Virus record (IMG/VR): IMGVR_UViG_3300045996_000987 | Reading direction: 5' to 3' (one strand) | Length of the DNA stretch: 64,000 nucleotides | Source of the DNA: a virus | Shown: positions 1 to 64,000 of the stretch, one piece after another | How positions within the stretch are numbered: the first letter of the stretch is position 1 | How the letters are laid out: every line of letters begins with the position of its first letter | Program-made: the position numbers and the translations under genes | Notes under the pieces: model-generated | What the model was told of the DNA's origin: nothing | What the model saw: only the letters and a program-made list of their open reading frames with translations | Database searches by the model: none

Positions 1-2537
1 CGGAGGCCCTTCACCGCCGCTCCCACCTCCTCGGCCGAGATACCGTGCTTGAGGAGCAGCGACGTCAACTTGCCGAGGGCCGTCGCGTACGGCCGTAGCT
101 CCTCGTCGCCCTGCTCGTCCACCACGAACGCCTCTACTGGCTGGCTGTCCGCGTTGGTGCCGACGTAGACGTAGACCTTCCGCTCTGAGCCGCTATTCGA
201 GTTCCGGAAGCTCGCCTTGAACATCGAGCCCTGCGTCTCCCGGCCACGGGTCGTGAGGTGCGTGCACGCCGCTTCCGCGAACGTCGCTCTGGCCGCGGCG
301 AGTTCCTTGCGCAGCGAGGAGATCTCGGACGTGGCGGTCCCCAACTCCATCGACAGCCGGTAGATCTCGCCTTCGCTCGTCTGAGGCCGCTCGACGTAGC
401 TCGCCGGACGCGGGTCACCCCACTCGGTTGTACCGCACTCGCAGTAAGCGAACGGCTCTTCCTTCTCGAAGGCGAACGGCTGCTTGCAGTGCTCGCAGTA
501 GGGCCAGTAGGGGATTGTCTTCGGCGTCTCGGGCGCCGGCTTGGCGGCCGGTTCCTCGGTCACCGCGGTGAGCACCTGCGCGTCCCGTGAGCCGTCTCGG
601 TAGACCGTGACACCCTTGCAGCCCGACTGCCACGCCTCCATGTAGATCGCGGCCACATCGGCGGCCGTCGCGTGGCTCGGCAGGTTGAGCGTGCTGGAGA
701 TCGAGTGGTCGATGTGCTCCTGAATGGCCGCCTGCATCTTCACACGGGCGCTCCAGTCGATGTCTGCGCTCGTGACGAAGTAGTCGGGTAGCTGAACGAT
801 CCGCTGGAACTCCTCGAACGTCTTCGGCCCTTCGGGGATGTAAATGTCCTGCCGGAGCCGGACGTCCACGGCACCCTTGTAGGCCAGCGTCAGGTAGCGC
901 GTGATGTTGTCGTTGTAGAGTTCGTAGCTCACCCACGCGTCGCCCTGCGCATCCACGTACTCCGGCGTGACGTTCTCACGCGCCGGGTCCACCTTCCGGC
1001 GGCGCTTCGTCTTGTTGGCGAAGACGGGCTCCACACCCGACGAGCAGTTGAAGGACATGATCGACGTGCTGCCCGTGGGCGCGTTCGTCAGGATCGCCCC
1101 GTTCCGCCGTCCGTTCGCCTGCATGTCGGCATAGAGGGCCGGGTCTTCCACGGCGATGCGCTGGATGAACTCGCACTTCGCATCCACCTTCGGGTCGAAG
1201 AGGGGGAAGGCGCCCCGCTGCTTGGCCAGTTCCACCGACTCCCGGTAGGCGGACAGCTTGAGCGTCCGGTAGATGACACGCGCCATCTCGATACCCTCCT
1301 CCGAGTCGTACCGGATGCCGAGGCGGGCGAGCGTATCCGCGAGGCCGTGCGTGCCGAGGCCGGTGCGACGACCATCGCGGCACTTTGCGAGGAAGCGCGA
1401 GTACAGCAGGTACTCGTCGGAGCCCCGAGCCGACTTGTCCCGGAGCGCGGTCAGCTTTTCCGCTTCGAGATCCACGAGGTCATCCGAGAGGCGCATCGCC
1501 ATCCGGGTGACGTCCTCGAAGCCGGCGACATCGAAGAACGCCTCGGCCGTGAACTCGTTCCGCACGAAGTTCGCGAGGTAGATCGAGATCAGCCGGCACG
1601 AGTCGTACGGGCACAGCGGGATCTCCCCGCACGGGTTGGTCGAAACGACGCCGAAGCCCCGGTAGCCGTTGAGCGGCAGGTTGCGCTCGATCGTGTCCCA
1701 AAACAGCACGCCGGGTTCCGCCGTCGCGCAGGCCGTCTCCGCGATGAGCGTGAAGATCTCGCGAGCGCGCACCGTCCGCGTGATCTTGCACGACTCCACG
1801 AGCGCGTTCACCGGCCAGCGTAGCGTGTACTCCTCGTCGGCCTCAACGGCGCGCATGAAGTCGTCGGTGACCTTCACCGAGACGTTGGCCCCGGTGACCT
1901 TCGAGAGATCCTTCTTCATCTCGATGAACTTCTCGATGTCCGGGTGCCGGACGTCCATCGACAGCATGAGGGCACCGCGGCGTCCACTCTGGCCAACCAT
2001 CCGGGTGACGTGCGAGAAGAACTCCGCGAAGGACCACGCACCCGTGCTCGTGATCGCGGCGTTGTTCACCGGGGCACCGGCCGGACGCAGTTCCGAGAGA
2101 TCGGTGCCGACACCGGCCCGGCGCTTGTAGAGGTTCGCCATGTCCCGAGCGACGTTGAAGATGTCGCTCATGTTGTCCTGCGGCGCGGGGAGCACCTTGC
2201 AGTTGCTCGTGCTCACCAGTTGAAAGGTGTTCCCGATGCCGAACATCGGGCTGCCCTGCGGCACGATCTCCGCGAAGTTGTCGAGGTGCGAGAAGATCTC
2301 CTCTGCGCGCCGCGCGTGCAGGTAGCGCTCCTCGATCCGCGCGAACTCACGGGCCATCCGCCAGTGCATATCCGCAGGCGTGCGCTCGTAGTAAACGCCG
2401 TTCTGGTCACGAAGGGCGTACTTCTCCACGAAGACGTTCGCGGCGAGCGTGGGATTGCTCTGCCCCTGTCGCCCGCCGAAGTACACCTCCGACGCCGCCT
2501 GCACCTCTGCCTTCTCAAAAGTCTCTCGTTCCGTCAT
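1..2537 (-). CDS. nrdJ: Class II (adenosylcobalamin-dependent) ribonucleotide reductase, partial; C-terminus runs off the left edge
   Basis: Continuous minus-strand frame from ATG at 2537..2535 to position 1, absent from the ORF track because it lacks a stop. Translation carries the TNPCGEIPL thiyl-radical motif and a C-terminal Cys cluster. CAAGTAACC plus a GAGGCGAGG RBS lie upstream. Confidence 0.85.
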   Translation of the reverse strand, partial: MTERETFEKAEVQAASEVYFGGRQGQSNPTLAANVFVEKYALRDQNGVYYERTPADMHWRMAREFARIEERYLHARRAEEIFSHLDNFAEIVPQGSPMFGIGNTFQLVSTSNCKVLPAPQDNMSDIFNVARDMANLYKRRAGVGTDLSELRPAGAPVNNAAITSTGAWSFAEFFSHVTRMVGQSGRRGALMLSMDVRHPDIEKFIEMKKDLSKVTGANVSVKVTDDFMRAVEADEEYTLRWPVNALVESCKITRTVRAREIFTLIAETACATAEPGVLFWDTIERNLPLNGYRGFGVVSTNPCGEIPLCPYDSCRLISIYLANFVRNEFTAEAFFDVAGFEDVTRMAMRLSDDLVDLEAEKLTALRDKSARGSDEYLLYSRFLAKCRDGRRTGLGTHGLADTLARLGIRYDSEEGIEMARVIYRTLKLSAYRESVELAKQRGAFPLFDPKVDAKCEFIQRIAVEDPALYADMQANGRRNGAILTNAPTGSTSIMSFNCSSGVEPVFANKTKRRRKVDPARENVTPEYVDAQGDAWVSYELYNDNITRYLTLAYKGAVDVRLRQDIYIPEGPKTFEEFQRIVQLPDYFVTSADIDWSARVKMQAAIQEHIDHSISSTLNLPSHATAADVAAIYMEAWQSGCKGVTVYRDGSRDAQVLTAVTEEPAAKPAPETPKTIPYWPYCEHCKQPFAFEKEEPFAYCECGTTEWGDPRPASYVERPQTSEGEIYRLSMELGTATSEISSLRKELAAARATFAEAACTHLTTRGRETQGSMFKASFRNSNSGSERKVYVYVGTNADSQPVEAFVVDEQGDEELRPYATALGKLTSLLLKHGISAEEVGAAVKGL

Positions 2538-2595
2538 GCCTCGCCTCTGCGGTTACTTGCTCTTCGATTACTCAGCGCACGATGTGCGCACGGTT

Positions 2596-2623
2596 TACCT
2601 CCCGGCAGGCCGTAACTAGGACA
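2596..2623 (-). promoter_or_regulatory. Promoter-like element TGTCCT-N14-GGGAGGTA upstream of nrdJ
   Basis: Reverse complement of tacctccc(2596-2603)...aggaca(2618-2623); same element and spacing as 10 other copies. Confidence 0.4.
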
Positions 2624-2675
2624 GACGAAGGGCGCCGGTTGCCCGACGCCCCCGTTCGTGCCGGACCCCTAAGTC

Positions 2676-3116
2676 CTAGTGAGCCCACATCGGGATCAGT
2701 TGCCCATCGTCTGTCATCACCCGGAGGCTGATCCCAGCCTCGGTGAGCAGCGCCAACCCCTCCGGCGAACGGTACTGCTGGCGGAACACGACGTGCCGGA
2801 CCTTCGAGTTGATGATCGCTTCGGCACACGCCGCGCATGGGCTGTGCGTGACGAACATCATTAGCTCGCCCTCGTGGTAGGGCGCCTTGATGAGCGCGTT
2901 CATCTCGGCATGGAGCTTACACCCACAGTTCCCCGGCTCGTCCCGGAGGCACCCATTCGGGAGCCCCCGAGCGCGGCCGTTGTACCCGACGCTCCATGAG
3001 ATTGTCATCTCCATGTTGGTGATGACCGCCCCGACTTGGAGCCGGGCGCAGGTGCCACGGGTGGCCACCACTTCCGCGATGCACATCCACATCTCGGGCA
3101 GTGAGGGCCGTTCCAT
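2676..3116 (-). CDS. dCMP deaminase (deoxycytidylate deaminase)
   Basis: HAEMNAL and SPCAACA zinc-binding motifs. Start refined to MERPSL (ATG 3116), overlapping the upstream stop as TGATG. Confidence 0.8.
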   Translation of the reverse strand: MERPSLPEMWMCIAEVVATRGTCARLQVGAVITNMEMTISWSVGYNGRARGLPNGCLRDEPGNCGCKLHAEMNALIKAPYHEGELMMFVTHSPCAACAEAIINSKVRHVVFRQQYRSPEGLALLTEAGISLRVMTDDGQLIPMWAH

Positions 3117-3316
3117 CACGCCGGCACCGTGACGGGTCCGGGTCCGGGCATCACCCACAGCGCCTCCTCCTCGTCCTCCTCGATCTCGTCATCGTGGTCC
3201 TCGTCCTGCTCTTCGTCCTCATCCCCGAACAGGGTGGCCGAGAGCACGAAGAGGATGCCAATGACGGCGAGGATGAGCGAGAGGTACGGCGAGGGGCTGT
3301 ACTCCACGAGCCTCAT
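3116..3316 (-). CDS. Small hydrophobic protein with acidic N-terminal half
   Basis: 66-aa ORF: acidic run (DEDEEQDEDHDDEIEEDEEE) then a hydrophobic helix; translationally coupled on both sides. Confidence 0.4.
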   Translation of the reverse strand: MRLVEYSPSPYLSLILAVIGILFVLSATLFGDEDEEQDEDHDDEIEEDEEEALWVMPGPGPVTVPA

Positions 3317-3648
3317 CGCACGGCCCTCAGTCGATCTGCGAGCTTGACGTACGGCACGCGGCCGACGAAGCTCTCGATGACATGCTGGTTGCGGACGAAG
3401 AGCGTCGTGGGGAAGGCCGTGATGCGATACCGGGCCGCCGAGGCGGGACAGGCATCCACGTTCGCCTTAACCACAGCGAAACGGCCGGCGAACTCCTGCG
3501 CGAGCATGTCGAGGGACGGCGCCATCAGCTTGCACGGGCCGCAGTCCGTCTTGTAGAACTCTAGGACGACCACATCGGACGGCAGGCCGAGCAGCAGCGA
3601 CTCAAGGTGGCGGTCGTCCGGGACGTCTATGGCTTTCGCGTTATTCAT
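3313..3648 (-). CDS. trx: Thioredoxin
   Basis: FYKTDCGPCK active site and thioredoxin-fold pattern; CAAGTAACC 6 nt upstream of the ATG. Confidence 0.8.
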   Translation of the reverse strand: MNNAKAIDVPDDRHLESLLLGLPSDVVVLEFYKTDCGPCKLMAPSLDMLAQEFAGRFAVVKANVDACPASAARYRITAFPTTLFVRNQHVIESFVGRVPYVKLADRLRAVR

Positions 3649-3847
3649 CGGGGGTTACTTGTGACATGGCATGCGCCGCATTGACGGTTTCCCGCAGTAG
3701 CTCCAGCGCGTTGCCGATGATCTCGAAGTCGAAGGCCGTGAGGTCTTCGATGCTACGTCCCTGTGACCGGGACTTGCCCACCTTCCGGCGAAGCAGATCA
3801 ATGCGATTGATCGTGCGCTTCACGTCGTGCGTCTCGGAAGCCGGCAT
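3641..3847 (-). CDS. Hypothetical protein
   Basis: 68-aa ORF; CAAGTAATCGAGG upstream of the ATG. Confidence 0.35.
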   Translation of the reverse strand: MPASETHDVKRTINRIDLLRRKVGKSRSQGRSIEDLTAFDFEIIGNALELLRETVNAAHAMSQVTPDE

Positions 3848-3857
3848 TGTACCTCGA

Positions 3858-4340
3858 TTACTTGGGGCGACGCTGCTTGGGCTTCGTCTTTGTAGGCTTT
3901 GGCGTGCGGCGCGGTGGCGGGGAGGGAGACTTCTTCGGTGCGGGCTTCTTGGCCGGTGGGGGCGTAATCGCCGCAGTCGGGGCTTTCACGCGCCAGATGC
4001 CGTCCTTGCCGATCGTGCCGGTCGCGAACCGCTTGGCGTCGGGACCGCGGAGGGTCTGTTTCTTCCGGAATGGGGCCACCGCTTCCGCGCCCACGTAGCC
4101 ATCGAGAAACGAGACGATCACCTCTGTAGGACAGGCGGGATTCCCGCACGGGTACTTGAGATTGCTCACGCCGGGGATGCCGGACGGATTCCGTGTCCAT
4201 CCGCGATGCCCGGCAAGCTCGTGCTCGACCCTCTTGGCCAGCGACGGGATCGAGAAGCAGTGCGGGCAGATGGTCTTTCCGCTGTCTGGCGCATAGGCGC
4301 ACGCGACGCGTTGGACCTTGATCTTCGGGGTGCGTGCCAT
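3858..4340 (-). CDS. Zinc-ribbon protein with Pro/Lys-rich basic tail (histone H1-like), putative DNA binding
   Basis: CPHC...CGNPAC Cys4 motif; C-terminal PPPAKKPAPKKSPSPPPRRTPKPTKTKPKQRRPK. Confidence 0.45.
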   Translation of the reverse strand: MARTPKIKVQRVACAYAPDSGKTICPHCFSIPSLAKRVEHELAGHRGWTRNPSGIPGVSNLKYPCGNPACPTEVIVSFLDGYVGAEAVAPFRKKQTLRGPDAKRFATGTIGKDGIWRVKAPTAAITPPPAKKPAPKKSPSPPPRRTPKPTKTKPKQRRPK

Positions 4341-4395
4341 CGTGCGACGGGGGTGCGGTGGAGCACGCCGTGTGACGTGCCCCGACCGCTCCCGC

Positions 4396-4851
4396 TCAGA
4401 AGGGCAGGCCGGACTTGTTGTCCGCGGACACGCCCGAGGGGCGGTTCACGGGACCACGGCCCGAGCGACGCGCGCCAGAGGGCGCCGACGACGAGGCACC
4501 ACGATCGGACCCACGCGGGGCCGACGCCTCACCGCCCATGGCCTCCTGATACTTCGCGAACGCAGCCTGCGCCATCTCCTCGACGTACTTGACACCGCGC
4601 TCATCACGAGCCTCGGCATCCACGTCATAGGCGGCACGCCAGAAGTCCGAGTATTCCGTCTTCCCGTCCTTCTCGTAGCTGCGGAACGGCGCGGCAACGA
4701 ACACGCCGTTCTTCCCCTCGATCAGCCGCACATCGCGGAACTCGATACCGATCTCGGTATCGACCGTCGTGAAGTAGGCGAGGACATTGCCCTTGCCGTT
4801 CTTCACGGGGCGCATGGCGTACTTACCGGGGAACTGGAAACGCTGGCTCAT
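4396..4851 (-). CDS. SpoVG-like nucleic-acid-binding protein with Gly/Ser/Arg-rich linker and C-terminal ...SGLPF tip
   Basis: RLIEGKNGVFVAAPFRSYEKDGKTEYSDF resembles the SpoVG core; start refined to MSQRF (ATG 4851) with GGAGCAAGTAACA upstream. Confidence 0.4.
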   Translation of the reverse strand: MSQRFQFPGKYAMRPVKNGKGNVLAYFTTVDTEIGIEFRDVRLIEGKNGVFVAAPFRSYEKDGKTEYSDFWRAAYDVDAEARDERGVKYVEEMAQAAFAKYQEAMGGEASAPRGSDRGASSSAPSGARRSGRGPVNRPSGVSADNKSGLPF

Positions 4852-4909
4852 GTTACTTGCTCCATCGAAGTGATTACTCGGCGGCATCACCGCGATGCCG
4901 CACACCCGG

Positions 4910-4937
4910 TACCTCTCGATGGGCCGTAACTAGGACA
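4910..4937 (-). promoter_or_regulatory. Promoter-like element TGTCCT-N14-GAGAGGTA
   Basis: Reverse complement of tacctctc...aggaca; sits directly downstream of the terminator at 4948-4980. Confidence 0.4.
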
Positions 4938-4947
4938 GAAACGAAAA

Positions 4948-4980
4948 GAGCCCCGGCAGCCGTGATGGCCACCGGGGCTC
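4948..4980 (-). terminator. Rho-independent terminator after gene 5001..5453
   Basis: GAGCCCCGG...CCGGGGCTC hairpin followed by a T-run on the minus strand. Confidence 0.55.
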
Positions 4981-5000
4981 GCCCGTGCGGTACTGGCGGG

Positions 5001-5453
5001 CTACTTGAGGTGCCCGCGCTCGCGTAGGTACGCCTCTGTCTCTTCCATTGCCTGATGCTCCGCGGCGTCGCCCTCCAGCACCTCATGCTTCACCGTGTCG
5101 AGATCCCAGCCGGCAAGAGCGAGTCGTTCCTGCTGCGCGATGAAGGCGCGGAGATCCGGGGAACCATCCGGCTTGCGCGGCGTGCCAAACGTGGTGATCT
5201 CGTAGACACAGACCGTGCCGACTGCGTGCTTCGGCTGCGGGCGCTTCTCGCAGAACTCCAGCATCGCCTTGAACTCCGGACGGTCGAAGGTCATACCGTT
5301 CGCCGTAGGGCCGAGATCCATGAACTGCCGCTCGGGCGGGACCGGCCCGAAGCGCTGCTCCAGCATGGCGAGTTGCTGCGCGACGGAGAGCGTGTGCAGA
5401 CCGTCTGCCCGGACGTAGAAGACCTTCGGCTTGCGGGGTAGTCGGCCTGTCAT
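5001..5453 (-). CDS. Serine-recombinase (resolvase) catalytic-domain-like protein with the active-site Ser replaced
   Basis: VFYVRADGLHTLSVAQQLAMLEQ...DRPEFKAMLEF aligns to the resolvase N-domain (YxRVSTxxQ...DRPg), but RVS is RAD; no recombinase or Zn-ribbon domain follows. Confidence 0.45.
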   Translation of the reverse strand: MTGRLPRKPKVFYVRADGLHTLSVAQQLAMLEQRFGPVPPERQFMDLGPTANGMTFDRPEFKAMLEFCEKRPQPKHAVGTVCVYEITTFGTPRKPDGSPDLRAFIAQQERLALAGWDLDTVKHEVLEGDAAEHQAMEETEAYLRERGHLK

Positions 5454-5456
5454 GGT

Positions 5457-5672
5457 TCAGGGGGTGGGGACGGGGAGGTTCTGGAAGGCGGGGCCGGTGT
5501 CCCGCACGATGCGGCCGGTCGGGGAGGTGGGGGCGGGCTTGTCGTAGCGGTGCGTCTTGTAGAGTTGGTCCGCCCACTCCAGCGCCTCGCGGGGGCTCCA
5601 GCCCCGCTTCCGCATCTGCTCGACACGCTGCTCGTGCATCTGGTCGAACTGCTCTCTCGGGACGACGATCAT
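5457..5672 (-). CDS. Hypothetical protein
   Basis: ORF with start refined to MIVVP (ATGA overlap with the upstream stop). Confidence 0.35.
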   Translation of the reverse strand: MIVVPREQFDQMHEQRVEQMRKRGWSPREALEWADQLYKTHRYDKPAPTSPTGRIVRDTGPAFQNLPVPTP

Positions 5673-6019
5673 GGCGCGCATGGAGGTGGGGCGGTGGGGT
5701 CGAGTCGAGTGGCGGTGCGATAGTACCAGCATTCGTACGCGCCTTCGGTCGGGGTGTAGTGCCGTTGGTGACGCTCGCGCTCGGCTAGGAGAGCCAGCGT
5801 CGCCGCGTTGGCCTCAACCGTACGCAGATGATTGTCGGCGGGCATTTCGATCACCACCCACTTCTCGTCGGTGACAGTGGTGTGCTCCGTCGAGGTGTTC
5901 ACCCACTCTTTCTCGTTGATCTTGACGTGCTTGCGCTCGGTGACCGTGTGGTAGAGCACGAGGTGGACCCGCACCGCGATGGTGTCGGTCTTGCGCTCGT
6001 TCTGCGCCATGAGGCTCAT
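5669..6019 (-). CDS. Hypothetical protein
   Basis: 116-aa ORF, codon usage consistent with neighbours. Confidence 0.4.
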   Translation of the reverse strand: MSLMAQNERKTDTIAVRVHLVLYHTVTERKHVKINEKEWVNTSTEHTTVTDEKWVVIEMPADNHLRTVEANAATLALLAERERHQRHYTPTEGAYECWYYRTATRLDPTAPPPCAP

Positions 6020-6020
6020 G

Positions 6021-6236
6021 TCAGTTATACCTCTCCTCGCAGGTGACGCCCCGTGCGTGCTCGATCGGGGACAGCCGGCGCTCGACGTCGCGTCGGTCCT
6101 GCTCCGACCGCGCTTCCGCCTCGATGTCGATGGGCTTGGGTTGCTGGCCGGGGGCGAGCCGGTCGGCCGCGCGCTTCTCGATGAGTTGCCATGTGCCGCG
6201 GAGCGCGAGTCGCCATACGTAGCGGTCCAGTGTCAT
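6021..6236 (-). CDS. Hypothetical protein
   Basis: 71-aa ORF. Confidence 0.3.
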   Translation of the reverse strand: MTLDRYVWRLALRGTWQLIEKRAADRLAPGQQPKPIDIEAEARSEQDRRDVERRLSPIEHARGVTCEERYN

Positions 6237-6439
6237 AGCTGTCTTTGGCGCAGCCCCGCTTCGATCTGGTCCGCCATGCTCCGCAGCATCGCGGGCAGGG
6301 CCACGGTGGTTGCGAGTGTCGCCTGCACCGAGAAGCCGCTGCCCTTGGCGCCGTTGATGACGAGGAGCGCGACTTCACCCCCGACGCGTTCGCGCACGTC
6401 GGTGGTGATGTCGTCGTATGTGCCGGGTCCGAGGGGCAT
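6233..6439 (-). CDS. Hypothetical protein
   Basis: ORF 6233..6514 with start refined to MPLGPG, overlapping the upstream stop. Confidence 0.3.
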   Translation of the reverse strand: MPLGPGTYDDITTDVRERVGGEVALLVINGAKGSGFSVQATLATTVALPAMLRSMADQIEAGLRQRQL

Positions 6440-6702
6440 TAGGAAGGTGTGTGTGGGGTCGGGGCAGGGTCCGTGGCACGGCGCAGGAACGATCCTGTAC
6501 CATGCACGCCCCATCCGAGGGCGTCGTCAATCTCCGCGCCCGTGCGGCGATCGAAGGACCACTCGTAGCAGTGGATGAGCGTGGCCGTCACCTTGGTCAC
6601 GCGCAGGGGCACAGGTATGACCCCCGCAAGGTACCGGATCACGGTGTCGCCCACCTTCACGTCGGTCAGGTTCACGGCAGGGACGTTCTCTGGCGCGGTC
6701 AT
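6439..6702 (-). CDS. Hypothetical protein
   Basis: 87-aa ORF. Confidence 0.35.
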   Translation of the reverse strand: MTAPENVPAVNLTDVKVGDTVIRYLAGVIPVPLRVTKVTATLIHCYEWSFDRRTGAEIDDALGWGVHGTGSFLRRATDPAPTPHTPS

Positions 6703-6711
6703 GTTCCTCCG

Positions 6712-6897
6712 TTACGCTAGTGCCTTGGCGAGCTTGCGGCATTTCGTGCACTCGATGGCCTCGATCCCACCAGTGGCGCGGCAAAACTCCGCGCGCTTGG
6801 CGACGATCGCCCCGCAAGCCGGGCGCAGATCCTCCGTGATGAGGTGGACGCGCCCGATCTTGTTCGAGATCGTGTTCTTATAGTACCCGATCTTCAT
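6712..6897 (-). CDS. Small zinc-ribbon protein
   Basis: 61 aa with CGA...C and C..C pairs. Confidence 0.35.
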   Translation of the reverse strand: MKIGYYKNTISNKIGRVHLITEDLRPACGAIVAKRAEFCRATGGIEAIECTKCRKLAKALA

Positions 6898-7154
6898 TCC
6901 AGCCTACCGATGCTGCGGAAGTAGTCGATGTCTTCGAGCGTCGGGTGGTTCGGACAGTCGCGGCGAAGCTCGGCTTCGAGCGGCAGGCCCATCTTGGCCA
7001 CGGCCAGCCGAAACTCCTCCGGCCCGCACAACTCCGCGAGCATCCGGCCCACCGACATCAACTGCGCCTCGCCCTGCTCCGTCCCGGTGGTCACACGGTA
7101 GCCACCGTCGTTCACGATGTCGTTCACGTCGTCCGGCGTAATCGGCTGCGTCAT
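6894..7154 (-). CDS. Hypothetical protein
   Basis: 86-aa ORF. Confidence 0.4.
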   Translation of the reverse strand: MTQPITPDDVNDIVNDGGYRVTTGTEQGEAQLMSVGRMLAELCGPEEFRLAVAKMGLPLEAELRRDCPNHPTLEDIDYFRSIGRLE

Positions 7155-7215
7155 GGCGTCCTCACTGGGGATGAATGGGTACAGGAAATGTACGGCTGCT
7201 ACGGATCAGTGCAAC

Positions 7216-8529
7216 TCACTCGTCCGCTTTCTTGGCGGACTTCCGCGGCGCTCTCGGCTTTTTCGGCGCCGGTTCTTTCTTCGGCTTGGCCGCCTTCTCC
7301 ACGGGCTCCTCGCCGCGCTGCTTGCGGAAGAAGTTGTCGGTGATGCGAGTGTCTTCGTCGGTCGTCGGCTCGATCGTTGGCGCCGGTACTTCGATTGGCC
7401 GGTGCGAGGCGTACTCGAACGCGGCCTCGGGGTCCATGCCGTCTGCGACGAGATCGTATTCGAGCCGGGGGTTCGGGCAGACTTCGGAGCCGTGGAAGGC
7501 GCAGAAGTCGCAGAGCCACGAGTGGCTGCCCTTGCTCGACCGATCGGGCTTGGCCACGGTCCCCCGTGACTTGCGGAGCACGAGCGTGTCTAGGATCTCG
7601 CGCGCCTCGCTGCGGATGTACTCCTCGACCCACTCGACGGTGCCGAGGTCGATCGGGTACATGGGCCACGGCTTGAACGGGTGCCGATAGTCATCCTTCC
7701 ATACGAAAGGACCACCGCCCGTCCATGGCGCCTCGCCCATCGCGAATGCCTGAATGTGCGACTCGACCATGACTACCTGCTTCACCCCGCGTGCCACGAG
7801 CGAGGCCGGGGGCGTCGAGCGACTGGCGAGGTACGCGTACACGCGGGCCTGCTTCACATAGTCGTCCTTGATCGCCGGGTGCAGCGTGTTCTTCGGGTCA
7901 CCCTTCACGAAGAGGCGCAGGGCGTACTCTTTCTGCGTCTTGATGTCGTGGAGCTTGCACGGCAGCACGCCTGTCTCGGCATCGAACAGATGCCAGAGCG
8001 GCTGGGAGCCGTCGAGCGTGCCGCCGAGGATGATGACGAGATCACTCGGTAGCCCCTCGGCCGTGCAGACCGGGCACTCTAGCTGCGCGTAGGTCGCGAG
8101 GTCATCGACGTCGGTGTCGGCCGGAATCGGGAAGCCGCCGTGCCCTTCACGCAGGCAGAAGCCGACCTTCATGTTCCATTCGAGCACGAAGCCGTAATCC
8201 ACGAGGCTCTTGCCGCTCGATAGGACGACCGTCGCGGCTTCCTCGATCACCGTGTGGGTGATCGTTCCGCGGAACGCGGCGTAGCACTCCTCGTAGTAGG
8301 GCGCGTAGTCTAGCTCGCGCTCGGCACGCAGGCGGCGCTTGCACGACGGGAGGGCCGTCGCGCTGACATAGCGGCCTTTGTGATGATTCTTCTGATTGAC
8401 CGCGGCGATGGCGGCCATCAGGAATGGGGAGTAGCACTGGTGCTGGCACTGCGTGATGCAGTGCTCGACGTCGTGCTGCTCACCAAAGGTCGGCTTGCCG
8501 GGCGGGCAGGCGAAGGCGGCGATGGGCAT
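7216..8529 (-). CDS. Putative Cas4/RecB-family PD-(D/E)XK nuclease with Fe-S-type Cys cluster and Lys-rich tail
   Basis: LHDIKTQK resembles the RecB-family (D/E)YKT motif. N-terminal CITQCQHQC and C-terminal CDFCAFHGSEVC clusters. Tail KPKKEPAPKKPRAPRKSAKK. CAAGTAACCCGGAGAGAC-ATG upstream. Confidence 0.45.
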   Translation of the reverse strand: MPIAAFACPPGKPTFGEQHDVEHCITQCQHQCYSPFLMAAIAAVNQKNHHKGRYVSATALPSCKRRLRAERELDYAPYYEECYAAFRGTITHTVIEEAATVVLSSGKSLVDYGFVLEWNMKVGFCLREGHGGFPIPADTDVDDLATYAQLECPVCTAEGLPSDLVIILGGTLDGSQPLWHLFDAETGVLPCKLHDIKTQKEYALRLFVKGDPKNTLHPAIKDDYVKQARVYAYLASRSTPPASLVARGVKQVVMVESHIQAFAMGEAPWTGGGPFVWKDDYRHPFKPWPMYPIDLGTVEWVEEYIRSEAREILDTLVLRKSRGTVAKPDRSSKGSHSWLCDFCAFHGSEVCPNPRLEYDLVADGMDPEAAFEYASHRPIEVPAPTIEPTTDEDTRITDNFFRKQRGEEPVEKAAKPKKEPAPKKPRAPRKSAKKADE

Positions 8530-8621
8530 GTCTCTCCGGGTTACTTGTGTCGTGCGGTGATTTGATGAAGCGTCTTTTAATAGCGGGGCGGGCTATTAAA
8601 GTTTCGGGCGCTTTCCTTTAA

Positions 8622-9821
8622 CTACCGCTTGGCGGCCTTGCACACGTCGCGCACGAAGGCGGGCCAGCGGGCCTCGTCCAGCATCGTGCGCTGGAACGCG
8701 CTGAGGAGGTCGGTCATGCCCTTCCCGGCCTCGGTCTTCTCGATGGTCGCGAGATGGTCGGAGCAGGCGCGGTCCTGCGCGATGCGCCAGAACATCTTGC
8801 TTCGGAGCCGCGCGACGTAGTGCTCCCGCTCCCGCTCGATGGCCGCGCGCATCTCCGAGCTTCCGGGGGCCGGCTGCTCCACCCGCCCGACCGTGCGCTG
8901 CGCCCGCTCGCCGTCGAAGCCGCAGAGCATGCGGAGTTCCGGGTCCGTGTGCAGGATCGAGAGCATGCGCGCGTGCATCTCGGGGAGCTTCCGCACCATG
9001 TCCCGCTTGATGCGCTCGAACTCTTTGGCGCCCAGTTCCTCTTCCGTGAGCCCGGCGATGCGCAGCACCTCGCTGTACCGGCGGGGGAAGAACAGCCACT
9101 CGGTGAGCCAGAAGATCGCAGCCGGCGCCCCGTACTCCCGCACCGCGATCTCCATCACCCGCGTGACGCCGGGGCCGAAGATGTTGCGCTCATCCTCCAT
9201 GAGCCGGTGGAACTCGGCGTTCTCCACCCGGTCCATGCTATCGTAGTCAGCGATCGGCAGTGCAACCGCTTCCGGATCGAAGGGCGAGACGCGAGGGCCG
9301 TGGCGGAACTGGCGCGCGTCCAGCTTGGCGCTGGCCCGGCCGGCGGTCGCGAGGGGGACGAGGCCGACGCGCGCCTGCTTCCGCTGCATCTCCTCCTGAT
9401 GATAGTCGGTCCCGACTCCGGCGATCAGGTCGCGGAACTCCTGCGCCGCCGCGCGCACGACCTCTTCGTCCGGCACAGGGATGTGCGGCACGTAGCTGCC
9501 GAAATCCGGAAACTCGGCCACGATGATGTCGTGGTCGTGCGTCCGGTCTTTACCCGTGCAGCCATGCTTCCGGCGGGCGGCGATCCACCACGCGTCATCG
9601 AGCCCCCGGAGGAGGGAGAAGCGGTTGATGAGGACGCGGTAGAGGCCGAAGGCCAAGGCCGATTGTAGGTACTGCTCGATGTCCTCGTCGGGGAGCGCTG
9701 CCCGCGAGATCACCTTGCGCACCGTGTTGATCCGGTGCCGGACGGCCCCGCGTAGCTGCTTGAGGAGGGCGGGGCGGCAGACGTACCCGGTGATAAATTG
9801 GCCCTGCTGAGAGGTTGACAT
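8622..9821 (-). CDS. Hypothetical protein (weak ThyX-like RHR and RKQAR-LVPLAT motifs only)
   Basis: 399-aa ORF. Motifs are reminiscent of flavin-dependent thymidylate synthase but in a non-canonical arrangement and without the N-domain. Confidence 0.4.
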   Translation of the reverse strand: MSTSQQGQFITGYVCRPALLKQLRGAVRHRINTVRKVISRAALPDEDIEQYLQSALAFGLYRVLINRFSLLRGLDDAWWIAARRKHGCTGKDRTHDHDIIVAEFPDFGSYVPHIPVPDEEVVRAAAQEFRDLIAGVGTDYHQEEMQRKQARVGLVPLATAGRASAKLDARQFRHGPRVSPFDPEAVALPIADYDSMDRVENAEFHRLMEDERNIFGPGVTRVMEIAVREYGAPAAIFWLTEWLFFPRRYSEVLRIAGLTEEELGAKEFERIKRDMVRKLPEMHARMLSILHTDPELRMLCGFDGERAQRTVGRVEQPAPGSSEMRAAIEREREHYVARLRSKMFWRIAQDRACSDHLATIEKTEAGKGMTDLLSAFQRTMLDEARWPAFVRDVCKAAKR

Positions 9822-9916
9822 GCGGCGGATACTTGGGGAGCCCGAAAACGGTTACTCGGAACGTACCGGAGACGCGCCGGGGGCAGGAACGTAACGCACC
9901 CCCGGCGGCTCATCCG

Positions 9917-10204
9917 TTAGGCACGGGCCGCCCGTTGAACGCGGGGTGGGGGAGGCCCCGACACCCGCGCGTCCGCCATCTCCTGTTCCGAGATTCCGTA
10001 GTAGGCGGCGATCCGGGCCGGGCCGGGGCATTGGTCCGCCCAGCCCCAGTGCCGCATCGAGGCCGCCGCTTCGATGTTTCGCTGGCGGCAGACGCCGCAG
10101 ACGTGCTCGTGGCGGATCTGGCCGTACAGCTTGACCGAGCGGCAGTGCTTGGCCCGCCGCAGTTTGCAGTCGGAGCAGAGGTCTACCTGTCCTTCGGCTA
10201 CCAT
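9917..10204 (-). CDS. Cys-rich zinc-finger protein
   Basis: CSDC...C and CGVC motifs; GGAGG RBS. Confidence 0.4.
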   Translation of the reverse strand: MVAEGQVDLCSDCKLRRAKHCRSVKLYGQIRHEHVCGVCRQRNIEAAASMRHWGWADQCPGPARIAAYYGISEQEMADARVSGPPPPRVQRAARA

Positions 10205-10215
10205 GCGGCCTCCGG

Positions 10216-11358
10216 CTACGTGGATGATCTAGCTACAGGGGATCGTGGTCGTCGGGTCGGTTGGAGTGGCCGAAGACCCCGCCCCGTTACTTGTGGTGCA
10301 AGCGGACGCCCTGCATGAGCGACCTCGCCCGCCCGCGCACTCTGCCGCGCCCGTACAACCTCACGTAGTGCAGGGGAGTAGTCCCGGAGCGGGTCAGCAA
10401 CGAAGGTGCCAGCATCCTCGGCGGCCTGAACCGCAAGCTCGTCCAACGGGGCCAGTGGGCAGAGCGCGCACCGCGTGGGATCGCCTAGCGGGATCTCCCC
10501 GCAGGGGAAGCCGAGAGGCGTCCCACGGTCCCACGGTGTCTGCGGCTCGATGCCGACAGGGATGTGCGGCACCGGCTGCACGCGCGCCGGGGGCGGCCCG
10601 ACGAACGGCCCCTCGTACTGGACTCCCCGCATCGTGTCCGGGTGTGCGCTCGGCGCGAGGGGGATCGTCGCGCCATTCGCCATTACTAGCCGCTGCCCCT
10701 TCACACCCGAGGCGAGGAGGAGGAGGACGGCGAGCGGATCGAGCAGGAAGGCGAGCACCGTGATGACCAGCTTGGCCAGCCCGTCCTGCGTCGTGCCGAA
10801 GAGATCCGCGGCGAACCGTAGCTCCCCGATGTCCTGCTCGGCCGTGATCTGCGAGCGCCGGAGGGTCGATAGCTCCGTGCGCTTCTCCGTGATGGTGGCC
10901 GAGAGCCGGTCGATCTCGGGCTGCACCGTGGCGAGCATCCGCCGCCGGTTCGTGCCCTGTGCCGCCGGGATGGACTCCACCTGCCGGAGCAGGCGGTCCC
11001 GATCAGCCTCGATCGCGGTGATCTCCGAGGCCACGATCTCGATGGTGCCGGCCCCGGTCACGGCCGTCGTGCGGCCCTGATCGTATGCCCGGCCGAGGTA
11101 CCCGTAGATCCCGAGCGACGAGATCCCGACGAGGCAGAGCAGGCCCACGGTGAGCAGGAGCGGGACGAGCCGGACCCGGAAGTTCTGGATCAGATGGAGG
11201 GTGATCGCGACCTTCGCCGTCTCGAAGGCGATGGCCATGACGAGGATGGACAGCCCGGCCCCGGCGAAGAGGTGGACAAGCCCCGTCGCGGAGAAGTAGA
11301 GCGAGATGCCAGCAAGGAAGAGCCCCGAGAGGAGGGGCAGATTGCGGAGGTGTCTCAC
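10216..11358 (-). CDS. Membrane protein with coiled-coil segment
   Basis: N-terminal and central hydrophobic helices plus a heptad-like region; the C-terminal part is low complexity, so the true stop is uncertain. Confidence 0.35.
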   Translation of the reverse strand: MRHLRNLPLLSGLFLAGISLYFSATGLVHLFAGAGLSILVMAIAFETAKVAITLHLIQNFRVRLVPLLLTVGLLCLVGISSLGIYGYLGRAYDQGRTTAVTGAGTIEIVASEITAIEADRDRLLRQVESIPAAQGTNRRRMLATVQPEIDRLSATITEKRTELSTLRRSQITAEQDIGELRFAADLFGTTQDGLAKLVITVLAFLLDPLAVLLLLASGVKGQRLVMANGATIPLAPSAHPDTMRGVQYEGPFVGPPPARVQPVPHIPVGIEPQTPWDRGTPLGFPCGEIPLGDPTRCALCPLAPLDELAVQAAEDAGTFVADPLRDYSPALREVVRARQSARAGEVAHAGRPLAPQVTGRGLRPLQPTRRPRSPVARSST

Positions 11359-11552
11359 TCGGAGATCTCCAACGAACTGTCGTCCACCGAGACGAGGACG
11401 CCGGGAAGCTCATCGAAGAGCACCATCGGCGTGCCGTCCGTTGCATAGGCCACGATCCGGCCGGTCGCGCCCTCCTCGATATGAAGGCTAACCTTGCCCC
11501 GCCCGTGGTGGTTGTAGACGCCCGTGTAGCGTACCCACTCTCCCACCTTCAT
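11355..11552 (-). CDS. Hypothetical protein
   Basis: 65-aa ORF. Confidence 0.35.
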   Translation of the reverse strand: MKVGEWVRYTGVYNHHGRGKVSLHIEEGATGRIVAYATDGTPMVLFDELPGVLVSVDDSSLEISE

Positions 11553-11941
11553 TCCTCAGTCTCCGTCTTCGGGTTGAGAACGGTGTGGACCGCCTCTAAC
11601 GTGGCGGTCGGGAGATCCTTCCACTTCGTCGCCCCGATCTTCTCGATCAACCGAGCCCGCAGGCGGACCTCGCGGACCTCGGCCAGCGCCTCGGGCGTCG
11701 CTTGGGCGAGGAAGGTGCGCCCGCCCCACAGACCCCCGGCGCCTCCGACGAGGTTGCCGTCCTTCCGGCGGAAGCGATCCTGCCGCGCGCTGCTCCGGCG
11801 CACGATGATCTGCGTGCCGGTCAGCCGGACGACCTTGCAGATGGTGCGCTCGATGGCGGTGTAGCCCGTGCAGACGAGCACGAGATCACCGGGGGCGAGC
11901 TTCGAGAGCCAGTCTTCGCTCTCCGAATCAAGGAAGGACAT
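11549..11941 (-). CDS. Hypothetical protein
   Basis: 130-aa ORF; CAAGTAACC 22 nt upstream of the ATG. Confidence 0.4.
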   Translation of the reverse strand: MSFLDSESEDWLSKLAPGDLVLVCTGYTAIERTICKVVRLTGTQIIVRRSSARQDRFRRKDGNLVGGAGGLWGGRTFLAQATPEALAEVREVRLRARLIEKIGATKWKDLPTATLEAVHTVLNPKTETEE

Positions 11942-12067
11942 TGCGATCTCGCGGAACGGGGTTACTTGGACACGTAGGCGGTGGACGCCGCCAAGGGCTT
12001 ACCTCTCGGCCGGGAGGAATAGGACAAGGCGACGTAACCGAAAGAGCTACGTCGCCTCGCTAGTGAC

Positions 12068-14302
12068 CTACTCGGACTCGGATCGTCCCTGCTTCTGTCG
12101 CCGGGCTTCCCATGCTCGGCGGGCGCCCTCAGCACGGGCAGGAGACATGACGGTCTTCCCGTCCCGTTTCTTCTGGCGCCACTTCCTCATATAGTCGGTG
12201 GCGTCTTCGCGCCGCCGCTCGTGGTGGGGCGCTTGCGGTTCCTTGTAGACCCCGCGGAGCTTGGCGACTTCCACGCGGGAGAGGTTTCGCAGGGCAACGG
12301 TCACCTTGCTAATTCCCCTCCGAGTGGACCCAACGGTCATTGCTTGCACCGCGAGGGGTTTTCCCGTTCCACAAACGCAAGGGCTCTCGAAGCAGGAGGG
12401 GCACACCTCCGTGGCGCGAACGCCGAGTTGGAGTGCCCGCTGATCGAGAGCGAACTGCTTTTTCTCCTCGCGCGTCATGTTCCGGCAGACGACGCTGTGA
12501 GGGGTGTTCGGGAAGTGCCGGAGCCAGATGTGAAGCTGATAGGGGCGGCCGTGGGAGCGGTCCTTCGGGTCGAACTGGATGTCGATCCGGCGCACCCAGT
12601 ACCCGATGATCCGGAGCTTGTCTTCGAGCGGGGAGTGCTCCCACGCTTCCAGCACCTCCGACGTCTCATCAAGGATCTCCTCGATCATCTGCCAGTCGTC
12701 GGTCGAGCGCATCGACGCCGACTCGGCATCCTTCACAGCCTCCTGCGCCGCCTGTAGCTCGACGCCCAACCGGGCCAGCCCGTCCCGGTGCATCTGCTTC
12801 GAGAACTCGTCCGGGGTCCGGTCGATCTCGTCGGCCTTCGCGCGTGCCGATTCGAGGATGGCCTTGACCTTGGCCTTCGCCTTCTCGACCGAGTTCTCAG
12901 ACGCCTCGACGTTGTTGACGGCCTCCTCGTAGAGCGCCTTCATGGCCAGTCCCCACGCCGGGCCGGTGCGGAACTTTTTCAGTTCGTCACGGACGGCGCA
13001 CTCCACGGACCAGCCATCGACGTGATACTCACGGCAGCCGAGCGCCTTCTGCCGCTCCCGCATCTCCTGCTTCTCGCGGTTGTAGGTGCGCGAGCGGTGC
13101 TTGTACTCGGCCGACCCGTACTGGAGAAAGTGGCCTTCCTTCCCGTTCGGCTTCCGGGTGCGGGCCGTGTAGAGGCAGCCGCAGTCCGCGCAGAACATGA
13201 TGTTCGAGAGGACACGGGCCGAGTACGGCTCCGGCCGCTTCCGGCGCTGTTGGTCCCGGCGCTCCATCTCGTCCTGCACCTTCTGCCAGAGCGAAAGGGG
13301 CACCATCGGTTCCCAGTTCGCGTCGTACCATTCCTTCTCCTGCACCTTCCGCCCGCCGTAGGGCACCTTCCCGATCAGCACCTTATTGGTGAGAACCGCC
13401 CGCACCCCCCGCGTGTCCCATAGCTCGTTGTTGTGCGAGTTCCGGTAGCCTGACTTGTTCATCAACTCCACGAGCCGGGGGAACGACCAGTGGCGCAGGA
13501 AGGCCGGGGCCAGTGTGTCGGTCCAGAACGCGATTTTCTCGTCGTGCGGCTGGAGGATGGTCGAGTTCTTCTGGCCGTAGTCGCCGGGGAGCGTCTTCAC
13601 CTCACCGAAGTCGTCGGTGTACTTCTCGCCCGTCGAGTCGCGGAGCGGCACCTTCCGGCGGGTGCAGAAGCGCACCGTACCGAACGGCGCCCGCGAGTAG
13701 ACCCAGTACCCGAGCTTGGCCCAGTCCTGCTTCCCCCGCGACGTGTCGAGCGTGAGGTTGGCCGACGTCTCACCGGCCTGCCGGATGGCCATCTGGAACG
13801 TGAAGTCATCGACTTCATCGAAGCCGGTATCGGCCACACCATTGACAAAGCGCGGCAGCCAGCCCGCCTCCCACAACTGGAGATAGACGAGCGCCGCCTT
13901 CCGGGCCTCAACGATTAGCTCGTCGTTCTTCCCCTTCCGAACCGGACGAGCGAAGCGCGACGGGTGATTGATCCGGATGTGGCACTTGTTCTCCCGTGGC
14001 TGCGGATTGGCGAGGCAGAAGGCTACCATCCGCTCGAACTGCGGGCGGTCCCACTTCCGGCCGGACATCTTGTCCCCGTAGTGCGTGGGGATCTCCGTGC
14101 CCGGAATGGTCAGCGGCACCTCGCCCCACTTCCGGTAGATCTCGTTGTGCTGCTGTGGAATGGAATGCGACTGGTTCGTCGCCTCCGCGCGAGACGACGA
14201 TCGAGCGTACACGAGGGACGTGCCCGGAGGCACGCGGAGCCCGCGGGCGGGGGTGAGCCCACCGACGAGCACCTTGAGATCGGGTCTGGCGGGTGAGGTC
14301 AT
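12068..14302 (-). CDS. Large serine recombinase (phage integrase type)
   Basis: SLVYARSSS...Q...DRPQFERM resolvase catalytic motifs, a long recombinase domain, a CADCGC zinc ribbon and a coiled-coil. Start refined to MTSPARP (ATG 14302) with GGTAACCCAA-ATG upstream. Confidence 0.8.
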   Translation of the reverse strand: MTSPARPDLKVLVGGLTPARGLRVPPGTSLVYARSSSRAEATNQSHSIPQQHNEIYRKWGEVPLTIPGTEIPTHYGDKMSGRKWDRPQFERMVAFCLANPQPRENKCHIRINHPSRFARPVRKGKNDELIVEARKAALVYLQLWEAGWLPRFVNGVADTGFDEVDDFTFQMAIRQAGETSANLTLDTSRGKQDWAKLGYWVYSRAPFGTVRFCTRRKVPLRDSTGEKYTDDFGEVKTLPGDYGQKNSTILQPHDEKIAFWTDTLAPAFLRHWSFPRLVELMNKSGYRNSHNNELWDTRGVRAVLTNKVLIGKVPYGGRKVQEKEWYDANWEPMVPLSLWQKVQDEMERRDQQRRKRPEPYSARVLSNIMFCADCGCLYTARTRKPNGKEGHFLQYGSAEYKHRSRTYNREKQEMRERQKALGCREYHVDGWSVECAVRDELKKFRTGPAWGLAMKALYEEAVNNVEASENSVEKAKAKVKAILESARAKADEIDRTPDEFSKQMHRDGLARLGVELQAAQEAVKDAESASMRSTDDWQMIEEILDETSEVLEAWEHSPLEDKLRIIGYWVRRIDIQFDPKDRSHGRPYQLHIWLRHFPNTPHSVVCRNMTREEKKQFALDQRALQLGVRATEVCPSCFESPCVCGTGKPLAVQAMTVGSTRRGISKVTVALRNLSRVEVAKLRGVYKEPQAPHHERRREDATDYMRKWRQKKRDGKTVMSPARAEGARRAWEARRQKQGRSESE

Positions 14303-14307
14303 TTGGG

Positions 14308-14490
14308 TTACCGGGTGATCCTTCGCTTGAAGGCGGTGAAGCACACCTCAATGTACTTCCGGAAGACTAGCGCCTCGTCTTCGTCCTTGTAGCGCTCTGC
14401 GATCCACGCCTTCGCGCGGGCTCGCATCTCCTCCGTGTACGGAGGAAGTGCCACCGGCATACTACTCATACGCGCACGCCGGTCAAGCAC
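14308..14490 (-). CDS. Hypothetical protein
   Basis: 60-aa ORF, likely starting at MSSMPV. Confidence 0.3.
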   Translation of the reverse strand: MLDRRARMSSMPVALPPYTEEMRARAKAWIAERYKDEDEALVFRKYIEVCFTAFKRRITR

Positions 14491-14599
14491 CCGTCCGGGT
14501 GCTCGTTGTTCTTACCGTAAAACATGATCCGGGTTACCTGATCGAGCGGTTACTTGGCGGGGGTGTCCAGTCCCCGCGGGTGGTACGTGTCCACCCACT

Positions 14600-14626
14600 A
14601 CCTCCCGATTCCCGGATCTAGGACAA
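14600..14626 (-). promoter_or_regulatory. Promoter-like element TGTCCT-N13-GGGAGGTA
   Basis: Reverse complement of tacctccc(14600-07)...aggaca(14621-26); directly downstream of the terminator at 14624-14663. Confidence 0.4.
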
Positions 14627-14663
14627 AAACTGGCGAGGCCCCGTCATCCAGACCGGGGCCTCC
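14624..14663 (-). terminator. Rho-independent terminator after gene 14693..14929
   Basis: GAGGCCCCG...CGGGGCCTC hairpin plus a T-run on the minus strand. Confidence 0.5.
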
Positions 14664-14692
14664 CTGTTACCGCGTGTTACCGTAGCGCGAGG

Positions 14693-14929
14693 CTAGAAGT
14701 GCTCGCGGAGCCACCGCCGCTTGGCGGGCAGGACGTAGCGCGCGTGGAAGGTGGGGATCGTCATCCCGCGGAACGCCCGCGGATGCTTCGGCTTGAGCTT
14801 GTTGTAGACCTCAGTCGAGGCGACGTCGTAGTTGCGCTTCACCGCGCGCCAGACGGCCTCCTTCACGTTCTCATCGACATTGCTCTTCACGCGCGGCTTG
14901 CGCGGCGCGGTACGGGCGAGTGCGGGCAT
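14693..14929 (-). CDS. Hypothetical basic protein
   Basis: Start refined to MPALART with an AGGAG RBS. Confidence 0.35.
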   Translation of the reverse strand: MPALARTAPRKPRVKSNVDENVKEAVWRAVKRNYDVASTEVYNKLKPKHPRAFRGMTIPTFHARYVLPAKRRWLREHF

Positions 14930-15036
14930 GTGGTACTCCTGATGTGGGGAGTGAATCTGCCAGAGGAAAGGGCTGAAATGACTCGGGCGAGCCAACTGGG
15001 CTCGCCCGGTCACCGACCGCGGTTGTCGTGCAAGGA

Positions 15037-16146
15037 CTACGCCGAGGGTATCGCGGGTTCTCCCCGGCGGCTGCTAAAACGGCCGCTGCTGCGCCGAAGC
15101 TCGCCCTCGCGATTGTCGCGAGCGCGGTCCTGTGTGTTGTGGTCGATACCCGGTCCCCGCTTCGGGAAGATCCCGTAGAGGTTGGCCAGCGCGAATCTCC
15201 CGCTGTCGTCCGGGTGCTGGTAGTCGGGCTTGGGCTTGGGGGGTACCCAGTCCGTCGCCTGCCGGAACTCTCCGATCCGCTTCGCGAGCCGGGCGGGCAC
15301 GGCGAGGATGTCTGTCCAGCTACGCATCTTGATCTCCCCCACGCTGATGCGTTCGCGCCAGCGCACGGAGAGCGTGTGGTTGACGATGTTCAGGACGCTC
15401 TCCCATGCCCGCATCTTGTTCACCTTGTTCTGCACCGCGAGGGCCGCGTCGATCTCCGGCCGGGCCTCGGGCACGTAGGACAGGATGAACTTGACCGCGG
15501 AGTTGGTCACCGCCGTGTCGGCCACCCACTCCTGCCACGCGGTCGGGAAAATGACCCACATCGGCGCCGTCCCGGCCAGCGTGACCAGCTTCCACGTCTC
15601 CTTCACGCCGGTCCCGAAGCTCACGCGCTGCTCCTCGTGCTCGTCGCACACGAGGTAGTCCCGGTCGGGATCGAAGTCCACGGTGGCCGTGACCTCGACC
15701 GACAGGAACTCGTCGGTCTTCTCCGCGACCTTCACGGAAAAGACCCCTTCACGGCTCGCCCACAGGACGGCCCACTTCCCGAGGTAGTTCGGGTTGTCGG
15801 TCGGCCGCCGGTCGAGCACGGTCGTCGTCCACGTCCCCCACGGCTCGCCCACCAACTCCTCGTAGGTGTCGTGGGCAAGCGTGAGGGCACGGATGGTGTC
15901 GTGGGGCACCGCGAAGTACCGCGTGCCGTCCGTGGTGAAAGGATTTGGGTACTCGTACCGTTCGAGATCCGCGAGCGGGATGTCGGCGCAGAAGACGTCC
16001 GGCCCGTGGCCCTTCACGGGTTGACTCGTGAAACACAGATGTGGATAGTCCTTCCCCGCCAGCCGGCACTCCTGCCGCATGCAGGGAAGAATCCCGCGCA
16101 ACGGCGATACCAACTCCCGTCTCGCGGTGGTGTAGTAGGCGATCAT
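15037..16146 (-). CDS. Hypothetical protein
   Basis: 369-aa ORF; no recognised motif. Confidence 0.4.
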   Translation of the reverse strand: MIAYYTTARRELVSPLRGILPCMRQECRLAGKDYPHLCFTSQPVKGHGPDVFCADIPLADLERYEYPNPFTTDGTRYFAVPHDTIRALTLAHDTYEELVGEPWGTWTTTVLDRRPTDNPNYLGKWAVLWASREGVFSVKVAEKTDEFLSVEVTATVDFDPDRDYLVCDEHEEQRVSFGTGVKETWKLVTLAGTAPMWVIFPTAWQEWVADTAVTNSAVKFILSYVPEARPEIDAALAVQNKVNKMRAWESVLNIVNHTLSVRWRERISVGEIKMRSWTDILAVPARLAKRIGEFRQATDWVPPKPKPDYQHPDDSGRFALANLYGIFPKRGPGIDHNTQDRARDNREGELRRSSGRFSSRRGEPAIPSA

Positions 16147-16181
16147 CGCAGGGGCCTCGGAGTAGATAGCGTTTCGGGTAC

Positions 16182-17378
16182 CTAGTCTGCCGGAGTATTC
16201 AGCCAGCCGTAAAGTTCAAGTGCACGCTCAGTGAGGCATTGTCCGCCGATTGTGGTGAGCAACCCCAACCGGATCAGCTTGGGCTGGATGCGCTTGAGAT
16301 ACGTGTTGCGATCCACCCCAGCGGCGCTGCACAGCGCCGTCTCAGACATCTTGTACCGCACCTCGCCTGAGCGACCGGCGAGCCGATGCGGGGAGCGCAG
16401 GAGCGCCGCAATACAATCGCGGTCCTCGCGCAGCAACCCCCGCTGATCCACCTCCATCAACCGAAACGCTTTCGCCGCATGGTCCGGGGTGATGGACGAC
16501 GCCCCCGCCACACGCGCAACCTTTCGTGCCTCCGAGAAGATGAGCTTCGCCTGCCACGGAAACAACGCTCGCTCCGCGATCTCGTACGCGGCGTCGGGAT
16601 GTACTGGCACCCCGATCGCCCCGCCCTGATCCTGCACGATGAGACTCAGGGTATCGTGGTCCGGCTCCGTCAGTCGAAGCTCGGGCTCCAGACGCCGCCG
16701 CATCGCGCCGCCGGTCGTCCGGTCCAGATCGCCCGGATCTGTGGTGGCCCCAATCCACGAGATCGTCGGCGCCACGTCCAGCCACGAACCATCACCGCAC
16801 GGGAACCGAAGACGGCCGGTGTCGTGCAGCGTGTGGAAGAGGTGTTCGAGGTTCTGGAGCGTGTGGATCTCGTCAATGAAGACCGAGGCCCACGGGTCGT
16901 GGCAGACCGCCCGCATGAACCGTTCAAGCTGCCCCGCCGTGGGCACCTGCGCGGGCAGGAGTTCCCAGTAGCTACCGGGCGGCAGGCCCATCTCCATCCG
17001 CCGCTCCTGCACCCGCAGGACCGTGATCCGGGCCAGTGTCGTCTTCCCGGTCCCTGCGGGGCCAGTGAGCAACGCCTTGATCCGGTCCCCGGTTCCCAAG
17101 GCGTTGATGTGCAACATCAGGCGTTCCTTGATCGCCTCCTGCCCCCGGTAGGGCAGGGCGCCGTCCCCCACGAAGAAGCAGTCCGGCTCGCCCTCGGGGA
17201 AGTCGAGGGCGGTGGGCTCGAAGCCGGGGTCCACCAGTGGGGCCACCGTTGTCTTCCCGCTCCCCCACAGGCCCTCGACCATGTAGGGGAAGGACTTCGG
17301 GACGAAGTTCCGGATCATGCCGCAGACGTGATCGGTCACCGCGGCGAAGGCGTCGTTTCCGTTCGGTCGTGTCGTCAT
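16182..17378 (-). CDS. RuvB-like AAA+ ATPase (Holliday-junction helicase-like)
   Basis: Walker A LLTGPAGTGKTTLARI, Walker B VFIDEIHTL, sensor IGATTDPGDLDRTT, and a C-terminal winged-helix pattern matching RuvB. Start MTTRPNG with GTAGGAGGTAACCTG-ATG upstream. Confidence 0.65.
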   Translation of the reverse strand: MTTRPNGNDAFAAVTDHVCGMIRNFVPKSFPYMVEGLWGSGKTTVAPLVDPGFEPTALDFPEGEPDCFFVGDGALPYRGQEAIKERLMLHINALGTGDRIKALLTGPAGTGKTTLARITVLRVQERRMEMGLPPGSYWELLPAQVPTAGQLERFMRAVCHDPWASVFIDEIHTLQNLEHLFHTLHDTGRLRFPCGDGSWLDVAPTISWIGATTDPGDLDRTTGGAMRRRLEPELRLTEPDHDTLSLIVQDQGGAIGVPVHPDAAYEIAERALFPWQAKLIFSEARKVARVAGASSITPDHAAKAFRLMEVDQRGLLREDRDCIAALLRSPHRLAGRSGEVRYKMSETALCSAAGVDRNTYLKRIQPKLIRLGLLTTIGGQCLTERALELYGWLNTPAD

Positions 17379-17389
17379 CAGGTTACCTC

Positions 17390-18424
17390 CTACGCGGCTA
17401 CGTGGGGAAAGGAACTCCGGGGGTGTGCACTCAGGGCCGACTCGAATGCCTCGTCTTCGAGTCCGAGATAGATACACGTCGTCCGCACGTCGGAGTGTCC
17501 GAGCATCTTGGACACGACGTACAGATCGACTCCCCGATTGAGAAGGTTCGTGGCGAAGCTGTGACGGAATCGGTGCGGCGTGATTCCCGTTTCCCCGATG
17601 CGCTCCGCGTAGACGCCGACGCGCCGCCAGATGGCGTTGCCCGGATCGTCCAGTGTGGCCAGTGGGGTCATGGTGACGATGCCGCGGCGTACGGCGTAGA
17701 AGAAATGAGCGGTGGGCTTGCGTCGGCGCAGATCATCGAACGCAGCATCAGTGCCGATCTCGGATGTTACCGTAACCGTCCGCTCATCCCCGAGATGGCT
17801 CACCGCCCAGTCCCTCAGTGCCCGGTACTCCTCGGGCGTCACGATCGTCTCGCGCTCGACGTTCCCCTTGCCGACCACGTAGAGGCGGTCCCTCTTCGCG
17901 AGGCCGGCGAGGGAGAGACACGCTGCTTCCTCGCGGCGCAGCCCCGACCCGTAGAGCACTTCCAGCATGGCCCGGTCCTGCAACGTGACCGGCGTGACCT
18001 CTTCCGCGTAGACGGCGGCGAAGATCTGCTTGAGGACGTCCTTCGCCAGCGCCTTCATCCGTGCGTTCCGTCTCGGTACGGCTTGGGTCACCAGCCCCAC
18101 AGTAGGATTAGTGTGGCACAGACCCCGCTCAGTTAGAAAGGCGAAGAAGGACCGAAGGGCAGCAACCTTTACGTTCTGCGTCGGGATGGATGCCGCACCC
18201 TTACCGGGGACTTGGGCGATGGCCTGCCGCCATGCGTGCAGGGTTTCGGTCGTGGCGTAGCTCGGGTGACCGAACTCTTGGCAGAAATCCTCCGCGTAGG
18301 TGCGGTATCGAGCGGCGGTGTCCTCGGTGCGTGGTTTCTTTCCGCTGGTGGGTACCCATGCCTCGAACTCGTCCAGCACGAGCGCGAGTGCATCGGATAC
18401 GGTGGTCGGCCTGTGGCGTCCCAT
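17390..18424 (-). CDS. Tyrosine recombinase, XerC/D-like
   Basis: HRFRHSFAT and LGHSDVRTTCIYL catalytic motifs; VLYGSGLRREEA box. Confidence 0.8.
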   Translation of the reverse strand: MGRHRPTTVSDALALVLDEFEAWVPTSGKKPRTEDTAARYRTYAEDFCQEFGHPSYATTETLHAWRQAIAQVPGKGAASIPTQNVKVAALRSFFAFLTERGLCHTNPTVGLVTQAVPRRNARMKALAKDVLKQIFAAVYAEEVTPVTLQDRAMLEVLYGSGLRREEAACLSLAGLAKRDRLYVVGKGNVERETIVTPEEYRALRDWAVSHLGDERTVTVTSEIGTDAAFDDLRRRKPTAHFFYAVRRGIVTMTPLATLDDPGNAIWRRVGVYAERIGETGITPHRFRHSFATNLLNRGVDLYVVSKMLGHSDVRTTCIYLGLEDEAFESALSAHPRSSFPHVAA

Positions 18425-18470
18425 GTGACCTCCTTGCGGTTACTCGATCGGGTTACTTGCTCGGGAACAC

Positions 18471-18510
18471 GAAGGGCTCCCCAAGTCAGCCTCAACTTAG
18501 GGAGCCCTTC
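18471..18510 (-). terminator. Terminator hairpin after gene 18555..19115
   Basis: GAAGGGCTCCC...GGGAGCCCTTC 11-bp stem. Confidence 0.45.
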
Positions 18511-18554
18511 CATTTCGGCAAGCGCTGCTGCGCCTGCCGCTCCTGCTACCGCGA

Positions 18555-19115
18555 CTAGGCCGCGGCGCCCTCGTTCATCTTCGTGCCGGTCACCGTCTCG
18601 ATCGCGTCCACGACCACGCGGGCCAGTCGCATCCGCTCGGGCAGCGCCCGGCCGTTCTCCATGATGAACGCCTTGAGCCGCACCGTGGCGCCCTCGATCG
18701 TCGCTTCGGCGTCGTCGGTGAGGCTCGGGAACATCTCCTTGATGAAGGACAGCATCTCGTCGTGCTCGCGGTTCTGGCGCTCGACCTTGAGCATTTCCTG
18801 CCGCGAGGCGCGCTCCTTCGTCGTCTGGTAGTTCAGGTTGGCCAGCGCCCGACCGATCGCTGACGTCTCGGAGTTCTCCAGATGCGACGTGCGGTTGACG
18901 GGCGACTTGCCCTCGACTTCGCGAGCGAAGCCGGAGGTGTAGACGCCGTTCACCACTTCCTCGGGGTTGCGGAAGATCCGCGCCTCGAAGATGACCTCCG
19001 GCCCCTCGACGTGACGGAGGAAGGTCTGGATGCTGCCCTGCGGATGCTCCACGTAGAACTCCTGAATGCGATCCTTGACTTCGGCGTACTTGGAGAGATC
19101 GAAATTGCCGGCCAT
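18555..19115 (-). CDS. Hypothetical protein
   Basis: 186-aa ORF. Confidence 0.45.
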   Translation of the reverse strand: MAGNFDLSKYAEVKDRIQEFYVEHPQGSIQTFLRHVEGPEVIFEARIFRNPEEVVNGVYTSGFAREVEGKSPVNRTSHLENSETSAIGRALANLNYQTTKERASRQEMLKVERQNREHDEMLSFIKEMFPSLTDDAEATIEGATVRLKAFIMENGRALPERMRLARVVVDAIETVTGTKMNEGAAA

Positions 19116-19191
19116 GCTCTACCTCGACGTGACTGTGGGTACGTGGTACTGCGTCACGTACTACCTCCCAGTCACGCCGGGTAGGACAGGA

Positions 19192-19389
19192 TCATGTAAC
19201 TCTCCTGCTGTAGCGGGCCTTCACGAATAGCTCCGCTTCCTCCACCTCGATCGAATCCTCGCAGACCTCGGAACCGTGCTTGGCCCACGTCGTCTCGCTG
19301 ATCGTACGCGCGAGGTGAGCCCTGCCCCCGCTCCAGCGCACACCGGCCGCCAGCCCATCGAGGAATGCCTGCTCTTCCTTCGTCAGTTT
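19192..19389 (-). CDS. Hypothetical protein (GTG start)
   Basis: GGAGGTGAT-GTG start context. Confidence 0.3.
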   Translation of the reverse strand, partial: KLTKEEQAFLDGLAAGVRWSGGRAHLARTISETTWAKHGSEVCEDSIEVEEAELFVKARYSRRVT

Positions 19390-19655
19390 CACATCACCTC
19401 CAGCAGTACGTCGAACATGTGGGCGGGGCGTGGCTTGTACGTGTGACCGGGCCACCGGGCGATCAACATCTTGGCCTCGGCCTCGCTCGCGGCCTTGCAC
19501 CGCCACTCCTCCTCGTCATCGAAGACATCGTAGACCGGGTGGTCGTACAGCCACGAGGCGGCTTTCTCTGAACTAGCAAAACCGCCCCGGACCTTCTCGC
19601 CCCGGTCGTCGTAGACCGCGTAGGTCGCTCGCGGCTCCTCCGACTCTGTGGGCAT
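19389..19655 (-). CDS. Hypothetical acidic protein
   Basis: 88-aa ORF. Confidence 0.4.
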   Translation of the reverse strand: MPTESEEPRATYAVYDDRGEKVRGGFASSEKAASWLYDHPVYDVFDDEEEWRCKAASEAEAKMLIARWPGHTYKPRPAHMFDVLLEVM

Positions 19656-19656
19656 G

Positions 19657-19977
19657 CTATTCCTCCGTGGCCGTCACCTCGTGCTGGATCTTGGAGAGAT
19701 CGCCGGGGATCTCGTTGAGGGCGAACCGCTCCTTCGCCTTCTGGAGCGCTTCGATCATGCGGTCGATCTCGGCCGGCGAGATCATCAACTCGAACGAGTG
19801 CCCGACGTACTGGCCCTCGGTGGCCGTGCTCTCCATGCGCCAGCCGAGGACGTCGTGCGCCACGACACCGTGCCGCTGCTTCGAGTAGGTGGCGAAGGCG
19901 GCCGACTGCACCGCCTTCTCCGCGTCGAGCGGGATGATGCTCTTCGCGCTCTTGGTCTTTTTGTTGTGGACGATTTC
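19657..19977 (-). CDS. Hypothetical protein
   Basis: Start refined to MEIVHNKK. Confidence 0.35.
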   Translation of the reverse strand, partial: EIVHNKKTKSAKSIIPLDAEKAVQSAAFATYSKQRHGVVAHDVLGWRMESTATEGQYVGHSFELMISPAEIDRMIEALQKAKERFALNEIPGDLSKIQHEVTATEE

Positions 19978-19979
19978 CA

Positions 19980-20477
19980 TCAGCGCGACGCCTCGATCTG
20001 TTCGAGGAACGTCGTGCGGACGCGCGGATCGGCGTGGCGGAAGCGCGCGTAGACGTCGATCCACATGCGGGCCTCGGCCCTGTTGCCTTCGTTGAGGAAG
20101 CCGTTCGCCCGGCTGAACGCCTCCATCGGGGCGTTCGGGCCGTGCTGCTCACCCCACTCGACCGCCATCTGCGCGATGACGGCCCGGTAGTCCGGGGTAT
20201 CGAGGCTGTCGGCGCGACCGTACTCGATCGCCGCCTCGATCGTCTTCTCGATCTCCGGCGAGTCGGTGATCGGCGTGTAGATCTCGAAGCCGTCGCCGCC
20301 CTGCCGCGCCGCGAGGTGCTGCACCAGCACCGGCCTGCCGTTCGGGGCGAGGTAGTAGTACACCGCCTTCTGCGCGCCCTGACCGGGGCGCACGAACTTG
20401 AAGCCCGCCTCTTCGAGCCGGTCGCACGCGACGTCGAAGCGGTTCTTCTCCATCAGCTTGTTGATCTGCTCGGCCAT
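19980..20477 (-). CDS. Hypothetical protein
   Basis: 165-aa ORF. Confidence 0.4.
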   Translation of the reverse strand: MAEQINKLMEKNRFDVACDRLEEAGFKFVRPGQGAQKAVYYYLAPNGRPVLVQHLAARQGGDGFEIYTPITDSPEIEKTIEAAIEYGRADSLDTPDYRAVIAQMAVEWGEQHGPNAPMEAFSRANGFLNEGNRAEARMWIDVYARFRHADPRVRTTFLEQIEASR

Positions 20478-20540
20478 TGTCGTGTCCTCGTCTGTGGGTA
20501 CTTGGGGAACTTACCCGGAACCTCGTCCTACGTACTGCGC

Positions 20541-21209
20541 CTACAACCGGCCGACGTACCCGGAGTACGGGGCCGTCACCGCGGTGACCTTCCATGTGAA
20601 GACGTACTCGTTCGTCACGCCTTGGATTTCGAGCGGGAGGAGCATCTGCAACGACTTCCCGGCGTACTCCGCGTTGTACTGTTCCAGCGACGCGCCGGCC
20701 TGCGCCGTCACGAACGTCAGGCGCGGCAGCATCGGGGAGAAGCTGTTCCCGTACTGGCAGCAGTTCCAGTTCGTCACCGGGGCGATGTGATCCTCGACGC
20801 GACCTCGCCGGACGATGATGGTCGGCGGCTGGGGCTGCGTCCGAGTAGCGTAGGTCACGCCGTTGTGCACGACGCGCTCGCTCGCGCCGTCGAAGCCGAC
20901 GATCGCGGCCTCGTCCCAGTTCACCTTGATGCTATGGTCCGTGAGGTTCGTGATGGTGAGGCGGATGCCGGTGCGCATCGGGACCGCGATCACCTGCACC
21001 AGCGAGTCCTCGAACGTGTATCCGTAGACGCCACCGCTGTCGGCGCCGCGGGTGATCTTCGGGGGGCCGTACCGCTGCTGCGCGTTGGTAGGCCGCTCGA
21101 CCTCCGTGAGTTCGAGGTCGTACCTCGCCTCCTGCGGAATCATGCCGGCGCAGGCGGTGAGGAGGAGGGCCACGGCGAAGAGCGAGAGGAAGCGGGTCGT
21201 GCGGATCAT
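20541..21209 (-). CDS. Lipoprotein (signal peptide with LTAC lipobox)
   Basis: MIRTTRFLSLFAVALLLTAC N-terminus; GGAGTAACCCCA-ATG upstream. Confidence 0.5.
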   Translation of the reverse strand: MIRTTRFLSLFAVALLLTACAGMIPQEARYDLELTEVERPTNAQQRYGPPKITRGADSGGVYGYTFEDSLVQVIAVPMRTGIRLTITNLTDHSIKVNWDEAAIVGFDGASERVVHNGVTYATRTQPQPPTIIVRRGRVEDHIAPVTNWNCCQYGNSFSPMLPRLTFVTAQAGASLEQYNAEYAGKSLQMLLPLEIQGVTNEYVFTWKVTAVTAPYSGYVGRL

Positions 21210-21297
21210 TGGGGTTACTCCTAATGGGGAGGATGGAAGAGGGGCGGCCCAAGATTCAGGCCGCCCCACGGGTACGTCAAGGGTTTACTGCGGTCTA

Positions 21298-22167
21298 CTA
21301 CTTGGCGGCGAGCCCGAACCGCTTCCGGATCTCGGGGAGCGCCGCCCGGAGCGCCACATCAGCCTCGAAGACCGTCTTGTCCTTGAAGAACGGCTTCTCA
21401 TCTCCGAAGTGGATACGCACCGTGCTGCCGTGCCGGGCGGACACCTTCACCTCGACGCCGGTTGCCCCGTGCTGGCCACCGAGGAGGTAGAAGTTGAACT
21501 CCATGCCGCCGCGGCTCGTCCAGTAGTTCATGTGCTCCCCGAGGCTGCCGTCGAACTCGTCGCGCACGAGCGCTTCGAGCACGTTCCGCGGCGTCGGGGT
21601 GTCGAGCGCAGGGGGCTTCGGCTTGGCCGGCGTCTTCTCCTTCGGCTTCTCCTTCCACGCGGTGATCTCGGCCGCCCCGTTCGGCGTCCCCTCGAACGCG
21701 AGATCGGCATCGCGCTTGACCGAGAGGATCTTCTTCGCGCAGTCGGTACCGATCCACATGCCGATCGGGTGACCGTCCTTCGTCTCCCCTACCACGGGGC
21801 ACCACGAGAACGCGCTGTAGATCGCCTTGTTGCAGAGCGCACAGTGGCCACCGTCTCCGAAGCGGCTCGTGAAGAGCGTCCCCTTCGGCCAGCGCACGAT
21901 GCCGACCAGCACTTCCCGCTCCCGAAGCTCCGTGATCTCGCCAGTGCCGTAGTTCCACCAGCGAGCAGTGCGAGCGGGGCACGTAGGGCAGCGCTCCTTC
22001 TTGTTCCACTCCCCCACCTGTCCCGTGCCGTGGCAGGTGGGGCACCGCACCTTCGTGGGCACCTTCCTCAGCACGAGCTTGAAGTCGATGCGCGCAACCT
22101 TCCACCCGTCGATCTTGGCGTTCATCAGGCGCAAGGTCGTCAGCGCCTTCTCGCTGTGCGTGCTCAT
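21298..22167 (-). CDS. Zinc-finger protein
   Basis: CPTCHGTG...CPTC and CALC...C motifs; Lys/Pro-rich linker. Confidence 0.45.
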   Translation of the reverse strand: MSTHSEKALTTLRLMNAKIDGWKVARIDFKLVLRKVPTKVRCPTCHGTGQVGEWNKKERCPTCPARTARWWNYGTGEITELREREVLVGIVRWPKGTLFTSRFGDGGHCALCNKAIYSAFSWCPVVGETKDGHPIGMWIGTDCAKKILSVKRDADLAFEGTPNGAAEITAWKEKPKEKTPAKPKPPALDTPTPRNVLEALVRDEFDGSLGEHMNYWTSRGGMEFNFYLLGGQHGATGVEVKVSARHGSTVRIHFGDEKPFFKDKTVFEADVALRAALPEIRKRFGLAAK

Positions 22168-22193
22168 GTGGCTCCTCGTGGGTACTTGGGTCG

Positions 22194-22628
22194 TCAGGCG
22201 AGATAGTCGTCGTTCGCGATGTCCGCCGCGGCGCTCTCGTACTCTTCGGCCCTACTCTCCAGATCGTCCGCGACCGTTTCGAGCGAGGTGAGGTCGAGCG
22301 AGGGCCAGTCCCGGTCGAGGTTGCTCACCTCCTCCAGCCGTGAGATGGCCTCGGCTACCATCTGCCCATTATCGCCCTCCTGCCACTTCTCGGACTTCTC
22401 GTCGTAGCTGTCCTGCATCTCCGTCGCGAAGCCCTCGGCCTCGCTCTCCGCGTTGGCCGCGGCATCGTCCGCGCGGTCGAGGCACGGCTTCACCTGCTCC
22501 TCGAAGTCGCTCGTGATCTCCACGATCAGATTGCGGACCCTCTGCGCCGCCTCCCTGAGAAAGTTGCCCGTGCGGTTCAGGTCTGCGACGATCGCCTCGG
22601 CGCGCTTCTTCTGTGCCTTGCTGGCCAT
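22194..22628 (-). CDS. Acidic coiled-coil protein
   Basis: 144-aa ORF. Confidence 0.4.
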   Translation of the reverse strand: MASKAQKKRAEAIVADLNRTGNFLREAAQRVRNLIVEITSDFEEQVKPCLDRADDAAANAESEAEGFATEMQDSYDEKSEKWQEGDNGQMVAEAISRLEEVSNLDRDWPSLDLTSLETVADDLESRAEEYESAAADIANDDYLA

Positions 22629-22647
22629 GGTTGTCTCCGATGGTTGG

Positions 22648-22866
22648 TTACTTGGTGTCCTTCGCGTCCTTCTCCTCGACCGCCTTGCGCCACGCCTTGC
22701 ACGCCAGCACGAGCAGTTCGAGGTGCGCCTTCTCGTTCTGTTCCAACTCAGCGAGCGTCATCCACGAGGGGACCGCCATCCTCCCGTCCTTGATTAGCTG
22801 GACGGTCGTGGCGGTCGCCTCGTAGCTCTGGATGGCCTGATGGAGTGGCTTGTCGATCCGCCGCAT
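22648..22866 (-). CDS. Hypothetical protein
   Basis: Start refined to MRRIDKP; the upstream part of the track ORF is Arg-rich noise. Confidence 0.35.
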   Translation of the reverse strand: MRRIDKPLHQAIQSYEATATTVQLIKDGRMAVPSWMTLAELEQNEKAHLELLVLACKAWRKAVEEKDAKDTK

Positions 22867-23084
22867 CAGGGGTACGTCTTGCCGGTCGGCCGCCGCAGGT
22901 GCTTCGGCCACACGTAGAGCGGCGTGCCGTGCTCCGGGGCGATGTAGACCTGACCGATGCTGTTGATCGACAGCACCTCGCACGCCTGCCACCGCTCGGA
23001 CGTCTCGGGCGACGCGGAGAGGGCCGCGTAGTTCACCTCGGCCTTGTCGCCCACGTTCCACTCGCTCGGTGCGCGCTTGGTCAT
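22866..23084 (-). CDS. Hypothetical protein
   Basis: Start refined to MTKRAPSEW; ATGA coupling. Confidence 0.35.
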   Translation of the reverse strand: MTKRAPSEWNVGDKAEVNYAALSASPETSERWQACEVLSINSIGQVYIAPEHGTPLYVWPKHLRRPTGKTYP

Positions 23085-23317
23085 CCGGTCACCTTGGCGC
23101 GTGCCCCCATCGCGATGTGCTCCTTCGCTTCCGCCAGCGAATCCACGCGCCCGTCGTGCTCGTGCTCCCGGAAGATGTCGTACTTGCCCTCGGGGCCATC
23201 GTCGGCGCCGGGGGTCACGTTCTCCACCTGCCACAACTCGCCGTCGTAGACGAAGTAGCGGCTGCCGTCCTTCACCGGGTCGCGCGTGAGCTTCACGTCG
23301 ATCTTCGTCTTGTCCAT
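23081..23317 (-). CDS. Hypothetical protein
   Basis: 78-aa ORF. Confidence 0.4.
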   Translation of the reverse strand: MDKTKIDVKLTRDPVKDGSRYFVYDGELWQVENVTPGADDGPEGKYDIFREHEHDGRVDSLAEAKEHIAMGARAKVTG

Positions 23318-23330
23318 GATCTCCTCGTGG

Positions 23331-23570
23331 TCAGATGTACCCGTGGACCCGCGCCCGCGCCTTCACCTCCTCCTGCTTCTCCGGCCGGAGATCTCCGAGC
23401 CGCACCCACACGTCCCCGCGGGTATTGGCGTCCTTCCAGCCGTGGTACACCACGTCGTCCGGCGCCTTGTCCGCCAGCGCCCGATCGACGTTGAAGTCCG
23501 TGTTGCCGGCCAGCATGCGGTTCCACGTCCGGAGGTAGGGGTACCGCACCTTCTTCTTCTGCTCGGGCAT
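23331..23570 (-). CDS. Hypothetical protein
   Basis: 79-aa ORF. Confidence 0.4.
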   Translation of the reverse strand: MPEQKKKVRYPYLRTWNRMLAGNTDFNVDRALADKAPDDVVYHGWKDANTRGDVWVRLGDLRPEKQEEVKARARVHGYI

Positions 23571-23630
23571 GACTAGCTCCTGAAAGGGTTCACTGTGTTA
23601 TCGCAGTGAGGGGGCCGGGTGTAAACCAGA

Positions 23631-23825
23631 TCAGATCTCCTCGATCTCGTCAGGGTCCAGCAGGATCGCGTGTCGCGCCCCGTCGAAGAACACGCGGTAG
23701 GAAGGCGGGCAGTTCTCGCCGCGGTTCACGAGTTCCGTGACGGTCCCCTGCTTCCCGTACATGGCCTCGACCAGCCGGGTGTTCGCACGCACCCGCTGCC
23801 CAATCTTGAATCGCTTCTCCGGCAT
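23631..23825 (-). CDS. Hypothetical protein
   Basis: 64-aa ORF. Confidence 0.35.
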   Translation of the reverse strand: MPEKRFKIGQRVRANTRLVEAMYGKQGTVTELVNRGENCPPSYRVFFDGARHAILLDPDEIEEI

Positions 23826-23852
23826 GTTTGGTAGGGTTGGCGGTGTGATGAT

Positions 23853-24245
23853 TTACGGGGACGCGAAGAGGGCGTTCACCCGCGCCTGCTCCACCACGGT
23901 ACGCGTGATGTGGCGGGCCGTCTCCTCGTGATCCGCGAGCGGACGGGGACGCCACGACTCCTGCTCCAGAATGGCCTTGATGAGCGGCCCCACGGCGTCG
24001 GAGAGCGCCCGGAGCTTCTGCTGCTCCTGCTCCGTGGAGATGTCGAGGTACCGGCGGATGTTCGCCGCGAGCTTCGGGCTCTTGCGGGCGCGGTCGAGAA
24101 GGATGCGCTTCACCTCGTCGCCGTCGTCGTGCTCAAAGCAGGCCGAGAAGCGGCGGGTTGACGGTCGGCCGCTGCGGATGATCGCCGCCGCAATGTCGGC
24201 GCGCTGCTTCGCCGTGGTGCTCGGCACGTAGGCAATCGCGGGCAT
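23853..24245 (-). CDS. Hypothetical protein
   Basis: 130-aa ORF. Confidence 0.4.
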   Translation of the reverse strand: MPAIAYVPSTTAKQRADIAAAIIRSGRPSTRRFSACFEHDDGDEVKRILLDRARKSPKLAANIRRYLDISTEQEQQKLRALSDAVGPLIKAILEQESWRPRPLADHEETARHITRTVVEQARVNALFASP

Positions 24246-24247
24246 GG

Positions 24248-24697
24248 TCAGATCTCCTCGTAGTGCTCCAGCAGGGAGCCGAGCTTCGACGTGGGCATGG
24301 TATGGATGCCGGCGGGCGTCCGGCAGATCGCGCTATCATCGGTCACGGCGATGAGGTCGAGGGTGGTCGGGCCAAGAGCCTCGTGCCCCTTCCTGATCTT
24401 GAGCCGCACGAGGGCGAATCGCTCCGTCGCCAGCGGTGCCTCGATCATGGCCTCGATCTGCGCGGGCGTCTCACGGACAGTGAGCGGCTTGACGTCCTTC
24501 CCCTTGATCTCGATCACCGACTGAATGTTGCCACGCACGGTCATCCACGAGTCGGGCCAGACCGGGGTGACCTTGGCGATCGTGTCGAGCGGGAGGATCG
24601 TCGGTGTGAAGATGTTGATGGGCGACTTGTCCAGCGCATGCGAACCTTCGTGGACGGTCGTCACCGTGATGAACTGGCGCTTCGTCTTGGTGGTCAT
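24248..24697 (-). CDS. Hypothetical protein
   Basis: Start refined to MTTKTKRQF. Confidence 0.4.
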   Translation of the reverse strand: MTTKTKRQFITVTTVHEGSHALDKSPINIFTPTILPLDTIAKVTPVWPDSWMTVRGNIQSVIEIKGKDVKPLTVRETPAQIEAMIEAPLATERFALVRLKIRKGHEALGPTTLDLIAVTDDSAICRTPAGIHTMPTSKLGSLLEHYEEI

Positions 24698-24987
24698 GGG
24701 TCGCGTTCGAGGTCGAGGGCGAGGTTGATGTGCATGCGGCGGGTGTGCAGGGCGCCGAGGGCGGCGAGGAACCACACCAGCGCGGCGAGTCCGTTGTACC
24801 AGTAGCTCTCGCCGGCACGGAGATCGAGCACCATGCCGATCAGGTTGGTGACGGACACGCCGAGCATGGCGAGGAAGAGCAGGACCATGACCTTCGCCTG
24901 CTTCCGGTTGATGCGGGCGAGCTTCCCGTTGTTGTACCGGATCTCTTCGAGCATCCGGGTGCGGGCCGTCTGAAATGGGTCTGTCAT
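24694..24987 (-). CDS. Small membrane protein (2 TM helices)
   Basis: 97-aa ORF with hydrophobic helices. Confidence 0.4.
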   Translation of the reverse strand: MTDPFQTARTRMLEEIRYNNGKLARINRKQAKVMVLLFLAMLGVSVTNLIGMVLDLRAGESYWYNGLAALVWFLAALGALHTRRMHINLALDLERDP

Positions 24988-25092
24988 ACCGAAACCTCGG
25001 GCTGCCTTACTACCAGTAAGACCCTGAAATGGGGGTGGAATGCGGGAAGATAGGGCGGGGCGCCCGATCCTGCGACGCCCCGTCCCGGTGAC

Positions 25093-26268
25093 TCAATCAA
25101 TCAGGCGAAGGGGCATGATAAGATTCACGCTGCCCGCGATGCCCACCGGCTCCACGAGCGCCGCGCGCTCCGGGGCCTTGAAGCTCATGCTCACGGCCGC
25201 CGTCGTCAGGACCGCGAGCGTGTCCAGCACGTACTGCCCGTTGAAGCCGATGGTCATCGGCTCGCCGGAGTAGAGAACGTCCATCTCCATCTTCGCATCG
25301 CCCTTGTCGGGCGTGCTCGCCTCGGCCACGAGCAGACCGGGCTTGAGCGTGAACTTGATGCGGTGCGTCTGATCGCTGGCCACCGCGACGATCGGCTTCA
25401 CCCGCTTGATGAACGCCTCGCGCTCCACGATGAGCGTGCGGTCGTTGTCCCTCGGGATCACCTGCGCGTAGTTCGGGTACGGCCCCTCGATGAGCCGGGC
25501 GATGATCTCGCCGCCCTCGAAGACGATCTTGAGGTGCGTCCGGTGCGTGTCGCCCTTCGTCTGCTTCCGCTCCGGCGTGACCGTGAGCGTGAGCTTCCCG
25601 CTCGTGTCCTTGCCGAGCGCCTTGACGAGCAGCTTGAAGACGGTCGGCGGGATGATGAGGTCGGGCAGCTTCTCGTCCCCCTTCACGCGCTTCGAGCAGC
25701 GGAGCGCCATGATGTGCCCGTTCGTGCCCACGGCGCGGATCTCCTGCTCGCGCTCCGAGTAGTGCACGTAGAGGCCGTTCAGGATCGGGCGGCTCTCCTC
25801 CTCGGAGACGCACTCCATCGCGGGGAGCACGAGGCCGAGCAACCGCGAGGCGGGGCCGCTCCACGCCTTGTCCGTCGTCTCCCACTGGAACGTCGGGAAC
25901 TCATCCACCGGGAGACTGAGGAGCCGCGAGCGGATGCCGTCGCGCTCCACCTCGACCTTCGGATTTCCGCCTTCGGTATCGGCCGGGATCAGCGCGAGCG
26001 CCACGGTGGCACCCTTCTCGGCCTTGCCCTTCAAGATCTCCCGAAGATCCTTGAGGGGGACCAGCACGTCGCCGTCCGCCGTCGCCTTGGCATCGGGGAG
26101 GACGAGGGTGGTCATGTTGTCGAGATCGGTCGTGGTGATGGTGACGCGCCCGTCGCGTGCCGTGAACTTGGCGTAGGTGAGCACGGGGAGCGTCGCGCGG
26201 CGGGGGCAGGAGAGGGCGGCGACAGCGAGGATCTGCGTGAGGCTGGCGCGGCTCGTCGTGATACGCAT
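25093..26268 (-). CDS. dnaN: DNA polymerase III beta sliding clamp
   Basis: Aligns along the full length with E. coli DnaN: ATLPVL, TTTDLD, SRLLSLPVDEFP, NGLYVHYSE...AVGTNGH, GPYPNYAQVIPRD, DVLYSGEPMTIGFNGQYVLDTL, MPLRL. Confidence 0.85.
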   Translation of the reverse strand: MRITTSRASLTQILAVAALSCPRRATLPVLTYAKFTARDGRVTITTTDLDNMTTLVLPDAKATADGDVLVPLKDLREILKGKAEKGATVALALIPADTEGGNPKVEVERDGIRSRLLSLPVDEFPTFQWETTDKAWSGPASRLLGLVLPAMECVSEEESRPILNGLYVHYSEREQEIRAVGTNGHIMALRCSKRVKGDEKLPDLIIPPTVFKLLVKALGKDTSGKLTLTVTPERKQTKGDTHRTHLKIVFEGGEIIARLIEGPYPNYAQVIPRDNDRTLIVEREAFIKRVKPIVAVASDQTHRIKFTLKPGLLVAEASTPDKGDAKMEMDVLYSGEPMTIGFNGQYVLDTLAVLTTAAVSMSFKAPERAALVEPVGIAGSVNLIMPLRLID

Positions 26269-26330
26269 GGTGGTGATCTCCTAGAGGATACTTGGATGAA
26301 GGAACCTGCGGTTACCTACGGGTACTGCGA

Positions 26331-26570
26331 CTACTTGGCCGGGCGCAGCCAGTCGGTCGGCCGAAGCCAGATGCGCGGCTCACTGTCGCCCGCGAGTGCG
26401 GGTAGTGCAATCAGCACTTCGCCGTTCTTGTGCCCAACTACGATGGCATCGACCTCGTAGTCCTTCGGGTCGTACGATTTGGTGAGGCGCACCCTGTCCC
26501 CGAACTTGTAGTCCGTTGCGAGCACTGGGACGGGCGTGCTACTTGTGGCGCGCTGTCTTGTTCGGGCCAT
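26331..26570 (-). CDS. Hypothetical protein
   Basis: Start refined to MARTRQ; the rest of the track ORF is Arg-rich noise. Confidence 0.3.
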   Translation of the reverse strand: MARTRQRATSSTPVPVLATDYKFGDRVRLTKSYDPKDYEVDAIVVGHKNGEVLIALPALAGDSEPRIWLRPTDWLRPAK

Positions 26571-27156
26571 TGAGGTAAAGCCCCTGTGGGTTGAGGTCCG
26601 TGAGCATGCCGAGACGATCGACGGGCACGAGGATGCGAAGCTCCGCGGTGTGGTGCATCGCCGCGTAGATCTCTCCGGCTGGCCAGCCTTCCACTGGAGC
26701 GCTGGCGAGCGTCTGCCAGCCCGGCCGATCGAGCGGCCCGAGCAGATCGAGGAAGTCCTTCGCCGCCTCGGAAAGCGGGGTCTTCGGGGTGAGCTTGATG
26801 GGCTTCCCTCCGCGTGAGGTTGGGCGGCCCCAACTCCAGATGGAGCCGGAACCGTGCGGCGTGTGACGGCCCTCCGCGGCCGTCCCGATCCAGATGCCTT
26901 TGACCGTCGTGTCGTAGCTCCACAGCGTCGGGTCCACGATGATCGCATCGTGGGCGTAGCAGTCGTGGCCGACCACGACCCACGAGTGCTGGCCGCCGAC
27001 CTTCTTCGCGCTGCCTCGTGCGACCCGGACGAACTGCTCTCCGAAGACGCCGGACTTCACGAGTTGGATGGCTGCGGCGTGGCACGCCTTCGCCCACGGA
27101 TCGAGCGAGCCGCCGAGCGCGGCCATGAGGTCTGCTTCGGGTGGGACTCCCTTCAC
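26539..27156 (-). CDS. Hypothetical protein
   Basis: 205-aa ORF. Confidence 0.4.
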   Translation of the reverse strand: MKGVPPEADLMAALGGSLDPWAKACHAAAIQLVKSGVFGEQFVRVARGSAKKVGGQHSWVVVGHDCYAHDAIIVDPTLWSYDTTVKGIWIGTAAEGRHTPHGSGSIWSWGRPTSRGGKPIKLTPKTPLSEAAKDFLDLLGPLDRPGWQTLASAPVEGWPAGEIYAAMHHTAELRILVPVDRLGMLTDLNPQGLYLNGPNKTARHK

Positions 27157-27329
27157 CTGATCTCCTCCGGCGCCAACTCGCGGAAGTCGTCCTCGGGCTC
27201 GGCGGTGCCGTTGTGCACGTTGGCGAAGTCCTCCTCGACCTTGCTCGCGATGAGGGACGCCGCGAGGTGCGCCGTGTCGCGGTTGGGCGCGTCGATGTCG
27301 AAGTAGATCTTCGTGCGGAAGCGGGGCAT
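27153..27329 (-). CDS. Hypothetical small acidic protein
   Basis: Start MPRFRTK with an AGGAGGAAG RBS. Confidence 0.4.
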   Translation of the reverse strand: MPRFRTKIYFDIDAPNRDTAHLAASLIASKVEEDFANVHNGTAEPEDDFRELAPEEIR

Positions 27330-27331
27330 GG

Positions 27332-27766
27332 CTACTTCCTCCTCTTGAGTGGAACAGATAAGGACAGCTTCGGTGGGCGCTGCCGCGGCTTCTTCTTCAT
27401 GTGCTGGCGAAGCTCCTCCTCGGCCCCGCGCTTCCAGTGGGGGTGCCGCATAAGCCGGACTCGCGTTTCGAGGTGTTGGCGCTCGGCCTCCCACGTACGG
27501 AACCGATCCGGCCCGTTCAAGCGAAAGTCGATGTAGGCCGCGACCGCCAGCTTCTCGGTATCGTCGGCGGCGTGATCCGCCATGCAGTTGAAACCGATGC
27601 GCTGCCGGCCATACCCGCGATACGGCACGACACCCGAGCACTCCTTGCAGACGGGCATGCCACAGGCGAAACAGTCCGGGATCGGCCCCTCCTGCGGTTC
27701 GAGGGCTGGTGGTGCTTGACAGTTGCCCTCCACCACGTCACACGTTGGCCATTGCTTACGGGCCAC
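27332..27766 (-). CDS. Cys-rich hypothetical protein
   Basis: CFACGMPVCKEC motifs; basic tail. Confidence 0.4.
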   Translation of the reverse strand: MARKQWPTCDVVEGNCQAPPALEPQEGPIPDCFACGMPVCKECSGVVPYRGYGRQRIGFNCMADHAADDTEKLAVAAYIDFRLNGPDRFRTWEAERQHLETRVRLMRHPHWKRGAEEELRQHMKKKPRQRPPKLSLSVPLKRRK

Positions 27767-27849
27767 TTCGGAATCCTCGTGGGTAAGGGTAGAGCCGCCG
27801 CCCGTGAGGGCGCGGCGGCTCCGAGAGTCCTGCCTTACTGCGAGTAAGG

Positions 27850-28095
27850 CTACCGGGGCTTGTGCCCTTCGCGCCGCGCCATGACCAGCACGGTCGCCGT
27901 AGCTACGACGCTCGCCGTCGTTGCCAAGTAGGGGACGTCGAAGTACATGCCGATGCCGAGCGCGATCATGCAGAGGATCACCAGCCAGAGCCCGGCTGGC
28001 GTGGGCCGGCGCAGGACGAGGCGAGCGATGGCGATGCCCACGCCCGCGGAGAAGATCGTGATGGCCGCTGCGATGATCCAGAAGGGTTGCGTCAT
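27850..28095 (-). CDS. Small membrane protein (2 TM helices; possible holin-like)
   Basis: Start refined to MTQPFWII. Confidence 0.35.
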   Translation of the reverse strand: MTQPFWIIAAAITIFSAGVGIAIARLVLRRPTPAGLWLVILCMIALGIGMYFDVPYLATTASVVATATVLVMARREGHKPR

Positions 28096-28108
28096 GTGCC
28101 GGCTCCGG

Positions 28109-28699
28109 TCAGTAGTCGTACTGTTCGGCTCGCGCCTTGTCCACACACTGCTTCAAGGTGTAGAGCTTCGTGGCGTAGAGCAAGCTGGCCCCAGTGAAAG
28201 CCAGTCCTGCCGCCATCAGGGCCGGACTCGCCGCCCCGGCCGTGAGCGCCGTGAACCCGCCGAGGTGGATGACCGTATGTCCGGTGGCGACCACCGTGAG
28301 GCCCGCCGCGATGGCCTCTCCGGATTCCTTCACGCACACGATCGGGTCTTGATAAAACATGTCCCAGTCCACGCTCAGGTTCAGCCCCTCGCCCTGCGGG
28401 CCGATGCGCCGCATGGCCGGCGCCCCTGCCGCGTCGTAGCTCAGGAGCGACGCATCGCCGGTCGTCGGGAGCGTAGCCGCGCCGTCGCCCACGTAGCTCG
28501 TGAGCACGCCGCCGCCCATGCTGGCGATCATCTCCCCGTTCCGGTAGTGCTCGACCTTGCCGTTCGCCATCACGAACACGTCGTTGCCCGAGCGAAGCAC
28601 AGTCGGTTGCTCCGGTGCAGCCGGAGCCGTGGGCGCATCGCTGCACGCAGCGAGGCCGATGAGCAGGGCAAGCGTGGCCAGTCTTCCTGTCTGACGCAT
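28109..28699 (-). CDS. Lipoprotein (LAAC lipobox)
   Basis: MRQTGRLATLALLIGLAAC signal. Confidence 0.5.
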   Translation of the reverse strand: MRQTGRLATLALLIGLAACSDAPTAPAAPEQPTVLRSGNDVFVMANGKVEHYRNGEMIASMGGGVLTSYVGDGAATLPTTGDASLLSYDAAGAPAMRRIGPQGEGLNLSVDWDMFYQDPIVCVKESGEAIAAGLTVVATGHTVIHLGGFTALTAGAASPALMAAGLAFTGASLLYATKLYTLKQCVDKARAEQYDY

Positions 28700-28814
28700 G
28701 TGCATCTCCATCCATGAGTGAACAGTGAGGCAGGTAAGCATCGTCGCCTACCTGCCCCATCATACAACGGTCGCTACTGCACGCCAGTCTCAGTGTGTCA
28801 TTACCGTAATCGTG

Positions 28815-29411
28815 TCACGGCCCTCCCTTGCTCACGTAGCCCTCGGGGTACTCCTCGCCCGTCTCGATGAAGTACCGGCCCTCGGCCGACAGCGTGTCGC
28901 GCATTGTCCGCTCGACGTACTCGCGGAGCCGGTCGAGGTCCGGCACGTTCTCGACCCCCGACGCCTTCGCACTGTCCTTGGCCCACTGGATCTCGTACAG
29001 CATCCGGTCGCGCGTCACCGGCTCCCCTGCCGCATACTGCTTGAGCGGACAGGGGTCGTTGTCGCACTCCCACTGCCCCGCGATCCTCCGCGCCTCGGCC
29101 TCGTAAATCGGGTACGGCTTGGGTTCGGTGTCCAGCAACAAGCGGCCGAACCTCGTGATCCGGTATTTCTGCCAGCGGTCCTCGTCCACGTTGCCGTCCT
29201 TCTCGATCCATCCGCGAGCGAGGGCGTTCTGCACCTGATTGAGCGTCGGCCGCCGGACCTTGATCCACCACTCCGTCGCGGGAGAGAGATCCGGCCACTC
29301 CCGCGGCTTCTTCGCGTCGATCGTGTAGCCGCCGCCGCTACCGATCTGCACGGCTAGTGCACCATCCGCCGCCGCGAGGAGCAGCACGTACATGGCGTTG
29401 CTCAGGCCCAT
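28815..29411 (-). CDS. Hypothetical protein
   Basis: Start refined to MGLSNAMYVLLLAA. Confidence 0.4.
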   Translation of the reverse strand: MGLSNAMYVLLLAAADGALAVQIGSGGGYTIDAKKPREWPDLSPATEWWIKVRRPTLNQVQNALARGWIEKDGNVDEDRWQKYRITRFGRLLLDTEPKPYPIYEAEARRIAGQWECDNDPCPLKQYAAGEPVTRDRMLYEIQWAKDSAKASGVENVPDLDRLREYVERTMRDTLSAEGRYFIETGEEYPEGYVSKGGP

Positions 29412-29415
29412 GGGG

Positions 29416-29668
29416 TCACCGCTCCAAGTGCGGCACCGCGGAGATGTCCACCCCCGCCGTGTCGCGGACAAGGTTGTAGAGGTAGCGACGTGCCGAACGC
29501 ATGGCGTCCAGTTCGTCGCGCGGGTAGAGCTTCGCGGTGCACGGCTGGTTCGGGTGCGGGATGTCCTCGATCTTCTGGAACGCCCGCTCCGGCCCGCCGT
29601 TCTGGTTGTCGCTCAGGCCGAGGATGAGCGCGATACCCTCGGCCTGTTTCTCTGTCGGCTTCCTCACT
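29416..29668 (-). CDS. Hypothetical protein (GTG start)
   Basis: GGAGGAACA-GTG overlapping the upstream stop. Confidence 0.3.
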
Positions 29669-30497
29669 GTTCCTCCATGCTCTCGTTGTTGCGGAGCCTC
29701 CGCACAAGTCTCGGGATGTCCGCCCAATCCTCGAAGTGACGCCGGGCGATTTGCTTCCGCTCCTTCACCGACCGCTCCCCATACACCTGATGGAGCGGAT
29801 CGGCGCCGGTCTGGAGCATCCGCAGGTAGTACGGCGCCCACGAATCAAACCACGCGTCAGGCCCGAACTGCGCCAGCCACGCGTCGTAGTACGGGTTGGC
29901 CACGTCGCACGACTCGTAGTGGTCCCACCCATCCTCGTCACCGCTGTCGAAGGTGTGCACCAGTCGTCCACCGTAGTCCGGGCTCACCTCAAACTTGTCC
30001 GCAATGAAGTAGTCGTGCCCACTCTCGTGCTCCTCGCACGACCTCCACCACCCGTCACCCCCATCCGTCATGGGCGACTCCCACGAGGTACCGTCGCGGA
30101 TCGCCGCCTCGACCTCGGTGCGCCACACGTCCGGCATCACCTCGTCAAGCCACCGCCGCACCGCCGGGAGAGCCAGATACGCCTCGCGCTTCTCCAGCGT
30201 GTCCAGATCGCCCTCGTTCTCCCTGCTCCAGAGCGACGCGTACTTCTCCGCAGCGCGGCGTCGCTCCTCGCGGTCGTAAAACACGTACTCGAACAGCCCG
30301 TACAGCGCACGCCGGATGCTGCGCGTGCTGTAGTCCGACTCGGCGTGCCAGATGGCGTCCTCGTCGCTGTTCGGGAACAGGTAGAAGATGTATCCATGTG
30401 GCACGCCATCCCACTCGATTGAGTACGGCTCGGGGAGCATCTTTCGCACCGACTCGACCATCTCGTACAACTTCGGGTTGCTGTCGCGCTTCGTCAT
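29664..30497 (-). CDS. Hypothetical acidic, Trp-rich protein
   Basis: Start refined to MTKRDSNP with an AGGAGAGACGACA RBS. Confidence 0.4.
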   Translation of the reverse strand: MTKRDSNPKLYEMVESVRKMLPEPYSIEWDGVPHGYIFYLFPNSDEDAIWHAESDYSTRSIRRALYGLFEYVFYDREERRRAAEKYASLWSRENEGDLDTLEKREAYLALPAVRRWLDEVMPDVWRTEVEAAIRDGTSWESPMTDGGDGWWRSCEEHESGHDYFIADKFEVSPDYGGRLVHTFDSGDEDGWDHYESCDVANPYYDAWLAQFGPDAWFDSWAPYYLRMLQTGADPLHQVYGERSVKERKQIARRHFEDWADIPRLVRRLRNNESMEEQ

Positions 30498-30661
30498 TGT
30501 CGTCTCTCCTATGGGGTGGTGGTGCCAACCCACGGGAGGTTCGACGCACTCTTACGTTGCCCCGCTTACCCCCGCGCCGTGCCCGGATTCATGCCGGGTC
30601 TGTGCTCTTGGGGAGCCGCCCGCAACCACGGGTGATCCCGTGGGTCGGCGGTTGGGAATGA

Positions 30662-30934
30662 CTACAGCTTGCCGTTGAACTCGGGATCGGCCAGCACGTA
30701 GGCGAGGTCGTTGATCTTCGCCTCGGCCTCGATCGTGAAGCTCGGGCGGTTGCCTCGCCCGGCCAGCACACGGTCACCGTCAGGTCCACTCGGGGCCAGC
30801 ACACGGCCGTCGCTGAACGTGAGACTGACGCCCTTCTTGAGAAGCCGCTGCATCGCCTCGACGTCTTCGCGGAACTCCTTGAGCAGCGTGTCCTCGAACG
30901 ACCCGCTCGGGGTGATCGTCTTCGTCTGTGCCAT
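30662..30934 (-). CDS. Hypothetical protein
   Basis: 90-aa ORF. Confidence 0.4.
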   Translation of the reverse strand: MAQTKTITPSGSFEDTLLKEFREDVEAMQRLLKKGVSLTFSDGRVLAPSGPDGDRVLAGRGNRPSFTIEAEAKINDLAYVLADPEFNGKL

Positions 30935-30966
30935 CGGTTACCTGTCCGGGATGATGGTGAACCTAC

Positions 30967-31293
30967 TCACGGGGCTACTGAGTCCACCGGATAGCCGCCG
31001 CCGGCTAAGAGCAACTGCGCGGCTACGATCGCCGCGTGCTCGGTGTTATCCGTGTTCAGGTTGAACTCGAAGCTCACCTTCTCGGTGTCCTCACGATACA
31101 CCCTGCCGACGAACCCGTCCGCCGTCGTGAGCCAGAGCTTCGCCCCGTCCACGAGGATGTACGGGCCTTGGTACTTGTCGAACGGCCGGAGGATACCGTC
31201 CAAGTGACGGGCGATGGCGGCGTGCACGTTCCACACCTCACCGTTGCTGTCTTCGCCCGTAGCCGTGTCGATGTGGTGCATCTCGCCGGTCAT
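30967..31293 (-). CDS. Hypothetical protein
   Basis: 108-aa ORF. Confidence 0.4.
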   Translation of the reverse strand: MTGEMHHIDTATGEDSNGEVWNVHAAIARHLDGILRPFDKYQGPYILVDGAKLWLTTADGFVGRVYREDTEKVSFEFNLNTDNTEHAAIVAAQLLLAGGGYPVDSVAP

Positions 31294-31499
31294 CCGTCCT
31301 TGTCCTCGATGAGTGAGAGGGTACCGACGCTGTTGCCGTTGACGTCGCGCAGCGTGATGTGCGTCTCGCGATCCTCCGGCGTGATGCGGCGCACCCTGCG
31401 GGCGCAGTCATCGAGGATCTGCGCGACCTGATACTTGAGGTCGAGTTCGTTCGGGCCGAACGAGTCGTTCTCGCAGTCGATCGTGATCTCGATTCTCAT
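31290..31499 (-). CDS. Hypothetical protein
   Basis: Start MRIEITIDCE; CAAGTAACCGCGAGGTGTCGC-ATG upstream. A 1-nt ambiguity in my reading near 31440 means the start is ±1 nt. Confidence 0.35.
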   Translation of the reverse strand: MRIEITIDCENDSFGPNELDLKYQVAQILDDCARRVRRITPEDRETHITLRDVNGNSVGTLSLIEDKDG

Positions 31500-31549
31500 G
31501 CGACACCTCGCGGTTACTTGGCGTTGCCTTACTGCCGGTAAGGCGCGGG

Positions 31550-31951
31550 CTACTTGTAGATGATGATGGCGACTTCGCCCCGATCCATCCAGCCGGTCTT
31601 CACCGCCTGAGCGACGCGCCGGAAGACAACCACGCCGACCGGATACCGGATCGCGAAGTAGTCGCCCTCGTCGTGCAGATAGCGGCCCTCGATCGGTGCC
31701 CCATCCGGCCGGGTGTACTCGTTGATGAGGGCGCCGACCCACGGGTTCTTGCCGTTGTGTTGCTTGATGCTGATGTCGTAGACCTTGCCCCGCTCGGGCG
31801 GCTTCTCGGTGGCGCGCTCGTAGGGCTTCGTCCGCGTCAGCTTGTCCAGCAGGTTCTCGGGCATGTCACACTCGTCTTCGCTGAGGTTATTGCCTTCCAT
31901 CGTTGGGCTCACCATCTGGATGAACTCCCCGACCGTGATGCGCTCGGTCAT
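31550..31951 (-). CDS. Hypothetical protein
   Basis: Start MTERITVGE with an AGGAGGAAGGGG RBS. Confidence 0.4.
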   Translation of the reverse strand: MTERITVGEFIQMVSPTMEGNNLSEDECDMPENLLDKLTRTKPYERATEKPPERGKVYDISIKQHNGKNPWVGALINEYTRPDGAPIEGRYLHDEGDYFAIRYPVGVVVFRRVAQAVKTGWMDRGEVAIIIYK

Positions 31952-32235
31952 ACCCCTTCCTCCTCTTCCGGAGCCTCGTGGTAGTGGACCCCAAGCTGCG
32001 GCTCCTTGCAGACTGGGCAGATGTTCGGGCCGCCGTAGTTCGGTTCCTCGGGCACCCACGTCGCGCACACACCCCCCATACCGCGATTGGGGGCGATGCT
32101 CTCGCAGGTGCCATCATCGTTGAGCCGCCACGCGTCGGCCGGTGCGAACTGCACACGCGGCTCGCCGTCGATGTAGTAGACGGTGCGGACGCACTCTTCG
32201 GTCGAGCCGTTCAGCTTGAGTCTGACCTTGGCCAT
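31948..32235 (-). CDS. Zinc-ribbon protein
   Basis: CPVCKEPQ motif. Confidence 0.35.
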   Translation of the reverse strand: MAKVRLKLNGSTEECVRTVYYIDGEPRVQFAPADAWRLNDDGTCESIAPNRGMGGVCATWVPEEPNYGGPNICPVCKEPQLGVHYHEAPEEEEGV

Positions 32236-32648
32236 CAGACGTCCTCGACGGTGATGATGGTGAACGGCCGACCCTCGATCTGCGGGTAGCCGAGGGCGTC
32301 GTTGAGCACGTCGTGCGCGTCGTCCCTGTTCCGCGCCGCGACCGTGAACTCCGCGGCGTCGAACCGATACCGCTCGCTCACGTCCACGGGAGCCACGTCG
32401 CCGTCGCTCAGGACGTCCATGAACTGTCGGCAGTCGTTGTGGGAGCGGAAGCGCACGGTAACCTTGAAGTCTCGCGTGCCTCGCAGATCGAGCGCCGCGT
32501 CGATCGCGTTCAGCGACGACTCGATGCCGTCCGGCACGAAGCCGCCGTTGACGATCCACTGAGTCAGCGCGCAGAGGTGGCGGGCACAGGCCACGTTGTC
32601 CTTGCCCGCCGCCGCCACCGCCTCTTCGAGCGTCTTGTCCGGGTCCAT
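32235..32648 (-). CDS. Hypothetical protein
   Basis: 137-aa ORF. Confidence 0.4.
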   Translation of the reverse strand: MDPDKTLEEAVAAAGKDNVACARHLCALTQWIVNGGFVPDGIESSLNAIDAALDLRGTRDFKVTVRFRSHNDCRQFMDVLSDGDVAPVDVSERYRFDAAEFTVAARNRDDAHDVLNDALGYPQIEGRPFTIITVEDV

Positions 32649-32649
32649 G

Positions 32650-32883
32650 TCAGCCCTCCGAGGTGAACTCGTACCAGAGGTTACTGTGTACGTGGACGAC
32701 GTACTTGTTGCCCTCTTTGTGCTGGAGCTTGGCGAAGTTGTACCTCTCCAGCGCGTTGATCGGCGCCACGTTGGCTGTCGGCACGCCGACGAAGCTGCTG
32801 TCGAGATCGTAGCGCTTCACCTCCTCGGCGTTCGTGAGGACGGCGTTGAAGCGCTTCTTGTGGGAGCGGGGGATCGTTGTCAT
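32650..32883 (-). CDS. Hypothetical protein
   Basis: CAAGTAACCGGAGTGACTGT-ATG upstream. Confidence 0.4.
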   Translation of the reverse strand: MTTIPRSHKKRFNAVLTNAEEVKRYDLDSSFVGVPTANVAPINALERYNFAKLQHKEGNKYVVHVHSNLWYEFTSEG

Positions 32884-32926
32884 ACAGTCACTCCGGTTAC
32901 TTGTTGCTTACTGGCCAGTAAGCGGG

Positions 32927-33688
32927 TCAGGCCGCGCGCCGGGCAGTCGCGATGCGGGCCATCATCTCTTCGCGCCACTCCAGCGCGAAGTCGAGCGAGT
33001 TCTGGAGGTTCGTCTGGTCGTCCGTGCTATGGTACTCCCGGCGAACACGCCGCGCTTGGAAGCTCCACGCGAGGCTGTCGCTCGATGCGAGGAAGGGGGC
33101 CGCACTGATGAGGCCCGTGACCTTGAAGCCGAAGCCGTGCAGCTTGAGCCCATGCGCCTTGAGTGTGCGGATGATGTACTGGCCCGAGAACTCCTGCTGT
33201 CGGCGGCAGACCGTGCCGACCCCGACGAGTGGGTAGGTACGAAGATCCACGCCGGCCGCTGTGTACATGTCGATGTGCCGCTCGTGGTCGCCGTGCATCG
33301 ACCATCCTTGTAGGACCGGGATGAACGGTAGCTCGGGCGCAAGATTGCGGAGACAGAGGAAGTTGTCCACGCTCCTCCGCTGGTGCTCCTCGACCGTGAG
33401 CTTCGTCTTGGCCAGCATGTCAGGCTCGCACATCCAGTCCTGCGGGGCGGCCCATGCCATCTTGCCGATCTCGTCCCGGAATCGGCGCACGAGGCGGACG
33501 TACTCGCGGGGGTCCAGCCGCCACTCCCCATACATCGAGAGTTCGCTGAATCCCCCGCTATCCAAAGCCCATCGGCCGAGCGCCCGAGGGAACGTCTTCC
33601 TCCGTTCCAACTGGCGCCGGCTGATGAACAACGGTACGTCGGTCCTCGCCAGCCACGGGACTACGTGGGTGCCGAGGTAGAACTTCAT
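32927..33688 (-). CDS. dpdA: 7-deazaguanine DNA transglycosylase (TGT family, DpdA-like)
   Basis: ALDSGGFSELSM matches the TGT LTDSGGFQVFSL catalytic segment. Further TGT-like segments FYLGTH, AAPQDWMCEP, IPVLQGWS, PLVGVGTV and SSDSLAWS. Short (253 aa) with no Zn subdomain, as in phage DpdA. Confidence 0.7.
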   Translation of the reverse strand: MKFYLGTHVVPWLARTDVPLFISRRQLERRKTFPRALGRWALDSGGFSELSMYGEWRLDPREYVRLVRRFRDEIGKMAWAAPQDWMCEPDMLAKTKLTVEEHQRRSVDNFLCLRNLAPELPFIPVLQGWSMHGDHERHIDMYTAAGVDLRTYPLVGVGTVCRRQQEFSGQYIIRTLKAHGLKLHGFGFKVTGLISAAPFLASSDSLAWSFQARRVRREYHSTDDQTNLQNSLDFALEWREEMMARIATARRAA

Positions 33689-34320
33689 GCGTCCCCGTGG
33701 TACTTGCAGTCGGGGAAGTCGCAGGCAGGGTCAGCCGGGGCGAACCCGTAAGGGCAGGCGCGCGTGTTGGCGCGAGTCGTGATGAAGTCGTCCATCTGCG
33801 GGTCACTCCCCCGCCCGCAGGCACCGCAGGGCTCGCGCTTGTTGCCCCATCCGGAGCACTCCAAGCAGGCCCCGTTGTCGTACTCCTCCTCGCCGTCGAT
33901 CGCTGCGTCGGTGATAACCTCGACGCCGGGAGCGCCGTGCGCGTTCACCGTGAGCTTGAAGCACACGAAGTCTTCGCTCGTGTCCGGGTTGTCCCGAATC
34001 TCGCGGGCCTTGGCCAGCAGCGCCGCGTCGTTCTCGAACGGTCCCTCCAGTGCGGGCTCGCTGTACTCCAGCCACACGAGGTAGGGCGTGTCCGCGATCC
34101 TCGTGATGGCGTAATGCGGCTCCTCGTCAGCGCTGCTCGCCATGCGGAGCGCCTTCGACTTCTCCGCACAGTCCTCGCAAGCATCGAACTCCATCGGGGC
34201 GGCCCGCTCGTCCGTGCTGCGGAAGTGATAGACCGCGGGCTTGCCGCAGTCCTTGTTCTCTCCGGGGTTGGGCCATCCGCAAGTGCAGATGCGGATGCCT
34301 GCGCCGCTATACTTGGCCAT
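33685..34320 (-). CDS. Cys-rich hypothetical protein
   Basis: Many CxxC pairs (CTCG, CEDC, CLEC, CGAC). Confidence 0.4.
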   Translation of the reverse strand: MAKYSGAGIRICTCGWPNPGENKDCGKPAVYHFRSTDERAAPMEFDACEDCAEKSKALRMASSADEEPHYAITRIADTPYLVWLEYSEPALEGPFENDAALLAKAREIRDNPDTSEDFVCFKLTVNAHGAPGVEVITDAAIDGEEEYDNGACLECSGWGNKREPCGACGRGSDPQMDDFITTRANTRACPYGFAPADPACDFPDCKYHGDA

Positions 34321-34323
34321 CGG

Positions 34324-34614
34324 TTACCTCGCGAAGATGAGCGCCATGTTGCGCGACTTGTTCTCGATGAAGAAGCCGTCCGGTGTCGTCCACGGGGCGG
34401 TCTGCCACGAGCCGCCGTCCCACAGGTACTCGATGCTGCCACCGAAGGGCAGGAACTCGAAGCTCAGGATGTTGACGGCCACGGCGGGTGGGGAAGACAG
34501 TGCCTCCCCCATCCGCTCGCTCACGACGACATCCTCGGCCGTGTACCCGGCTGCCACCACGATCTCGCGCAGGACCGCTGCAAGAGCGTTGGCCACGTCG
34601 AGGCGCGTCATGGT
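34324..34614 (-). CDS. Hypothetical protein
   Basis: Start refined to MTRLDVANAL. Confidence 0.35.
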   Translation of the reverse strand, partial: TMTRLDVANALAAVLREIVVAAGYTAEDVVVSERMGEALSSPPAVAVNILSFEFLPFGGSIEYLWDGGSWQTAPWTTPDGFFIENKSRNMALIFAR

Positions 34615-35006
34615 CAGCCCTTTCGCGCCCGCTTGGCCGACTGCCGGATCTCGTGCTCCGCGACGTCGCTGCGGTTGCGCTCGATCGCCTGCTTGTAGTG
34701 CTTGTTCCACTCGCCGTCCTTCATCGTCGTGACGTTCGTGGAAAGGCCGATGTGGCGCCGCACGTCCTCGAACTCGAAGTACCACGGCTGCGCGTTCTTG
34801 TGCATGAACGCGGTGACGTTGCGCTGCCAGAGGTCGAGGCGGCGCCAGAACTCGTACAGGTTGTCCTCGGTGATGCGGCCGAAGCCGATCACCATCGTGG
34901 CCAGCGTGAGCGCCCACGTCACCGTCGCCCACTCGTCCGGGTTGTGCGGGTCCGTGCAGACCGTCTCGAAGTCCTTGATCTTGCTGTAGTCGAAGTTGAG
35001 CGACAT
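34614..35006 (-). CDS. Hypothetical protein
   Basis: 130-aa ORF; two tandem palindromes directly upstream (35041-35074). Confidence 0.4.
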   Translation of the reverse strand: MSLNFDYSKIKDFETVCTDPHNPDEWATVTWALTLATMVIGFGRITEDNLYEFWRRLDLWQRNVTAFMHKNAQPWYFEFEDVRRHIGLSTNVTTMKDGEWNKHYKQAIERNRSDVAEHEIRQSAKRARKG

Positions 35007-35107
35007 GGCGATACCTTGCGTGCTTGGGTGGTTACCTGTGCCTTACTGGCCAGTAACGTTACTGGCCAGTAAGGCGGGGGTACGTCAACAGCGATGCTGC
35101 GGGTGGT

Positions 35108-35593
35108 TCACGGATAGCTGTCGGCGGCCAGCGCCAACGTGGTCATCTGGTCGTAGATGGCCGAGTTCTCCCAGTTCCCCGTTCGGATCACGACGTCGGC
35201 ACCGTAGATCGAGCGGATCACGGTCGGTGTGTCGTCGGAGCCGTACCACCGCCCCTCGCTCGGGACGTAGATCATCCTGTCGTAACCCTGCACGATCTCG
35301 CGGTAGGGCTTGCCGGGCGCGTACTCCTCATCGAAGTACAACATCACGACGACGATGCCGTGGTCGGGCGTCTGGCCCGGCTGGAGCATGCGACTGGAGA
35401 GCGTGTCGCCGTTGGCGTACCAGAGCCGCCAGCCCACGATGTCGAAGATGCCGTCGCCCTTGACCGGGGTGCTGGCCACCACCGACGCCTGCGGTTGCAC
35501 CCCCGACGCCGGGGTCGGGTCCGTGGGGACGGTGCAGGCCGCGGCGAGGACGAGCGAGAGGAGGAGCGTTGTGGAGCGGAACAGCGTGCGCAT
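35108..35593 (-). CDS. Lipoprotein (LAAC lipobox)
   Basis: MRTLFRSTTLLLSLVLAAAC signal. Confidence 0.5.
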   Translation of the reverse strand: MRTLFRSTTLLLSLVLAAACTVPTDPTPASGVQPQASVVASTPVKGDGIFDIVGWRLWYANGDTLSSRMLQPGQTPDHGIVVVMLYFDEEYAPGKPYREIVQGYDRMIYVPSEGRWYGSDDTPTVIRSIYGADVVIRTGNWENSAIYDQMTTLALAADSYP

Positions 35594-35650
35594 TGCGTGT
35601 CTCCGAAATGGAGGGTGGGTACTACGAGGGAACTGCGGGGTGCTACGGTA

Positions 35651-35830
35651 CTACACGATCGAGCGGGGCGGAATGGGATTGCCGCCCTTGCAGCCCTTCT
35701 TGTGCGGGCGCTCCCAGTCCCCGACGCGCCCTTTGGCCCACTGCCAGCGCGCCCCGCACTCTTCGCACGGCCCCGAGGGAGGGGTGTACGTCGCGTCCTC
35801 GGCCGTGATCGTGGTCGGCTCGTCCATCAC
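35651..35830 (-). CDS. Small zinc-ribbon protein
   Basis: Start MDEPTTI with a GGAGGAG RBS; CEEC motif. Confidence 0.3.
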   Translation of the reverse strand: MMDEPTTITAEDATYTPPSGPCEECGARWQWAKGRVGDWERPHKKGCKGGNPIPPRSIV

Positions 35831-36552
35831 TCCTCCATCGGCCGGACTTCCGCGCCGAAGAGCAGGGCATGGAACCGCCCCTTCTTGAAGTTCTGCTCGA
35901 CGTACCACGCCGGGGGATCGTCGGGCCGGACCTCGACACCGAACCAGTTGTCCGGCGAGTGGACGAAGTACGCGCAGACGACGCCCGTGCCGAGACTGCC
36001 CATCCGGACCCGCTCCCCGACCTTCGGCATCCAGTGCTTCGGGTGGCTCCAGCGCCCGGACTGGCCGTTCGCCTCGTAGATCGCGTGATCGACGTGCTTG
36101 CCGTCCATCAGCGTCGTGCTCGACCCGGTGTGCTCGGCCGGACCCTTGAGGCACAGCCGGTAGTCGCCGGTCTGCGGGATGTAGGCGCTCGCGATCGGCT
36201 TGAAGTAGGCGACGACGTAGAGGTAGCCGTGGCTGGCCTGCGGGTTGGCCAGCACGACGAGGTGCTGATCCTCGTACAGCGTCACCTCCTTGTCCTCGTC
36301 GGTGCGAAGCTCGTACGCCTTGAGCAGCCGCGCCGCCTCGCGCCGCTCGGCGCCGTCCACCTCGGTGTTCAGGTAGTCGAGGAGCCGCTTGCGCTCGTCG
36401 TCGGGTCCGAAGCAGTCCTGCCGGTTGTGCACCTGATCGACGTGCCCGTTCTGCTTCACGATCCAGCGGGCACCCCATGCGGCGATGACGCCAGCGATGA
36501 GGCCGCGGTTGTAGCCGAAGCTCAGGCTGGACTTCTGCGCGGTCGCTTCCAT
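35827..36552 (-). CDS. Hypothetical protein
   Basis: 241-aa ORF. Confidence 0.4.
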   Translation of the reverse strand: MEATAQKSSLSFGYNRGLIAGVIAAWGARWIVKQNGHVDQVHNRQDCFGPDDERKRLLDYLNTEVDGAERREAARLLKAYELRTDEDKEVTLYEDQHLVVLANPQASHGYLYVVAYFKPIASAYIPQTGDYRLCLKGPAEHTGSSTTLMDGKHVDHAIYEANGQSGRWSHPKHWMPKVGERVRMGSLGTGVVCAYFVHSPDNWFGVEVRPDDPPAWYVEQNFKKGRFHALLFGAEVRPMEE

Positions 36553-36573
36553 GTTGGTCACTTGGGTGAGTGG

Positions 36574-36768
36574 TTACTTGGACTGCTCGAACGTGAACGG
36601 ATCGGGGCACGCGTCGTTGGTGCACCCCAAGTCCTCGCCGCTGACCTTGCCGCCACAGCCGGGACACGTCGTGTCGGGCGGGTCGGGGCGGTCGTACTTG
36701 CCGACGCCCATCGCCTCCTCCCACTCCTCGGTGGTCGTGGCGGGCATGTCGTCTCGCGGGTCGTCCAT
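36574..36768 (-). CDS. Small zinc-ribbon protein
   Basis: CPGCGG...C...C motif. Confidence 0.35.
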   Translation of the reverse strand: MDDPRDDMPATTTEEWEEAMGVGKYDRPDPPDTTCPGCGGKVSGEDLGCTNDACPDPFTFEQSK

Positions 36769-36802
36769 GTGGCCTCCTTACTGGCCAGTAAGCGGTGAGC
36801 GC

Positions 36803-37543
36803 TCAGTAGACCGGCACAAGGTTGGCCGGTAGCTTGGGCTCGGGATCACCCTGCTCGATGTCGTCCCGATCGCGGACGATGATGGTGATGTGCGGGGACG
36901 TTGCCTCGGCGCCCTGTACCACGCCGCCGGAGCAGTGAACGACGACGGTGATCTTGTCGGCCGGCGCCTCACTGTCGTCCGTCTCCTCCTCGTCGTCCAC
37001 CGTGACGCCAGCGAGCGCGAGGGCGGCGTCCGCGTCGTCCCCCAAACTGTCGGTGTGCCCGGCATCCATCTGCCGGTACGCGAGCAGAGCCTTGGTCAGA
37101 GCCGCGATGATGGCGTCCTTGTCCCGCCCCTTGAGCGGAATCGGCTCGCCCGACACGTCGTTGGTGGGCGGGTCGAAGCCTTGAAGAATGAAGTCCGACT
37201 GGAAGATCGCGTTGAGCATGGTCTGGAAGCTCACCGCGTCGAACGGCCCGTGGAGTAGGGCGCACACCGCATCGTGCATCAGCCCGCGCATGCGCATGAT
37301 GCTCTCGGCCACCTCCTTGCCGTACACCGGAGCGATGCAGTCCGCCTCACGCTGCCAGTGCTGGCTGAGACGCGGGACCATCGGAGACGCGAGCACGGCC
37401 GCGAGCTTCCGGACGTCGCTCTGCTCCGGGTCGTGTAGGGTGATGCGCGGCTGCGAGAGCAGCATGATGAGTCGGTGAAGTCCCTGCGCCTGCTCCGTGG
37501 TGAGCACGACGGGGCCAGTCGGGGGAAAGTCGGGATGTGACAT
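36803..37543 (-). CDS. Hypothetical protein
   Basis: 246-aa ORF; acidic C-terminal region. Confidence 0.4.
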   Translation of the reverse strand: MSHPDFPPTGPVVLTTEQAQGLHRLIMLLSQPRITLHDPEQSDVRKLAAVLASPMVPRLSQHWQREADCIAPVYGKEVAESIMRMRGLMHDAVCALLHGPFDAVSFQTMLNAIFQSDFILQGFDPPTNDVSGEPIPLKGRDKDAIIAALTKALLAYRQMDAGHTDSLGDDADAALALAGVTVDDEEETDDSEAPADKITVVVHCSGGVVQGAEATSPHITIIVRDRDDIEQGDPEPKLPANLVPVY

Positions 37544-37548
37544 GGTGG

Positions 37549-37818
37549 TTACTTGTGAGTGGCGGCGAACTGGTACCCGTGCACCTCACCGTGGCGCCAG
37601 TGCTGCGTGCCGGTGTAGGGCTCGGGGGCGGGCTTACCCTCGAAGAACGCGCGGGCGCCGTCGAGCCAGCCGAAGGTGTACGCCATCGACTTGTGCTCGC
37701 TGGTGTCATCGAAGTAGGCGCGGAGCTTCTTCGGGTTGACGCGCTTCTGCGTCCCGTCGAGCGTGCGCTTCACCCGCTGCACATACTCCGGGCGAGGATC
37801 GGCCTGTGTCTCGGGCAT
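37549..37818 (-). CDS. Hypothetical protein
   Basis: 89-aa ORF. Confidence 0.4.
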   Translation of the reverse strand: MPETQADPRPEYVQRVKRTLDGTQKRVNPKKLRAYFDDTSEHKSMAYTFGWLDGARAFFEGKPAPEPYTGTQHWRHGEVHGYQFAATHK

Positions 37819-37876
37819 CGGGCGTTACTGGTCGTAAGGTGGGTGCCGGGGCCGAAGCCCCGGCCGTGGTGGGTGA

Positions 37877-38047
37877 CTAGGGGAAGCGGAACATCTGCCG
37901 CAGGATCTTCGGCCCCTGCTCGTTCTTCGGCAGCTTGGCCACCGCCTCGTCCTCCAGCTTCTCGCACTTGCGGCACTTGCCGTACTGTGCGCGTGTCGGC
38001 TTGCCGCAGCCCTTGCAGGGCATCGGCTTTCGGTTGGCGTTGAGCAT
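37877..38047 (-). CDS. Small zinc-ribbon protein
   Basis: CKGCGKP...CRKC motif; start refined to MLNANRK. Confidence 0.35.
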   Translation of the reverse strand: MLNANRKPMPCKGCGKPTRAQYGKCRKCEKLEDEAVAKLPKNEQGPKILRQMFRFP

Positions 38048-38048
38048 G

Positions 38049-38471
38049 TCAGTCGCGGAAGCAGCGCTTGAAGAAGCGGGCGTACGCGGCCTCCTCGCAC
38101 GCCCAGCGGGTCCGCTGGTCGCGATCGGGGACTGTGGCGTCACCGTAGGTGTAGCTCCGGAGCAGGAAGTAGTCGCCGTCCATGAAGTAGTTCTCGTCGG
38201 CGTTGTAGAGCCAGACGATGTACTGCTCCTTGTCGGGGTTCCAGCAGAGGACGACCCACCGATCGACCGTGCGGGACTCGGGGGCCAGATGCTCGGCCTT
38301 CACGACCTCGCAGCCGCGCTCCTCCGCGAGCTTCACCATCGGCTCGGGCAGAGCGAAGACGGCCTGCCGCACCGTCTCCTTGTCGGCGTCGTGATGCGAA
38401 AGGGCGACGAGGGCCGCCGTCCCCTCTGCGAAGAAGAGGCGGATCAGGGCGCCGCGGACACTCGTGGTCAT
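38049..38471 (-). CDS. Hypothetical protein
   Basis: ORF with start likely MTTSVRG. Confidence 0.35.
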   Translation of the reverse strand: MTTSVRGALIRLFFAEGTAALVALSHHDADKETVRQAVFALPEPMVKLAEERGCEVVKAEHLAPESRTVDRWVVLCWNPDKEQYIVWLYNADENYFMDGDYFLLRSYTYGDATVPDRDQRTRWACEEAAYARFFKRCFRD

Positions 38472-38522
38472 GGCAAGCATGTGCGTTACTCTCCAGTAAG
38501 GCTGGATGGTGGATGGGAACTG

Positions 38523-39161
38523 CTAGTAGATCATCGCGAGGCGATCGAACGGCACGATCGCCTCGTACTCCCCGTACGGCCGCGTCTCGTCAGTCGAGGC
38601 CGCGTGGTTCGGATCGTCCCGGTCGGTCCACACGACGCGGACCTTCTTCTCGAAGGCGAAGACCTCCGCGATCCGGGCGGTGGCCATGTAGTTCGTGTAA
38701 GGGACGTCGTTGCCCCACTTGCTCGTGCGGCGGGCGGTGATTGGGAACGCCTTCCCGCCGAGATCGGTCACCCGCACTCGCTCTCCGAGCTTGATGCGCT
38801 TCGGGTCGATCGCCTCGTTGCAGAGGGCGATGGCCTGCTCGTGGGTGATGCTCGTGATCGTGCCCTCGCCGCCGTCGTGCTTCACAGTGATGAGGAAGGT
38901 CACGAACGACGAGTTCTCGCGGAGCCAGTAGGCGAGTCCGTCGTTACCCGGCGGGCCGGCGTTGAGCAGGTACATCTCGGTGCCATGGGTGCGCAGGAGC
39001 CAGACGAAGCGGTCACCCGCCTTCGACTTGGCCAGTCGGTTCCGGTCGTGCTCGTGGAGGTCTTCCTTGTACGCCACGAGCAGGTGCGGGAACTCGGCGG
39101 CGAGTGCCACGAGCAACGTGTAGAGGTTGCCCGTGCGTCGGATGATCTTGGTGGTCGTCAT
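38523..39161 (-). CDS. Hypothetical protein
   Basis: Start MTTTKIIRR immediately after the palindrome GTTACTGGCCAGTAAGG. Confidence 0.4.
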   Translation of the reverse strand: MTTTKIIRRTGNLYTLLVALAAEFPHLLVAYKEDLHEHDRNRLAKSKAGDRFVWLLRTHGTEMYLLNAGPPGNDGLAYWLRENSSFVTFLITVKHDGGEGTITSITHEQAIALCNEAIDPKRIKLGERVRVTDLGGKAFPITARRTSKWGNDVPYTNYMATARIAEVFAFEKKVRVVWTDRDDPNHAASTDETRPYGEYEAIVPFDRLAMIY

Positions 39162-39178
39162 GTTACTGGCCAGTAAGG

Positions 39179-39388
39179 CTAGACGGTGGACTTGAAGGCC
39201 CCGCCGTTGTCCATGATGCGAGCAACGGTAGGCCATGCGAAACCGCATCCGAGGAACGGCGTCTCGTACGTCTCGACGCGGGCGTAGGCGAGCTTCACGC
39301 CGTACACACGGGCCGGTCGTCCATCGAGAGTGCAGGCACCCTCAGTGATGGCGCGCTCACAGAGAGCGCGCTTGTCGTCCTCGCTCAC
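39179..39388 (-). CDS. Hypothetical protein
   Basis: 69-aa ORF. Confidence 0.35.
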   Translation of the reverse strand: MSEDDKRALCERAITEGACTLDGRPARVYGVKLAYARVETYETPFLGCGFAWPTVARIMDNGGAFKSTV

Positions 39389-39891
39389 GCGTCCTCCTCC
39401 GTCTTCGGATTGTGATGCTGCACGTAGCGCAGCAGCGCATTGAGCCGGGCCTTCTCGAAGCGGCGGGAGAGCACGGGGAGCCCGCTCTTGCCCGACGCGA
39501 GGCTGCGCAGGTTGTCCTCGATCTCACGCTCCGCTCCGTCCACGATGGTCCCGGTGCTCGACAGTGCGTAGAGCGGGAAGAACTGCCCACCGTGCCACTC
39601 GGACGCGATGCGCCGGGCTGCGCTCTCGTGCAGGATGGCACAGCCGTCGTACTCCGCGGCTGCGGCGCTCGCCGCCTGCGACGCCGCACGGACGTAGCCA
39701 CGAGCGAGGTGAACACTGAGCTTCATCGGCCCCGTATCCCTCGCCGCCTTGTACTTGCGCGCCCGCTCCATGTGGACGCTGGCGCTCTCCAGCATGTCTT
39801 CGATGAAGCTCGGACGATGCCCGTAGGTGGAGCGAAGGTACTCCACGAACTCCGGGATCGTCTTGTAGGTGTAGCCGTCGATGATGTGCAT
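39385..39891 (-). CDS. Hypothetical protein
   Basis: 168-aa ORF. Confidence 0.4.
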   Translation of the reverse strand: MHIIDGYTYKTIPEFVEYLRSTYGHRPSFIEDMLESASVHMERARKYKAARDTGPMKLSVHLARGYVRAASQAASAAAAEYDGCAILHESAARRIASEWHGGQFFPLYALSSTGTIVDGAEREIEDNLRSLASGKSGLPVLSRRFEKARLNALLRYVQHHNPKTEEDA

Positions 39892-39896
39892 GAGGC

Positions 39897-40580
39897 TTAC
39901 TGGGCAGTAAGGGGCTCGTTGACGACCGCCATGAAGTCGCTCCAGTCGCGGTCGATGGGCCAGATCAGGTAGAACTCACCCGGCGTGTCGTGCGAGCCGG
40001 ACGAATACTGCCCCATCTTGAAGACGCCACTCTCGCGCGCCTTCTGCTGCAAGAGCCACGGCAGGCGCCACTCGTAGTGGGTGATCCGGTTATCGCGGTC
40101 CCGCTGGTGGCACTCCTCGATCCGCCACGGCAGCGGGTCGAGGGAGACTTCCACCATCGCCATCATGTCGTCGGTGAGGCGCGTGAACCACGTCACCTCG
40201 ACCTTGTGGTAGCTCGGCCCGTGCTTGCTGCCCCACTGATTCAGGGTGAGCACGAAGGGCGCGATGTGCGTGATGTCGTTATGCTCCGTGTCCTTGTCGG
40301 TGAGCAGGGCGGTGGGCTTGAAGCTCAGGAACGTGCCCTTCACTCGGGAGAGGTCGAGCGGGGGCAGCGTCTCCATGAGCGCGGCCACCTTGTCCAGCGG
40401 CACGCCCTCGATCGCGACCCGCGCCTTGGTGTACGTCTCGTGGATGGAGCAGCGCACCTTGTAGGCGAAAACCGACTCGGGCAGCGCCGCGGTGATGGCC
40501 GCCTCGCGCTCGATGCGCGCCTTCTCTTCCTCGAACTTGCGCTGCGCCTCGGCCAGCGCTTCCTCTTTGGTCTGTGGCAT
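39897..40580 (-). CDS. Hypothetical protein
   Basis: 227-aa ORF. Confidence 0.4.
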   Translation of the reverse strand: MPQTKEEALAEAQRKFEEEKARIEREAAITAALPESVFAYKVRCSIHETYTKARVAIEGVPLDKVAALMETLPPLDLSRVKGTFLSFKPTALLTDKDTEHNDITHIAPFVLTLNQWGSKHGPSYHKVEVTWFTRLTDDMMAMVEVSLDPLPWRIEECHQRDRDNRITHYEWRLPWLLQQKARESGVFKMGQYSSGSHDTPGEFYLIWPIDRDWSDFMAVVNEPLTAQ

Positions 40581-40612
40581 GGTCCGTTACTGGGCAGTAA
40601 GAGGGTGAGCTA

Positions 40613-41164
40613 TCAGGAAGCGTAGGGATGCAGCCAAGGCACGTACTTGTCGGGCTCCCTCGTGAACCACGAGTAGTCGCCGCGGCTGCGGTACTCGGTC
40701 GCAGGCACGAGGATGGTGCGCTCCTCGCTCGTCTCGGTGTGCCTGATGTGGACGCCGACGTAGCCCTCCGGCACGGTCTTGTGCCAGTCGCCCGATGCGG
40801 AGACGCCCTCCCACGCACCCTTGATGCGCTCCGTGTGCGCCCGCTTCGCGAGGATGTACGAATCCGCCTCGGTCAGCGTCTCCCCGGTGTGCTGCATGTA
40901 CCGATCGGGGTGATAGTTCTTCGCGGTCGCCTTCGCACTCTCCACCACCTCCGGCTTGAACAGGTGCGGGAAGGCGAGCGCCACGAGGGACCAGTCGCAG
41001 TCCTCCTCGTAGATGCCGTGCGGCAGGCGCAGGGGAGCGGGCATGGTGGCGAGCACCGCATCATCCACGATGATGCCCCCGTGACCCGCCGTGCTCACCT
41101 GCCGGATACCGGGGGCGAGCGTGTCGGAGTGCTGGACGGCACCCCACCGATGATCGTATGCCAT
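40613..41164 (-). CDS. Hypothetical protein
   Basis: 183-aa ORF. Confidence 0.4.
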   Translation of the reverse strand: MAYDHRWGAVQHSDTLAPGIRQVSTAGHGGIIVDDAVLATMPAPLRLPHGIYEEDCDWSLVALAFPHLFKPEVVESAKATAKNYHPDRYMQHTGETLTEADSYILAKRAHTERIKGAWEGVSASGDWHKTVPEGYVGVHIRHTETSEERTILVPATEYRSRGDYSWFTREPDKYVPWLHPYAS

Positions 41165-41190
41165 GTTCCGTTACTCGCAGTAAGGCGTGG

Positions 41191-41442
41191 TTACTCGGGC
41201 CGCACGAGGCCGTGCGACTGGGCGTACTCGATGACGGACTGCGTGAGATCGCGGCCGGACTTGAAGAAGCCGTCCTCGAACATCGACCGAGCGTCGTCGT
41301 CCCACCACTCCGCGACGGTGGTGTTCTCGTCGCCGTGATAGAGGTGGATGTGGAGACGGTCGCGCTCCTCCCACACGGACACCTTGCACTCCGACGCGGG
41401 GGGCGCAGCCTTGCGATGCTTGCCGGTGCGCGGGACCATCAG
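41191..41442 (-). CDS. Hypothetical protein
   Basis: Start refined to MVPRTGKH; ATGA coupling. Confidence 0.35.
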   Translation of the reverse strand: MMVPRTGKHRKAAPPASECKVSVWEERDRLHIHLYHGDENTTVAEWWDDDARSMFEDGFFKSGRDLTQSVIEYAQSHGLVRPE

Positions 41443-41705
41443 AGTGTCGTCGGAAAGAGGGTGTCGAACGGAACGCCGCGCACGATGTCGTACTTGTCGG
41501 AGATCAGGACGACCGTGGCGCCATCGCCCTCGGCGTCGAAGTCGTAGACGGTGTACGGCAGGCCGCGGTACTGGCGCCGGTCCCCGATCTTCACCCCACG
41601 GCAGGACGTGCCCTTCGCCTTGTGGTAGCGGATGTGGTCGAGCGCAGCGTTGCGCTCGTCGTCGCGCAGCCGGCGGGTGGTGATCTTCATTGCGGTGGAC
41701 ATCAA
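41439..41705 (-). CDS. Hypothetical protein
   Basis: 88-aa ORF. Confidence 0.4.
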   Translation of the reverse strand: MMSTAMKITTRRLRDDERNAALDHIRYHKAKGTSCRGVKIGDRRQYRGLPYTVYDFDAEGDGATVVLISDKYDIVRGVPFDTLFPTTL

Positions 41706-41781
41706 TCGGTCCTCGTGGTGCTTGGGTGAGTAAGGGGACCAGCAAGGCGGCAGGGCGCCGCCTTACTGGCCAGTAAGCGAG

Positions 41782-42282
41782 CTACGCCGCGGCGCCGGAG
41801 TAGATGCGACCCCCGCTGGCGATGTCGTACGCCTCGTCCTTCGACTTGCCATCCGCGAGCGCCGCCTGATAGCGCCGCTGGAACGCGATCCACGACCGGA
41901 GTTCGTCCGCCACGCTGCTGTGCGAGAACCCGATCCCCGTGATGAACGCCTCGTCGTCCTCGACCGCGGGCGTCCACGCGTTCTGGCCAAGGTGCAGGCG
42001 CATCCACTCGGCGGCCGACTCCATCGGCACGTCGTGGCTCGTCTGGCTGTGGCACCCACTGATGCTGCCGTCCTCACGGATCAGCGCACTCACGATGCCG
42101 GCGGACGAGTCGCGCCAGATGATGCCGCGGTGGCCGTGCACGGTGATGATGACCGGCGTGTAGCTCGCCCGCATCGCGCGCTCGATGAAGCGCTCGGCGT
42201 TCGCCTTCGCCTCGGCCCTCGTGGCGCCCTCCGCGTAGACGCTGAGGTACTGCACCTGCACGGTCTTCTTGCGACCAGCCAT
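41782..42282 (-). CDS. Hypothetical protein
   Basis: 166-aa ORF. Confidence 0.4.
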   Translation of the reverse strand: MAGRKKTVQVQYLSVYAEGATRAEAKANAERFIERAMRASYTPVIITVHGHRGIIWRDSSAGIVSALIREDGSISGCHSQTSHDVPMESAAEWMRLHLGQNAWTPAVEDDEAFITGIGFSHSSVADELRSWIAFQRRYQAALADGKSKDEAYDIASGGRIYSGAAA

Positions 42283-42345
42283 GATGATCCTCGCAGAAAC
42301 TTGGGTTACTTGACGTGCCTTACTGGACAGTAAGGCGGGACCGCC

Positions 42346-42639
42346 TCAGCACCGTCCGGGCGGGTACTCCTTGTCGAAGTCGGCCTTGAGGATGGCCTGC
42401 TCCGTCGCGTCCTCGTTGAACAGCCTCTCGCGGTACGCGGTGACCTCGGCCGGGGACAGCGGGGCCGGCGTGAGTTCATCGCAAAACGCGTTGTGCGTCT
42501 CGTCCGTGGCCACATCCCGCACCTCGTACATCGGCGCGTTCTCGATGTCCACCTCGGACGGGACGGATAGTTCGCGCACTATCTCCACCTCGATGTCCTT
42601 GAGGTGGGGCGCGTCGGAGTCGATCGAAGTGAAGCGCAT
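42346..42639 (-). CDS. Hypothetical acidic protein
   Basis: 97-aa ORF. Confidence 0.4.
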   Translation of the reverse strand: MRFTSIDSDAPHLKDIEVEIVRELSVPSEVDIENAPMYEVRDVATDETHNAFCDELTPAPLSPAEVTAYRERLFNEDATEQAILKADFDKEYPPGRC

Positions 42640-42657
42640 TGTACTAGTGGTTGAGTG

Positions 42658-43077
42658 TTAGCAGCCCATGCGGCGCTCGGACTCCGCGATCAGGTCGGGC
42701 GGCTCGTACTCGGCCACCTGCCGGACCATATCGACCTTGCCCGTGCCGTTGCACGTCGTGCATGTGACGTCGTAGTTACCCGCCATCATGCCCTCGAATG
42801 CCTCGAAGTCCTCTGCGATGTCGCTCGACGTCCAGACGGAGCACGCGGGGTGCACGCGGCGGCCCTCGCCGTTGCAGTCGTCGCAGATGACCCACTCGCG
42901 AATGCCCTTCGAGCGAAGGTGACGGTTGTGCTGGCGGTGGCACGAGGCCGCGGTGCAGATGAGCCGCTTCGTGCCGTGCTCGCAGCGGGTGAGGTAGTCG
43001 TCGTGCTCGCGGTCCTCGTCCTTCTCCGGGGGAAGCTCGTGCTTCTCCCCGCAGTAGAAGCAGTTGGCGTCTGCCAT
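42658..43077 (-). CDS. Cys-rich zinc-finger protein (DnaJ-type CxxCxGxG repeat)
   Basis: CFYCGEKH, CTAASCH, CDDCNGEG and CTTCNGTGKV motifs; start MADANCF. Confidence 0.4.
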   Translation of the reverse strand: MADANCFYCGEKHELPPEKDEDREHDDYLTRCEHGTKRLICTAASCHRQHNRHLRSKGIREWVICDDCNGEGRRVHPACSVWTSSDIAEDFEAFEGMMAGNYDVTCTTCNGTGKVDMVRQVAEYEPPDLIAESERRMGC

Positions 43078-43106
43078 GGGCGTTACTGGCCAGTAAGGGT
43101 GGAGGG

Positions 43107-43478
43107 TCAGATGATCGCGCCCTTCTGCACGAGCCGGGCGATCAGGTCGCACTTCTTCCAGTACGGCATCGCGACGAACTTCTCGCGATTCGCGTCGTTC
43201 AGCTTGCCCGGCTTGCCGTCGCTGCCCAGCAGCATGTCGATGCGGGCATCGTAGAACGTCTCCATCGCCCAGCCGATGCGCTTGCGAAACGCGGACTCGC
43301 TGATGTCCGTGGCCTTGGCCGGAAGGGGCTCACGGTTGTCGCCCCCGCACGAGCGGCACATACCGTACCCATAGTCGAACGGGTACGGCTCCTGCCCAAA
43401 GACCGTGTTCTCGTCGGCGTTGTTGCGCACGCCGCCGCCACAGCAGGAGCAGGATAGGATGTCGTCCACGATGTGCAT
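43107..43478 (-). CDS. Cys-rich hypothetical protein
   Basis: CSCCGGG and CRSCGG motifs; start MHIVDD. Confidence 0.35.
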   Translation of the reverse strand: MHIVDDILSCSCCGGGVRNNADENTVFGQEPYPFDYGYGMCRSCGGDNREPLPAKATDISESAFRKRIGWAMETFYDARIDMLLGSDGKPGKLNDANREKFVAMPYWKKCDLIARLVQKGAII

Positions 43479-43488
43479 GGTGTCTCCG

Positions 43489-43797
43489 TTACTCGCCCGT
43501 AAGGCGGTGAGTGACCGTCTCGACGGTGTGCTTCTGCACACGCACGAGGCAGGCGATGTGGTATGGAATGGAGAGATCGTTGGGTGCGCGGTACGCCGTG
43601 ATGACGGCGCCGGACAGGTACCACTCGCCCGCCTTCGGAGCACGCTTCTCGCCTGTCCACTCGGCTCGGACCTCGGGCCATGCGAGCTTGCTCAGGTCGA
43701 TGCTCAGGGCTGCCCGCTCTTCGCGGGTGACGTAATCGCCCACGGGGTAGGTCGCGCCCCGGCGCAGCTTCTCGGACGCGTCGCTCTGGTGTGCCAT
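43489..43797 (-). CDS. Hypothetical protein
   Basis: Start MAHQSDASEK. Confidence 0.35.
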   Translation of the reverse strand: MAHQSDASEKLRRGATYPVGDYVTREERAALSIDLSKLAWPEVRAEWTGEKRAPKAGEWYLSGAVITAYRAPNDLSIPYHIACLVRVQKHTVETVTHRLTGE

Positions 43798-43826
43798 GGT
43801 CGTTACTGGCCGGTAAGGGTGGGCGA

Positions 43827-44306
43827 TCAGGGAAGGGGACGGATGGGCGTGCGCATCTTGAGGTTGAGCGTGAAGTAGTGCGGCCGGTGCTCCTTGATGA
43901 TGTCGTGCGCGCTGTCCAGCGATGCGGACCACGCGCAGTCACCGCCGTACTCGACGCACACCGCGCAGTCGCACCGGATGTTGCAGTTCCAGCGCCACAC
44001 GGCCCACTGATAGTGCGTGCAGCGCCCGCGCTCGTCGCAGTCGTTCCCGCAGACCGTGCAGAGCTTCGGCAGAGGAACGGCCGTGCAGGACATGACGATG
44101 TGGGCGCCGGAGTGCTGACCGTTGAACTCCCGGTGCTCGGGCTCGTGGTGCATGTGGCAGACGTCCCGTGTGTCCCTCGTGCGAACCTCGCCATTGGCGA
44201 GCGTCCGGAACGTCTCGCGAAGCTCTGCGCGGAACGTGCAGCGGGTGGCAGGGTTGGCGCGGTTGTGCTGGCAGGTGCGGTGCGTTTGGGCAGGCAGCAG
44301 ACGCAT
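43827..44306 (-). CDS. Cys/His-rich hypothetical protein
   Basis: About 14 Cys; start MRLLPAQ with GGAG upstream. Confidence 0.35.
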   Translation of the reverse strand: MRLLPAQTHRTCQHNRANPATRCTFRAELRETFRTLANGEVRTRDTRDVCHMHHEPEHREFNGQHSGAHIVMSCTAVPLPKLCTVCGNDCDERGRCTHYQWAVWRWNCNIRCDCAVCVEYGGDCAWSASLDSAHDIIKEHRPHYFTLNLKMRTPIRPLP

Positions 44307-44412
44307 GGCCGTTCTCCGAAGGAACATGGTGGGGAGCTAGAAGCTAAGGACCGGGACTGTCAGTGCCAGAGGCGTAGCCCTCCCCCAAAGAGGAGGGCAT
44401 GGATGAGATTAC

Positions 44413-44555
44413 GGAGCAGCCGCGACATGGCCGATGGTCGTGCTGATGGACGTGGTGAGGAAGGACGCCGCCTCGGCCGCCATCCAGAGGAAGCCGAGAA
44501 GGAGGATCGCGCGAGAGGCCGCGCAGAGCTTGCGATCGAGCGAGCGGTTCATGGC
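44413..44555 (-). CDS. Small membrane protein (46 aa, below the ORF-track cutoff)
   Basis: ATG immediately after a palindrome copy; hydrophobic ILLLGFLWMAAEAASFL helix; GCCCTCC...GGAGGGC hairpin downstream. Confidence 0.3.
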
Positions 44556-44573
44556 GTTACTGGCCGGTAAGGC

Positions 44574-44984
44574 TCAGTCCTCGATGGGGGTGAGGAAGAA
44601 CCACGCGGCAGCGTCAGCATCGCCGGACGTGGAGGGGGACACCTTGCCTGCGTGGTGGCCGATCGACCAACGGATCTCACCGCACCCATTGATTGAGAGC
44701 AGCATCACCCGCTGCCCGTCCTCGGTCGTCCACGCGTGGCCGTAGGTGCGCATCCAGCCCGTGCCCTGCCGATCCACCGGCACGATGCAGTAGGTGTTCC
44801 CCTGCTTCGACCAGTAGATGCGGCTGGAGTCAGCGCCGGGGTAGAGGCTACCAGCGGGAATCTGGACACGGCCGTCCTGCCGCATGTAGAGGACTTCGCG
44901 CTTGCGCGCCTCGCGCTCACGCTCCGCGGCACGCTGCCTCGCACGCTCCAGCCACGCCTCCACCTTGCCGTTTGCGTCGGTCAT
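44574..44984 (-). CDS. Hypothetical protein
   Basis: Upstream context is palindrome, then CAAGTAACC, then CGTAGGAGG, then ATG. Confidence 0.4.
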   Translation of the reverse strand: MTDANGKVEAWLERARQRAAEREREARKREVLYMRQDGRVQIPAGSLYPGADSSRIYWSKQGNTYCIVPVDRQGTGWMRTYGHAWTTEDGQRVMLLSINGCGEIRWSIGHHAGKVSPSTSGDADAAAWFFLTPIED

Positions 44985-45047
44985 ACGGTTACCTCCTACG
45001 GGTTACTTGGATGGGACACGCAGCCTTACTGGGAGTAAGGCTGACAG

Positions 45048-45134
45048 GGGACGAGGCACGAATCGAACGTGCGCCTCCGCGAGAACACGCATTACTGAGC
45101 GAGTCGCGGCGCTCTGCCACTGAGCTACCCGTCC
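45048..45134 (-). tRNA. tRNA-like gene with oversized (21-23 nt) anticodon loop
   Basis: Minus strand. Acceptor GGACGGG/CTCGTCC, D-arm GCTCAGTGGCAGAGC, T-arm GCACGTTCGATTCGTGC; the anticodon stem CCGCG/CGCGG encloses ACTCGCTCAGTAATGCGTGTTCT. Confidence 0.35.
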
Positions 45135-45140
45135 GATCTA

Positions 45141-45428
45141 CTAGATGGCGACGCCGTGGCTGTAGTCGCACACCGTGACGCCACGGGCGCGCAGCTTGGC
45201 GTCGATGTCGAGGATGTTGTTGCGCATCCTCTCGGTGATGTACGAGTGGACACCGGCCTTGCACGCGGCCACCCAGTCGGCCACGGCGACCTTGCGGGCG
45301 CCCTCCAGCGTGGCCACGGCCAGCCGGTGCTCGCGCTGCTCGGCCGTCTCGGTGGCGAGCTTGCGCTGCGCGACCGACTGCTGCGTGCGGCGGATCATCG
45401 TGGCCATCGCCTTGTCGTTCGTGCGCAT
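45141..45428 (-). CDS. Hypothetical protein
   Basis: 95-aa ORF. Confidence 0.4.
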   Translation of the reverse strand: MRTNDKAMATMIRRTQQSVAQRKLATETAEQREHRLAVATLEGARKVAVADWVAACKAGVHSYITERMRNNILDIDAKLRARGVTVCDYSHGVAI

Positions 45429-45498
45429 GATCGGTTACCTCAAGCGAAGGGTTACTTGGAACGGCGGCCTTACTGGCAGTAAGGCAGGGGTACTGCGA

Positions 45499-45555
45499 TG
45501 GCATGCCGCACGAGTCGAACGTGCGCGGAGTAGTGCTCCGGTCCAGACGCATGCC
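45499..45555 (-). ncRNA. Truncated tRNA-like element (acceptor, anticodon-like hairpin and T-arm; no D-arm)
   Basis: T-arm GCACGTTCGACTCGTGC is nearly identical to the element at 45048-45134; flanked by GGCATGC/GCATGCC. Confidence 0.2.
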
Positions 45556-45605
45556 GCTTGGCTAGAGCATGGTACAGCCCTCCATTAGCTGAGGAACATC
45601 GGGGA

Positions 45606-45938
45606 TCAGGCGCACGGGCGGGAGAACGGCCATGCCGTACCGAAGGGACTCACGCTCGGCTCCGTGGGGAACCAGTCCACGTAGATCGGCTCGACCGTGT
45701 GGATGGTCAGAATCTCGCCCTTCGAGGGAAAACCGATCGTCACGGGGTCGCCCTTGTCGAGATCGCGAAGCTGGCCGTGCGTCAGGCCGACCGCCATGCC
45801 GTGCGGGCCACTGGCGATGAGGGCGAAGACCACGCCGTGCGGATCGTTCTCGTGCCCGATGAACTTGGCCACAGCCGGGGCGACGTGCGCATCGACGCTG
45901 CCGTTCCGCCGCTCGCGGGCAATCAGGATCTTGCTCAT
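45606..45938 (-). CDS. Hypothetical protein
   Basis: 110-aa ORF. Confidence 0.4.
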   Translation of the reverse strand: MSKILIARERRNGSVDAHVAPAVAKFIGHENDPHGVVFALIASGPHGMAVGLTHGQLRDLDKGDPVTIGFPSKGEILTIHTVEPIYVDWFPTEPSVSPFGTAWPFSRPCA

Positions 45939-45982
45939 GGTTACTTGTGGTGAAGGGTTACTTGCCTTACTGCCAGTAAGGA

Positions 45983-46201
45983 TCAGCGGACGACCGTCTC
46001 GAAGAGGATGACGTAGGGACCGCCCTCGAAGTTCACGCGATCCTCGCCAACGCTCACGATGGATAGGTGCTGGTTGATGGCGATGCTATTGACCGTGGCG
46101 TAGAAGCCAGACTCGGCATCGGGACGCGCGGTGTAGTCGCGCTCTTCGGTTTCCATGGAGTCAGAGCCAGTGCGAGCTATGACCCGGTATGCGAGTCGCA
46201 T
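45983..46201 (-). CDS. Hypothetical protein
   Basis: GGAGG RBS; palindrome and CAAGTCACC upstream. Confidence 0.4.
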   Translation of the reverse strand: MRLAYRVIARTGSDSMETEERDYTARPDAESGFYATVNSIAINQHLSIVSVGEDRVNFEGGPYVILFETVVR

Positions 46202-46316
46202 GTGACCTCCTACGGGTGACTTGCCTTACTGCCAGTAAAGGACTGCCATGCGCGCCCACGGCCCGACCCGTGGCGACCTTACTGGCGAGTAAGGCCGAAC
46301 CCATGCGCGCTCCACG

Positions 46317-46556
46317 TCACTTCCGGGACTGACAAGGGCAGGCGCAAATCTTCGCCATCGCCGCGTCAATCTTCGCCTGCTCGTTCCGCTGGAACCGTTC
46401 GAGGTTGTGTGCACCCATGATGAACACGACGTGCCGGGGCGCATGCTTGTGCTGGAGCATGCGGAACTCGGCAAGCTGCGCGTCGATGAGGTCCATCGCG
46501 CAGCCAGTGCAGTCGCGCCACGGCTTCGTGTAGACGGCGATCGGGGCGGAAGCCAT
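46317..46556 (-). CDS. Glutaredoxin/NrdH-like redoxin
   Basis: IAVYTKPWRDCTGC (CxxC) and PRHVVFIMG resemble the Grx fold; start refined to MASAPIA. Confidence 0.4.
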   Translation of the reverse strand: MASAPIAVYTKPWRDCTGCAMDLIDAQLAEFRMLQHKHAPRHVVFIMGAHNLERFQRNEQAKIDAAMAKICACPCQSRK

Positions 46557-46756
46557 TGCTGTCTCCAAGTGAAGGGGAAAGCTTACTGCCAGTAAGGGAC
46601 GGGGAAGTGGGCCGGCGGGCATCGAATCCCGCACACGGGGCTGTTATCGAGCGAGGGGTTGCGTGTGTCCGATCTTCGGCCCAATGCGCGCCCACGGTGC
46701 GAGCCGTGGCAGCCTTACTGGGCAGTAAGGCCGAACCCATGCGCGCGTTCCATCTA

Positions 46757-47077
46757 CTAGGCGATCTGCAAGGCAGCCATGTCAGCCTTGCGACGCTTGG
46801 CGGCGTGGTGGTAGCTGGCCAGACCGCGGACGTGGACCGCCTTGCGCTCGAACTCGATGCGGGCGGCCGTGGCGACCTTGCGGTCGAGGACCATGAGGTA
46901 GACGTACTGCTCGAACTTCGCGGCGCGCTCCGCGATGAACGCCTGCGAGTCGCGGTAGTAGGTGCCGTGGTCGGACGTGCTCACCCACGCCAGATTGGAC
47001 CCCTGCTCGCGAAGATCGGCCGCGATGCGAGCGATGGCGCGACGGATGGCGAGGAAGATGCGGACCTTGCGGATCAT
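46757..47077 (-). CDS. Hypothetical protein
   Basis: Start refined to MIRKVRIF. Confidence 0.35.
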   Translation of the reverse strand: MIRKVRIFLAIRRAIARIAADLREQGSNLAWVSTSDHGTYYRDSQAFIAERAAKFEQYVYLMVLDRKVATAARIEFERKAVHVRGLASYHHAAKRRKADMAALQIA

Positions 47078-47207
47078 GGGACGTTCTCCGGAACATGGTG
47101 ACGTGTGCCTTACTGGCGAGTAAGGCGAGGGGACTGCCATGGCGCGGCGAGGGCGCGACCCCTCGCGACCTTACTGGCAGTAAGGCCGAACCGATCCGCG
47201 CGACCGA

Positions 47208-47480
47208 CTACTCGGAAGGATCGACGTGGCCAAGCGCGACCACGTTGAGCGTGCACACGTCGCGATCGTCAAACTTCCCGTGCGGGTCGATCCGGGCGAT
47301 TTCGTGCTCGGGTTGCGTGAGGCAGTCGAGGAACGCCCGCGGCTCGGAGCCGTAGGTGAACGTGACCGCGAAGCGGCTGACGTCGGCGCGAGCGGCGAGC
47401 ATGCGACGGCCGTCGTGCTGGCCAAGGAAGAAAGCGGCGAAGGCAAGCAGAACGGCGGCGACGGTGGCGATGGCGCGCAT
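47208..47480 (-). CDS. Secreted small protein (signal peptide)
   Basis: MRAIATVAAVLLAFAAFFLG N-terminus. Confidence 0.4.
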   Translation of the reverse strand: MRAIATVAAVLLAFAAFFLGQHDGRRMLAARADVSRFAVTFTYGSEPRAFLDCLTQPEHEIARIDPHGKFDDRDVCTLNVVALGHVDPSE

Positions 47481-47689
47481 GGGACGGACTCCGGAACATG
47501 GTGGACGTTACTGGCCAGTAAGGGACGGCCCTACGGTACTGCAACGTGCGCCGTGCCTGCGAAAGCACGCGGGCGGCACCCCTGCCTTACTGGCCAGTAA
47601 TGCCGCCCGAACCGATGCGCACTGCCGTTCGACTACACTGGCGGACGGGCGCGCACGTCTCGTGCGCGTCCGGCCGGCAGTCACCACAC

Positions 47690-48403
47690 TTACGCGACCG
47701 GCATGGCAGCGACGTTCTTGCCGACCGACGTCAGGACCGCGAGAATGTCCTTGGGAGCCATGCCGTCGCGCACGCCAGCCTTGACCGCATCGGCGAAGAT
47801 CGCCGCCATCTTCACGGCGTCCATCTTGCCCGTCGTGTCCACGGCCGGCGCGTCGGTCGCGGGCGCGTCCACCGTGCCGCCCTTGCCACCCTTGCGCGAC
47901 GGCGCCGCGGCGGCCCATCCCTGCTCGATGGCGTAGAAGCTGCCGACGTTGCCCGTGAAGAAACCGACCGCGGTCGCACTGCCGTTCATGGCGTCGCGGA
48001 CGGCGCGCGTCACCTTGCTGTACCGGACGGTGAGCGAACGGTAGGCGGTCACGACGGCCGCCATGCTCTCCGGGAACGTGTCGCACGCGTTGGCGTCGAA
48101 CCGATCTTCATCGCTCGCGAACGCGTCCCACATCTTGCGCTCGGCCGGCGACAGCTTGGCCAGCAACCCCGCCCGGAGCGCGTCCACCACGGCCGCCCGG
48201 AAGCCGTCCAGCATCTTGCGCTCGCTCCACGTCGCGAGCCCCGCGGCGACGGCCGCGATGTAGAAGGACCGGGCCACGTTGTCCATCTTGCGCCCGGCCG
48301 ACCGGCCCAACGTCGCGATGTCGAGGTTGTCCGCGATGGCGCCCGTGATGAACGCGGCGGCGATGGCGAACGTGACGTTGGCGTTGCTCGTGGTCTTCGA
48401 CAT
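47690..48403 (-). CDS. Hypothetical Ala-rich protein; first gene of the leftward block
   Basis: Start refined to MSKTTSNANV with AAAGGTGACCAAA-ATG upstream. Confidence 0.4.
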   Translation of the reverse strand: MSKTTSNANVTFAIAAAFITGAIADNLDIATLGRSAGRKMDNVARSFYIAAVAAGLATWSERKMLDGFRAAVVDALRAGLLAKLSPAERKMWDAFASDEDRFDANACDTFPESMAAVVTAYRSLTVRYSKVTRAVRDAMNGSATAVGFFTGNVGSFYAIEQGWAAAAPSRKGGKGGTVDAPATDAPAVDTTGKMDAVKMAAIFADAVKAGVRDGMAPKDILAVLTSVGKNVAAMPVA

Positions 48404-48445
48404 TTTGGTCACCTTTGGAAACTGGGTTGAACAGTCGCAAGGCAT

Positions 48446-49800
48446 TCGCTTGCGACACTGGCGCGCATCGCTCCGAAACGATGCGGAACCTTGCTGCCGT
48501 TACTGGCCAGTAAGGACCGAACCTATCGCGCCGTGACGGTCGCCCGTCACTTGGCATGCGTTCCACAATCCCGGCCCGACGCAATCCCTTGTGTTGAGAC
48601 TGCCGGAATCACTGGCGAATTCCCCGTGTCACGCCCTGTCACGGCCCGGATTCATCGCCCGATATTCCACCGCTCTTGCTTCCCGCATACTTGGCCCCAT
48701 GGCGTCCGGCCGTCGCGACGTTTCACAACGTTGCCCGGATTGCGTCCGCCATTGCCTAGACCGCATTCCCCGCGATGCACTCGGCTCGCTCTTGCGGTCA
48801 CTCGCTCCACCCGGCGCCATTCTGGCGAACCTTCCGCCCGCAACCCGCGGGTTGCGTTTGAACCTCTGGCACCTTGCCCGTTTCCCTTCCCGCCCTTTGG
48901 GGTCCACCGTCCGGTCGCATCCTTTCGGGATTCCATCCCCGGCCCCATCGGGCACGGTGGCGGAATCCGTTTCGGCGCTCCGGCGGGGCCGCTTCCCGAT
49001 CCGGGGAAGCGGCACGCCCCATTGGCGCGGTGTGCCTTTCGGCACTATGTCAATCAGCATGTGGTCCGGGGCCGATACGTTGCGCATGCTTGCCGCTTGC
49101 CGCTTGTCGCGCGCCTATCGGAATGCCGTCCGCCATTCTGTGCCGTACCGTGCGCCACACGTTCGCTTGCCGCTTGCCGCTTGTCCGTGTGTCCTACGCA
49201 ACCCGCCCGCTTGCTCGTGCATCGGAGTTGCCGCCGGTACGTGCCGGTCTTCCTTACTGCCGGTAACGTTGCGTTACCGTATCCGACCCGCTTGTGTCGG
49301 TCGCGCCACGCGTTGCGCACCGGCCGGGTTGTCTTTTCTGCCCGCCGCTTTCCTTCCGACCCCTCCGCATAAGCCCTTTTACGAATGCGGCCATTTTCCC
49401 AAACCCCCCATTTGCACCGACTTACAGCGCTCGATTTGCCATGCGCAAAACGCGAATGCCCCCGGTTGCCCCCATCGTCCTCGAAGTAACTGAGGACATC
49501 ACGGGAGTAACCGGGGACAACGTGTAAGTACCCGAGAAGTACAGGCTTAAACTCAGTGAATCCGACGAAAACGACCCCTTACGCACCCCCTTCGCGTACG
49601 TATGGGGTAGCTCTCGATCAACTCATGGCCATCTCTTCGCGCTTCCTATATAGGAAAAGACGGGATCGACGTTGGAGTAGGTGATGGGGGCCGAAAAGGG
49701 TGCGGGGCCGCTGAGGGCAGTGGGCCGAAAGTGTCCTATACGGCGTAATCGAGAGGTATCAGGTACCGAGTACCAAGTAACCGATCCTCAAGTAACCGCT
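48446..49800. promoter_or_regulatory. Non-coding divergent control region between the leftward and rightward gene blocks
   Basis: No credible ORF (only Arg/Pro-rich noise frames). Contains GCTTGCC direct repeats, hairpin CCGCTTCCCG...CGGGGAAGCGG, AT-rich palindrome TTCCTATATAGGAA (about 49641-49654), GGGCCGAAA(A)G direct repeats and promoter-like element A at 49732-49758. Confidence 0.5.
49732..49758 (+). promoter_or_regulatory. Promoter-like element TGTCCT-N13-GAGAGGTA, followed by two CAAGTAACC copies
   Basis: tgtcct(49732-37) and gagaggta(49751-58), then accaagtaacc...tcaagtaaccgctc-GTG. Confidence 0.45.
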
Positions 49801-49801
49801 C

Positions 49802-50746
49802 GTGCAGCTACAGGTCATTCAGGGCGCAGCCGTGCGCTTCTACAGCCGCATCACCCACGAGGGTGAGCATCACGTCTGGAACAACCCGAGATCCGCGCGC
49901 ACGACGCGCTTTGCCGCGCCCCACGACGGGCGGCAGCAGTTCGGTGAGCCGTCACGCCTCGCATGGATGCTGCACCACGGCTGCGAGGTACCGGCCGAGG
50001 ACGCGATCCGCCGAACCTGCGAGCATCCGCGGTGCGTAAACCCGCTCCACCTCGAACGGCAGTCCGTGCTGCACGCCCGGCGTGTCGAGCAACTGGCCAG
50101 CGAGCTACACGAGCGCCGGCAGAGCGAGGAACGAGAGCGCGTGGCACGGGCCGAGCGCGACCGGCGGGAGGACGCTGAGATCCGCGCGCTACGGGAGCGC
50201 GTGAAGCCACCGCCCTACATGGTGCAGGCCGCGACGCCGGAGGAACTACCGGCGCGTCGGGAGTGCCGACACTGCGGAGCGGACACCGAGCGCGCAAACC
50301 TGATTCAGTCGCGATCTAGCAAGACGGGGCTCTACCGTCAGATAGCGCAGTGTCGGCCGTGCGCGCGGGCCACGAACGCCGGATGGTACCGCCGGAGTAG
50401 CCAGTCGCCCGGCGGGCTCGTGAAGCGCGTCGTCTCCTCAGCACGGAAGCGGGCGCGGGATACCGGCATGGCCTTCGATCTCACCCACGAGTTCGTCGCG
50501 GAGCTATACCGGCGGCAAGGCGGGCGCTGCGCGCTGACCGACATCGCCTTCGAGTTCAACGATTTCAGGACGGGCTGGCAGAGCCACCCACACAACCCGT
50601 CCCTCGACCGGATCGACTCGAAGGGTGGGTACACGCAGGACAACGTGCGCTTCGTCCTGCTCGTCGTGAACGTGGCCCTCCGGGACTGGGGGCTCGAAGT
50701 CGTGCTCCCGGCCCTGCGGGCACTCACGAAGCGGCAGGTTGCCTAG
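49802..50746 (+). CDS. HNH endonuclease-like protein
   Basis: HHGCEVPAEDAIRRTCEHPRCVNPLHLE (HNH_3-like) and C-terminal CALTDIAF...SLDRIDSKGGYTQDNVRFVLLVVN nuclease-like segment; GTG start 6 nt after CAAGTAACC. Confidence 0.5.
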   Translation: MQLQVIQGAAVRFYSRITHEGEHHVWNNPRSARTTRFAAPHDGRQQFGEPSRLAWMLHHGCEVPAEDAIRRTCEHPRCVNPLHLERQSVLHARRVEQLASELHERRQSEERERVARAERDRREDAEIRALRERVKPPPYMVQAATPEELPARRECRHCGADTERANLIQSRSSKTGLYRQIAQCRPCARATNAGWYRRSSQSPGGLVKRVVSSARKRARDTGMAFDLTHEFVAELYRRQGGRCALTDIAFEFNDFRTGWQSHPHNPSLDRIDSKGGYTQDNVRFVLLVVNVALRDWGLEVVLPALRALTKRQVA

Positions 50747-50815
50747 CGGGCACGTCTGGCCCTTTCGCTAGACTCGATTAGGTTTTCGCCCTACATGCCT
50801 GTCAGGGAGTAACCG

Positions 50816-51283
50816 ATGGCCGAGAAACCGGGAGTCGTACGCGAGTGGACGCCGGGGCAGTTGTTCCGCGTATCCACGACCCTCTCCACGTTCGCCGCGG
50901 GGCTCGTGTGGGGAGGGGTGGTCGATCATCTGTGGGTCCGCCTCGGGCTCGTGCTCGCGGTGATGGTCGTCGCGGGCTTGCTCGGGTGGCTGGGGCAGCG
51001 CCGGGCGAAGGAGCGGACGCGCGAGCTTGGGGATGACGAGGAGGACGTCACCATCCTCGCGATGGCCGTCTCGCCCCAGTTCATCGACCGCGTGCAGCGG
51101 CTCGGGGAGAAGGCCGCGCACGAGGGGAGGCCCACCGTCGAGCCGCCGCACCTCATCTGCGCCTCGCTCGCCTTCATGGAGTGGGCGGTAGACCGCCAGA
51201 GCGAAGGGCTGCACATCGCGGCCGTCGCGGAGCTTCCGCCGGGTGCATGGCGGCCGTCCGAGCCGCGGGAGCCATGGCAGTGA
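50816..51283 (+). CDS. Membrane protein (2 TM helices)
   Basis: GGGAGTAACCG-ATG upstream; hydrophobic helices. Confidence 0.4.
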   Translation: MAEKPGVVREWTPGQLFRVSTTLSTFAAGLVWGGVVDHLWVRLGLVLAVMVVAGLLGWLGQRRAKERTRELGDDEEDVTILAMAVSPQFIDRVQRLGEKAAHEGRPTVEPPHLICASLAFMEWAVDRQSEGLHIAAVAELPPGAWRPSEPREPWQ

Positions 51284-51465
51284 ACGACGACGAGATCCGC
51301 TACGAGGTCTACCCGCCGGCCGGCTCGGGCACCCTCTACGCCGTCATCGCGATCCACCGCGCCTCGAAGATCTACGCCGCCGCCGCCGCGGAGGACGAGG
51401 ACGAGGCCAAGGCGACCGCAGCAAAAAGGCTCCGGCTGCTTGCGCCCCCGAAAACCCCTGATTAG
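51274..51465 (+). CDS. Hypothetical small protein
   Basis: Start MAVNDDEIRY with a GGGAG RBS; overlaps the upstream gene. Confidence 0.35.
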   Translation: MAVNDDEIRYEVYPPAGSGTLYAVIAIHRASKIYAAAAAEDEDEAKATAAKRLRLLAPPKTPD

Positions 51466-51613
51466 GCTCCCCCCGCGGCAACGGATTCGGCCCTGTTGTC
51501 GATGTGGCTTTCCTCGTAGGGCGAACACCGTTGGTAGCTGGGGCGTCCACTCCTACTACCAGCGGTGTTCGTGCGGGGAGCACTGGCCCGAGTATCCTGA
51601 GCGGAGAGTAGCC

Positions 51614-51871
51614 ATGCGCGCCAGCACGCCCACCGTGCTCGTAGACCCGCGCGAGATCTACCGCCGAGAGCGGAACTCCCCCACGCGCGAGGGCTCGCAC
51701 GATCGCCTCATGGCCGAGGCCCAGCGCCTCTTCGACGCCGCGCTCGCAGACGACAAGGCGAAGCGCGAGACGCAGAAGAAGGGCGGGCGCCCGAAGATGA
51801 AGCCGTTGAACACCGAGACGCGGCGCCGGGCGAAAAAAGTTTTGGAGCGAGCGACCGATTCTGTCCTATAG
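51614..51871 (+). CDS. Hypothetical basic protein
   Basis: Start MRASTPTV with a GGAGAG RBS; the 3' end overlaps promoter-like element B. Confidence 0.35.
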   Translation: MRASTPTVLVDPREIYRRERNSPTREGSHDRLMAEAQRLFDAALADDKAKRETQKKGGRPKMKPLNTETRRRAKKVLERATDSVL

Positions 51872-51888
51872 GGCGTAATCGAGAGGTA
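51862..51888 (+). promoter_or_regulatory. Promoter-like element TGTCCT-N13-GAGAGGTA(AGGGGTGTAAC)
   Basis: tgtcct(51862-67), gagaggta(51881-88). Confidence 0.45.
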
Positions 51889-51927
51889 AGGGGTGTAACT
51901 GACCGCCACCTCACGCTGACTCCTCCG

Positions 51928-52209
51928 ATGGCTCCCACTTTCGCTGTACCGCGTACCACGAACGCCCTGCTCTGGCAGACCTTCCGGGATCTCCAAGCGG
52001 AGTACGACGATTTCTCCGGGTGGGAAGTCGTGGAGGAGCGGGCGACGGGGAAGGTGAGTATCCGTGCGTATAGCCCGACGATGGGCGCCACGGTCTACGC
52101 GTTGGTCCTCAAGTACGACGACCATCCCGACGTCTGGTGCCGCCGGCTCCGCGCGCAGTTCAAGGAGTTCGCGCAACTGGCGGACGACCTCCACCGCTCC
52201 CACAAATGA
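51928..52209 (+). CDS. Hypothetical protein
   Basis: 93-aa ORF. Confidence 0.4.
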   Translation: MAPTFAVPRTTNALLWQTFRDLQAEYDDFSGWEVVEERATGKVSIRAYSPTMGATVYALVLKYDDHPDVWCRRLRAQFKEFAQLADDLHRSHK

Positions 52210-52391
52210 CCCTCACGCAGAAGTCGGCCCTCGTCGGCCGCACCATCGCCGCCGTAGAAGAGAAGCGCGAGAACATCATCGTCCTCCGCTTCACGGACGG
52301 GTCCGAAGCGCGCATCACGGCCTACGGGCTCAACTGCGCCGACATCGGGATTGCGTGCGAGGTGCGAGAACCGGAGCCGGCTTCGGCGTGA
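52206..52391 (+). CDS. Hypothetical small protein
   Basis: ATGA-coupled start MTLTQKS. Confidence 0.35.
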   Translation: MTLTQKSALVGRTIAAVEEKRENIIVLRFTDGSEARITAYGLNCADIGIACEVREPEPASA

Positions 52392-52648
52392 TCGACGTCA
52401 ACGGGCGGATCGGGGACGCACCGCCACCGTCGATGACCCTCGCGGAGTTCTGCGCCGCGTACACGGACGAGCACCGCAGGGAGTTGCACGAAGCGCTCGA
52501 AGCGCTGTGGCGAGAACGGACAGCAAAGCTCCGCGCGAGCGGAGTCGAGAAAGAGGCCGCGGAGTATGCAGCACACCTCGCGGGGGTAACCGGCAGGCAC
52601 GCTCTCCAGTTAATCAGCGCGATCCACGGAGAAACCTACAAGTGGTGA
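52388..52648 (+). CDS. Hypothetical protein (GTG start; ATG alternative at 52433)
   Basis: GTGA coupling. Confidence 0.3.
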   Translation: MIDVNGRIGDAPPPSMTLAEFCAAYTDEHRRELHEALEALWRERTAKLRASGVEKEAAEYAAHLAGVTGRHALQLISAIHGETYKW

Positions 52649-53025
52649 CGCAAGTAACCGCCCCCGAGCCCCGCGATCTCTCCGCGTGGGCACGCCAGAA
52701 GACGAACACCGAACTCGCCAGCGCGCTCGATCTCCTCGCCCGCGGCGCCCCGCAGCAGCCGGTGTTCGAGCAACAGGTGGCCATCCTACGGGAGAGCGCC
52801 CACCGCCTGCGCGAGAGCGTCGTAGACGAGCACTTCACGCTCACGATCGTCACCCCGGATGGCAGCACCGACGTCACGGTCGGCTCGCTGGAATCCGTGG
52901 CCAACTTCGAGCGCAGCTACAGTGGCGATGGCTACGCGGTCGTCCGCGCCGGACACCGCACGCTCGGTCGCGTCCCGCTTACTCCCGACGAGCAGCAGCG
53001 GCTCCGCGCGATGAGGGCCGACTGA
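52642..53025 (+). CDS. Hypothetical protein (GTG start)
   Basis: CAAGTAACC lies at codons 4-6. Confidence 0.3.
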   Translation: MVTQVTAPEPRDLSAWARQKTNTELASALDLLARGAPQQPVFEQQVAILRESAHRLRESVVDEHFTLTIVTPDGSTDVTVGSLESVANFERSYSGDGYAVVRAGHRTLGRVPLTPDEQQRLRAMRAD

Positions 53026-53210
53026 TGCCCCGCTACCTCTTCTCGTACCAAGGACGGCCCGCCTACCTGCCGCCGCGGTTCGTGGTCATCGACGCGCCGT
53101 CGCTCGAAGAGTGCGCGCCGATCGCGGAACCCCTGCGCCTGCGGTTCGAGGGGTACGCCGATGGGAGCGCGGTCGAATACAACGCGTGGCCCGAGTTGGT
53201 CGCGCACTGA
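53025..53210 (+). CDS. Hypothetical small protein
   Basis: TGATG-coupled start MPRYLF. Confidence 0.35.
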   Translation: MPRYLFSYQGRPAYLPPRFVVIDAPSLEECAPIAEPLRLRFEGYADGSAVEYNAWPELVAH

Positions 53211-53830
53211 TGCAGCCCTGCGAGTGCATCCCCGGCCCCACGGTCGTGCCCGAGCCCGCGACGTTCGCGCTCGTGGCGATCGGCCTCCTCTTGCTCGCCG
53301 TGCTCCACAAGCGGCGACGGCGGGTAGGGCTCGGGCTTCTCGCGGTGCTCACGTTCGCCCGCCCGGCCGAGGCGCAGTGCCCGTGCCCGCCGATCGTCCC
53401 GACGACGCCGGAGCTTCCGGCGCCCGTGGCCGATACGACAGGCTCACGCAACCGTGTTCCGTGGTGGCCGTTCCTCGCGCCCTTCCTCGTGCTGCCGTTC
53501 ATCGGCGGGGACGACGACGACGCGGAGATCGGGGCCGGCGAAGGCACCAGTAGCCCGCCCGCGGCGCCGGCTGCGCCGCTTTCGTTCTCCGACTTCCACG
53601 AGCGCACAGTGGCCGGCAGCGAGCCAGAACTGACACCGAGTGCGCGCGTGTTCCGGCAGCAGATGCACGCGGTCCCATCTCCGACCGCGCCCTCCGACGT
53701 GCACGAGCGGCCTACGGAGCGCATGGGCGTCGTACCACCGAAGACGGCCACGGTGCTGCCGTTCGCTCTCATGCTCGGGCTCGCGCTGTCGAGCGCGGGG
53801 CTCGCGCTCCTACGAAGGAAGAAGGCGTAG
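53210..53830 (+). CDS. Membrane-anchored Pro-rich protein with N-terminal PEP-TM-KRRRR segment and C-terminal TM plus RRKKA
   Basis: VPEPATFALVAIGLLLLAVLHKRRRR near the N-terminus; C-terminal VLPFALMLGLALSSAGLALLRRKKA. Confidence 0.4.
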   Translation: MQPCECIPGPTVVPEPATFALVAIGLLLLAVLHKRRRRVGLGLLAVLTFARPAEAQCPCPPIVPTTPELPAPVADTTGSRNRVPWWPFLAPFLVLPFIGGDDDDAEIGAGEGTSSPPAAPAAPLSFSDFHERTVAGSEPELTPSARVFRQQMHAVPSPTAPSDVHERPTERMGVVPPKTATVLPFALMLGLALSSAGLALLRRKKA

Positions 53831-53919
53831 CACGCTGTCCCAGTTACCGCCTACCGGGAGGTAATACGTGAAAGGCACACCGCATCGGGGTGCCACAACA
53901 CGGTGCCCCGGAGGGCGGG

Positions 53920-54186
53920 ATGGCGAAGAACGCGCTGGAAAACGCGGAAGCGGTACACAACCTGCTGCGACGCTTCGAGGACTTCATCGAGGAGAAGGCG
54001 CTGCGCGCGGAGTTCGAGCGCACGCTGGATGAGGAGGAGCTAGAGCACTACCGCAATACGTTCGATCACGTCGGTGAGCCGCCCAGCGATCTCGCAGATG
54101 CGTGGGGCGAGGACTACGACGACTACGAGGACGAGGAGGAAGCGGGCGGGCTGCCAGACGGATTCCGGTACGATGACGAAGACTGA
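53920..54186 (+). CDS. Hypothetical acidic protein
   Basis: GGAGGG RBS. Confidence 0.4.
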   Translation: MAKNALENAEAVHNLLRRFEDFIEEKALRAEFERTLDEEELEHYRNTFDHVGEPPSDLADAWGEDYDDYEDEEEAGGLPDGFRYDDED

Positions 54187-54637
54187 GTACGTCGTCGGCT
54201 TCGCCTACGACTCCGTTGGTCGTGTCGTCCTCATCCGGAAGACGCGGCCCACATGGCAGGCGGGGAAGCTCAACGGCGTCGGCGGGAAGATCGAAGCGCA
54301 CGAGACGGCGAAGCAGGCGATGGCCAGAGAGTTCGAGGAAGAGACGGGCGTGCAGACGCTCTCGACCGCGTGGCGTCACGTCGGTACGATGATCGGGGCC
54401 GCGTATGTTGTGCACATCCTTGCATTCGAGAGTGACACGATTACACTCGAAGTAGCGACAACGACGGACGAGCAAGTGGTGGTGCGCGACGGCCGGCGAC
54501 TGCCGGAAGACTGCCTCCCGAACGTGCCCTACCTCGTCGGCATGGCGATGGATCGCGACCTCACCGGGGCTCGCCTCGTGTACGGCCTGCCCGAGCCGGT
54601 GACGCAAGAAGAAAGGTGGAAGATTTCGGCAGCCTGA
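54173..54637 (+). CDS. NUDIX hydrolase
   Basis: Nudix box GGKIEAHETAKQAMAREFEEETGV (GGx5Ex7REUxEExGU). Confidence 0.75.
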   Translation: MTKTEYVVGFAYDSVGRVVLIRKTRPTWQAGKLNGVGGKIEAHETAKQAMAREFEEETGVQTLSTAWRHVGTMIGAAYVVHILAFESDTITLEVATTTDEQVVVRDGRRLPEDCLPNVPYLVGMAMDRDLTGARLVYGLPEPVTQEERWKISAA

Positions 54638-54647
54638 CCCCCGATTC

Positions 54648-54674
54648 TGTCCTGTAGGCGAAAATCGAGAGGTA
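54648..54674 (+). promoter_or_regulatory. Promoter-like element TGTCCT-N13-GAGAGGTA(AGGGGTGTAAG) upstream of the tRNA cluster
   Basis: tgtcct(54648-53), gagaggta(54667-74). Confidence 0.45.
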
Positions 54675-54757
54675 AGGGGTGTAAGCGAAGCGGTTCCTCG
54701 TTCCCGGCGAAAGCGAAAACGAGGTGGTGGAGGGTGACTGGCAGCAGTCGCCCCTAG

Positions 54758-54852
54758 TACGAGGTGGTGAACGGATAGCACCCGATTGCGCACCGCCCTT
54801 TGAGGGCGGGAAGGCGGGCGGCCCATGCGAGGTTCGAGTCCTCGCCCTCGTA
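54758..54852 (+). tRNA. Irregular tRNA-like gene (possible anticodon TTG; abnormal arm lengths)
   Basis: Acceptor TACGAGG/CCTCGTA, T-arm CGAGGTTCGAGTCCTCG, anticodon-like stem-loop CCGCC-CTTTGAG-GGCGG; the body is about 20 nt too long. Confidence 0.25.
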
Positions 54853-54865
54853 CGTGATGTGTGAT

Positions 54866-54945
54866 GGAACGCAGCGGTACGGCCGCCGTCAGTCCTCACC
54901 GGGCGATTGGCGCACGGCGGGAGGGTTCGACCCCCTCCCCGTTCC
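54866..54945 (+). tRNA. Irregular tRNA-like sequence (T-arm GAGGGTTCGACCCCCTC)
   Basis: T-loop consensus and partial acceptor pairing only. Confidence 0.2.
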
Positions 54946-54950
54946 CTTCG

Positions 54951-55024
54951 GTCCTTCTAGCTCAACTGGTTAGAGCAGCGGACTCTTAATCCGCAGGTTC
55001 TCGGTTCGATCCCGAGGGGGGACA
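54951..55024 (+). tRNA. tRNA-Lys(CTT): tRNA-Lys (anticodon CTT)
   Basis: Cloverleaf: acceptor GTCCTTC/GGGGGAC with two G-U pairs, D-arm GCTCAACTGGTTAGAGC, anticodon loop CTCTTAA, T-arm CTCGGTTCGATCCCGAG. Confidence 0.65.
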
Positions 55025-55166
55025 TAGGTACGGATGCAGTCGGGCCGCGGGAGTACAACATCGGGGGTGTGCGCAAGCACGAGTCGTTCCCCGTCAACGC
55101 TCCGGGTTCCGTAACTTCCGTACCGCTCGATCGAGTGGAAAGACCGGCGAAGACCCGGTACGGACA

Positions 55167-55200
55167 GGCTCCGTTCGTCTAGTCAGATAGGACGCCACTC
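55167..55200 (+). pseudogene. Diverged duplicate of the 5' half of tRNA-Glu (no 3' partner)
   Basis: GGCTCCGTTCGTCTAGTCAGATAGGACGCC shares CCGTTCGTCTA with tRNA-Glu at 55427; no complementary acceptor or T-arm follows. Confidence 0.3.
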
Positions 55201-55426
55201 ACGGCAGGTGTTGGTAGCAGGTGCGGGGCTCGCTTCATGGCGAAGCAATGCGAGGCCACAACCGTCCCGAGGCCCTAAGTTCCCACTGGTAGCTCAGTGG
55301 GCGACCTCCTTCTTAGGGTGTTCCCTCTACTCTTGGAGCGCGAACTAGGTCGCCACTGTGGTCGTAAGCGGGTAGCCTCGGAGTGTCTTGTCTTGGACAG
55401 CCCGCTCGTCGCAGGTGTCAGGTGAA

Positions 55427-55498
55427 GGCCCGTTCGTCTATCGGTTAGGACGCTACCCTTTCAAGGTGGAGAGACGAGTTCGACTCTCGTACGGGCTA
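55427..55498 (+). tRNA. tRNA-Glu(TTC): tRNA-Glu (anticodon TTC)
   Basis: Acceptor GGCCCGT/ACGGGCT, D-arm GTCTATCGGTTAGGAC, anticodon loop CTTTCAA, T-arm ACGAGTTCGACTCTCGT. Confidence 0.7.
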
Positions 55499-55938
55499 CT
55501 GCTCTTCGCTGTAACTTGAAGGGACTTAGGGAAGTGTAGGACCAGTACCGGGGCCGACATGGCATCGACTGGTATGTGACACGGAACGTCGAAGTGCGCC
55601 GAGGGACTTCATCTCGCCTCGTAAATCACGGGTGGACAAAACACAAATGCCAGCGATAACCTCGCGGCAGCGGATCGGCTTCTGGCCGAAGTTCTTGGCG
55701 GCGTAGCCGTCGAGAACCCCCACTTCGCAGCGGTCTAACGACCCTCGTAGCGGGTGACGCAACCCTGACGGACTCCGATACAGTCAGGGGCCTTGCATCG
55801 GGCGACACCGGGAGAGACTGGGGGTCTTGTCAGTGTCCCTTACCACGACTGACGACGGTTGGCTCGCTCGCCACGGGACCGTAACACCCGAAGGAGCTAC
55901 GCGCGCTGAACAAGACTGAACGACGATCATATCAACAC

Positions 55939-55963
55939 GGGAGTTCGATTCTCCCCGGCTCCA
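55939..55963 (+). ncRNA. Orphan tRNA 3'-end-like sequence (T-arm, acceptor 3' strand, CCA) ending a roughly 430-nt non-coding stretch
   Basis: GGGAGTTCGATTCTCCCCGGCTCCA; no matching 5' acceptor or D-arm upstream. Confidence 0.3.
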
Positions 55964-56181
55964 CTTGCTCCACGAGGTCACCATGCAGGTCATGTATCCA
56001 CGGACGCGAGTAACCGTACCGACAATGGAAGACGTGAAGAAGACGTGGGCGAGCCTACGTCATCGTGTGAAGTACGCGGTGAGCAAGACCTACCGTGAGC
56101 AGTTGGAACGGGAACGCGCAGAGCAGCGCGTGCGGGCCATGATGTACCTGCGGACGCCACCCGTCGTATAGCTCGCGGTAC

Positions 56182-56267
56182 GCCGGGGTATCCAAGAGGC
56201 CAAAGGGTGCTGACTGTAAATCAGCCGGGCGCCACGCCCTTCGTAGGTTCGACCCCTACCCCCGGCA
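56182..56267 (+). tRNA. tRNA-Tyr(GTA): tRNA-Tyr (anticodon GTA)
   Basis: Acceptor GCCGGGG/CCCCGGC, anticodon loop CTGTAAA, long variable arm, T-arm GTAGGTTCGACCCCTAC. Confidence 0.7.
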
Positions 56268-56274
56268 CTGTGCT

Positions 56275-56358
56275 GCTCGGATGGCGAAACTGGTAAACGC
56301 GCCAGACTTAGGATCTGGTGGGCGAAAGCCCCTGTCGGTTCGAGTCCGACTCTGAGCA
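56275..56358 (+). tRNA. tRNA-Leu(TAG): tRNA-Leu (anticodon TAG)
   Basis: Acceptor GCTCGGA/TCTGAGC, anticodon loop CTTAGGA, long variable arm, T-arm GTCGGTTCGAGTCCGAC. Confidence 0.7.
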
Positions 56359-56525
56359 TGTTGTCGCGTTTCCCCTGACAGGACGGGCGGTTAGTCATCA
56401 ACCAATATTGTCTGTCGCCGGTAGTTCGGAAATGCTCTCGTTTGATGGGGCGCGCTTGTAGAGGTGCTTAAACGCCGAAACCCCCAAAGGCACCCGTAGA
56501 TGAGCGACGGGGCCGACTACCAATG

Positions 56526-56560
56526 AAAAAGCCCGGTCACCGCAAGGTGCCGGGCTTCTT
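56526..56560. terminator. Bidirectional rho-independent terminator
   Basis: AAAAAGCCCGG...CCGGGCTTCTT, with an A-run before and a T-run after. Confidence 0.6.
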
Positions 56561-56580
56561 CATGTCCACCGCGCTCGCGC

Positions 56581-56892
56581 TCAGGTGATGGCCTCGATGT
56601 TCGTCCAGAGGCCGATCGTCGCACCCTTCGGACGGATCTTGATCTGGCCGCCGAGGATCTTCGTGTCCTCGATGAAGACCTCCACGCCCGCCCGGAGCAT
56701 GATGCACCGCGACTGCGCGATGAGGCTCGCCGCGGCCTCTTGGTCGCGGTTGACGATGTAGCGCGTGAACTGGCTGTGATCTTCGCGGGTGAGGCAGGCG
56801 GCGTACCCGCTCTTGGTCCGGCGAGACTGCCCCTCGGCGGCCTCAGAGACAGCGAGAAGGGCGACGGTCGCGAGGGCGAGCTTGGCAAGCAT
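56581..56892 (-). CDS. Secreted small protein (signal peptide)
   Basis: MLAKLALATVALLAVSEAAEG; GGAGG RBS. Confidence 0.5.
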   Translation of the reverse strand: MLAKLALATVALLAVSEAAEGQSRRTKSGYAACLTREDHSQFTRYIVNRDQEAAASLIAQSRCIMLRAGVEVFIEDTKILGGQIKIRPKGATIGLWTNIEAIT

Positions 56893-57010
56893 GGAGCGGC
56901 CTCCGTGGGAAGGGGAACGGCATGAGCGCTACTAATACCACCCCCGGCCGAACCCCGCCAGAGGGGAATAGCCTCTTGCGGAGAAGAAATCTTGCCCCAC
57001 AGGACCGATT

Positions 57011-57037
57011 CTGTCCTGTAACCGAAAATCGAGAGGT
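57011..57037 (+). promoter_or_regulatory. Promoter-like element TGTCCT-N13-GAGAGGTA, then GTGTAACC, CAACTAACC and CAAGTAATCC before the ATG
   Basis: tgtcct(57011-16), gagaggta(57030-37). Confidence 0.45.
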
Positions 57038-57082
57038 AAGACGTGTAACCCAACTAACCCAAGTAATCCGGAGATCCCCGCC

Positions 57083-57475
57083 ATGCGTAAGCCTGTGGAT
57101 TTTGCTGACCACCCGGTCCCTGTGCGCGGCCTCTATCGCGCCGTGTGCAAGCACGTCGTGGACGGCGACACGTTCGACTTCCTGATCGACCTCGGCTTCA
57201 ACCAGTACGCCTACGCGACCGTCCGACTGAACGGCGTGAACACGCCGGAGATTTTCAGCGGTACGGAGCGCGAGTGGGGCAAGAAGGTGAAGACGTACGT
57301 CGAGGGCCTGCTGCTCAACCGGCAGGTGGAGCTTCGCACGAAGCCCGACGCTATCACCTTCGGGCGCTACGTGGCCGATGTCCGCCTCTACGTCGAAGTG
57401 GAGCCCGGCGTCACGCAGAGCTTCGACCTCGCGAATCATCTTCTCACCCTCGACATGGCGGTAGCGGCGCGATGA
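57083..57475 (+). CDS. Thermonuclease (staphylococcal/micrococcal nuclease-like)
   Basis: VVDGDTFDFLIDLG...VRLNGVNTPE SNase active-site pattern. Confidence 0.65.
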   Translation: MRKPVDFADHPVPVRGLYRAVCKHVVDGDTFDFLIDLGFNQYAYATVRLNGVNTPEIFSGTEREWGKKVKTYVEGLLLNRQVELRTKPDAITFGRYVADVRLYVEVEPGVTQSFDLANHLLTLDMAVAAR

Positions 57476-57714
57476 CCCTCAAGACCGTCCTGCTCAAGAA
57501 CAGCCACATCGCCGTCGTGCTCATGGAGACGAAGACGGCGGGTGCGCGCATCCTACGCACGAAACGGTGGAAGGAGCGCGACGCGGAGTACGACCGGGCC
57601 AAGCGCGCCCTCACCCCGCTCGTCGGCTTCGAGGCCAGCAAACCCGAGCTACGCTCGATGGAAGCGTGGGACGTCGTGATCGGTCAGGTGGCCCTCAACC
57701 TCGGGCTCCGCTGA
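57472..57714 (+). CDS. Hypothetical protein
   Basis: ATGA-coupled start. Confidence 0.4.
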   Translation: MTLKTVLLKNSHIAVVLMETKTAGARILRTKRWKERDAEYDRAKRALTPLVGFEASKPELRSMEAWDVVIGQVALNLGLR

Positions 57715-57716
57715 CG

Positions 57717-58505
57717 ATGCACCTCCTTCTCATCGACTTCGCGAACCTCTGCTGCCGGCTCTACTACCGGAAGGGCTGCGCGACGCCCGCCGACGTCGTG
57801 CCCCACGTCCGTCACGCCCTGCTCGGCGCCGTGCGGGAGTGGGCGGCCACGCACCTGATCGCCGCGCTCGACGCCCCGCGGTGCTTCCGCTACGACCTCT
57901 ACCCGGAGTATAAGGGACATCGCGCCAGCAAGGACGGGCCGACTGCGCAGGAGATCTGCGCGGCCGTCATCCCGCACCTCGACGCGTGGGGCGTGCAGAC
58001 GGCATACGCCGATGACTTCGAGGCCGACGACGTGATCGCCACGCTCGTGAGCCGTGCAGCGGAGCGCGGGACCGCCGTCTCGATCCTCTCCACCGATCGC
58101 GACCTCTTCGCCCTCGTGAATGACGACCACCGCGTGTGCGTGCTCTACCCGGAGCACGGCAAGGAAGTTGTCATCCGAGAGGCGGATGTCTTGGCCCGTC
58201 TCGGCGTCTGGCCACAGCAGGTGGTGACATGGAAGCTCCTCGCCGGAGACAAGAGCGACAACATTCCGAAGGTCGGCCTCGACAAGATGACGGCCGCCGG
58301 GGTGCGGCGGTACGGCTTCACACCTGAGCGCGCCGCCGAGATCCTGACTCGACCGCTCGGGTATCGCGACCTCTCCGAGAAGGAGCAGGCGTGGGTAGAC
58401 GCGTCGCGCGACCAATGTGCCACGCTTCGTCTCGTGGTCGCGCTTCGGCCGGACGCGCCGGTCGCCGTCGATGCCTACCGCTGCGCCGTGTCGTATCTGC
58501 GATGA
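57717..58505 (+). CDS. 5'-3' exonuclease / flap endonuclease (Pol I N-terminal-domain-like)
   Basis: LLLIDFANLCCRLYY, YPEYKGHR, FEADDVIATL, LSTDRDLFAL and LLAGDKSDNIPKV motifs. Confidence 0.8.
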   Translation: MHLLLIDFANLCCRLYYRKGCATPADVVPHVRHALLGAVREWAATHLIAALDAPRCFRYDLYPEYKGHRASKDGPTAQEICAAVIPHLDAWGVQTAYADDFEADDVIATLVSRAAERGTAVSILSTDRDLFALVNDDHRVCVLYPEHGKEVVIREADVLARLGVWPQQVVTWKLLAGDKSDNIPKVGLDKMTAAGVRRYGFTPERAAEILTRPLGYRDLSEKEQAWVDASRDQCATLRLVVALRPDAPVAVDAYRCAVSYLR

Positions 58506-58735
58506 CCCAGTATCGCCTCCTCTGCCAGAACTTCCGCCGCTTCGTGCGCGTCAAGGTGCAACGGAACGTGGGCGGGCACTGGTCTACGACCGGCATCGAG
58601 CAGATGCACCTGCTCTTCTTCGCCGGCTGGCGCATGGAACTACAGCAATGGGCCGACGAGCGGGGCATCACGCTCGTGTGGACCGGCAACGCCGTCACCG
58701 CCAAGGTGCGTCTCCCCTCATGCGCCCGACCATGA
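58502..58735 (+). CDS. Hypothetical protein
   Basis: ATGA-coupled. Confidence 0.35.
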   Translation: MTQYRLLCQNFRRFVRVKVQRNVGGHWSTTGIEQMHLLFFAGWRMELQQWADERGITLVWTGNAVTAKVRLPSCARP

Positions 58736-59010
58736 TCCAGCGACTCCTGATGGCCCTGACCGCCGACTGGGTGCCTCGCGCCGAGTACCGCTACATCGTC
58801 TCCACCGCGACCGCTACGCACGGTACCGTGTGGCTCCAGCAGCGGCAGGTAGATCTCGCGAACAGCCGGCGGGAGCGGTGGGTACAGGTCGGATACACTT
58901 TCGAGATCTATCGACGCCGCGGGCTCCGCGTCGGTCAAGCGCTCTCGGTCGCGGAGGTCGTCAGCGGGCGTCCACAGCCGCTCGGAAGATTCGCCTACCG
59001 CCACGACTGA
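58732..59010 (+). CDS. Hypothetical protein
   Basis: ATGA-coupled start MIQRLL. Confidence 0.35.
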   Translation: MIQRLLMALTADWVPRAEYRYIVSTATATHGTVWLQQRQVDLANSRRERWVQVGYTFEIYRRRGLRVGQALSVAEVVSGRPQPLGRFAYRHD

Positions 59011-59013
59011 TTC

Positions 59014-59040
59014 TGTCCTGTAGCGCGTAATCGAGAGGTA
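59014..59040 (+). promoter_or_regulatory. Promoter-like element TGTCCT-N13-GAGAGGTA
   Basis: tgtcct(59014-19), gagaggta(59033-40). Confidence 0.45.
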
Positions 59041-59121
59041 GTGGATGTAACTGAGCGGCACGATGCCGACCGGGCCGGACGCCCCCGCGATGGCGCCCTA
59101 CAAGTAACCCGACCGAGTAAT

Positions 59122-59943
59122 ATGCGACGCTTCTTCCCCCTCCTTGCCGTGCTGGCGCTCGGCGCCTGCACCTCCATCGACTCGACCGATCACTGCGTCG
59201 AGACGCGCTACGGCGACGTCGTGACGCAGAAGATGAAGCCGGGACTCACGACGACGTTCACGACGGCGACGGAGTGCTTCCCGCTCACGCAGCAGACGTG
59301 GCCCAGCGGCAAGGGTGAAGACGGTCAGGCATCCGCGGAGAAGGTCAGCTTCATCACGAAGGACTCCGTGAGCATCGAGAACGCGGAGATCGCGCTGCTC
59401 TGGAAGTACACGGATGCAGGGCAGGCGTTCGGCATCAAGCGCACGCACGACGCCGTGCTCGTGGAACTCTCCAACGCCGTGCGCTCCGGTGTGCGGGACT
59501 TTGGCGCGACGCTGACCCTGCCGATGCTGCTTGGCGCGGAGCGGGCCAATCTCGATGAGGCGGCACGGAAGGCGATTCAGGACAAGATGAGCCCCTTCGT
59601 CCAGATCGAGAAGGTGTACCTGCGCAGCATGGAGCCGCCGGCCAACATCAAGGCGCTGTGGTCGTCCGCGATGGCCCAGCAGGGCGAGCAGACGAAGGCG
59701 CGGGCGCAGTTCGTCACCGACTCCCTCAACGCTCGGCGCAACGTGATGCTGGCCGAAGCTCGTGCGAAGGAGACGGAGTTGAAGAACCGCGCTCTCGCCG
59801 CGAATCCGGAAGTGCTCAAGCTGGAGCGCGACCGCTCGCTGGCTGAGGCGAGCGCGAAGCTCCTCTCCTCGTGCACGAGCAACTGCTTCATCGGCGGTGA
59901 CGCGTTCACGCGCAGCCTCCTCCAGACGGTGCCGCGTCAGTGA
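59122..59943 (+). CDS. Lipoprotein with SPFH/band-7-like domain and coiled-coil
   Basis: LLAVLALGAC lipobox; LLGAERANLDEAARKAIQDKMSPFVQIEKVYLRSMEPP then a coiled-coil; CAAGTAACCCGACCGAGTAAT-ATG upstream. Confidence 0.45.
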   Translation: MRRFFPLLAVLALGACTSIDSTDHCVETRYGDVVTQKMKPGLTTTFTTATECFPLTQQTWPSGKGEDGQASAEKVSFITKDSVSIENAEIALLWKYTDAGQAFGIKRTHDAVLVELSNAVRSGVRDFGATLTLPMLLGAERANLDEAARKAIQDKMSPFVQIEKVYLRSMEPPANIKALWSSAMAQQGEQTKARAQFVTDSLNARRNVMLAEARAKETELKNRALAANPEVLKLERDRSLAEASAKLLSSCTSNCFIGGDAFTRSLLQTVPRQ

Positions 59944-60089
59944 TCCCGGCCGCTCTCGTCATCATCGGTGGCGTCGTCCTGCTGATCGCCCGCGACATCG
60001 CCCACTCCGTGCGGAACCGCGCGCTCGAAGCGCGGCTCGCGAAGATCGAGGCGGCGCTAGAGACGGCCTGCCTGCTCTCCAGCAAGTAG
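59940..60089 (+). CDS. Small membrane protein (49 aa, GTG start overlapping the upstream stop)
   Basis: VIPAALVIIGGVVLLIARDIA helix then an amphipathic tail; below the ORF-track cutoff. Confidence 0.3.
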   Translation: MIPAALVIIGGVVLLIARDIAHSVRNRALEARLAKIEAALETACLLSSK

Positions 60090-60096
60090 TAACTCC

Positions 60097-60357
60097 GTGA
60101 GTCACCGCGTGGCCCCTTCGGGGGCCGCGCCCCACGTCCTCCCGACCATGCTCAAGCTCCGCATCCTCTTCTGGTTGCTCGTCGGTTGGTACGCCCACCG
60201 GCAGTGTCGTCTCGGGCAGTACCTCGTGAACGTCGCCCCGACCGGGGCCGATCTCTGGAACATCCGCGACATGGACTGGGCCTTCCGGCTGCGCATGGTA
60301 GCCCTCTACGGCCTCGACTGGGAGTTTCCCGCCAAGGAGCACGATTATGCCCACTGA
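60097..60357 (+). CDS. Hypothetical protein
   Basis: CAAGTAGTAACTCC-GTG; possible internal ATG at 60148. Confidence 0.35.
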   Translation: MSHRVAPSGAAPHVLPTMLKLRILFWLLVGWYAHRQCRLGQYLVNVAPTGADLWNIRDMDWAFRLRMVALYGLDWEFPAKEHDYAH

Positions 60358-60835
60358 GCGCGCTGTGAAGGCCCGGAAGACGTACAACGGCGAGATCCCG
60401 TTCGACCCGTTCACGGGCAACATGATGAGCTATCCGATGCCGCAGTGGGCCTACCGGGATCTCGACACCGGAGAAGTCTTCCCCCGCTCGCAGTTCGTGG
60501 CCGGGCGGAACGCCGAGTCGGTGTGGTTCGAGCCGGCGTACGAGTTCAACCGGATCTTCCGCGCTACGCTCCAGATCACCGGCTTCGGGCGGGGGCGTAG
60601 CTCCGCGGTGGTCTACCTCCGCGTGCTGCACATCCTCGATCCGCTCGGGGGTATCGAGAAGGGCGCACAGTTCTCCATGTTCCTCTCCGACTTCACGGAG
60701 ATGGTGATGGGTGCACGGAGCATCGACGGCGGGGTGCTCGATGGTTGTTGGACGTTCTGCAAGGTGGGCGCGAACTACGGCCTGCGCTGGCTCGGGGAGT
60801 GGGACGACCCGATCGCGCACGAGGACGACGAATGA
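60347..60835 (+). CDS. Hypothetical protein
   Basis: 162-aa ORF. Confidence 0.4.
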   Translation: MPTERAVKARKTYNGEIPFDPFTGNMMSYPMPQWAYRDLDTGEVFPRSQFVAGRNAESVWFEPAYEFNRIFRATLQITGFGRGRSSAVVYLRVLHILDPLGGIEKGAQFSMFLSDFTEMVMGARSIDGGVLDGCWTFCKVGANYGLRWLGEWDDPIAHEDDE

Positions 60836-61077
60836 GCCGGGGCCTCGTTCGTGATCCCCTCGCGCGCTCCATCGAGCGAGTCGTGAAGAAAGGGTGCGAC
60901 GCTCACCTCGGAGGCCGGCAGTGCCGGTGCGGTAGCCGCAATGGCGTCACCCGCAAGACGGCGCAGATCGCCCACTCCGTAGTGACGTATAGCGAGTGCA
61001 ACGACTGCAAGACGTGGCTGATGGACTCTCCCAACCGTCACCGTATGGCGGACGCGCAGTACCGGACGAACCGATGA
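60832..61077 (+). CDS. Zinc-finger protein
   Basis: CRCGS...CNDC motif; ATGA-coupled. Confidence 0.35.
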   Translation: MSRGLVRDPLARSIERVVKKGCDAHLGGRQCRCGSRNGVTRKTAQIAHSVVTYSECNDCKTWLMDSPNRHRMADAQYRTNR

Positions 61078-61367
61078 GCGCTGTCCCGGCATACGCCGCG
61101 CTCCGGGGCATCGCGGTGCTCGACTCCTACGGGCAGACGATCCTCCCCAACGCCAAAGTCGCGTTCAACCAGAGCGGCTTCCTCCGGCTCGGCCGGGTGA
61201 AGACGGCGCGCTGCATGAGTGAGGAGAAGCACCATTGGCGGGGCGTCTGGCGGACGTGGCTCGTGGAGATCGAGGTGATCGAGCCGAACGGGGGCACGCT
61301 GCACACCGCGAAGGTGCGCAACCCGGACGGGATTATCGTGCTCCCGGAGTTCCCGATCCTCCCATGA
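61074..61367 (+). CDS. Hypothetical protein
   Basis: ATGA-coupled. Confidence 0.35.
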   Translation: MSAVPAYAALRGIAVLDSYGQTILPNAKVAFNQSGFLRLGRVKTARCMSEEKHHWRGVWRTWLVEIEVIEPNGGTLHTAKVRNPDGIIVLPEFPILP

Positions 61368-61540
61368 TGGTCGATCTCCGTGACCTCGTGGCCGCGCTCG
61401 TGCTCCTCGCCTTCGGCGGCGCCGGCTCGGCCGTTCTCGCGAACGCGGTGTGGCCGAGCATCCCGGAGGTGCCGCACGTCGTGCTGCGCGTCATCATCGT
61501 CCTGCTCGGCGTGTGGGCGCTCCGCTGGATCGCTCGGTGA
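61364..61540 (+). CDS. Small membrane protein (2 TM helices)
   Basis: Hydrophobic helices; ATGA-coupled. Confidence 0.35.
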   Translation: MMVDLRDLVAALVLLAFGGAGSAVLANAVWPSIPEVPHVVLRVIIVLLGVWALRWIAR

Positions 61541-61553
61541 GTCTGGACACGAC

Positions 61554-61590
61554 GAACGCCCCGCGGTGACTCGCGGGGCGTTCCGTTCGT
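61554..61590. terminator. Bidirectional terminator hairpin
   Basis: GAACGCCCCGCG...CGCGGGGCGTTC 12-bp stem between convergent genes. Confidence 0.55.
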
Positions 61591-61598
61591 TCGGGAGC

Positions 61599-62384
61599 TT
61601 AGAAGGTCGTCCCGAAATCGACCTCGATCAACAGGCCCCTCGGCAGCCCGGCAAGGTCGAGGAGATCCGCGAGCAGCCCGTGCATCTCAGTCATCGGGGC
61701 GAAGAACATCGTCTCGCCCTGCATGCGGCGGGTGTTGTACGTGGTCACCATCGTCCGGAGCCGCTGCCGCTGATCGTGGCCCGTGATCTTCGCGCTCGCT
61801 CGCTTGGTCGGAGGCGGGCTCACCGTCCCGACACCAACGACGGCGGTCCCGTTCTGCGCCGCCTTCCTCGCGCGGAGCTTGATGGCGTTCGGCGTCATGG
61901 AGAGCGGCTTGCCCGTTCGCGGGGAGCGAGGCACCTGCCCGTCGCTGCGCGGCGCCCTCCCCGTGGGATGGGCACCCGGACGGGGCTTCCCGGCTTGCCC
62001 CGCTGCCCGGCGTATCCGTTCGAGTTGGTCCTGTGCGAAGGCGTACTCGTAGCCGCCCGCCAGCAACTCGGCCCGGATGTCCTCCTGCGACCGCCGAAGG
62101 GCCTTCGCGAGCGCCTTCACGAGCGGCGGGACGAACGGGTGGTTCACCGGCAGTTCGTAGTTCCGCTCCATCCGCATGAGCGAGCTATCGGACACCCCGC
62201 TCGCGTCCTGCATGGCGCGGAAGCTCAGGCCCGCCTCCGTGCGCAACCGTGCGAGGTTCTTGCTGACGGCCGCCGGGGGCCGCTGGTAGAACGAGCCCTC
62301 CGCGACACTCCGGAGCGACGGAGGGAGGGCCGTGTTCGAGGCCGGCGGGGTGATCTCCCCGACGACAGGGGCGGAAGCAGCCAT
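61599..62384 (-). CDS. XRE-family helix-turn-helix transcriptional regulator with C-terminal domain
   Basis: SKNLARLRTEAGLSFRAMQDASGVSDSSLMRMERN matches the HTH_XRE pattern. Confidence 0.6.
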   Translation of the reverse strand: MAASAPVVGEITPPASNTALPPSLRSVAEGSFYQRPPAAVSKNLARLRTEAGLSFRAMQDASGVSDSSLMRMERNYELPVNHPFVPPLVKALAKALRRSQEDIRAELLAGGYEYAFAQDQLERIRRAAGQAGKPRPGAHPTGRAPRSDGQVPRSPRTGKPLSMTPNAIKLRARKAAQNGTAVVGVGTVSPPPTKRASAKITGHDQRQRLRTMVTTYNTRRMQGETMFFAPMTEMHGLLADLLDLAGLPRGLLIEVDFGTTF

Positions 62385-62402
62385 GGTGCGGATCTCCTCG
62401 GG

Positions 62403-62894
62403 TTAGGACACGGCGGCGAGCAGTTCGCTCTCGATCGCGTGCCGGAGGTCGTTGATCTGGCCCTTCACCGGGCGCATCTCCTTGAGCGAGCCGTAGCGGT
62501 CGAACCAGCGGCTCAGTTCCCGCAACGCCTGCTCGACCACCTGCTCGCGGAGCCTCGACTGCCGCATGGCCGTCTGGAGGGGGACGTACGCCTTCCGGCT
62601 GTGCGGCGTCGGCTGCACGTAGACGAATGCCTTCGTGGCTGTCTTGCGGGCGCCCTTGACGAGCACCAACTGGGACATGACCGAGCCGGTCTGCTTCGTC
62701 CGGTAGAGGTCGGCCGCCTTGGCGTCGTCGCGCTCGATCAGCGGGTGGAGGGGACTCCGGCGATCGGCCGCCTCAGCCAAGATCGTTTCCTTCGTCACGC
62801 CGCCGTGTTCCGCCGCCAACGCTTCGAGGCGGTCACCGACCGCTTGGGCGTCGGCGGTGGGGAACAGGCTTTCGTTTCGCCATGCGTAGCGCAC
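62403..62894 (-). CDS. Hypothetical protein (GTG start)
   Basis: CAAGTATCC...GGAGACGGTC-GTG context; upstream part of the track ORF rejected. Confidence 0.35.
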   Translation of the reverse strand: MRYAWRNESLFPTADAQAVGDRLEALAAEHGGVTKETILAEAADRRSPLHPLIERDDAKAADLYRTKQTGSVMSQLVLVKGARKTATKAFVYVQPTPHSRKAYVPLQTAMRQSRLREQVVEQALRELSRWFDRYGSLKEMRPVKGQINDLRHAIESELLAAVS

Positions 62895-63042
62895 GACCGT
62901 CTCCGAGTTACAGGGTCCGTGGGATACTTGTGGACAAACGCCGTAAGTGGCTGCCCGCAAGGATGATACCGAGGCGTCCCGGACGGCGCCACCCTCTGCC
63001 CCCGTGGGGTGCCCCGGAGGGTGTAACTGGTGGCCATGGGAC

Positions 63043-63069
63043 TGTCCTGTCCGGGCCGATCGGGAGGTA
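63043..63069 (+). promoter_or_regulatory. Promoter-like element TGTCCT-N13-GGGAGGTA (no ORF downstream)
   Basis: tgtcct(63043-48), gggaggta(63062-69). Confidence 0.4.
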
Positions 63070-63183
63070 ATGGGGCTATTGGGCAAACCGCAGATAGCCC
63101 GGAGGTATTGGCACTCCAGCCCGGCGGGCAAATAACACCTAGAGGTTAAAAATGCACAATTCAACCTAGAGGTTATGGCGGTC

Positions 63184-63210
63184 TGTCCTATCCGGGGAAA
63201 TCGGGAGGTA
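63184..63210 (+). promoter_or_regulatory. Promoter-like element TGTCCT-N13-GGGAGGTA (no ORF downstream)
   Basis: tgtcct(63184-89), gggaggta(63203-10). Confidence 0.4.
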
Positions 63211-63289
63211 CTGCGTGGAGGACTCCACGAACGGGATTCAGTGCCGAAAGCTGGCGCCGCGCTTTTTTCTGCGCAGGCGACGGTTGTTG

Positions 63290-63560
63290 TGGGAGTGCGC
63301 CCGCGCGCCCCTACTACGAGTTACTGAGTTACTTCAACGTCGAAGTAGCTCGTTTGCCAGAGTTACTTGAGAGTGGCAATAAGAGAGTTACTTCGACGTA
63401 ACGGTCTAACTCAGACGTAACACTGAACTCACACGTAAATCACAAGGAACTCGAAGAGCAAAGAGTTACGAGAGAGTTCTAACAACATACGCTCACGTAA
63501 CAGAGAACAGATACTCTTCACGTTACGTCAACGAGAGCGTTGAGTAGCGTTGAGCCTGTG
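63290..63560. repeat. AT-rich island with at least 10 GTAAC/GTTAC-core repeats (GAGTTACT, ACGTAAC, CACGTTAC)
   Basis: About 45% G+C against about 67% overall; copies include AGAGTTACTTG, which is CAAGTAACTCT on the other strand. Confidence 0.6.
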
Positions 63561-63582
63561 GAGAAGACGGGTGACGGGATTC

Positions 63583-63610
63583 TGTCCTACGGGGCAGGGG
63601 ACGAGAGGTA
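63583..63610 (+). promoter_or_regulatory. Promoter-like element TGTCCT-N14-GAGAGGTA(AGGGGCGTAACC)
   Basis: tgtcct(63583-88), gagaggta(63603-10); 27 nt upstream of ATG 63637. Confidence 0.45.
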
Positions 63611-63636
63611 AGGGGCGTAACCCTACAGGAGCGCGA

Positions 63637-64000
63637 ATGTCAGGTCACCCGGATTACCCGATCGTCTACGAGTATCGGGACGGGAGCGAAGTGCACCCGG
63701 AGTGGGCGGGCCAGCAGGTGCCAGTGCCGCCGGAGTGGGTGCGCCAGCGTACCGGGCTCACGCGCGGCTGCGAGTTGGCGTGCCTCTCGCCGGAGTTGAA
63801 GGATCGGTTCAGCCCGGAGATCCGGAAGGGCCTCGTCGCCTACGTGCGCGACTACGAGCGCGTCCGCCGGGACGGCGCGAACCTGCTCGTCTGTGGATCG
63901 GGCGCGAGCTTCCGTCTCCGGCAGTGGGCCGCGGCGGCGACGCTCAACGAGATCGTCATGCGGTGGTCGTCGCGGTACGACCTCTCGGCGTCGTGGCTGT
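63637..64000 (+). CDS. Hypothetical protein, partial (runs off the right edge)
   Basis: ATG 63637 after GGAGCGCGA; open frame to the window end (MSGHPDYPIVYEYRDG...). Confidence 0.4.
   Translation, partial: MSGHPDYPIVYEYRDGSEVHPEWAGQQVPVPPEWVRQRTGLTRGCELACLSPELKDRFSPEIRKGLVAYVRDYERVRRDGANLLVCGSGASFRLRQWAAAATLNEIVMRWSSRYDLSASWL

Follow-up and report, generated by a model that had tools for sequence, protein, structure and literature searches.

The window analyzed here comprises 64,000 nucleotides of IMG/VR virus record IMGVR_UViG_3300045996_000987. It contains a gene cluster composed of four standard tRNAs and a complete one-piece tmRNA, with tRNA-derived non-standard pieces located between them. 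Taking all of the evidence together, we are fairly confident that this region is an RNA gene cluster, transcribed rightward, that belongs to an uncultured soil phage or phage-like mobile element with a GC content of roughly 65%. The four standard genes are all located on the plus strand and encode tRNA-Lys(CTT) (anticodon CUU, 54951..55024), tRNA-Glu(TTC) (anticodon UUC, 55427..55498), tRNA-Tyr(GTA) (anticodon GUA, 56182..56267), which is a bacterial class II tRNA with a long variable arm, and tRNA-Leu(TAG) (anticodon UAG, 56275..56358). Each was called as a cloverleaf by ARAGORN and scored well above the 29-bit threshold of the RF00005 covariance model (64.2, 55.6, 47.5, and 58.7 bits, respectively), in agreement with a first-pass annotation of this DNA, which had described all four as folding cleanly. 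As read from the sequence, CCA is encoded in none of the four tRNAs, nor in the tmRNA.

At the head of the cluster is a promoter-like 44-nt motif (GATTCTGTCCTG-N25-TGTAAGC, 54643..54686, plus strand), which is repeated in the window and co-oriented with the genes. Additional plus-strand copies lie at 51857, 57007, 59009, and 63578, while minus-strand copies are found at about 4942 and 19193. This motif may function as a promoter; a sigma-70 promoter scan of the cluster yielded no match. It is followed by a leader (54696..54753, plus strand) in which two hairpins, 54696-54724 and 54732-54753, flank GGUGGUGGAGGG. Between the tmRNA and tRNA-Tyr lies a possible small protein gene encoding 62 aa from an ATG (55983..56171, plus strand), which has a coding-like GC content by codon position (0.62/0.41/0.74) and no Pfam match. 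The cluster is likely closed by a bidirectional terminator at 56531..56563, as judged from a GC-rich hairpin flanked by an A-run and a U-rich tail, together with weak terminator-type Rfam matches. A simple terminator scan of the cluster found nothing, having missed this hairpin because its stem contains a bulge.

A similar cluster is present in L019, a 21-kb farmland-soil contig from a distant relative (exonuclease 51% identical, NUDIX 43% identical), in which the order is NUDIX, promoter-like motif, irregular tRNA-like element, tRNA-Lys(CTT), tRNA-Glu(TTC), tmRNA, and 5'-3' exonuclease. The L019 cluster is headed by the first half of the promoter-like motif, and the two-hairpin leader is conserved at L019 positions 3470-3530 with compensatory changes, while the ORF after the L019 tmRNA is not similar to the 62-aa ORF of the window. 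A 2.3-kb contig from a second sample (L233) is identical to the window sequence. Exact-protein look-ups of the window proteins yielded no relatives beyond these two contigs, nor did IMG/VR scans with the NUDIX, the exonuclease, the tmRNA 3' end, and a conserved tmRNA block, and an alignment of the exonuclease against IMG/VR and GTDB genomes recovered no further syntenic relative. A metagenome scan with the tmRNA block returned 47 matches, all without a tmRNA, and the contigs of more distant exonuclease and AAA_28 homologues were not syntenic. Among 50,697 phage records, no nucleotide similarity to the window was found outside the 3' portion of the tRNA-like domain (TLD) of the tmRNA.

Identification of the tmRNA gene and its tag

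The one-piece tmRNA gene occupies 55550..55963 on the plus strand. It matches model positions 1-374 of RF00023 with 69.9 bits (E = 4e-25; threshold 47 bits), and its counterpart in L019 scores 78.1 bits. The window gene runs without interruption through a 5' acceptor strand, TLD, PK1, tag frame, and helix 2. The TLD consists of a 7-bp acceptor (GGGGCCG/CGGCUCC) containing a G3·U70 pair (G55552·U55960) and followed by discriminator A, together with the T-arm GGGAG-UUCGAUU-CUCCC. PK1 carries the GCCUCGUAAA motif, and the PK2-PK4 region aligned poorly to the RF00023 model. Between the window and L019, 18 of the 77 predicted tmRNA pairs differ on both sides, including pairs of the acceptor, helix 2, and T-arm. 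Acceptor pairs 4 and 5 are changed on both sides, while G3·U70 is retained. It should be noted that this comparison comprises the window and a single informative relative, which makes the covariation statistics weak.

The first-pass annotation had read 55939-55963 as an orphan tRNA 3' end that has no 5' partner, terminates in CCA, and closes an ORF-free stretch of ~430 nt (55500-55938). It proposed ARAGORN and Rfam searches including tmRNA models, and both of these recovered a complete tmRNA when run, so the covariance models score a fifth gene strongly in addition to the four tRNAs, in contrast to the four-tRNA-only result that the annotation had named as a refutation. The supposedly missing partner is GGGGCCG at 55550-55556, and the ORF-free stretch is simply the tmRNA body plus a 50-nt spacer. 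The tmRNA encodes no CCA because the apparent 'CCA' is comprised of acceptor positions C71 and C72 and the discriminator A73, which are followed by CTT. Thus, the apparent anomaly is removed by the identification of the tmRNA, while the remainder of the earlier observation, namely the canonical tRNAs, the two irregular loci, and the tRNA-Glu 5' half copy, still stands.

Two other sources had been suggested for this 3' end, namely an interrupted tRNA of which it would be the 3' exon, and a fragment resembling an att core, and both are wrong. Even though tmRNA and tRNA 3' ends often serve as integration targets (PMC11915505) and a few phage records match the 3' end (30-33 nt) by itself, we find these explanations barely credible, as the contiguity of every tmRNA part from the 5' acceptor strand to helix 2 and the full-length RF00023 match refute them, the 3' end is not an isolated fragment because it is part of a complete tmRNA, the two recombinase genes are located at 12068-14344 and 17390-18424, >37 kb from the tmRNA, at least one of the phage matches (Achromobacter phage JWDelta) is a full permuted tmRNA, and Intron_gpI had no match at E≤10 in 54500-56600.

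The tag reading frame called by ARAGORN (55649..55738, plus strand) lies inside the tmRNA and extends from a GCC resume codon at 55649 to a TAA stop at 55736-55738, encoding the 29-residue peptide ASDNLAAADRLLAEVLGGVAVENPHFAAV. The same frame is conserved in L019, where it encodes ANDNVDAVQALLDEVVIEDFLRSLSVEEVAA with synonymous third-base changes at conserved residues, and the two tags share A-[SN]-D-N-x-x-A-x-x-x-L-L-x-E-V. The other frames were not conserved in L019. One of these, the +1 frame of the window, encodes AITSRQRIGFWPKFLAA and has a classic LAA end, with its stop in a hairpin loop. It was rejected because, unlike the ARAGORN frame, it is not conserved: its L019 equivalent is an unrelated peptide. 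The window and L019 tags terminate in FAAV and EVAA, respectively; the usual ends are LAA or VAA (typically ...ALAA or VAA). Tags of 29-31 residues are unlike typical cellular tags and resemble the long tags of mycobacteriophage tmRNAs. The conservation of such a tag suggests that phage tmRNAs mark rescued proteins otherwise than the host does, and this difference bears upon how phages handle ribosome stalling during infection.

From these features, we can propose how the cluster would operate. The promoter-like motif at 54643 would drive its transcription as one or a few precursors, which host RNase P and 3' processing enzymes would then cut. CCA would be added post-transcriptionally, since none is encoded. 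The phage tRNAs may boost or substitute for the host supply of tRNAs decoding AAG, GAG, and TAC, the codons that the phage uses most (41, 57, and 26 per 1000, respectively), as well as CUA/CUG. The G3·U70 pair of the tmRNA is an alanine-identity pair; the tmRNA would be charged by host AlaRS and would work with host SmpB to rescue ribosomes stalled during infection, such that a tag specific to the phage would be added instead of that of the host. A scan of about 30 ORFs revealed no smpB, either close to the tmRNA or elsewhere.

Irregular tRNA-like elements

Two irregular tRNA-like elements, A (best coordinates 54757..54853) and B (54866..54945), precede tRNA-Lys on the plus strand. Element A has an 8-bp acceptor (7/7 Watson-Crick pairs plus an eighth), a D-arm-like hairpin, a 10-nt insert, a hairpin with the loop CUUUGAG, a 17-nt variable region, and a perfect T-arm with a 6-bp T-stem and canonical T-loop. 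Element B has a 6-bp acceptor (6/7 pairs), a perfect T-arm with a 7-bp T-stem and canonical T-loop, and lacks a 7-nt anticodon loop. Hence, their acceptor plus T-stem geometries are 8 + 6 bp and 6 + 7 bp, respectively, versus the usual 7 + 5. The earlier description of both loci as having good T-arms, acceptor pairing, and oversized bodies was borne out, and the window contains 10 occurrences of a strict T-arm motif, far more than the 0.37 expected from 60 dinucleotide shuffles. RF00005 matched neither A nor B at E≤10, even with just 221 nt searched.

Several models were tried and rejected for these elements. The best tRNA-clan match of B was tRNA-Sec, at 17.1 bits versus a threshold of 47, and its 4-bp D-stem and lack of a variable arm are likewise unsuited to a tRNA-Sec or allo-tRNA-like identity, for which A had no model match. 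YrlA (RF02553) scored 13.9-14.7 bits versus 69, with no TROVE protein among the ORFs scanned, while mascRNA and the tymovirus tRNA-like element scored far under threshold. By joining A to B, ARAGORN in intron mode reported a 'tRNA-Gly with a 94-nt intron', which was rejected as an artefact of two adjacent T-arms.

Two tRNA 5' fragments were detected by local alignments against shuffles within a 402-nt non-coding spacer (55025..55426, plus strand). The first, at 55167-55198, matches the first 30 nt of tRNA-Glu with 27 identities and 2 one-base gaps (z = 8.4; 0/200 shuffles scored as well), and there is no T-arm or 3' half downstream of it. This agrees with the previously noted tRNA-Glu 5' half copy that lacks a 3' half, except that the extent is slightly shorter than the 34 nt (55167-55200) reported initially. 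A tRNA interrupted by a group I intron was not found at this half copy. The second fragment, at 55285-55300, resembles the 5' part of element C, described below. The spacer has no frame-specific GC signal, no Rfam match, no similarity to the L019 spacers, and no excess folding energy (folding z-score -0.22).

Elements C and D are located on the minus strand at 45.0-45.6 kb, outside of the span covered by the first-pass annotation. Element C (45047..45134) has a canonical tRNA acceptor, D-arm, and T-arm, and its minimum-energy fold is a clean cloverleaf. It scores 50.2 bits with RF00005 (threshold 29), with a 23-nt insert replacing the 7-nt anticodon loop. ARAGORN reported it as 'tRNA-Glu(ctc), 88 nt', a call that depends upon a mismatched anticodon stem. 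Element D (45500..45572), identified by a T-arm scan, its fold, and its likeness to C, has 6/7 acceptor pairs, an irregular body, a T-arm almost identical to that of C, and no Rfam match. C and D both occupy intergenic gaps of a long operon, and a shared hairpin and 5'-UTR motif comes after each of them.

The most likely origin of A, B, and the 5' fragments is duplication of neighboring tRNA genes followed by divergence or decay, as judged from their resemblance to the nearby Leu, Tyr, and Glu tRNAs. In local alignments, the variable arm and T-arm of A resemble those of tRNA-Leu(TAG), while the T-arm of B resembles that of tRNA-Tyr. Together with the failure of the covariance models, this makes pseudo-tRNAs derived from past rearrangement, which had been among the original suggestions, the best reading of A, B, and the tRNA-Glu 5' half. 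Most likely, A and B keep an acceptor/T-arm minihelix and no longer decode. Arguing against simple decay of A, an irregular element (3760-3859) is kept at the same position in the distant relative L019, which hints at selection on A. The T-arm of this counterpart is nearly identical to that of A and its acceptor is fully paired yet different, while the T-stems of the orthologous canonical tRNAs have diverged between the window and L019.

Alternatively, selection may maintain A and B (as well as C and D) as tRNA-like RNAs that function without decoding, which we consider rather unlikely. Such RNAs might serve as RNase P/RNase Z 'punctuation', cutting and stabilizing phage transcripts that are polycistronic, or they might be decoys for host tRNA-directed factors, for example anticodon nucleases, modification enzymes, or SmpB. 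All four elements within the 64 kb have perfect T-arms, acceptor helices, and GG in their D-loops, but their bodies share no common structure, none has G3·U70, and their folding z-scores are unremarkable (-0.7 to -1.6). The positions of C and D between operon genes, each with its recurring downstream motif, favor a function as well, as does the L019 element at the position of A, in which the acceptor pairs are changed but maintained and a variable-arm hairpin is present with a different sequence. Nevertheless, the orthology of this element to A hangs on a 23-nt T-arm match, acceptors are paired in any two tRNA-derived sequences, and B has no counterpart in L019. There is precedent in the TLD-only RNA of phage DS6A, a type of molecule reported to inhibit tmRNA (PMC4131195, PMC11915505), whereas other phage arrays commonly contain uncalled elements of a similar kind, which may be debris. 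In its most specific form, a phage lineage would maintain tRNA-shaped RNAs (A, perhaps B, and C and D within the intergenic gaps of mRNAs) alongside its own tmRNA with a conserved long tag, with the elbow, acceptor, and T-arm under selection and the anticodon region free to vary. These RNAs would serve as RNase P/Z punctuation for phage transcripts or as decoys for host defence or rescue factors that target tRNAs; we view this as rather improbable.

It is very unlikely that A is a working unusual decoder, either as a class II-like tRNA with anticodon UUG (Gln CAA/CAG) or as one with a 4-base anticodon, and that the loop of C is trimmed or spliced to a normal one. Read from its sequence, A does contain a 5-bp stem with the 7-nt loop CUUUGAG, including U33 and A37, and ARAGORN, which calls A solely when its threshold is relaxed, gives it a 4-base anticodon ('cacc' at the 90% threshold). 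However, its 10-nt insert between the D-arm and anticodon stem, 6-bp T-stem, 8-bp acceptor, and lack of a covariance match are all contrary to this, and in the L019 counterpart the loop is 8 nt long and unrelated in sequence. Element C scores well as a tRNA apart from its loop, but inspection by hand found a canonical U33-NNN-R37 loop in no register of the 23 nt, and the group I intron model had no match. Short spliceosome-free tRNA introns are not known from bacteria or their phages. Diverged or decaying duplicates remain our preferred reading of A, B, and the fragments. Irregular tRNA-like elements recur in phage arrays, including the array of an unrelated phage, are missed by standard callers, and constitute an under-described class.

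Phage or chromosomal island

Since none of the window's genes could be recognized as a hallmark virion gene, the label 'phage' rests upon its gene repertoire and its relative. The repertoire includes serine and tyrosine recombinases, DnaN, a clamp-loader-like protein, a NUDIX protein, and a 5'-3' exonuclease. It is improbable, in our estimation, that the window is instead a chromosomal island or other bacterial mobile element and its tmRNA a second cellular ssrA allele. The lack of a virion gene among those identified, the two recombinases, and a PEP-CTERM protein are in keeping with an island, and extra ssrA alleles do occur in some bacterial genomes (PMC4131195). On the other hand, about 46 kb of the window consists of tightly packed, one-directional small ORFs without family matches, there are PHROG matches for DnaN, the exonuclease, the NUDIX protein, and the integrase, and the repeated promoter and UTR motifs are phage-style. 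Furthermore, L019 also carries a primase-helicase and similar small ORFs, and the length of the tag departs from what is generally known of cellular tags. The PEP-CTERM protein and the ANDN-type start of the tag suggest that the host is probably a Gram-negative high-GC soil bacterium, rather than an actinobacterium.

Comparison with known systems

Compared with the bacterial one-piece tmRNAs described by RF00023, the window tmRNA is alike in its full-length match, G3·U70, T-arm, PK1, GCC resume codon, and helix 2. It differs in its location within a phage-like genome and in its tag, which has 29 residues and ends in AAV, versus about 10-12 residues in the bacterial molecules. The tag of the Bxz1 tmRNA is long, acidic, and non-host-like, as is the case for the window tag. 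Phage tmRNAs have been documented previously (PMC4131195, PMC1475703), and a one-piece tmRNA located among tRNA genes is found in Bxz1-type mycobacteriophages (subcluster C1: Bxz1, Cali, Catera, Rizal, ScottMcG, Spud, and ET08), Wildcat, and Bacillus phage G (PMC4131195, PMC1475703, PMC4472892). The window shares with the Bxz1-type phages a phage one-piece tmRNA embedded in tRNA genes, but it contains 4 tRNAs, compared to about 30 or more in these phages, Wildcat, and phage G. Achromobacter phage JWDelta (KF787094.1), an N4-like lytic proteobacterial phage, carries an unannotated permuted two-piece tmRNA (RF04321, 95.8 bits), the 3' TLD piece of which is 97% identical over 33 nt to window positions 55932-55964; it has no other similarity to the window.

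For the irregular elements, the phage T4 tRNA operon offers a parallel, as it also yields the stable RNAs 'species 1' and 'species 2' (rnaC and rnaD), which are RNase P-processed, tRNA-like, and of unknown function. The T4 species are known to be expressed and processed, whereas the window elements are known as DNA sequence. A possible model for A and B was the TLD-only mini-tmRNA of DS6A, a non-decoding phage tRNA-like RNA with an acceptor and T-arm (PMC4131195, PMC11915505). It was rejected for all four elements, A-D, as each has A-U at position 3:70 and none is similar to the TLD of the window's own tmRNA. Since G3·U70 is absent from each, A-D are not alanine-accepting TLD mimics. Neither tmRNAs encoded by phages nor tRNA-like elements that go uncalled in their arrays are new, and to these known kinds the present cluster adds a tmRNA-bearing tRNA cluster from an unstudied and sparsely sampled high-GC soil phage lineage, for which one syntenic relative was found in very large collections.

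A one-piece tmRNA in the tRNA cluster

ARAGORN and Rfam agreed on five RNA genes within the reported cluster span (54690-56360). Four of these are the canonical tRNAs already listed in the first-pass annotation, tRNA-Lys(CTT) (54951-55024, 64.2 bits), tRNA-Glu(TTC) (55427-55498, 55.6 bits), tRNA-Tyr(GTA) (56182-56267, 47.5 bits), and tRNA-Leu(TAG) (56275-56358, 58.7 bits), which are confirmed because both methods concur on them. The fifth is a tmRNA (55550-55963/6), which spans positions 1-374 of RF00023 and scores 69.9 bits, above the threshold of 47 (E = 4e-25). The tRNA 3' end at 55939-55963 had previously been described as an orphan lacking a 5' partner and closing a stretch of roughly 430 nt with no ORF, but both belong to this complete one-piece tmRNA. 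The partner acceptor strand, GGGGCCG, is located at 55550-55556 and pairs with CGGCUCC at 55956-55962 in a stem that includes G3·U70, the mark of alanine acceptors. The end had also been read as CCA-terminated, but the apparent CCA consists of C71, C72, and the discriminator A73, and CTT comes next. As read from the sequence, CCA is encoded by 0/5 of the RNA genes, and its addition must therefore be post-transcriptional. Two other ideas for this 3' end, an interrupted tRNA with a group I intron and an att-core fragment, were both dropped, as neither model fitted and the end is part of the full tmRNA. Models of a form consisting solely of the tRNA-like domain (TLD), of tRNA-Sec/allo-tRNA, and of YrlA did not fit either.

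The window comes from a JGI metagenome contig of 66 kb. In a second sample, a 2.3-kb contig matches it with 100% identity over 54600-55830, which shows that the sequence is real but provides no covariation information. The sole informative relative was L019, a 21-kb farmland-soil contig with 51% and 43% protein identity in the exonuclease and NUDIX protein, respectively. Its gene order is that of the window: NUDIX, promoter-like motif, structured leader, irregular tRNA-like element, tRNA-Lys(CTT), tRNA-Glu(TTC), tmRNA (78.1 bits), and 5'-3' exonuclease. When the two tmRNAs were aligned, 18 of the 77 predicted pairs were altered on both sides with pairing kept, including acceptor pairs 4 and 5, several pairs in helix 2, and two in the T-stem, while G3·U70 was invariant. 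The tag frame of the window reads ASDNLAAADRLLAEVLGGVAVENPHFAAV and that of L019 reads ANDNVDAVQALLDEVVIEDFLRSLSVEEVAA; the two have the motif A-[SN]-D-N-x-x-A-x-x-x-L-L-x-E-V in common, with synonymous third-base differences at the conserved residues. No conservation between the window and L019 was found in the remaining two frames of the tag region, which settles the reading frame. The +1 frame (55650-55706), which reads ...AITSRQRIGFWPKFLAA-stop and has a canonical LAA ending (FLAA-stop), was rejected, as this frame is not conserved in L019 and is probably a coincidence.

Irregular tRNA-like elements and their origin

A strict T-arm pattern (5-bp stem, G53/C61, loop TTCRANN) occurs 10 times in the window versus 0.37 expected from dinucleotide shuffles. 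Five matches are in called RNA genes, two in elements A and B, the oversized tRNA-like loci upstream of tRNA-Lys, and two in further irregular minus-strand elements, C and D, whereas the one at 48436 is unexplained. This tenth motif (48420-48436, minus strand, GACTG-TTCAACC-CAGTT) lacks an acceptor partner, sits at an ORF end, and is probably chance or a remnant. Elements A and B held up as real loci with T-arm and acceptor, the pattern being far above shuffles, but not as standard tRNAs. The tRNA covariance model gave no match to either at E<=10 even when they were searched alone, the best model match of B was tRNA-Sec (17 bits versus a threshold of 47), and ARAGORN calls of the two appeared only when thresholds were relaxed and had implausible anticodon arms. 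In element A (best coordinates 54757-54853), the acceptor is 8 bp long and the T-stem 6 bp; between them lie a D-arm-like hairpin whose loop contains GG, an insert of 10 nt, a 5-bp stem closed by the loop CUUUGAG, and a variable region of 17 nt. Element B (54866-54945) lacks a 7-nt anticodon loop, and its 6-bp acceptor stacks on a T-stem of 7 bp. Element C (45047-45134, minus strand) scores 50.2 bits with the tRNA model and carries a 23-nt loop in place of the anticodon loop, in which no register yielded a normal one; its T-arm is common to element D (45500-45572, minus strand). C and D occupy intergenic gaps of a minus-strand operon, and the same hairpin and UTR motif follow each. Irregular tRNA-like genes seem common in phage arrays, since that of an unrelated jumbo phage (L018, a 221-kb IMG/VR contig with 30 called tRNAs) includes six further elements with T-arm, acceptor, and CCA that go uncalled by ARAGORN at the default threshold (954-970, 1417-1433, 3148-3164, 3252-3268, 4691-4707, and 6357-6373, all minus strand).

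The origin of these pieces was examined by local alignments against shuffled controls. The reported copy of the tRNA-Glu 5' half was recovered, with 27 identities (z = 8.4) between 55167-55198 and the initial 30 nt of tRNA-Glu, and 55285-55300 is a copy of the 5' part of element C (15/16 identities). The 402-nt spacer holding both 5' fragments has no coding signal, excess structure, Rfam match, or L019 conservation. The variable arm and T-arm of element A resemble tRNA-Leu(TAG), while the T-arm of B resembles tRNA-Tyr. Such local similarities to neighbouring tRNAs support the earlier pseudo-tRNA interpretation, and the simplest reading of the sequence is that the irregular pieces would be products of duplication and decay in a dynamic tRNA array. 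Alternatively, element A could be a functional non-decoding tRNA-like RNA. L019 has an irregular element in the same position (3760-3859), whose T-arm, CAUGCG(A)GGUUCGAGUCC(U)CGCC, is nearly identical to that of A but 1 bp shorter. Its acceptor stem differs in sequence from that of A and is fully paired, and its variable-arm hairpin has an unlike sequence. This T-arm similarity and maintained acceptor pairing, while the T-stems of the orthologous tRNA-Lys and tRNA-Glu have diverged, hint at selection on the minihelix of A. However, the comparison involves one sequence pair of uncertain orthology, and we therefore consider a functional RNA unlikely.

Genomic setting and putative expression

The window has 65% GC, and small ORFs, most without a family match, run in one direction through a block of 46 kb. 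The genes identified include those for serine and tyrosine recombinases, DnaN, a clamp-loader-like ATPase, a NUDIX protein, and the 5'-3' exonuclease; the ORFs scanned included neither smpB nor an RNA-repair gene. The large serine recombinase and tyrosine integrase lie in the same block (12068-14344 and 17390-18424, both minus strand), >37 kb from the cluster. An ORF at 53111-53830 (plus strand) has a PEP-CTERM sorting motif (PF07589, E = 9.5e-5), which hints at a Gram-negative, exosortase-bearing host. A TROVE (Ro60-like) protein is encoded on two jumbo-phage contigs that carry an AAA_28 homologue (L234, 343-1905; L235, 1-1182); these contigs are unrelated to the window.

At the cluster head (54643) lies a ~44-nt motif, GATTCTGTCCTRTAG-N5-AATCGAGAGGTAAGGGGTGTAAC, which recurs intergenically and co-oriented with downstream genes at 51857, 57007, 59009, and 63578 (plus strand, as at 54643) and at about 4942 and 19193 (minus strand). 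Its sites in L019 are 3412, 10801, and 11304, with the first half kept, including at the site that heads the L019 cluster. The motif probably acts as a promoter or regulatory site specific to the phage, and a search for sigma-70-like promoters there found none. Between it and element A is a leader (54696-54753; L019 3470-3530) in which two hairpins flank GGUGGUGGAKGG, an arrangement kept in L019 with compensatory changes and having no Rfam match. The transcription unit probably ends at 56531-56563, where the sequence shows a GC hairpin with a bulge and a U-rich tail. Transcription of one or a few precursors would start at the promoter-like motif at 54643, with the RNAs released by host RNase P and 3' processing enzymes and CCA supplied by the CCA-adding enzyme. 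The tRNAs would serve the most used codons AAG, GAG, and TAC (41, 57, and 26 per 1000 in the phage, respectively), plus CUA/CUG, and may also substitute for host tRNAs hit by anticodon nucleases. The tmRNA would act together with host AlaRS and SmpB to rescue stalled ribosomes and append a phage-specific tag.

A separate motif, CCAAGTAACC, has 30 sites in the window with up to 1 mismatch versus 1.3 expected (e.g. 45948 and 37556, minus strand; 49773 and 57059, plus strand). All sites are on the coding strand, most of them within ~30 nt upstream of ATG, and some abut ATG directly without a Shine-Dalgarno sequence. In sense orientation the motif resembles the 16S rRNA sequence ACAAGGUAACC, and it may serve as an unusual element of translation initiation or of the 5' UTR. 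Usually just upstream is a hairpin, CCTTACT-NNN-AGTAAGG, with 12 sites across 25005-49268 versus 0.03 expected (e.g. 45024, 45468, 45965, and 47169).

Comparison with known phage tmRNAs

Among 50,697 phage records, nucleotide matches to the tmRNA were confined to 30-33 nt of the 3' TLD. One such match is to the N4-like Achromobacter phage JWDelta, whose tmRNA is a permuted two-piece form (KF787094.1, about 19736-20120, L236 574-958; RF04321, 95.8 bits), which is unannotated in GenBank. tmRNAs inside tRNA arrays are known from Bxz1-type mycobacteriophages, Wildcat, and Bacillus phage G, and DS6A has a TLD-only form (PMC4131195, PMC11915505, PMC1475703). A phage-encoded tmRNA within a tRNA array is already documented, and the window adds another case.

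Follow-up and report, generated by a model that had tools for sequence, protein, structure and literature searches.

Analysis of positions 62895-63636 of the window, that is, of the whole 64,000-nucleotide stretch of viral DNA studied here, suggested that this non-coding gap is the control and initiation region of a replication module, and that the AT-rich repeat island inside it is, on balance, best read as a replication origin activated by transcription. An earlier note on this DNA had called the island origin-like. That proposal is supported by the DnaC-clade module encoded directly downstream and by equivalent islands in eight related loci, seven of them immediately upstream of the corresponding gene, and not by the argument from the GTAAC repeats.

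Flanking genes and promoter-like elements of the gap

The gap is bordered on the left by a leftward two-gene cassette (Table 1). The early genes of the temperate cyanophage Cy-LDV1 include a homologue of the first cassette gene, at 28% identity, and the GTG start of the cassette gene is preceded by CAAGTATCC, GTAACTC and GGAG. The second gene encodes a helix-turn-helix (HTH) regulator, an identical copy of which is present on the JGI contig L001. No comparable leftward cassette was found directly upstream of the replication module in the related loci, indicating that the cassette is unique to this phage lineage.

Table 1. Features of the gap, of the island and of the flanking genes, with their positions in the window.
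Feature	Position	Strand	Remarks
XRE-family helix-turn-helix regulator, 261 aa	61599..62384	-	Pfam HTH_31, E 5.7e-6
163-aa gene, phrog_15946	62403..62894	-	PHROG match E 1.5e-12; first cassette gene; left border of the gap
Promoter-like element G (TGTCCTGTCCGGGCCGATCGGGAGGTA)	63043..63069	+	Member of the motif family; extra upstream copy; no ORF behind
Inverted repeat GGGCTAT-N14-ATAGCCC	63073..63100	+	Read from the sequence; directly after G
Two exact 12-bp ACCTAGAGGTTA repeats	63137..63175	+	Candidate operator sites
Promoter-like element H	63184..63210	+	Faces the island; no ORF behind; conserved putative first promoter of the unit
60-nt hairpin with U/T-rich loop (GCUGGCGCCGCGC-UUUUUUCU-GCGCAGGCGACGGU)	63240..63301	+	Between H and the island
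AT-rich repeat island, proposed origin core	63302..63574	.	From GC, repeats, lack of an ORF and position in relatives
GAGTTAC(T) repeats	63317, 63325, 63359, 63384, 63462; inverted variant 63343		Island repeat family
Imperfect palindrome, about 100 bp	63319-63421		RNA-fold z = -4.4; missed by the earlier note
(G/C)ACGTAAC repeats	63395, 63414, 63494 (+); 63522 (-)		Island repeat family
GCGTTGAG repeats	63537, 63547		Two copies; missed by the earlier note
Promoter-like element F	63583..63610	+	Start codon 26 nt downstream
DnaC/DnaI/DnaA-clade AAA+ helicase-loader-like protein, N-terminal 121 codons	63637..64000	+	Gene cut by the end of the window; first gene of the replication module

On the right, the gene starting at 63637 encodes a helicase-loader-like AAA+ protein of the DnaC/DnaI/DnaA clade that has lost the Walker A lysine. 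A word-index protein search with the 121-aa fragment gave no match, and homologues were found by the full HMMER scan alone, which returned 41 of them, the best being 49% identical (E 1.8e-31). The profile of this family matched E. coli DnaC (6qel, E 5.6e-10), Aquifex DnaC and DnaI. The homologue P0003, which had no match among isolated phages, was modelled by AlphaFold with a pLDDT of 95.5, and Foldseek returned DnaC, DnaI, DnaA and IstB for it. The N-terminal extension of about 75 aa gave no match, and no known origin-binding or DNA-binding domain was recognised in the adjacent proteins. The phage also encodes RNR, a sliding clamp, a clamp loader, tRNAs, a tmRNA and DpdA.

The three promoter-like elements that had been described in the gap (G, H and F) were borne out, all three being copies of a phage-wide motif. 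Defined as TGTCC-N10-20-GAGGTA and counted across the 64-kb window, this motif occurs 16 times against 0.16 expected; 14 copies remain when one nested match and one probable ribosome-binding site are set aside, and every copy is oriented in the sense of the local genes. Sequence, orientation and recurrence together suggest that the TGTCC...GGTA motifs are promoters, while sigma70-type promoters were found on neither strand. Alignment of elements G and H revealed 82% identity across 34 nt, and tandem promoter-like motifs are likewise present in the relative L093. Element F, together with GGAGAAGA upstream (63561-63568) and GGGGCGTAAC downstream (63612-63621), makes up a full CGAGAGGTA-subclass module; a second putative promoter after the island is also present in L099. 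Two vestigial promoter pieces were seen elsewhere in the gap, GATTCAGTGCC at 63235 and GGAGGGTGTAACTGG at 63016, the latter resembling the post-promoter segment.

The claim that no ORF follows G or H agrees with the composition of the DNA behind them, in which no coding-like ORF was found. For a 39-aa ORF at 63030 the GC3 is about 51%, compared with more than 80% in the genes of the window, and this ORF was therefore marked as non-coding. A search for complementarity between the G or H transcript and the rest of the window returned promoter similarity only.

The inverted repeat GGGCTAT...ATAGCCC and the paired ACCTAGAGGTTA repeats, both listed in the earlier note, were confirmed in the sequence. 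The arms of the former (63073-63079 and 63094-63100) fold as a 7-8-bp stem. A special 5' hairpin behind each promoter was considered and rejected: the mean energy of the post-promoter segments was no better than that of random 45-mers from the same genome, and so no special role is claimed for the GGGCTAT repeat. The ACCTAGAGGTTA copies start at 63137 and 63164, 27 bp apart, and are the sole exact copies in 64 kb. Each is nearly palindromic, the second ends 8 bp ahead of the TGTCC of H, and both may act as operators. Sequences of the CTAGAG(T)TAC type reappear in the islands of the relatives.

The AT-rich island and its counterparts in related loci

The island contains the lowest-GC DNA of the 64 kb. 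Its 150-bp minimum is 0.42, compared with a window mean of 0.655 (sd 0.039), and the lowest-GC stretch begins about 90 nt past H. The island had been described as 270 bp of about 45% G+C; its low GC is evident, but the value for 63290-63560 is slightly higher, at 0.48. Nine exact GTAAC/GTTAC cores were counted in the island, against 1.25 +/- 1.1 expected from dinucleotide shuffles of the island itself, and none of 2000 shuffles reached nine. The enrichment in two orientations thus holds, whereas the proposed count of at least 10 is reached only with one-mismatch variants or with the cores at 62907, 63023 and 63617, which lie outside the island and are among the 12 of the whole gap.

Two families specific to the island make up the cores. 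The GAGTTAC(TT) family has five copies in the island and three in the remaining 63.7 kb, and four of the five window copies of the (G/C)ACGTAAC family are inside the island. These repeats are 8-9-bp cores in both orientations with irregular spacing of 8-78 bp. The 10-11-bp spacing of the cores that had been suggested as a check was not found, since the best period, 11.3 bp, did not differ significantly from random placement (p = 0.46). The fold z of the island is -3.4 for the plus strand and -2.1 for the minus strand. Elements H (63184) and F (63583) enclose 372 bp with stops in all six frames and no coding-like ORF, and a comparison with 50,697 phage records by megablast and by blastn, the latter up to E <= 1, found no DNA similarity; the possibility that the island is a degraded coding sequence is therefore unsupported.

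Several other candidates were rejected. The island has just three A/T tracts of 3 bp or longer, which does not fit A-tract curvature, and it has no regular tandem repeats of the kind expected of a type III toxin-antitoxin RNA array. The idea that the island motifs activate other promoters from upstream sites was dismissed since their rare outside copies sit elsewhere; the lone outside copy of GACGTAAC (12031) forms one arm of a hairpin that resembles a terminator and follows the integrase gene, and AGAGTTAC at 19196 falls in the 3' end of an ORF. The DnaA box TTGTCCACA is present exactly at 62929 and with one mismatch at 63557, both on the minus strand, and DnaA-box-like sequences in the window are at chance level (10 against 7.2 expected) for a consensus that may not be that of the host. 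The window has a second large non-coding region, at 48445-49802, which is an alternative or additional origin candidate.

The window was compared with eight independent metagenome loci, among them L090, L093-L096, L099, L100 and L103, all of which are metagenome contigs with protein identities of 30-49%. In these eight loci the module has the order loader-like gene, gene of about 80-120 aa and AEP-TOTE+DnaB_C primase-helicase gene, and DNA_pol_A comes next wherever the contig of the relative extends far enough. A non-coding gap of 325-1084 bp is located upstream of the module in all nine loci and immediately before the loader-like gene in eight, while two small ORFs intervene between gap and module in L099. 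The lowest-GC 150-bp window of the entire locus was inside the gap in every case (9/9). A TGTCCY-N-GGTA motif facing the island with no ORF behind it was identified in 8/9 loci; in L090, L093, L094, L095, L096, L099 and L103 this equivalent of H is found at the start of the gap.

The repeats of the islands are lineage-specific while the position is kept. Enrichment of the GTAAC core was observed in only four of the nine islands, the others using AGAGTAA, ATAAGGCA, GGTCTACCAACGTTGAG or CAAGAACTGGAAAC. The 8-mer AGAGTTAC is common to five of eight islands, the chance expectation for any 8-mer being far below one by a rough estimate. All nine islands fold better than dinucleotide shuffles on both strands (z -1.1 to -8.1) with no consistent strand bias, and this symmetry points to DNA palindromes rather than to a single RNA strand. 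The minimum of the cumulative GC skew is at or near the gap in four of the eight relatives, where gene orientation is unchanged, which is weak evidence; in the other four GC skew gave no support for an origin.

No relative of this clade was found in isolated phages or in IMG/VR. The exact island 35-mer was absent from IMG/VR, and searches of IMG/VR, JGI metagenomes and GTDB genomes with the promoter pattern gave single chance matches without protein similarity. Seeding IMG/VR with either flanking protein or with the DnaC-like alignment returned no loci, and seeding with the 5'-3' exonuclease returned 77, all at 35% identity or less and none with the motifs.

The hairpin between H and the island aligns with sequences from L090, L094, L096 and L099, and it is kept in five of the nine loci including the window. 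The alignment has 13 pairs, and in three of these both partners are changed. The covariance model R1 gave 60 bits for the window hairpin, with one copy per locus and zero elsewhere in 137 kb; the model was trained on those five hairpins, and their matches are thus true by construction. Rfam gave no match at E <= 1 in 60000-64000, and the matches at gathering score in the window were tRNAs and the tmRNA only. No convincing terminator was detected between H and the island, the one weak match being the U-rich loop of this hairpin, and a transcript from H would therefore enter the island more readily than stop at about 100 nt. Short transcripts from G and H had been predicted in the earlier note: the recurrence of an inward, ORF-less motif is in line with such transcripts, an end near 100 nt being less likely.

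Proposed initiation at the island and alternative readings

If the island is an origin, H and the extra copy G would fire rightwards and give a transcript without coding content, which would cross the U-loop hairpin and enter the island. The island, predicted to be the easiest-melting DNA of the window, may offer its repeats and palindromes as binding sites for a phage replication protein, candidates being the DnaC-clade protein, by means of its N-terminal extension, or the AEP-primase/DnaB-helicase. Transcription would open the island or leave an RNA-DNA hybrid as primer, and the loader-like protein and the primase-helicase would then assemble there, while element F would drive the replication genes separately. 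The HTH cassette and the two ACCTAGAGGTTA sites, present in this phage only, may let a repressor silence H, and hence the origin, in the lysogen.

The alternative to be taken most seriously, which we nevertheless consider unlikely, is that the island is a regulatory 5' leader or operator array only, setting the timing or level of replication gene expression, and that the origin is elsewhere; it might act through the binding of a repressor or activator, through RNase processing of the large hairpins or through attenuation at the U-loop hairpin. In six of the eight relatives the only promoter-like motif of the gap precedes the island and no second one follows it, so that the replication-operon transcript would there include the island as its 5' leader, and an RNA-level or purely regulatory role explains this arrangement equally well. 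The hairpin after the promoter is conserved, a divergent HTH gene adjoins the gap, and two near-palindromic 12-mers are situated at the -35 side of H. On the contrary, the strand-symmetric fold z disfavours a strand-specific RNA element, the island repeats occur at no other promoter region of the window, unlike typical multi-promoter phage operators, and the relatives keep the island without the HTH cassette. Regulatory and origin roles are moreover mutually compatible.

It is improbable that the island is functionless, namely a junction of mosaic modules that tolerates AT-rich repeat filler and decayed promoter modules. The vestigial promoter pieces and the poor sequence conservation between relatives are consistent with such a junction, while the GC minimum in the same gap of all nine loci, the shared AGAGTTAC and the conserved hairpin argue for selection.

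Further alternatives involve the GTAAC motif associated with start codons. A sense-biased GTAAC(T) before start codons is kept in all relatives, 47 of 81 copies being within 40 nt of a start, and it precedes roughly half of the predicted genes of the window. The motif is asymmetric and occurs in a single orientation a few nt ahead of the start codons, as do the start-associated sequences of cluster K mycobacteriophages (PMC3203893), whose consensus GGGATAGGAGCCC is unrelated to it (PMC3203893). The likeness concerns the dispersed motif and not the island, the motif sharing its core with part of the island repeats. The island is a dense cluster in two orientations within an AT-rich gap, and such a cluster is formed neither by the cluster K sequences nor by the L5 stoperators (PMC3203893).

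One such reading, to which we give little credence, is that the island is the gene of a non-coding RNA whose AGUUAC/GAGUUAC sequences tune translation by pairing with GUAAC(U) mRNA leaders or with the leader of the RNA itself at 63617. Across the islands GAGTTAC favours one strand (11 sense and 2 antisense), the sense motif is found 0-40 nt before 48 predicted starts of the window and shows the same tendency in the relatives, no ORF lies behind H, and in the island of the window folding is somewhat better on the sense than on the antisense strand. Against this, about half of the islands of the relatives have no GTAAC/GTTAC enrichment though their start-associated motifs persist, the complementarity is merely 6-8 nt, no Rfam family and no terminator were found, and the structure z of the nine islands has no consistent strand preference.

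There is also a slim chance that the origin reading and antisense pairing both apply, the origin transcript doubling as a multi-site antisense RNA that would couple the translation of many genes to origin activity. The sense strand of the island carries five GAGUUAC(U), and the AGUUAC core is complementary to GUAACU, the start-abutting form in the relatives; in the window the start-associated motif is mostly AAGUAACC, and its match to the island is 5-8 nt. An RNA with this double duty, if real, would fill the place of the trans-acting partner that had been postulated for the mycobacteriophage start-associated sequences and was never identified.

The earlier note had proposed that one factor recognises the start-associated GTAAC motif and the TTACTGGCCAGTAA palindrome and also binds the island as a high-density platform, a reading that would imply nucleation or titration as in the L5 stoperator cluster and that we now regard as very unlikely. 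The GTAAC core is common to both, and GTAACTC is also present before the starts at 60097 and 62894. Yet the flanks differ, being AAGTAACC before genes and AAGTAACTC or GACGTAAC in the island, and the TTACTGGCCAGTAA palindrome is limited to 32.9-48.5 kb. The proposal is further weakened by the relatives, since the motif persists in all of them while the islands of L090, L095, L096 and L100 use unrelated repeats.

A parS partition site, a pac/cos packaging site or an attP site, the first two of which had also been suggested, is scarcely credible: short two-orientation repeats in AT-rich DNA are also typical of centromere-like, cosB/pac and tyrosine-integrase attP arm sites, but in each of the nine loci the neighbours are genes for replication (loader-like, primase-helicase and DNA polymerase A genes downstream in the relatives), no ParA, ParB or terminase family was found among them and no parA/parB type among 80 scanned ORFs, and attP is rejected because both recombinase genes of the window are 45-50 kb away, with no integrase gene beside the islands of the relatives.

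Comparison with characterised origins

Transcription-activated origins are known from T7 and T4. The T7 primary origin (phi1.1A, phi1.1B), reportedly described by Saito et al. in 1980 (PNAS 77:3917), and T4 oriF/oriG (with a middle promoter) consist of one or two tandem phage promoters, an AT-rich unwinding element and a priming or activating transcript. The arrangement of G and H ahead of the AT-rich island is the same, and the gap combines a non-coding segment bounded by putative promoters, an AT-rich element and a fixed position with variable sequence, as expected of a transcription-activated origin. The AT-rich element of T7 is about 60 bp long, has no repeat families and is read by the single-subunit RNA polymerase of the phage itself, whereas the island is about 270 bp long, palindromic and repeat-rich.

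In iteron-type origins (lambda ori, P1 oriR and P4 ori/crr) a unique cluster of short repeats is located by AT-rich DNA and initiation genes; the 8-bp repeats of P4 ori are in both orientations and are bound by the P4 primase-helicase. The island resembles these origins in its locally clustered repeats, which diverge between relatives, in its AT-richness and in its place beside initiation genes. It differs from them in being upstream of, and not inside, a gene of the initiator/loader AAA+ clade, in the lack of a recognised origin-binding domain and in its repeats, among which three or more phased direct repeats of 17-22 bp were not found.

The layout also matches the origins of the Lactococcus Ceduovirus phages (c2, bIL67 and 923 types), which are experimentally defined, non-coding and lineage-variable and are located between the first two early promoters (PMC7150918). 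These origins lie in an intergenic region between divergent genes, and the transcript from PE1 is non-coding (PMC7150918). As in c2, no RBS or ORF follows the first promoter, a non-coding transcript would run into the origin, the promoters here being putative, and the sequence between the promoters varies among relatives while its position is kept (PMC7150918). Plasmids that carry a c2 origin replicate without phage proteins, and the c2 origins lie between the early and late blocks (PMC7150918). The island, unlike c2, is directly before a phage-encoded module of loader, primase-helicase and PolA in a genome of 65% G+C, and short GTAAC-type repeats and a conserved U-loop hairpin go with it. Proven for c2, origin activity is a proposal for the island; no sequence match to a characterised origin was obtained, and the resemblance is thus architectural and not by descent.

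The origin reading, if right, locates the origin of an uncultivated phage clade with large, high-G+C genomes. The analysis defines a compact cis unit composed of promoter-like element, hairpin, AT-rich palindromic island, Walker-A-degenerate DnaC-like gene, AEP-primase/DnaB-helicase gene and polA, and its lineage-specific repeats beside a conserved module are a natural data set for finding the protein that reads the origin. A phage origin that is non-coding, AT-rich, located beside replication genes and activated by transcription is a kind of element that is already well known, so that the result is a useful annotation and not a surprise; the start-associated GTAAC motif, which is partly complementary to the island, is the more intriguing matter.

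Promoter-like elements and repeats in the gap

Counts of the TGTCC-N10-20-GAGGTA family revealed 16 copies in the window against 0.16 expected, of which 14 were retained once a nested match and a probable ribosome-binding site were taken out, all pointing the same way as the local genes. The promoter-like elements G, H and F upstream of the 63637 gene, proposed in an earlier note, are members of this family and are real. G and H show 82% identity over 34 nt and fall in the CGGGAGGTA subclass, as does the motif before the serine recombinase gene, and F falls in the CGAGAGGTA-AGGGG(Y)GTAAC subclass. No sigma70-type promoter was found, and the single weak terminator-like match is the loop of a hairpin between H and the island.

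In the same gap, GATTCAGTGCC (63233-63246) is similar to GATTCTGTCCT, one half of the promoter motif, and GGTGCCCCGGAGGGTGTAACTGG (63008-63030) corresponds to the leader plus RBS stretch after a promoter located elsewhere (53836). Two promoter-module vestiges suggest that the gap may have expanded through duplication of such modules.

The GGGCTAT/ATAGCCC inverted repeat and the duplicated ACCTAGAGGTTA described in the earlier note were both confirmed, the latter as two exact copies found nowhere else in the window. The AT-rich GTAAC island also stood: it is the lowest-GC stretch of the window (0.42 over 150 bp, the window mean being 0.655 with sd 0.039) and carries nine exact GTAAC/GTTAC cores where dinucleotide shuffling of its own sequence predicts 1.25 (0/2000 shuffles reached nine). 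Two island-specific families account for these cores, GAGTTAC(TT) and (G/C)ACGTAAC, and the island contains in addition two copies of GCGTTGAG and an imperfect palindrome. A core spacing near 10-11 bp had been envisaged; neither helical phasing of the cores nor a regular tandem array was detected in the island, whose repeats differ from classical phased iterons. A degraded coding sequence is not supported: the island holds no open reading frame. The island region has no Rfam match. DnaA-box-like sequences occurred at chance level only and no origin-binding domain was recognised.

Analysis of the GTAAC motif outside the island indicated that 48 of the 91 copies in the window precede a predicted start by 0-40 nt, in sense orientation, and that only four serve as stop codons. 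The start-associated form is AAGTAACC, with variants AAGTAYCC. In the related environmental phage loci the motif reads (AGGAC)N GTAACT ATG, directly adjoining the start codon, and 47/81 copies are within 40 nt of a start. The dispersed motif is real and clade-wide, and its behaviour resembles that of cluster K mycobacteriophage start-associated sequences, to which it is unrelated in sequence. Its link to the island is weak: a single factor recognising both island and dispersed motif, as suggested earlier, is unsupported and not required, because the flanks in the window differ (AAGTAACC dispersed vs AAGTAACTC and GACGTAAC in the island) and in roughly half of the relatives the island repeats are unrelated though the dispersed motif is kept.

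A perfect 14-bp palindrome, TTACTGGCCAGTAA, was found in 20 copies (up to two mismatches) against 0.03 expected, all inside one minus-strand gene block and many directly before start codons (CCTTACTGGCCAGTAAC-N0-5-ATG).

Features of the window and its neighbourhood of interest
Feature	Coordinates	Strand	Remarks
Element G	63043
Element H	63184
Element F	63583
Other copies of the F subclass	51862, 54648, 57012, 59014
Promoter-module vestiges	63008-63030, 63233-63246
Promoter with leader matched in gap	53836
AT-rich island	63302-63574
Imperfect palindrome	63319-63421		~100 bp
Putative replication origin	63184-63610
63637 gene	63637-63999		cut by window end
Start-associated motif, examples	45940, 39162, 59104	-, -, +
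TTACTGGCCAGTAA copies	32908-48513
Second large non-coding region	48445-49802		1.36 kb
GCTTGCC repeats	~49090-49190
Moderately low-GC patch	49508-49686		0.51
Leftward two-gene cassette, left of the finding			163-aa phrog_15946 protein; 261-aa XRE-type HTH protein
Large serine recombinase	12068-14344	-	758 aa
Tyrosine recombinase	17390-18424	-	344 aa
DpdA 7-deazaguanine DNA transglycosylase homologue	32927-33688	-	PF23859, E 1.2e-75
tRNA and tmRNA cluster	54951-56359		four tRNA genes, 417-nt tmRNA gene
Ribonucleotide reductase, clamp loader, DnaN-like sliding clamp, 5'-3' exonuclease			encoded in window
Segment identical to JGI contig	60204-62486		2.3 kb

Comparison of nine loci

Look-ups of eight members of the loader-like family (the homologues of the 63637 gene product) led to eight independent loci whose upstream sequence could be used (L090, L093, L094, L095, L096, L099, L100 and L103), which together with the window make nine; for a further member, P0010, the contig had no upstream DNA. 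All eight relatives share the gene order loader-like gene, ~80-120-aa gene and AEP-TOTE primase fused to DnaB_C helicase, followed by DNA polymerase A wherever the contig reaches far enough. In one relative, L102, an intein bearing a LAGLIDADG homing endonuclease is present in the AEP-primase/DnaB-helicase gene (1140-4586, 1148 codons).

Immediately before the loader-like gene, seven loci have a non-coding gap measuring 325-1084 bp, and in L099 there is a 389-bp gap, two small ORFs farther upstream of that gene. The locus-wide lowest-GC 150-bp window falls within the gap in 9/9 loci. The islands abound in DNA-level inverted repeats, since both strands fold better than dinucleotide shuffles in all nine (z -1.1 to -8.1) without a consistent strand preference. 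Their main repeats are GAGTTACT and CGTTGAG in the window and L099, AGAGTAAC / GAGTTACT in L094, GTAGTTA, CTCTAGA and AGAGTTAC in L093, TACGGTACCGTAACGGGAGTTACGG units in L103, TTGAGAGTAA in L090, ATAAGGCA in L095, GGTCTACCAACGTTGAG in L096 and CAAGAACTGGAAAC in L100. The 8-mer AGAGTTAC is present in 5/8 islands (nine copies in total), where a back-of-envelope expectation for any 8-mer so widely shared by chance is far below one. GAGTTAC occurs in 11 sense and two antisense copies across the islands, and GTAAC-core enrichment is significant in four of the nine.

The promoter-like motif of the nine-locus comparison, TGTCCY-N-GGTA, has a fixed length of 27-28 nt, and every copy found across the relatives runs in the same sense as the local genes. 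An upstream copy is aimed into the island with no ORF behind it in 8/9 loci, and a second copy follows the island in the window and L099 only. Between promoter and island, a 60-nt hairpin, its loop rich in U, is common to five of the nine loci, with 13 consensus pairs, three of them changed on both sides. It occurs once per locus and nowhere else in 137 kb, the covariance model having been built from those same five sequences, whose matches hold by construction. In 4/8 relatives the cumulative GC skew reaches its minimum at the gap or close to it, without a change of gene orientation there, which is weak evidence.

The loader-like gene and its phage

A word-index protein search with the 63637 gene product gave no homologue; HMMER, run in full over 1.84 billion cluster representatives, retrieved 41 (164-250 aa), the best with 49% identity (E 1.8e-31). 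Their alignment carries the DnaC signature (G-x-G-K-T/S...AAA..NE, Walker B LLvvDdL, and R...PTI.TT), and the family profile matches E. coli DnaC (6qel, E 5.6e-10), Aquifex DnaC and DnaI. The predicted structure of the closest homologue (AlphaFold, pLDDT 95.5, very confident) has DnaC, DnaI, DnaA domain III and IstB as top structural matches. The Walker A lysine is absent from the window's copy (CGSGASFRLRQW) and most members, GxGKT/S being retained by a minority. All members conserve a ~75-aa N-terminal extension (YE..DG....AG..VPVPP.WVR.R), for which no homologue was detectable.

The HTH cassette looks like an insertion in the window's lineage, because it is missing from all relatives; together with the ACCTAGAGGTTA pair beside H it could conceivably provide repressor control of origin transcription.

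The window (65.5% G+C) looks like a portion of a large phage genome. Its DpdA homologue makes 7-deazaguanine modifications of the phage DNA probable. Two recombinases are encoded in this one fragment, the tyrosine recombinase gene sitting amid replication genes. There are four or five tRNA genes and one tmRNA (Rfam RF00023, 69.9 bits), whose predicted tag peptide is unusually long and ends AAV. No DNA relatives were found among 50,697 phage records, in IMG/VR, or among the metagenomes and genomes queried by the window's promoter motif, the sole DNA match being a JGI contig; the clade is without cultivated relatives.

A putative replication origin

The conserved unit is, as read from sequence, a putative promoter, a predicted non-coding transcript with hairpin, an AT-rich palindromic repeat island and the replication-initiation genes. 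The origin-like character raised in the earlier note is supported by this gene context and by conservation across the nine loci, and on these grounds the segment from H through F is, on balance, probably the replication origin of this phage, G being read as an extra upstream promoter copy. That the island serves regulation only and is not an origin appears rather unlikely; in six relatives the leader of the replication operon must include it, and a purely regulatory or RNA-level role would be possible there. This leader position weakens the origin reading, as do the repeats unlike classical phased iterons, the failure to recognise an origin-binding domain and the chance-level DnaA-box-like sequences. 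The sense-strand GAGUUAC of the island is complementary to the GUAAC(U) motif of mRNA leaders, a pairing with a low probability of being functional. Proposed partition or packaging functions are unsupported.

The second large non-coding region, where the minus-strand gene block switches to plus-strand, is a candidate alternative or additional origin or control region, which also counts against the origin reading of the island.

The segment around the island is read as an origin because the layout of the unit matches experimentally defined transcription-activated phage origins. The same logic is seen in the T7 primary origin, where tandem promoters are followed by an AT-rich stretch, and in T4 oriF/oriG, with a promoter and an unwinding element. 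We therefore lean towards an uncharacterised phage replication origin of a known kind, in a clade without cultivated relatives. The layout is also that of the Lactococcus Ceduovirus (c2-type) origin, a non-coding segment in the divergent intergenic region between the first early promoters PE1 and PE2, in which PE1 is followed by neither RBS nor ORF, the inter-promoter sequence is the part varying among phage lineages, and the PE1 non-coding transcript is thought to start replication (PMC7150918).
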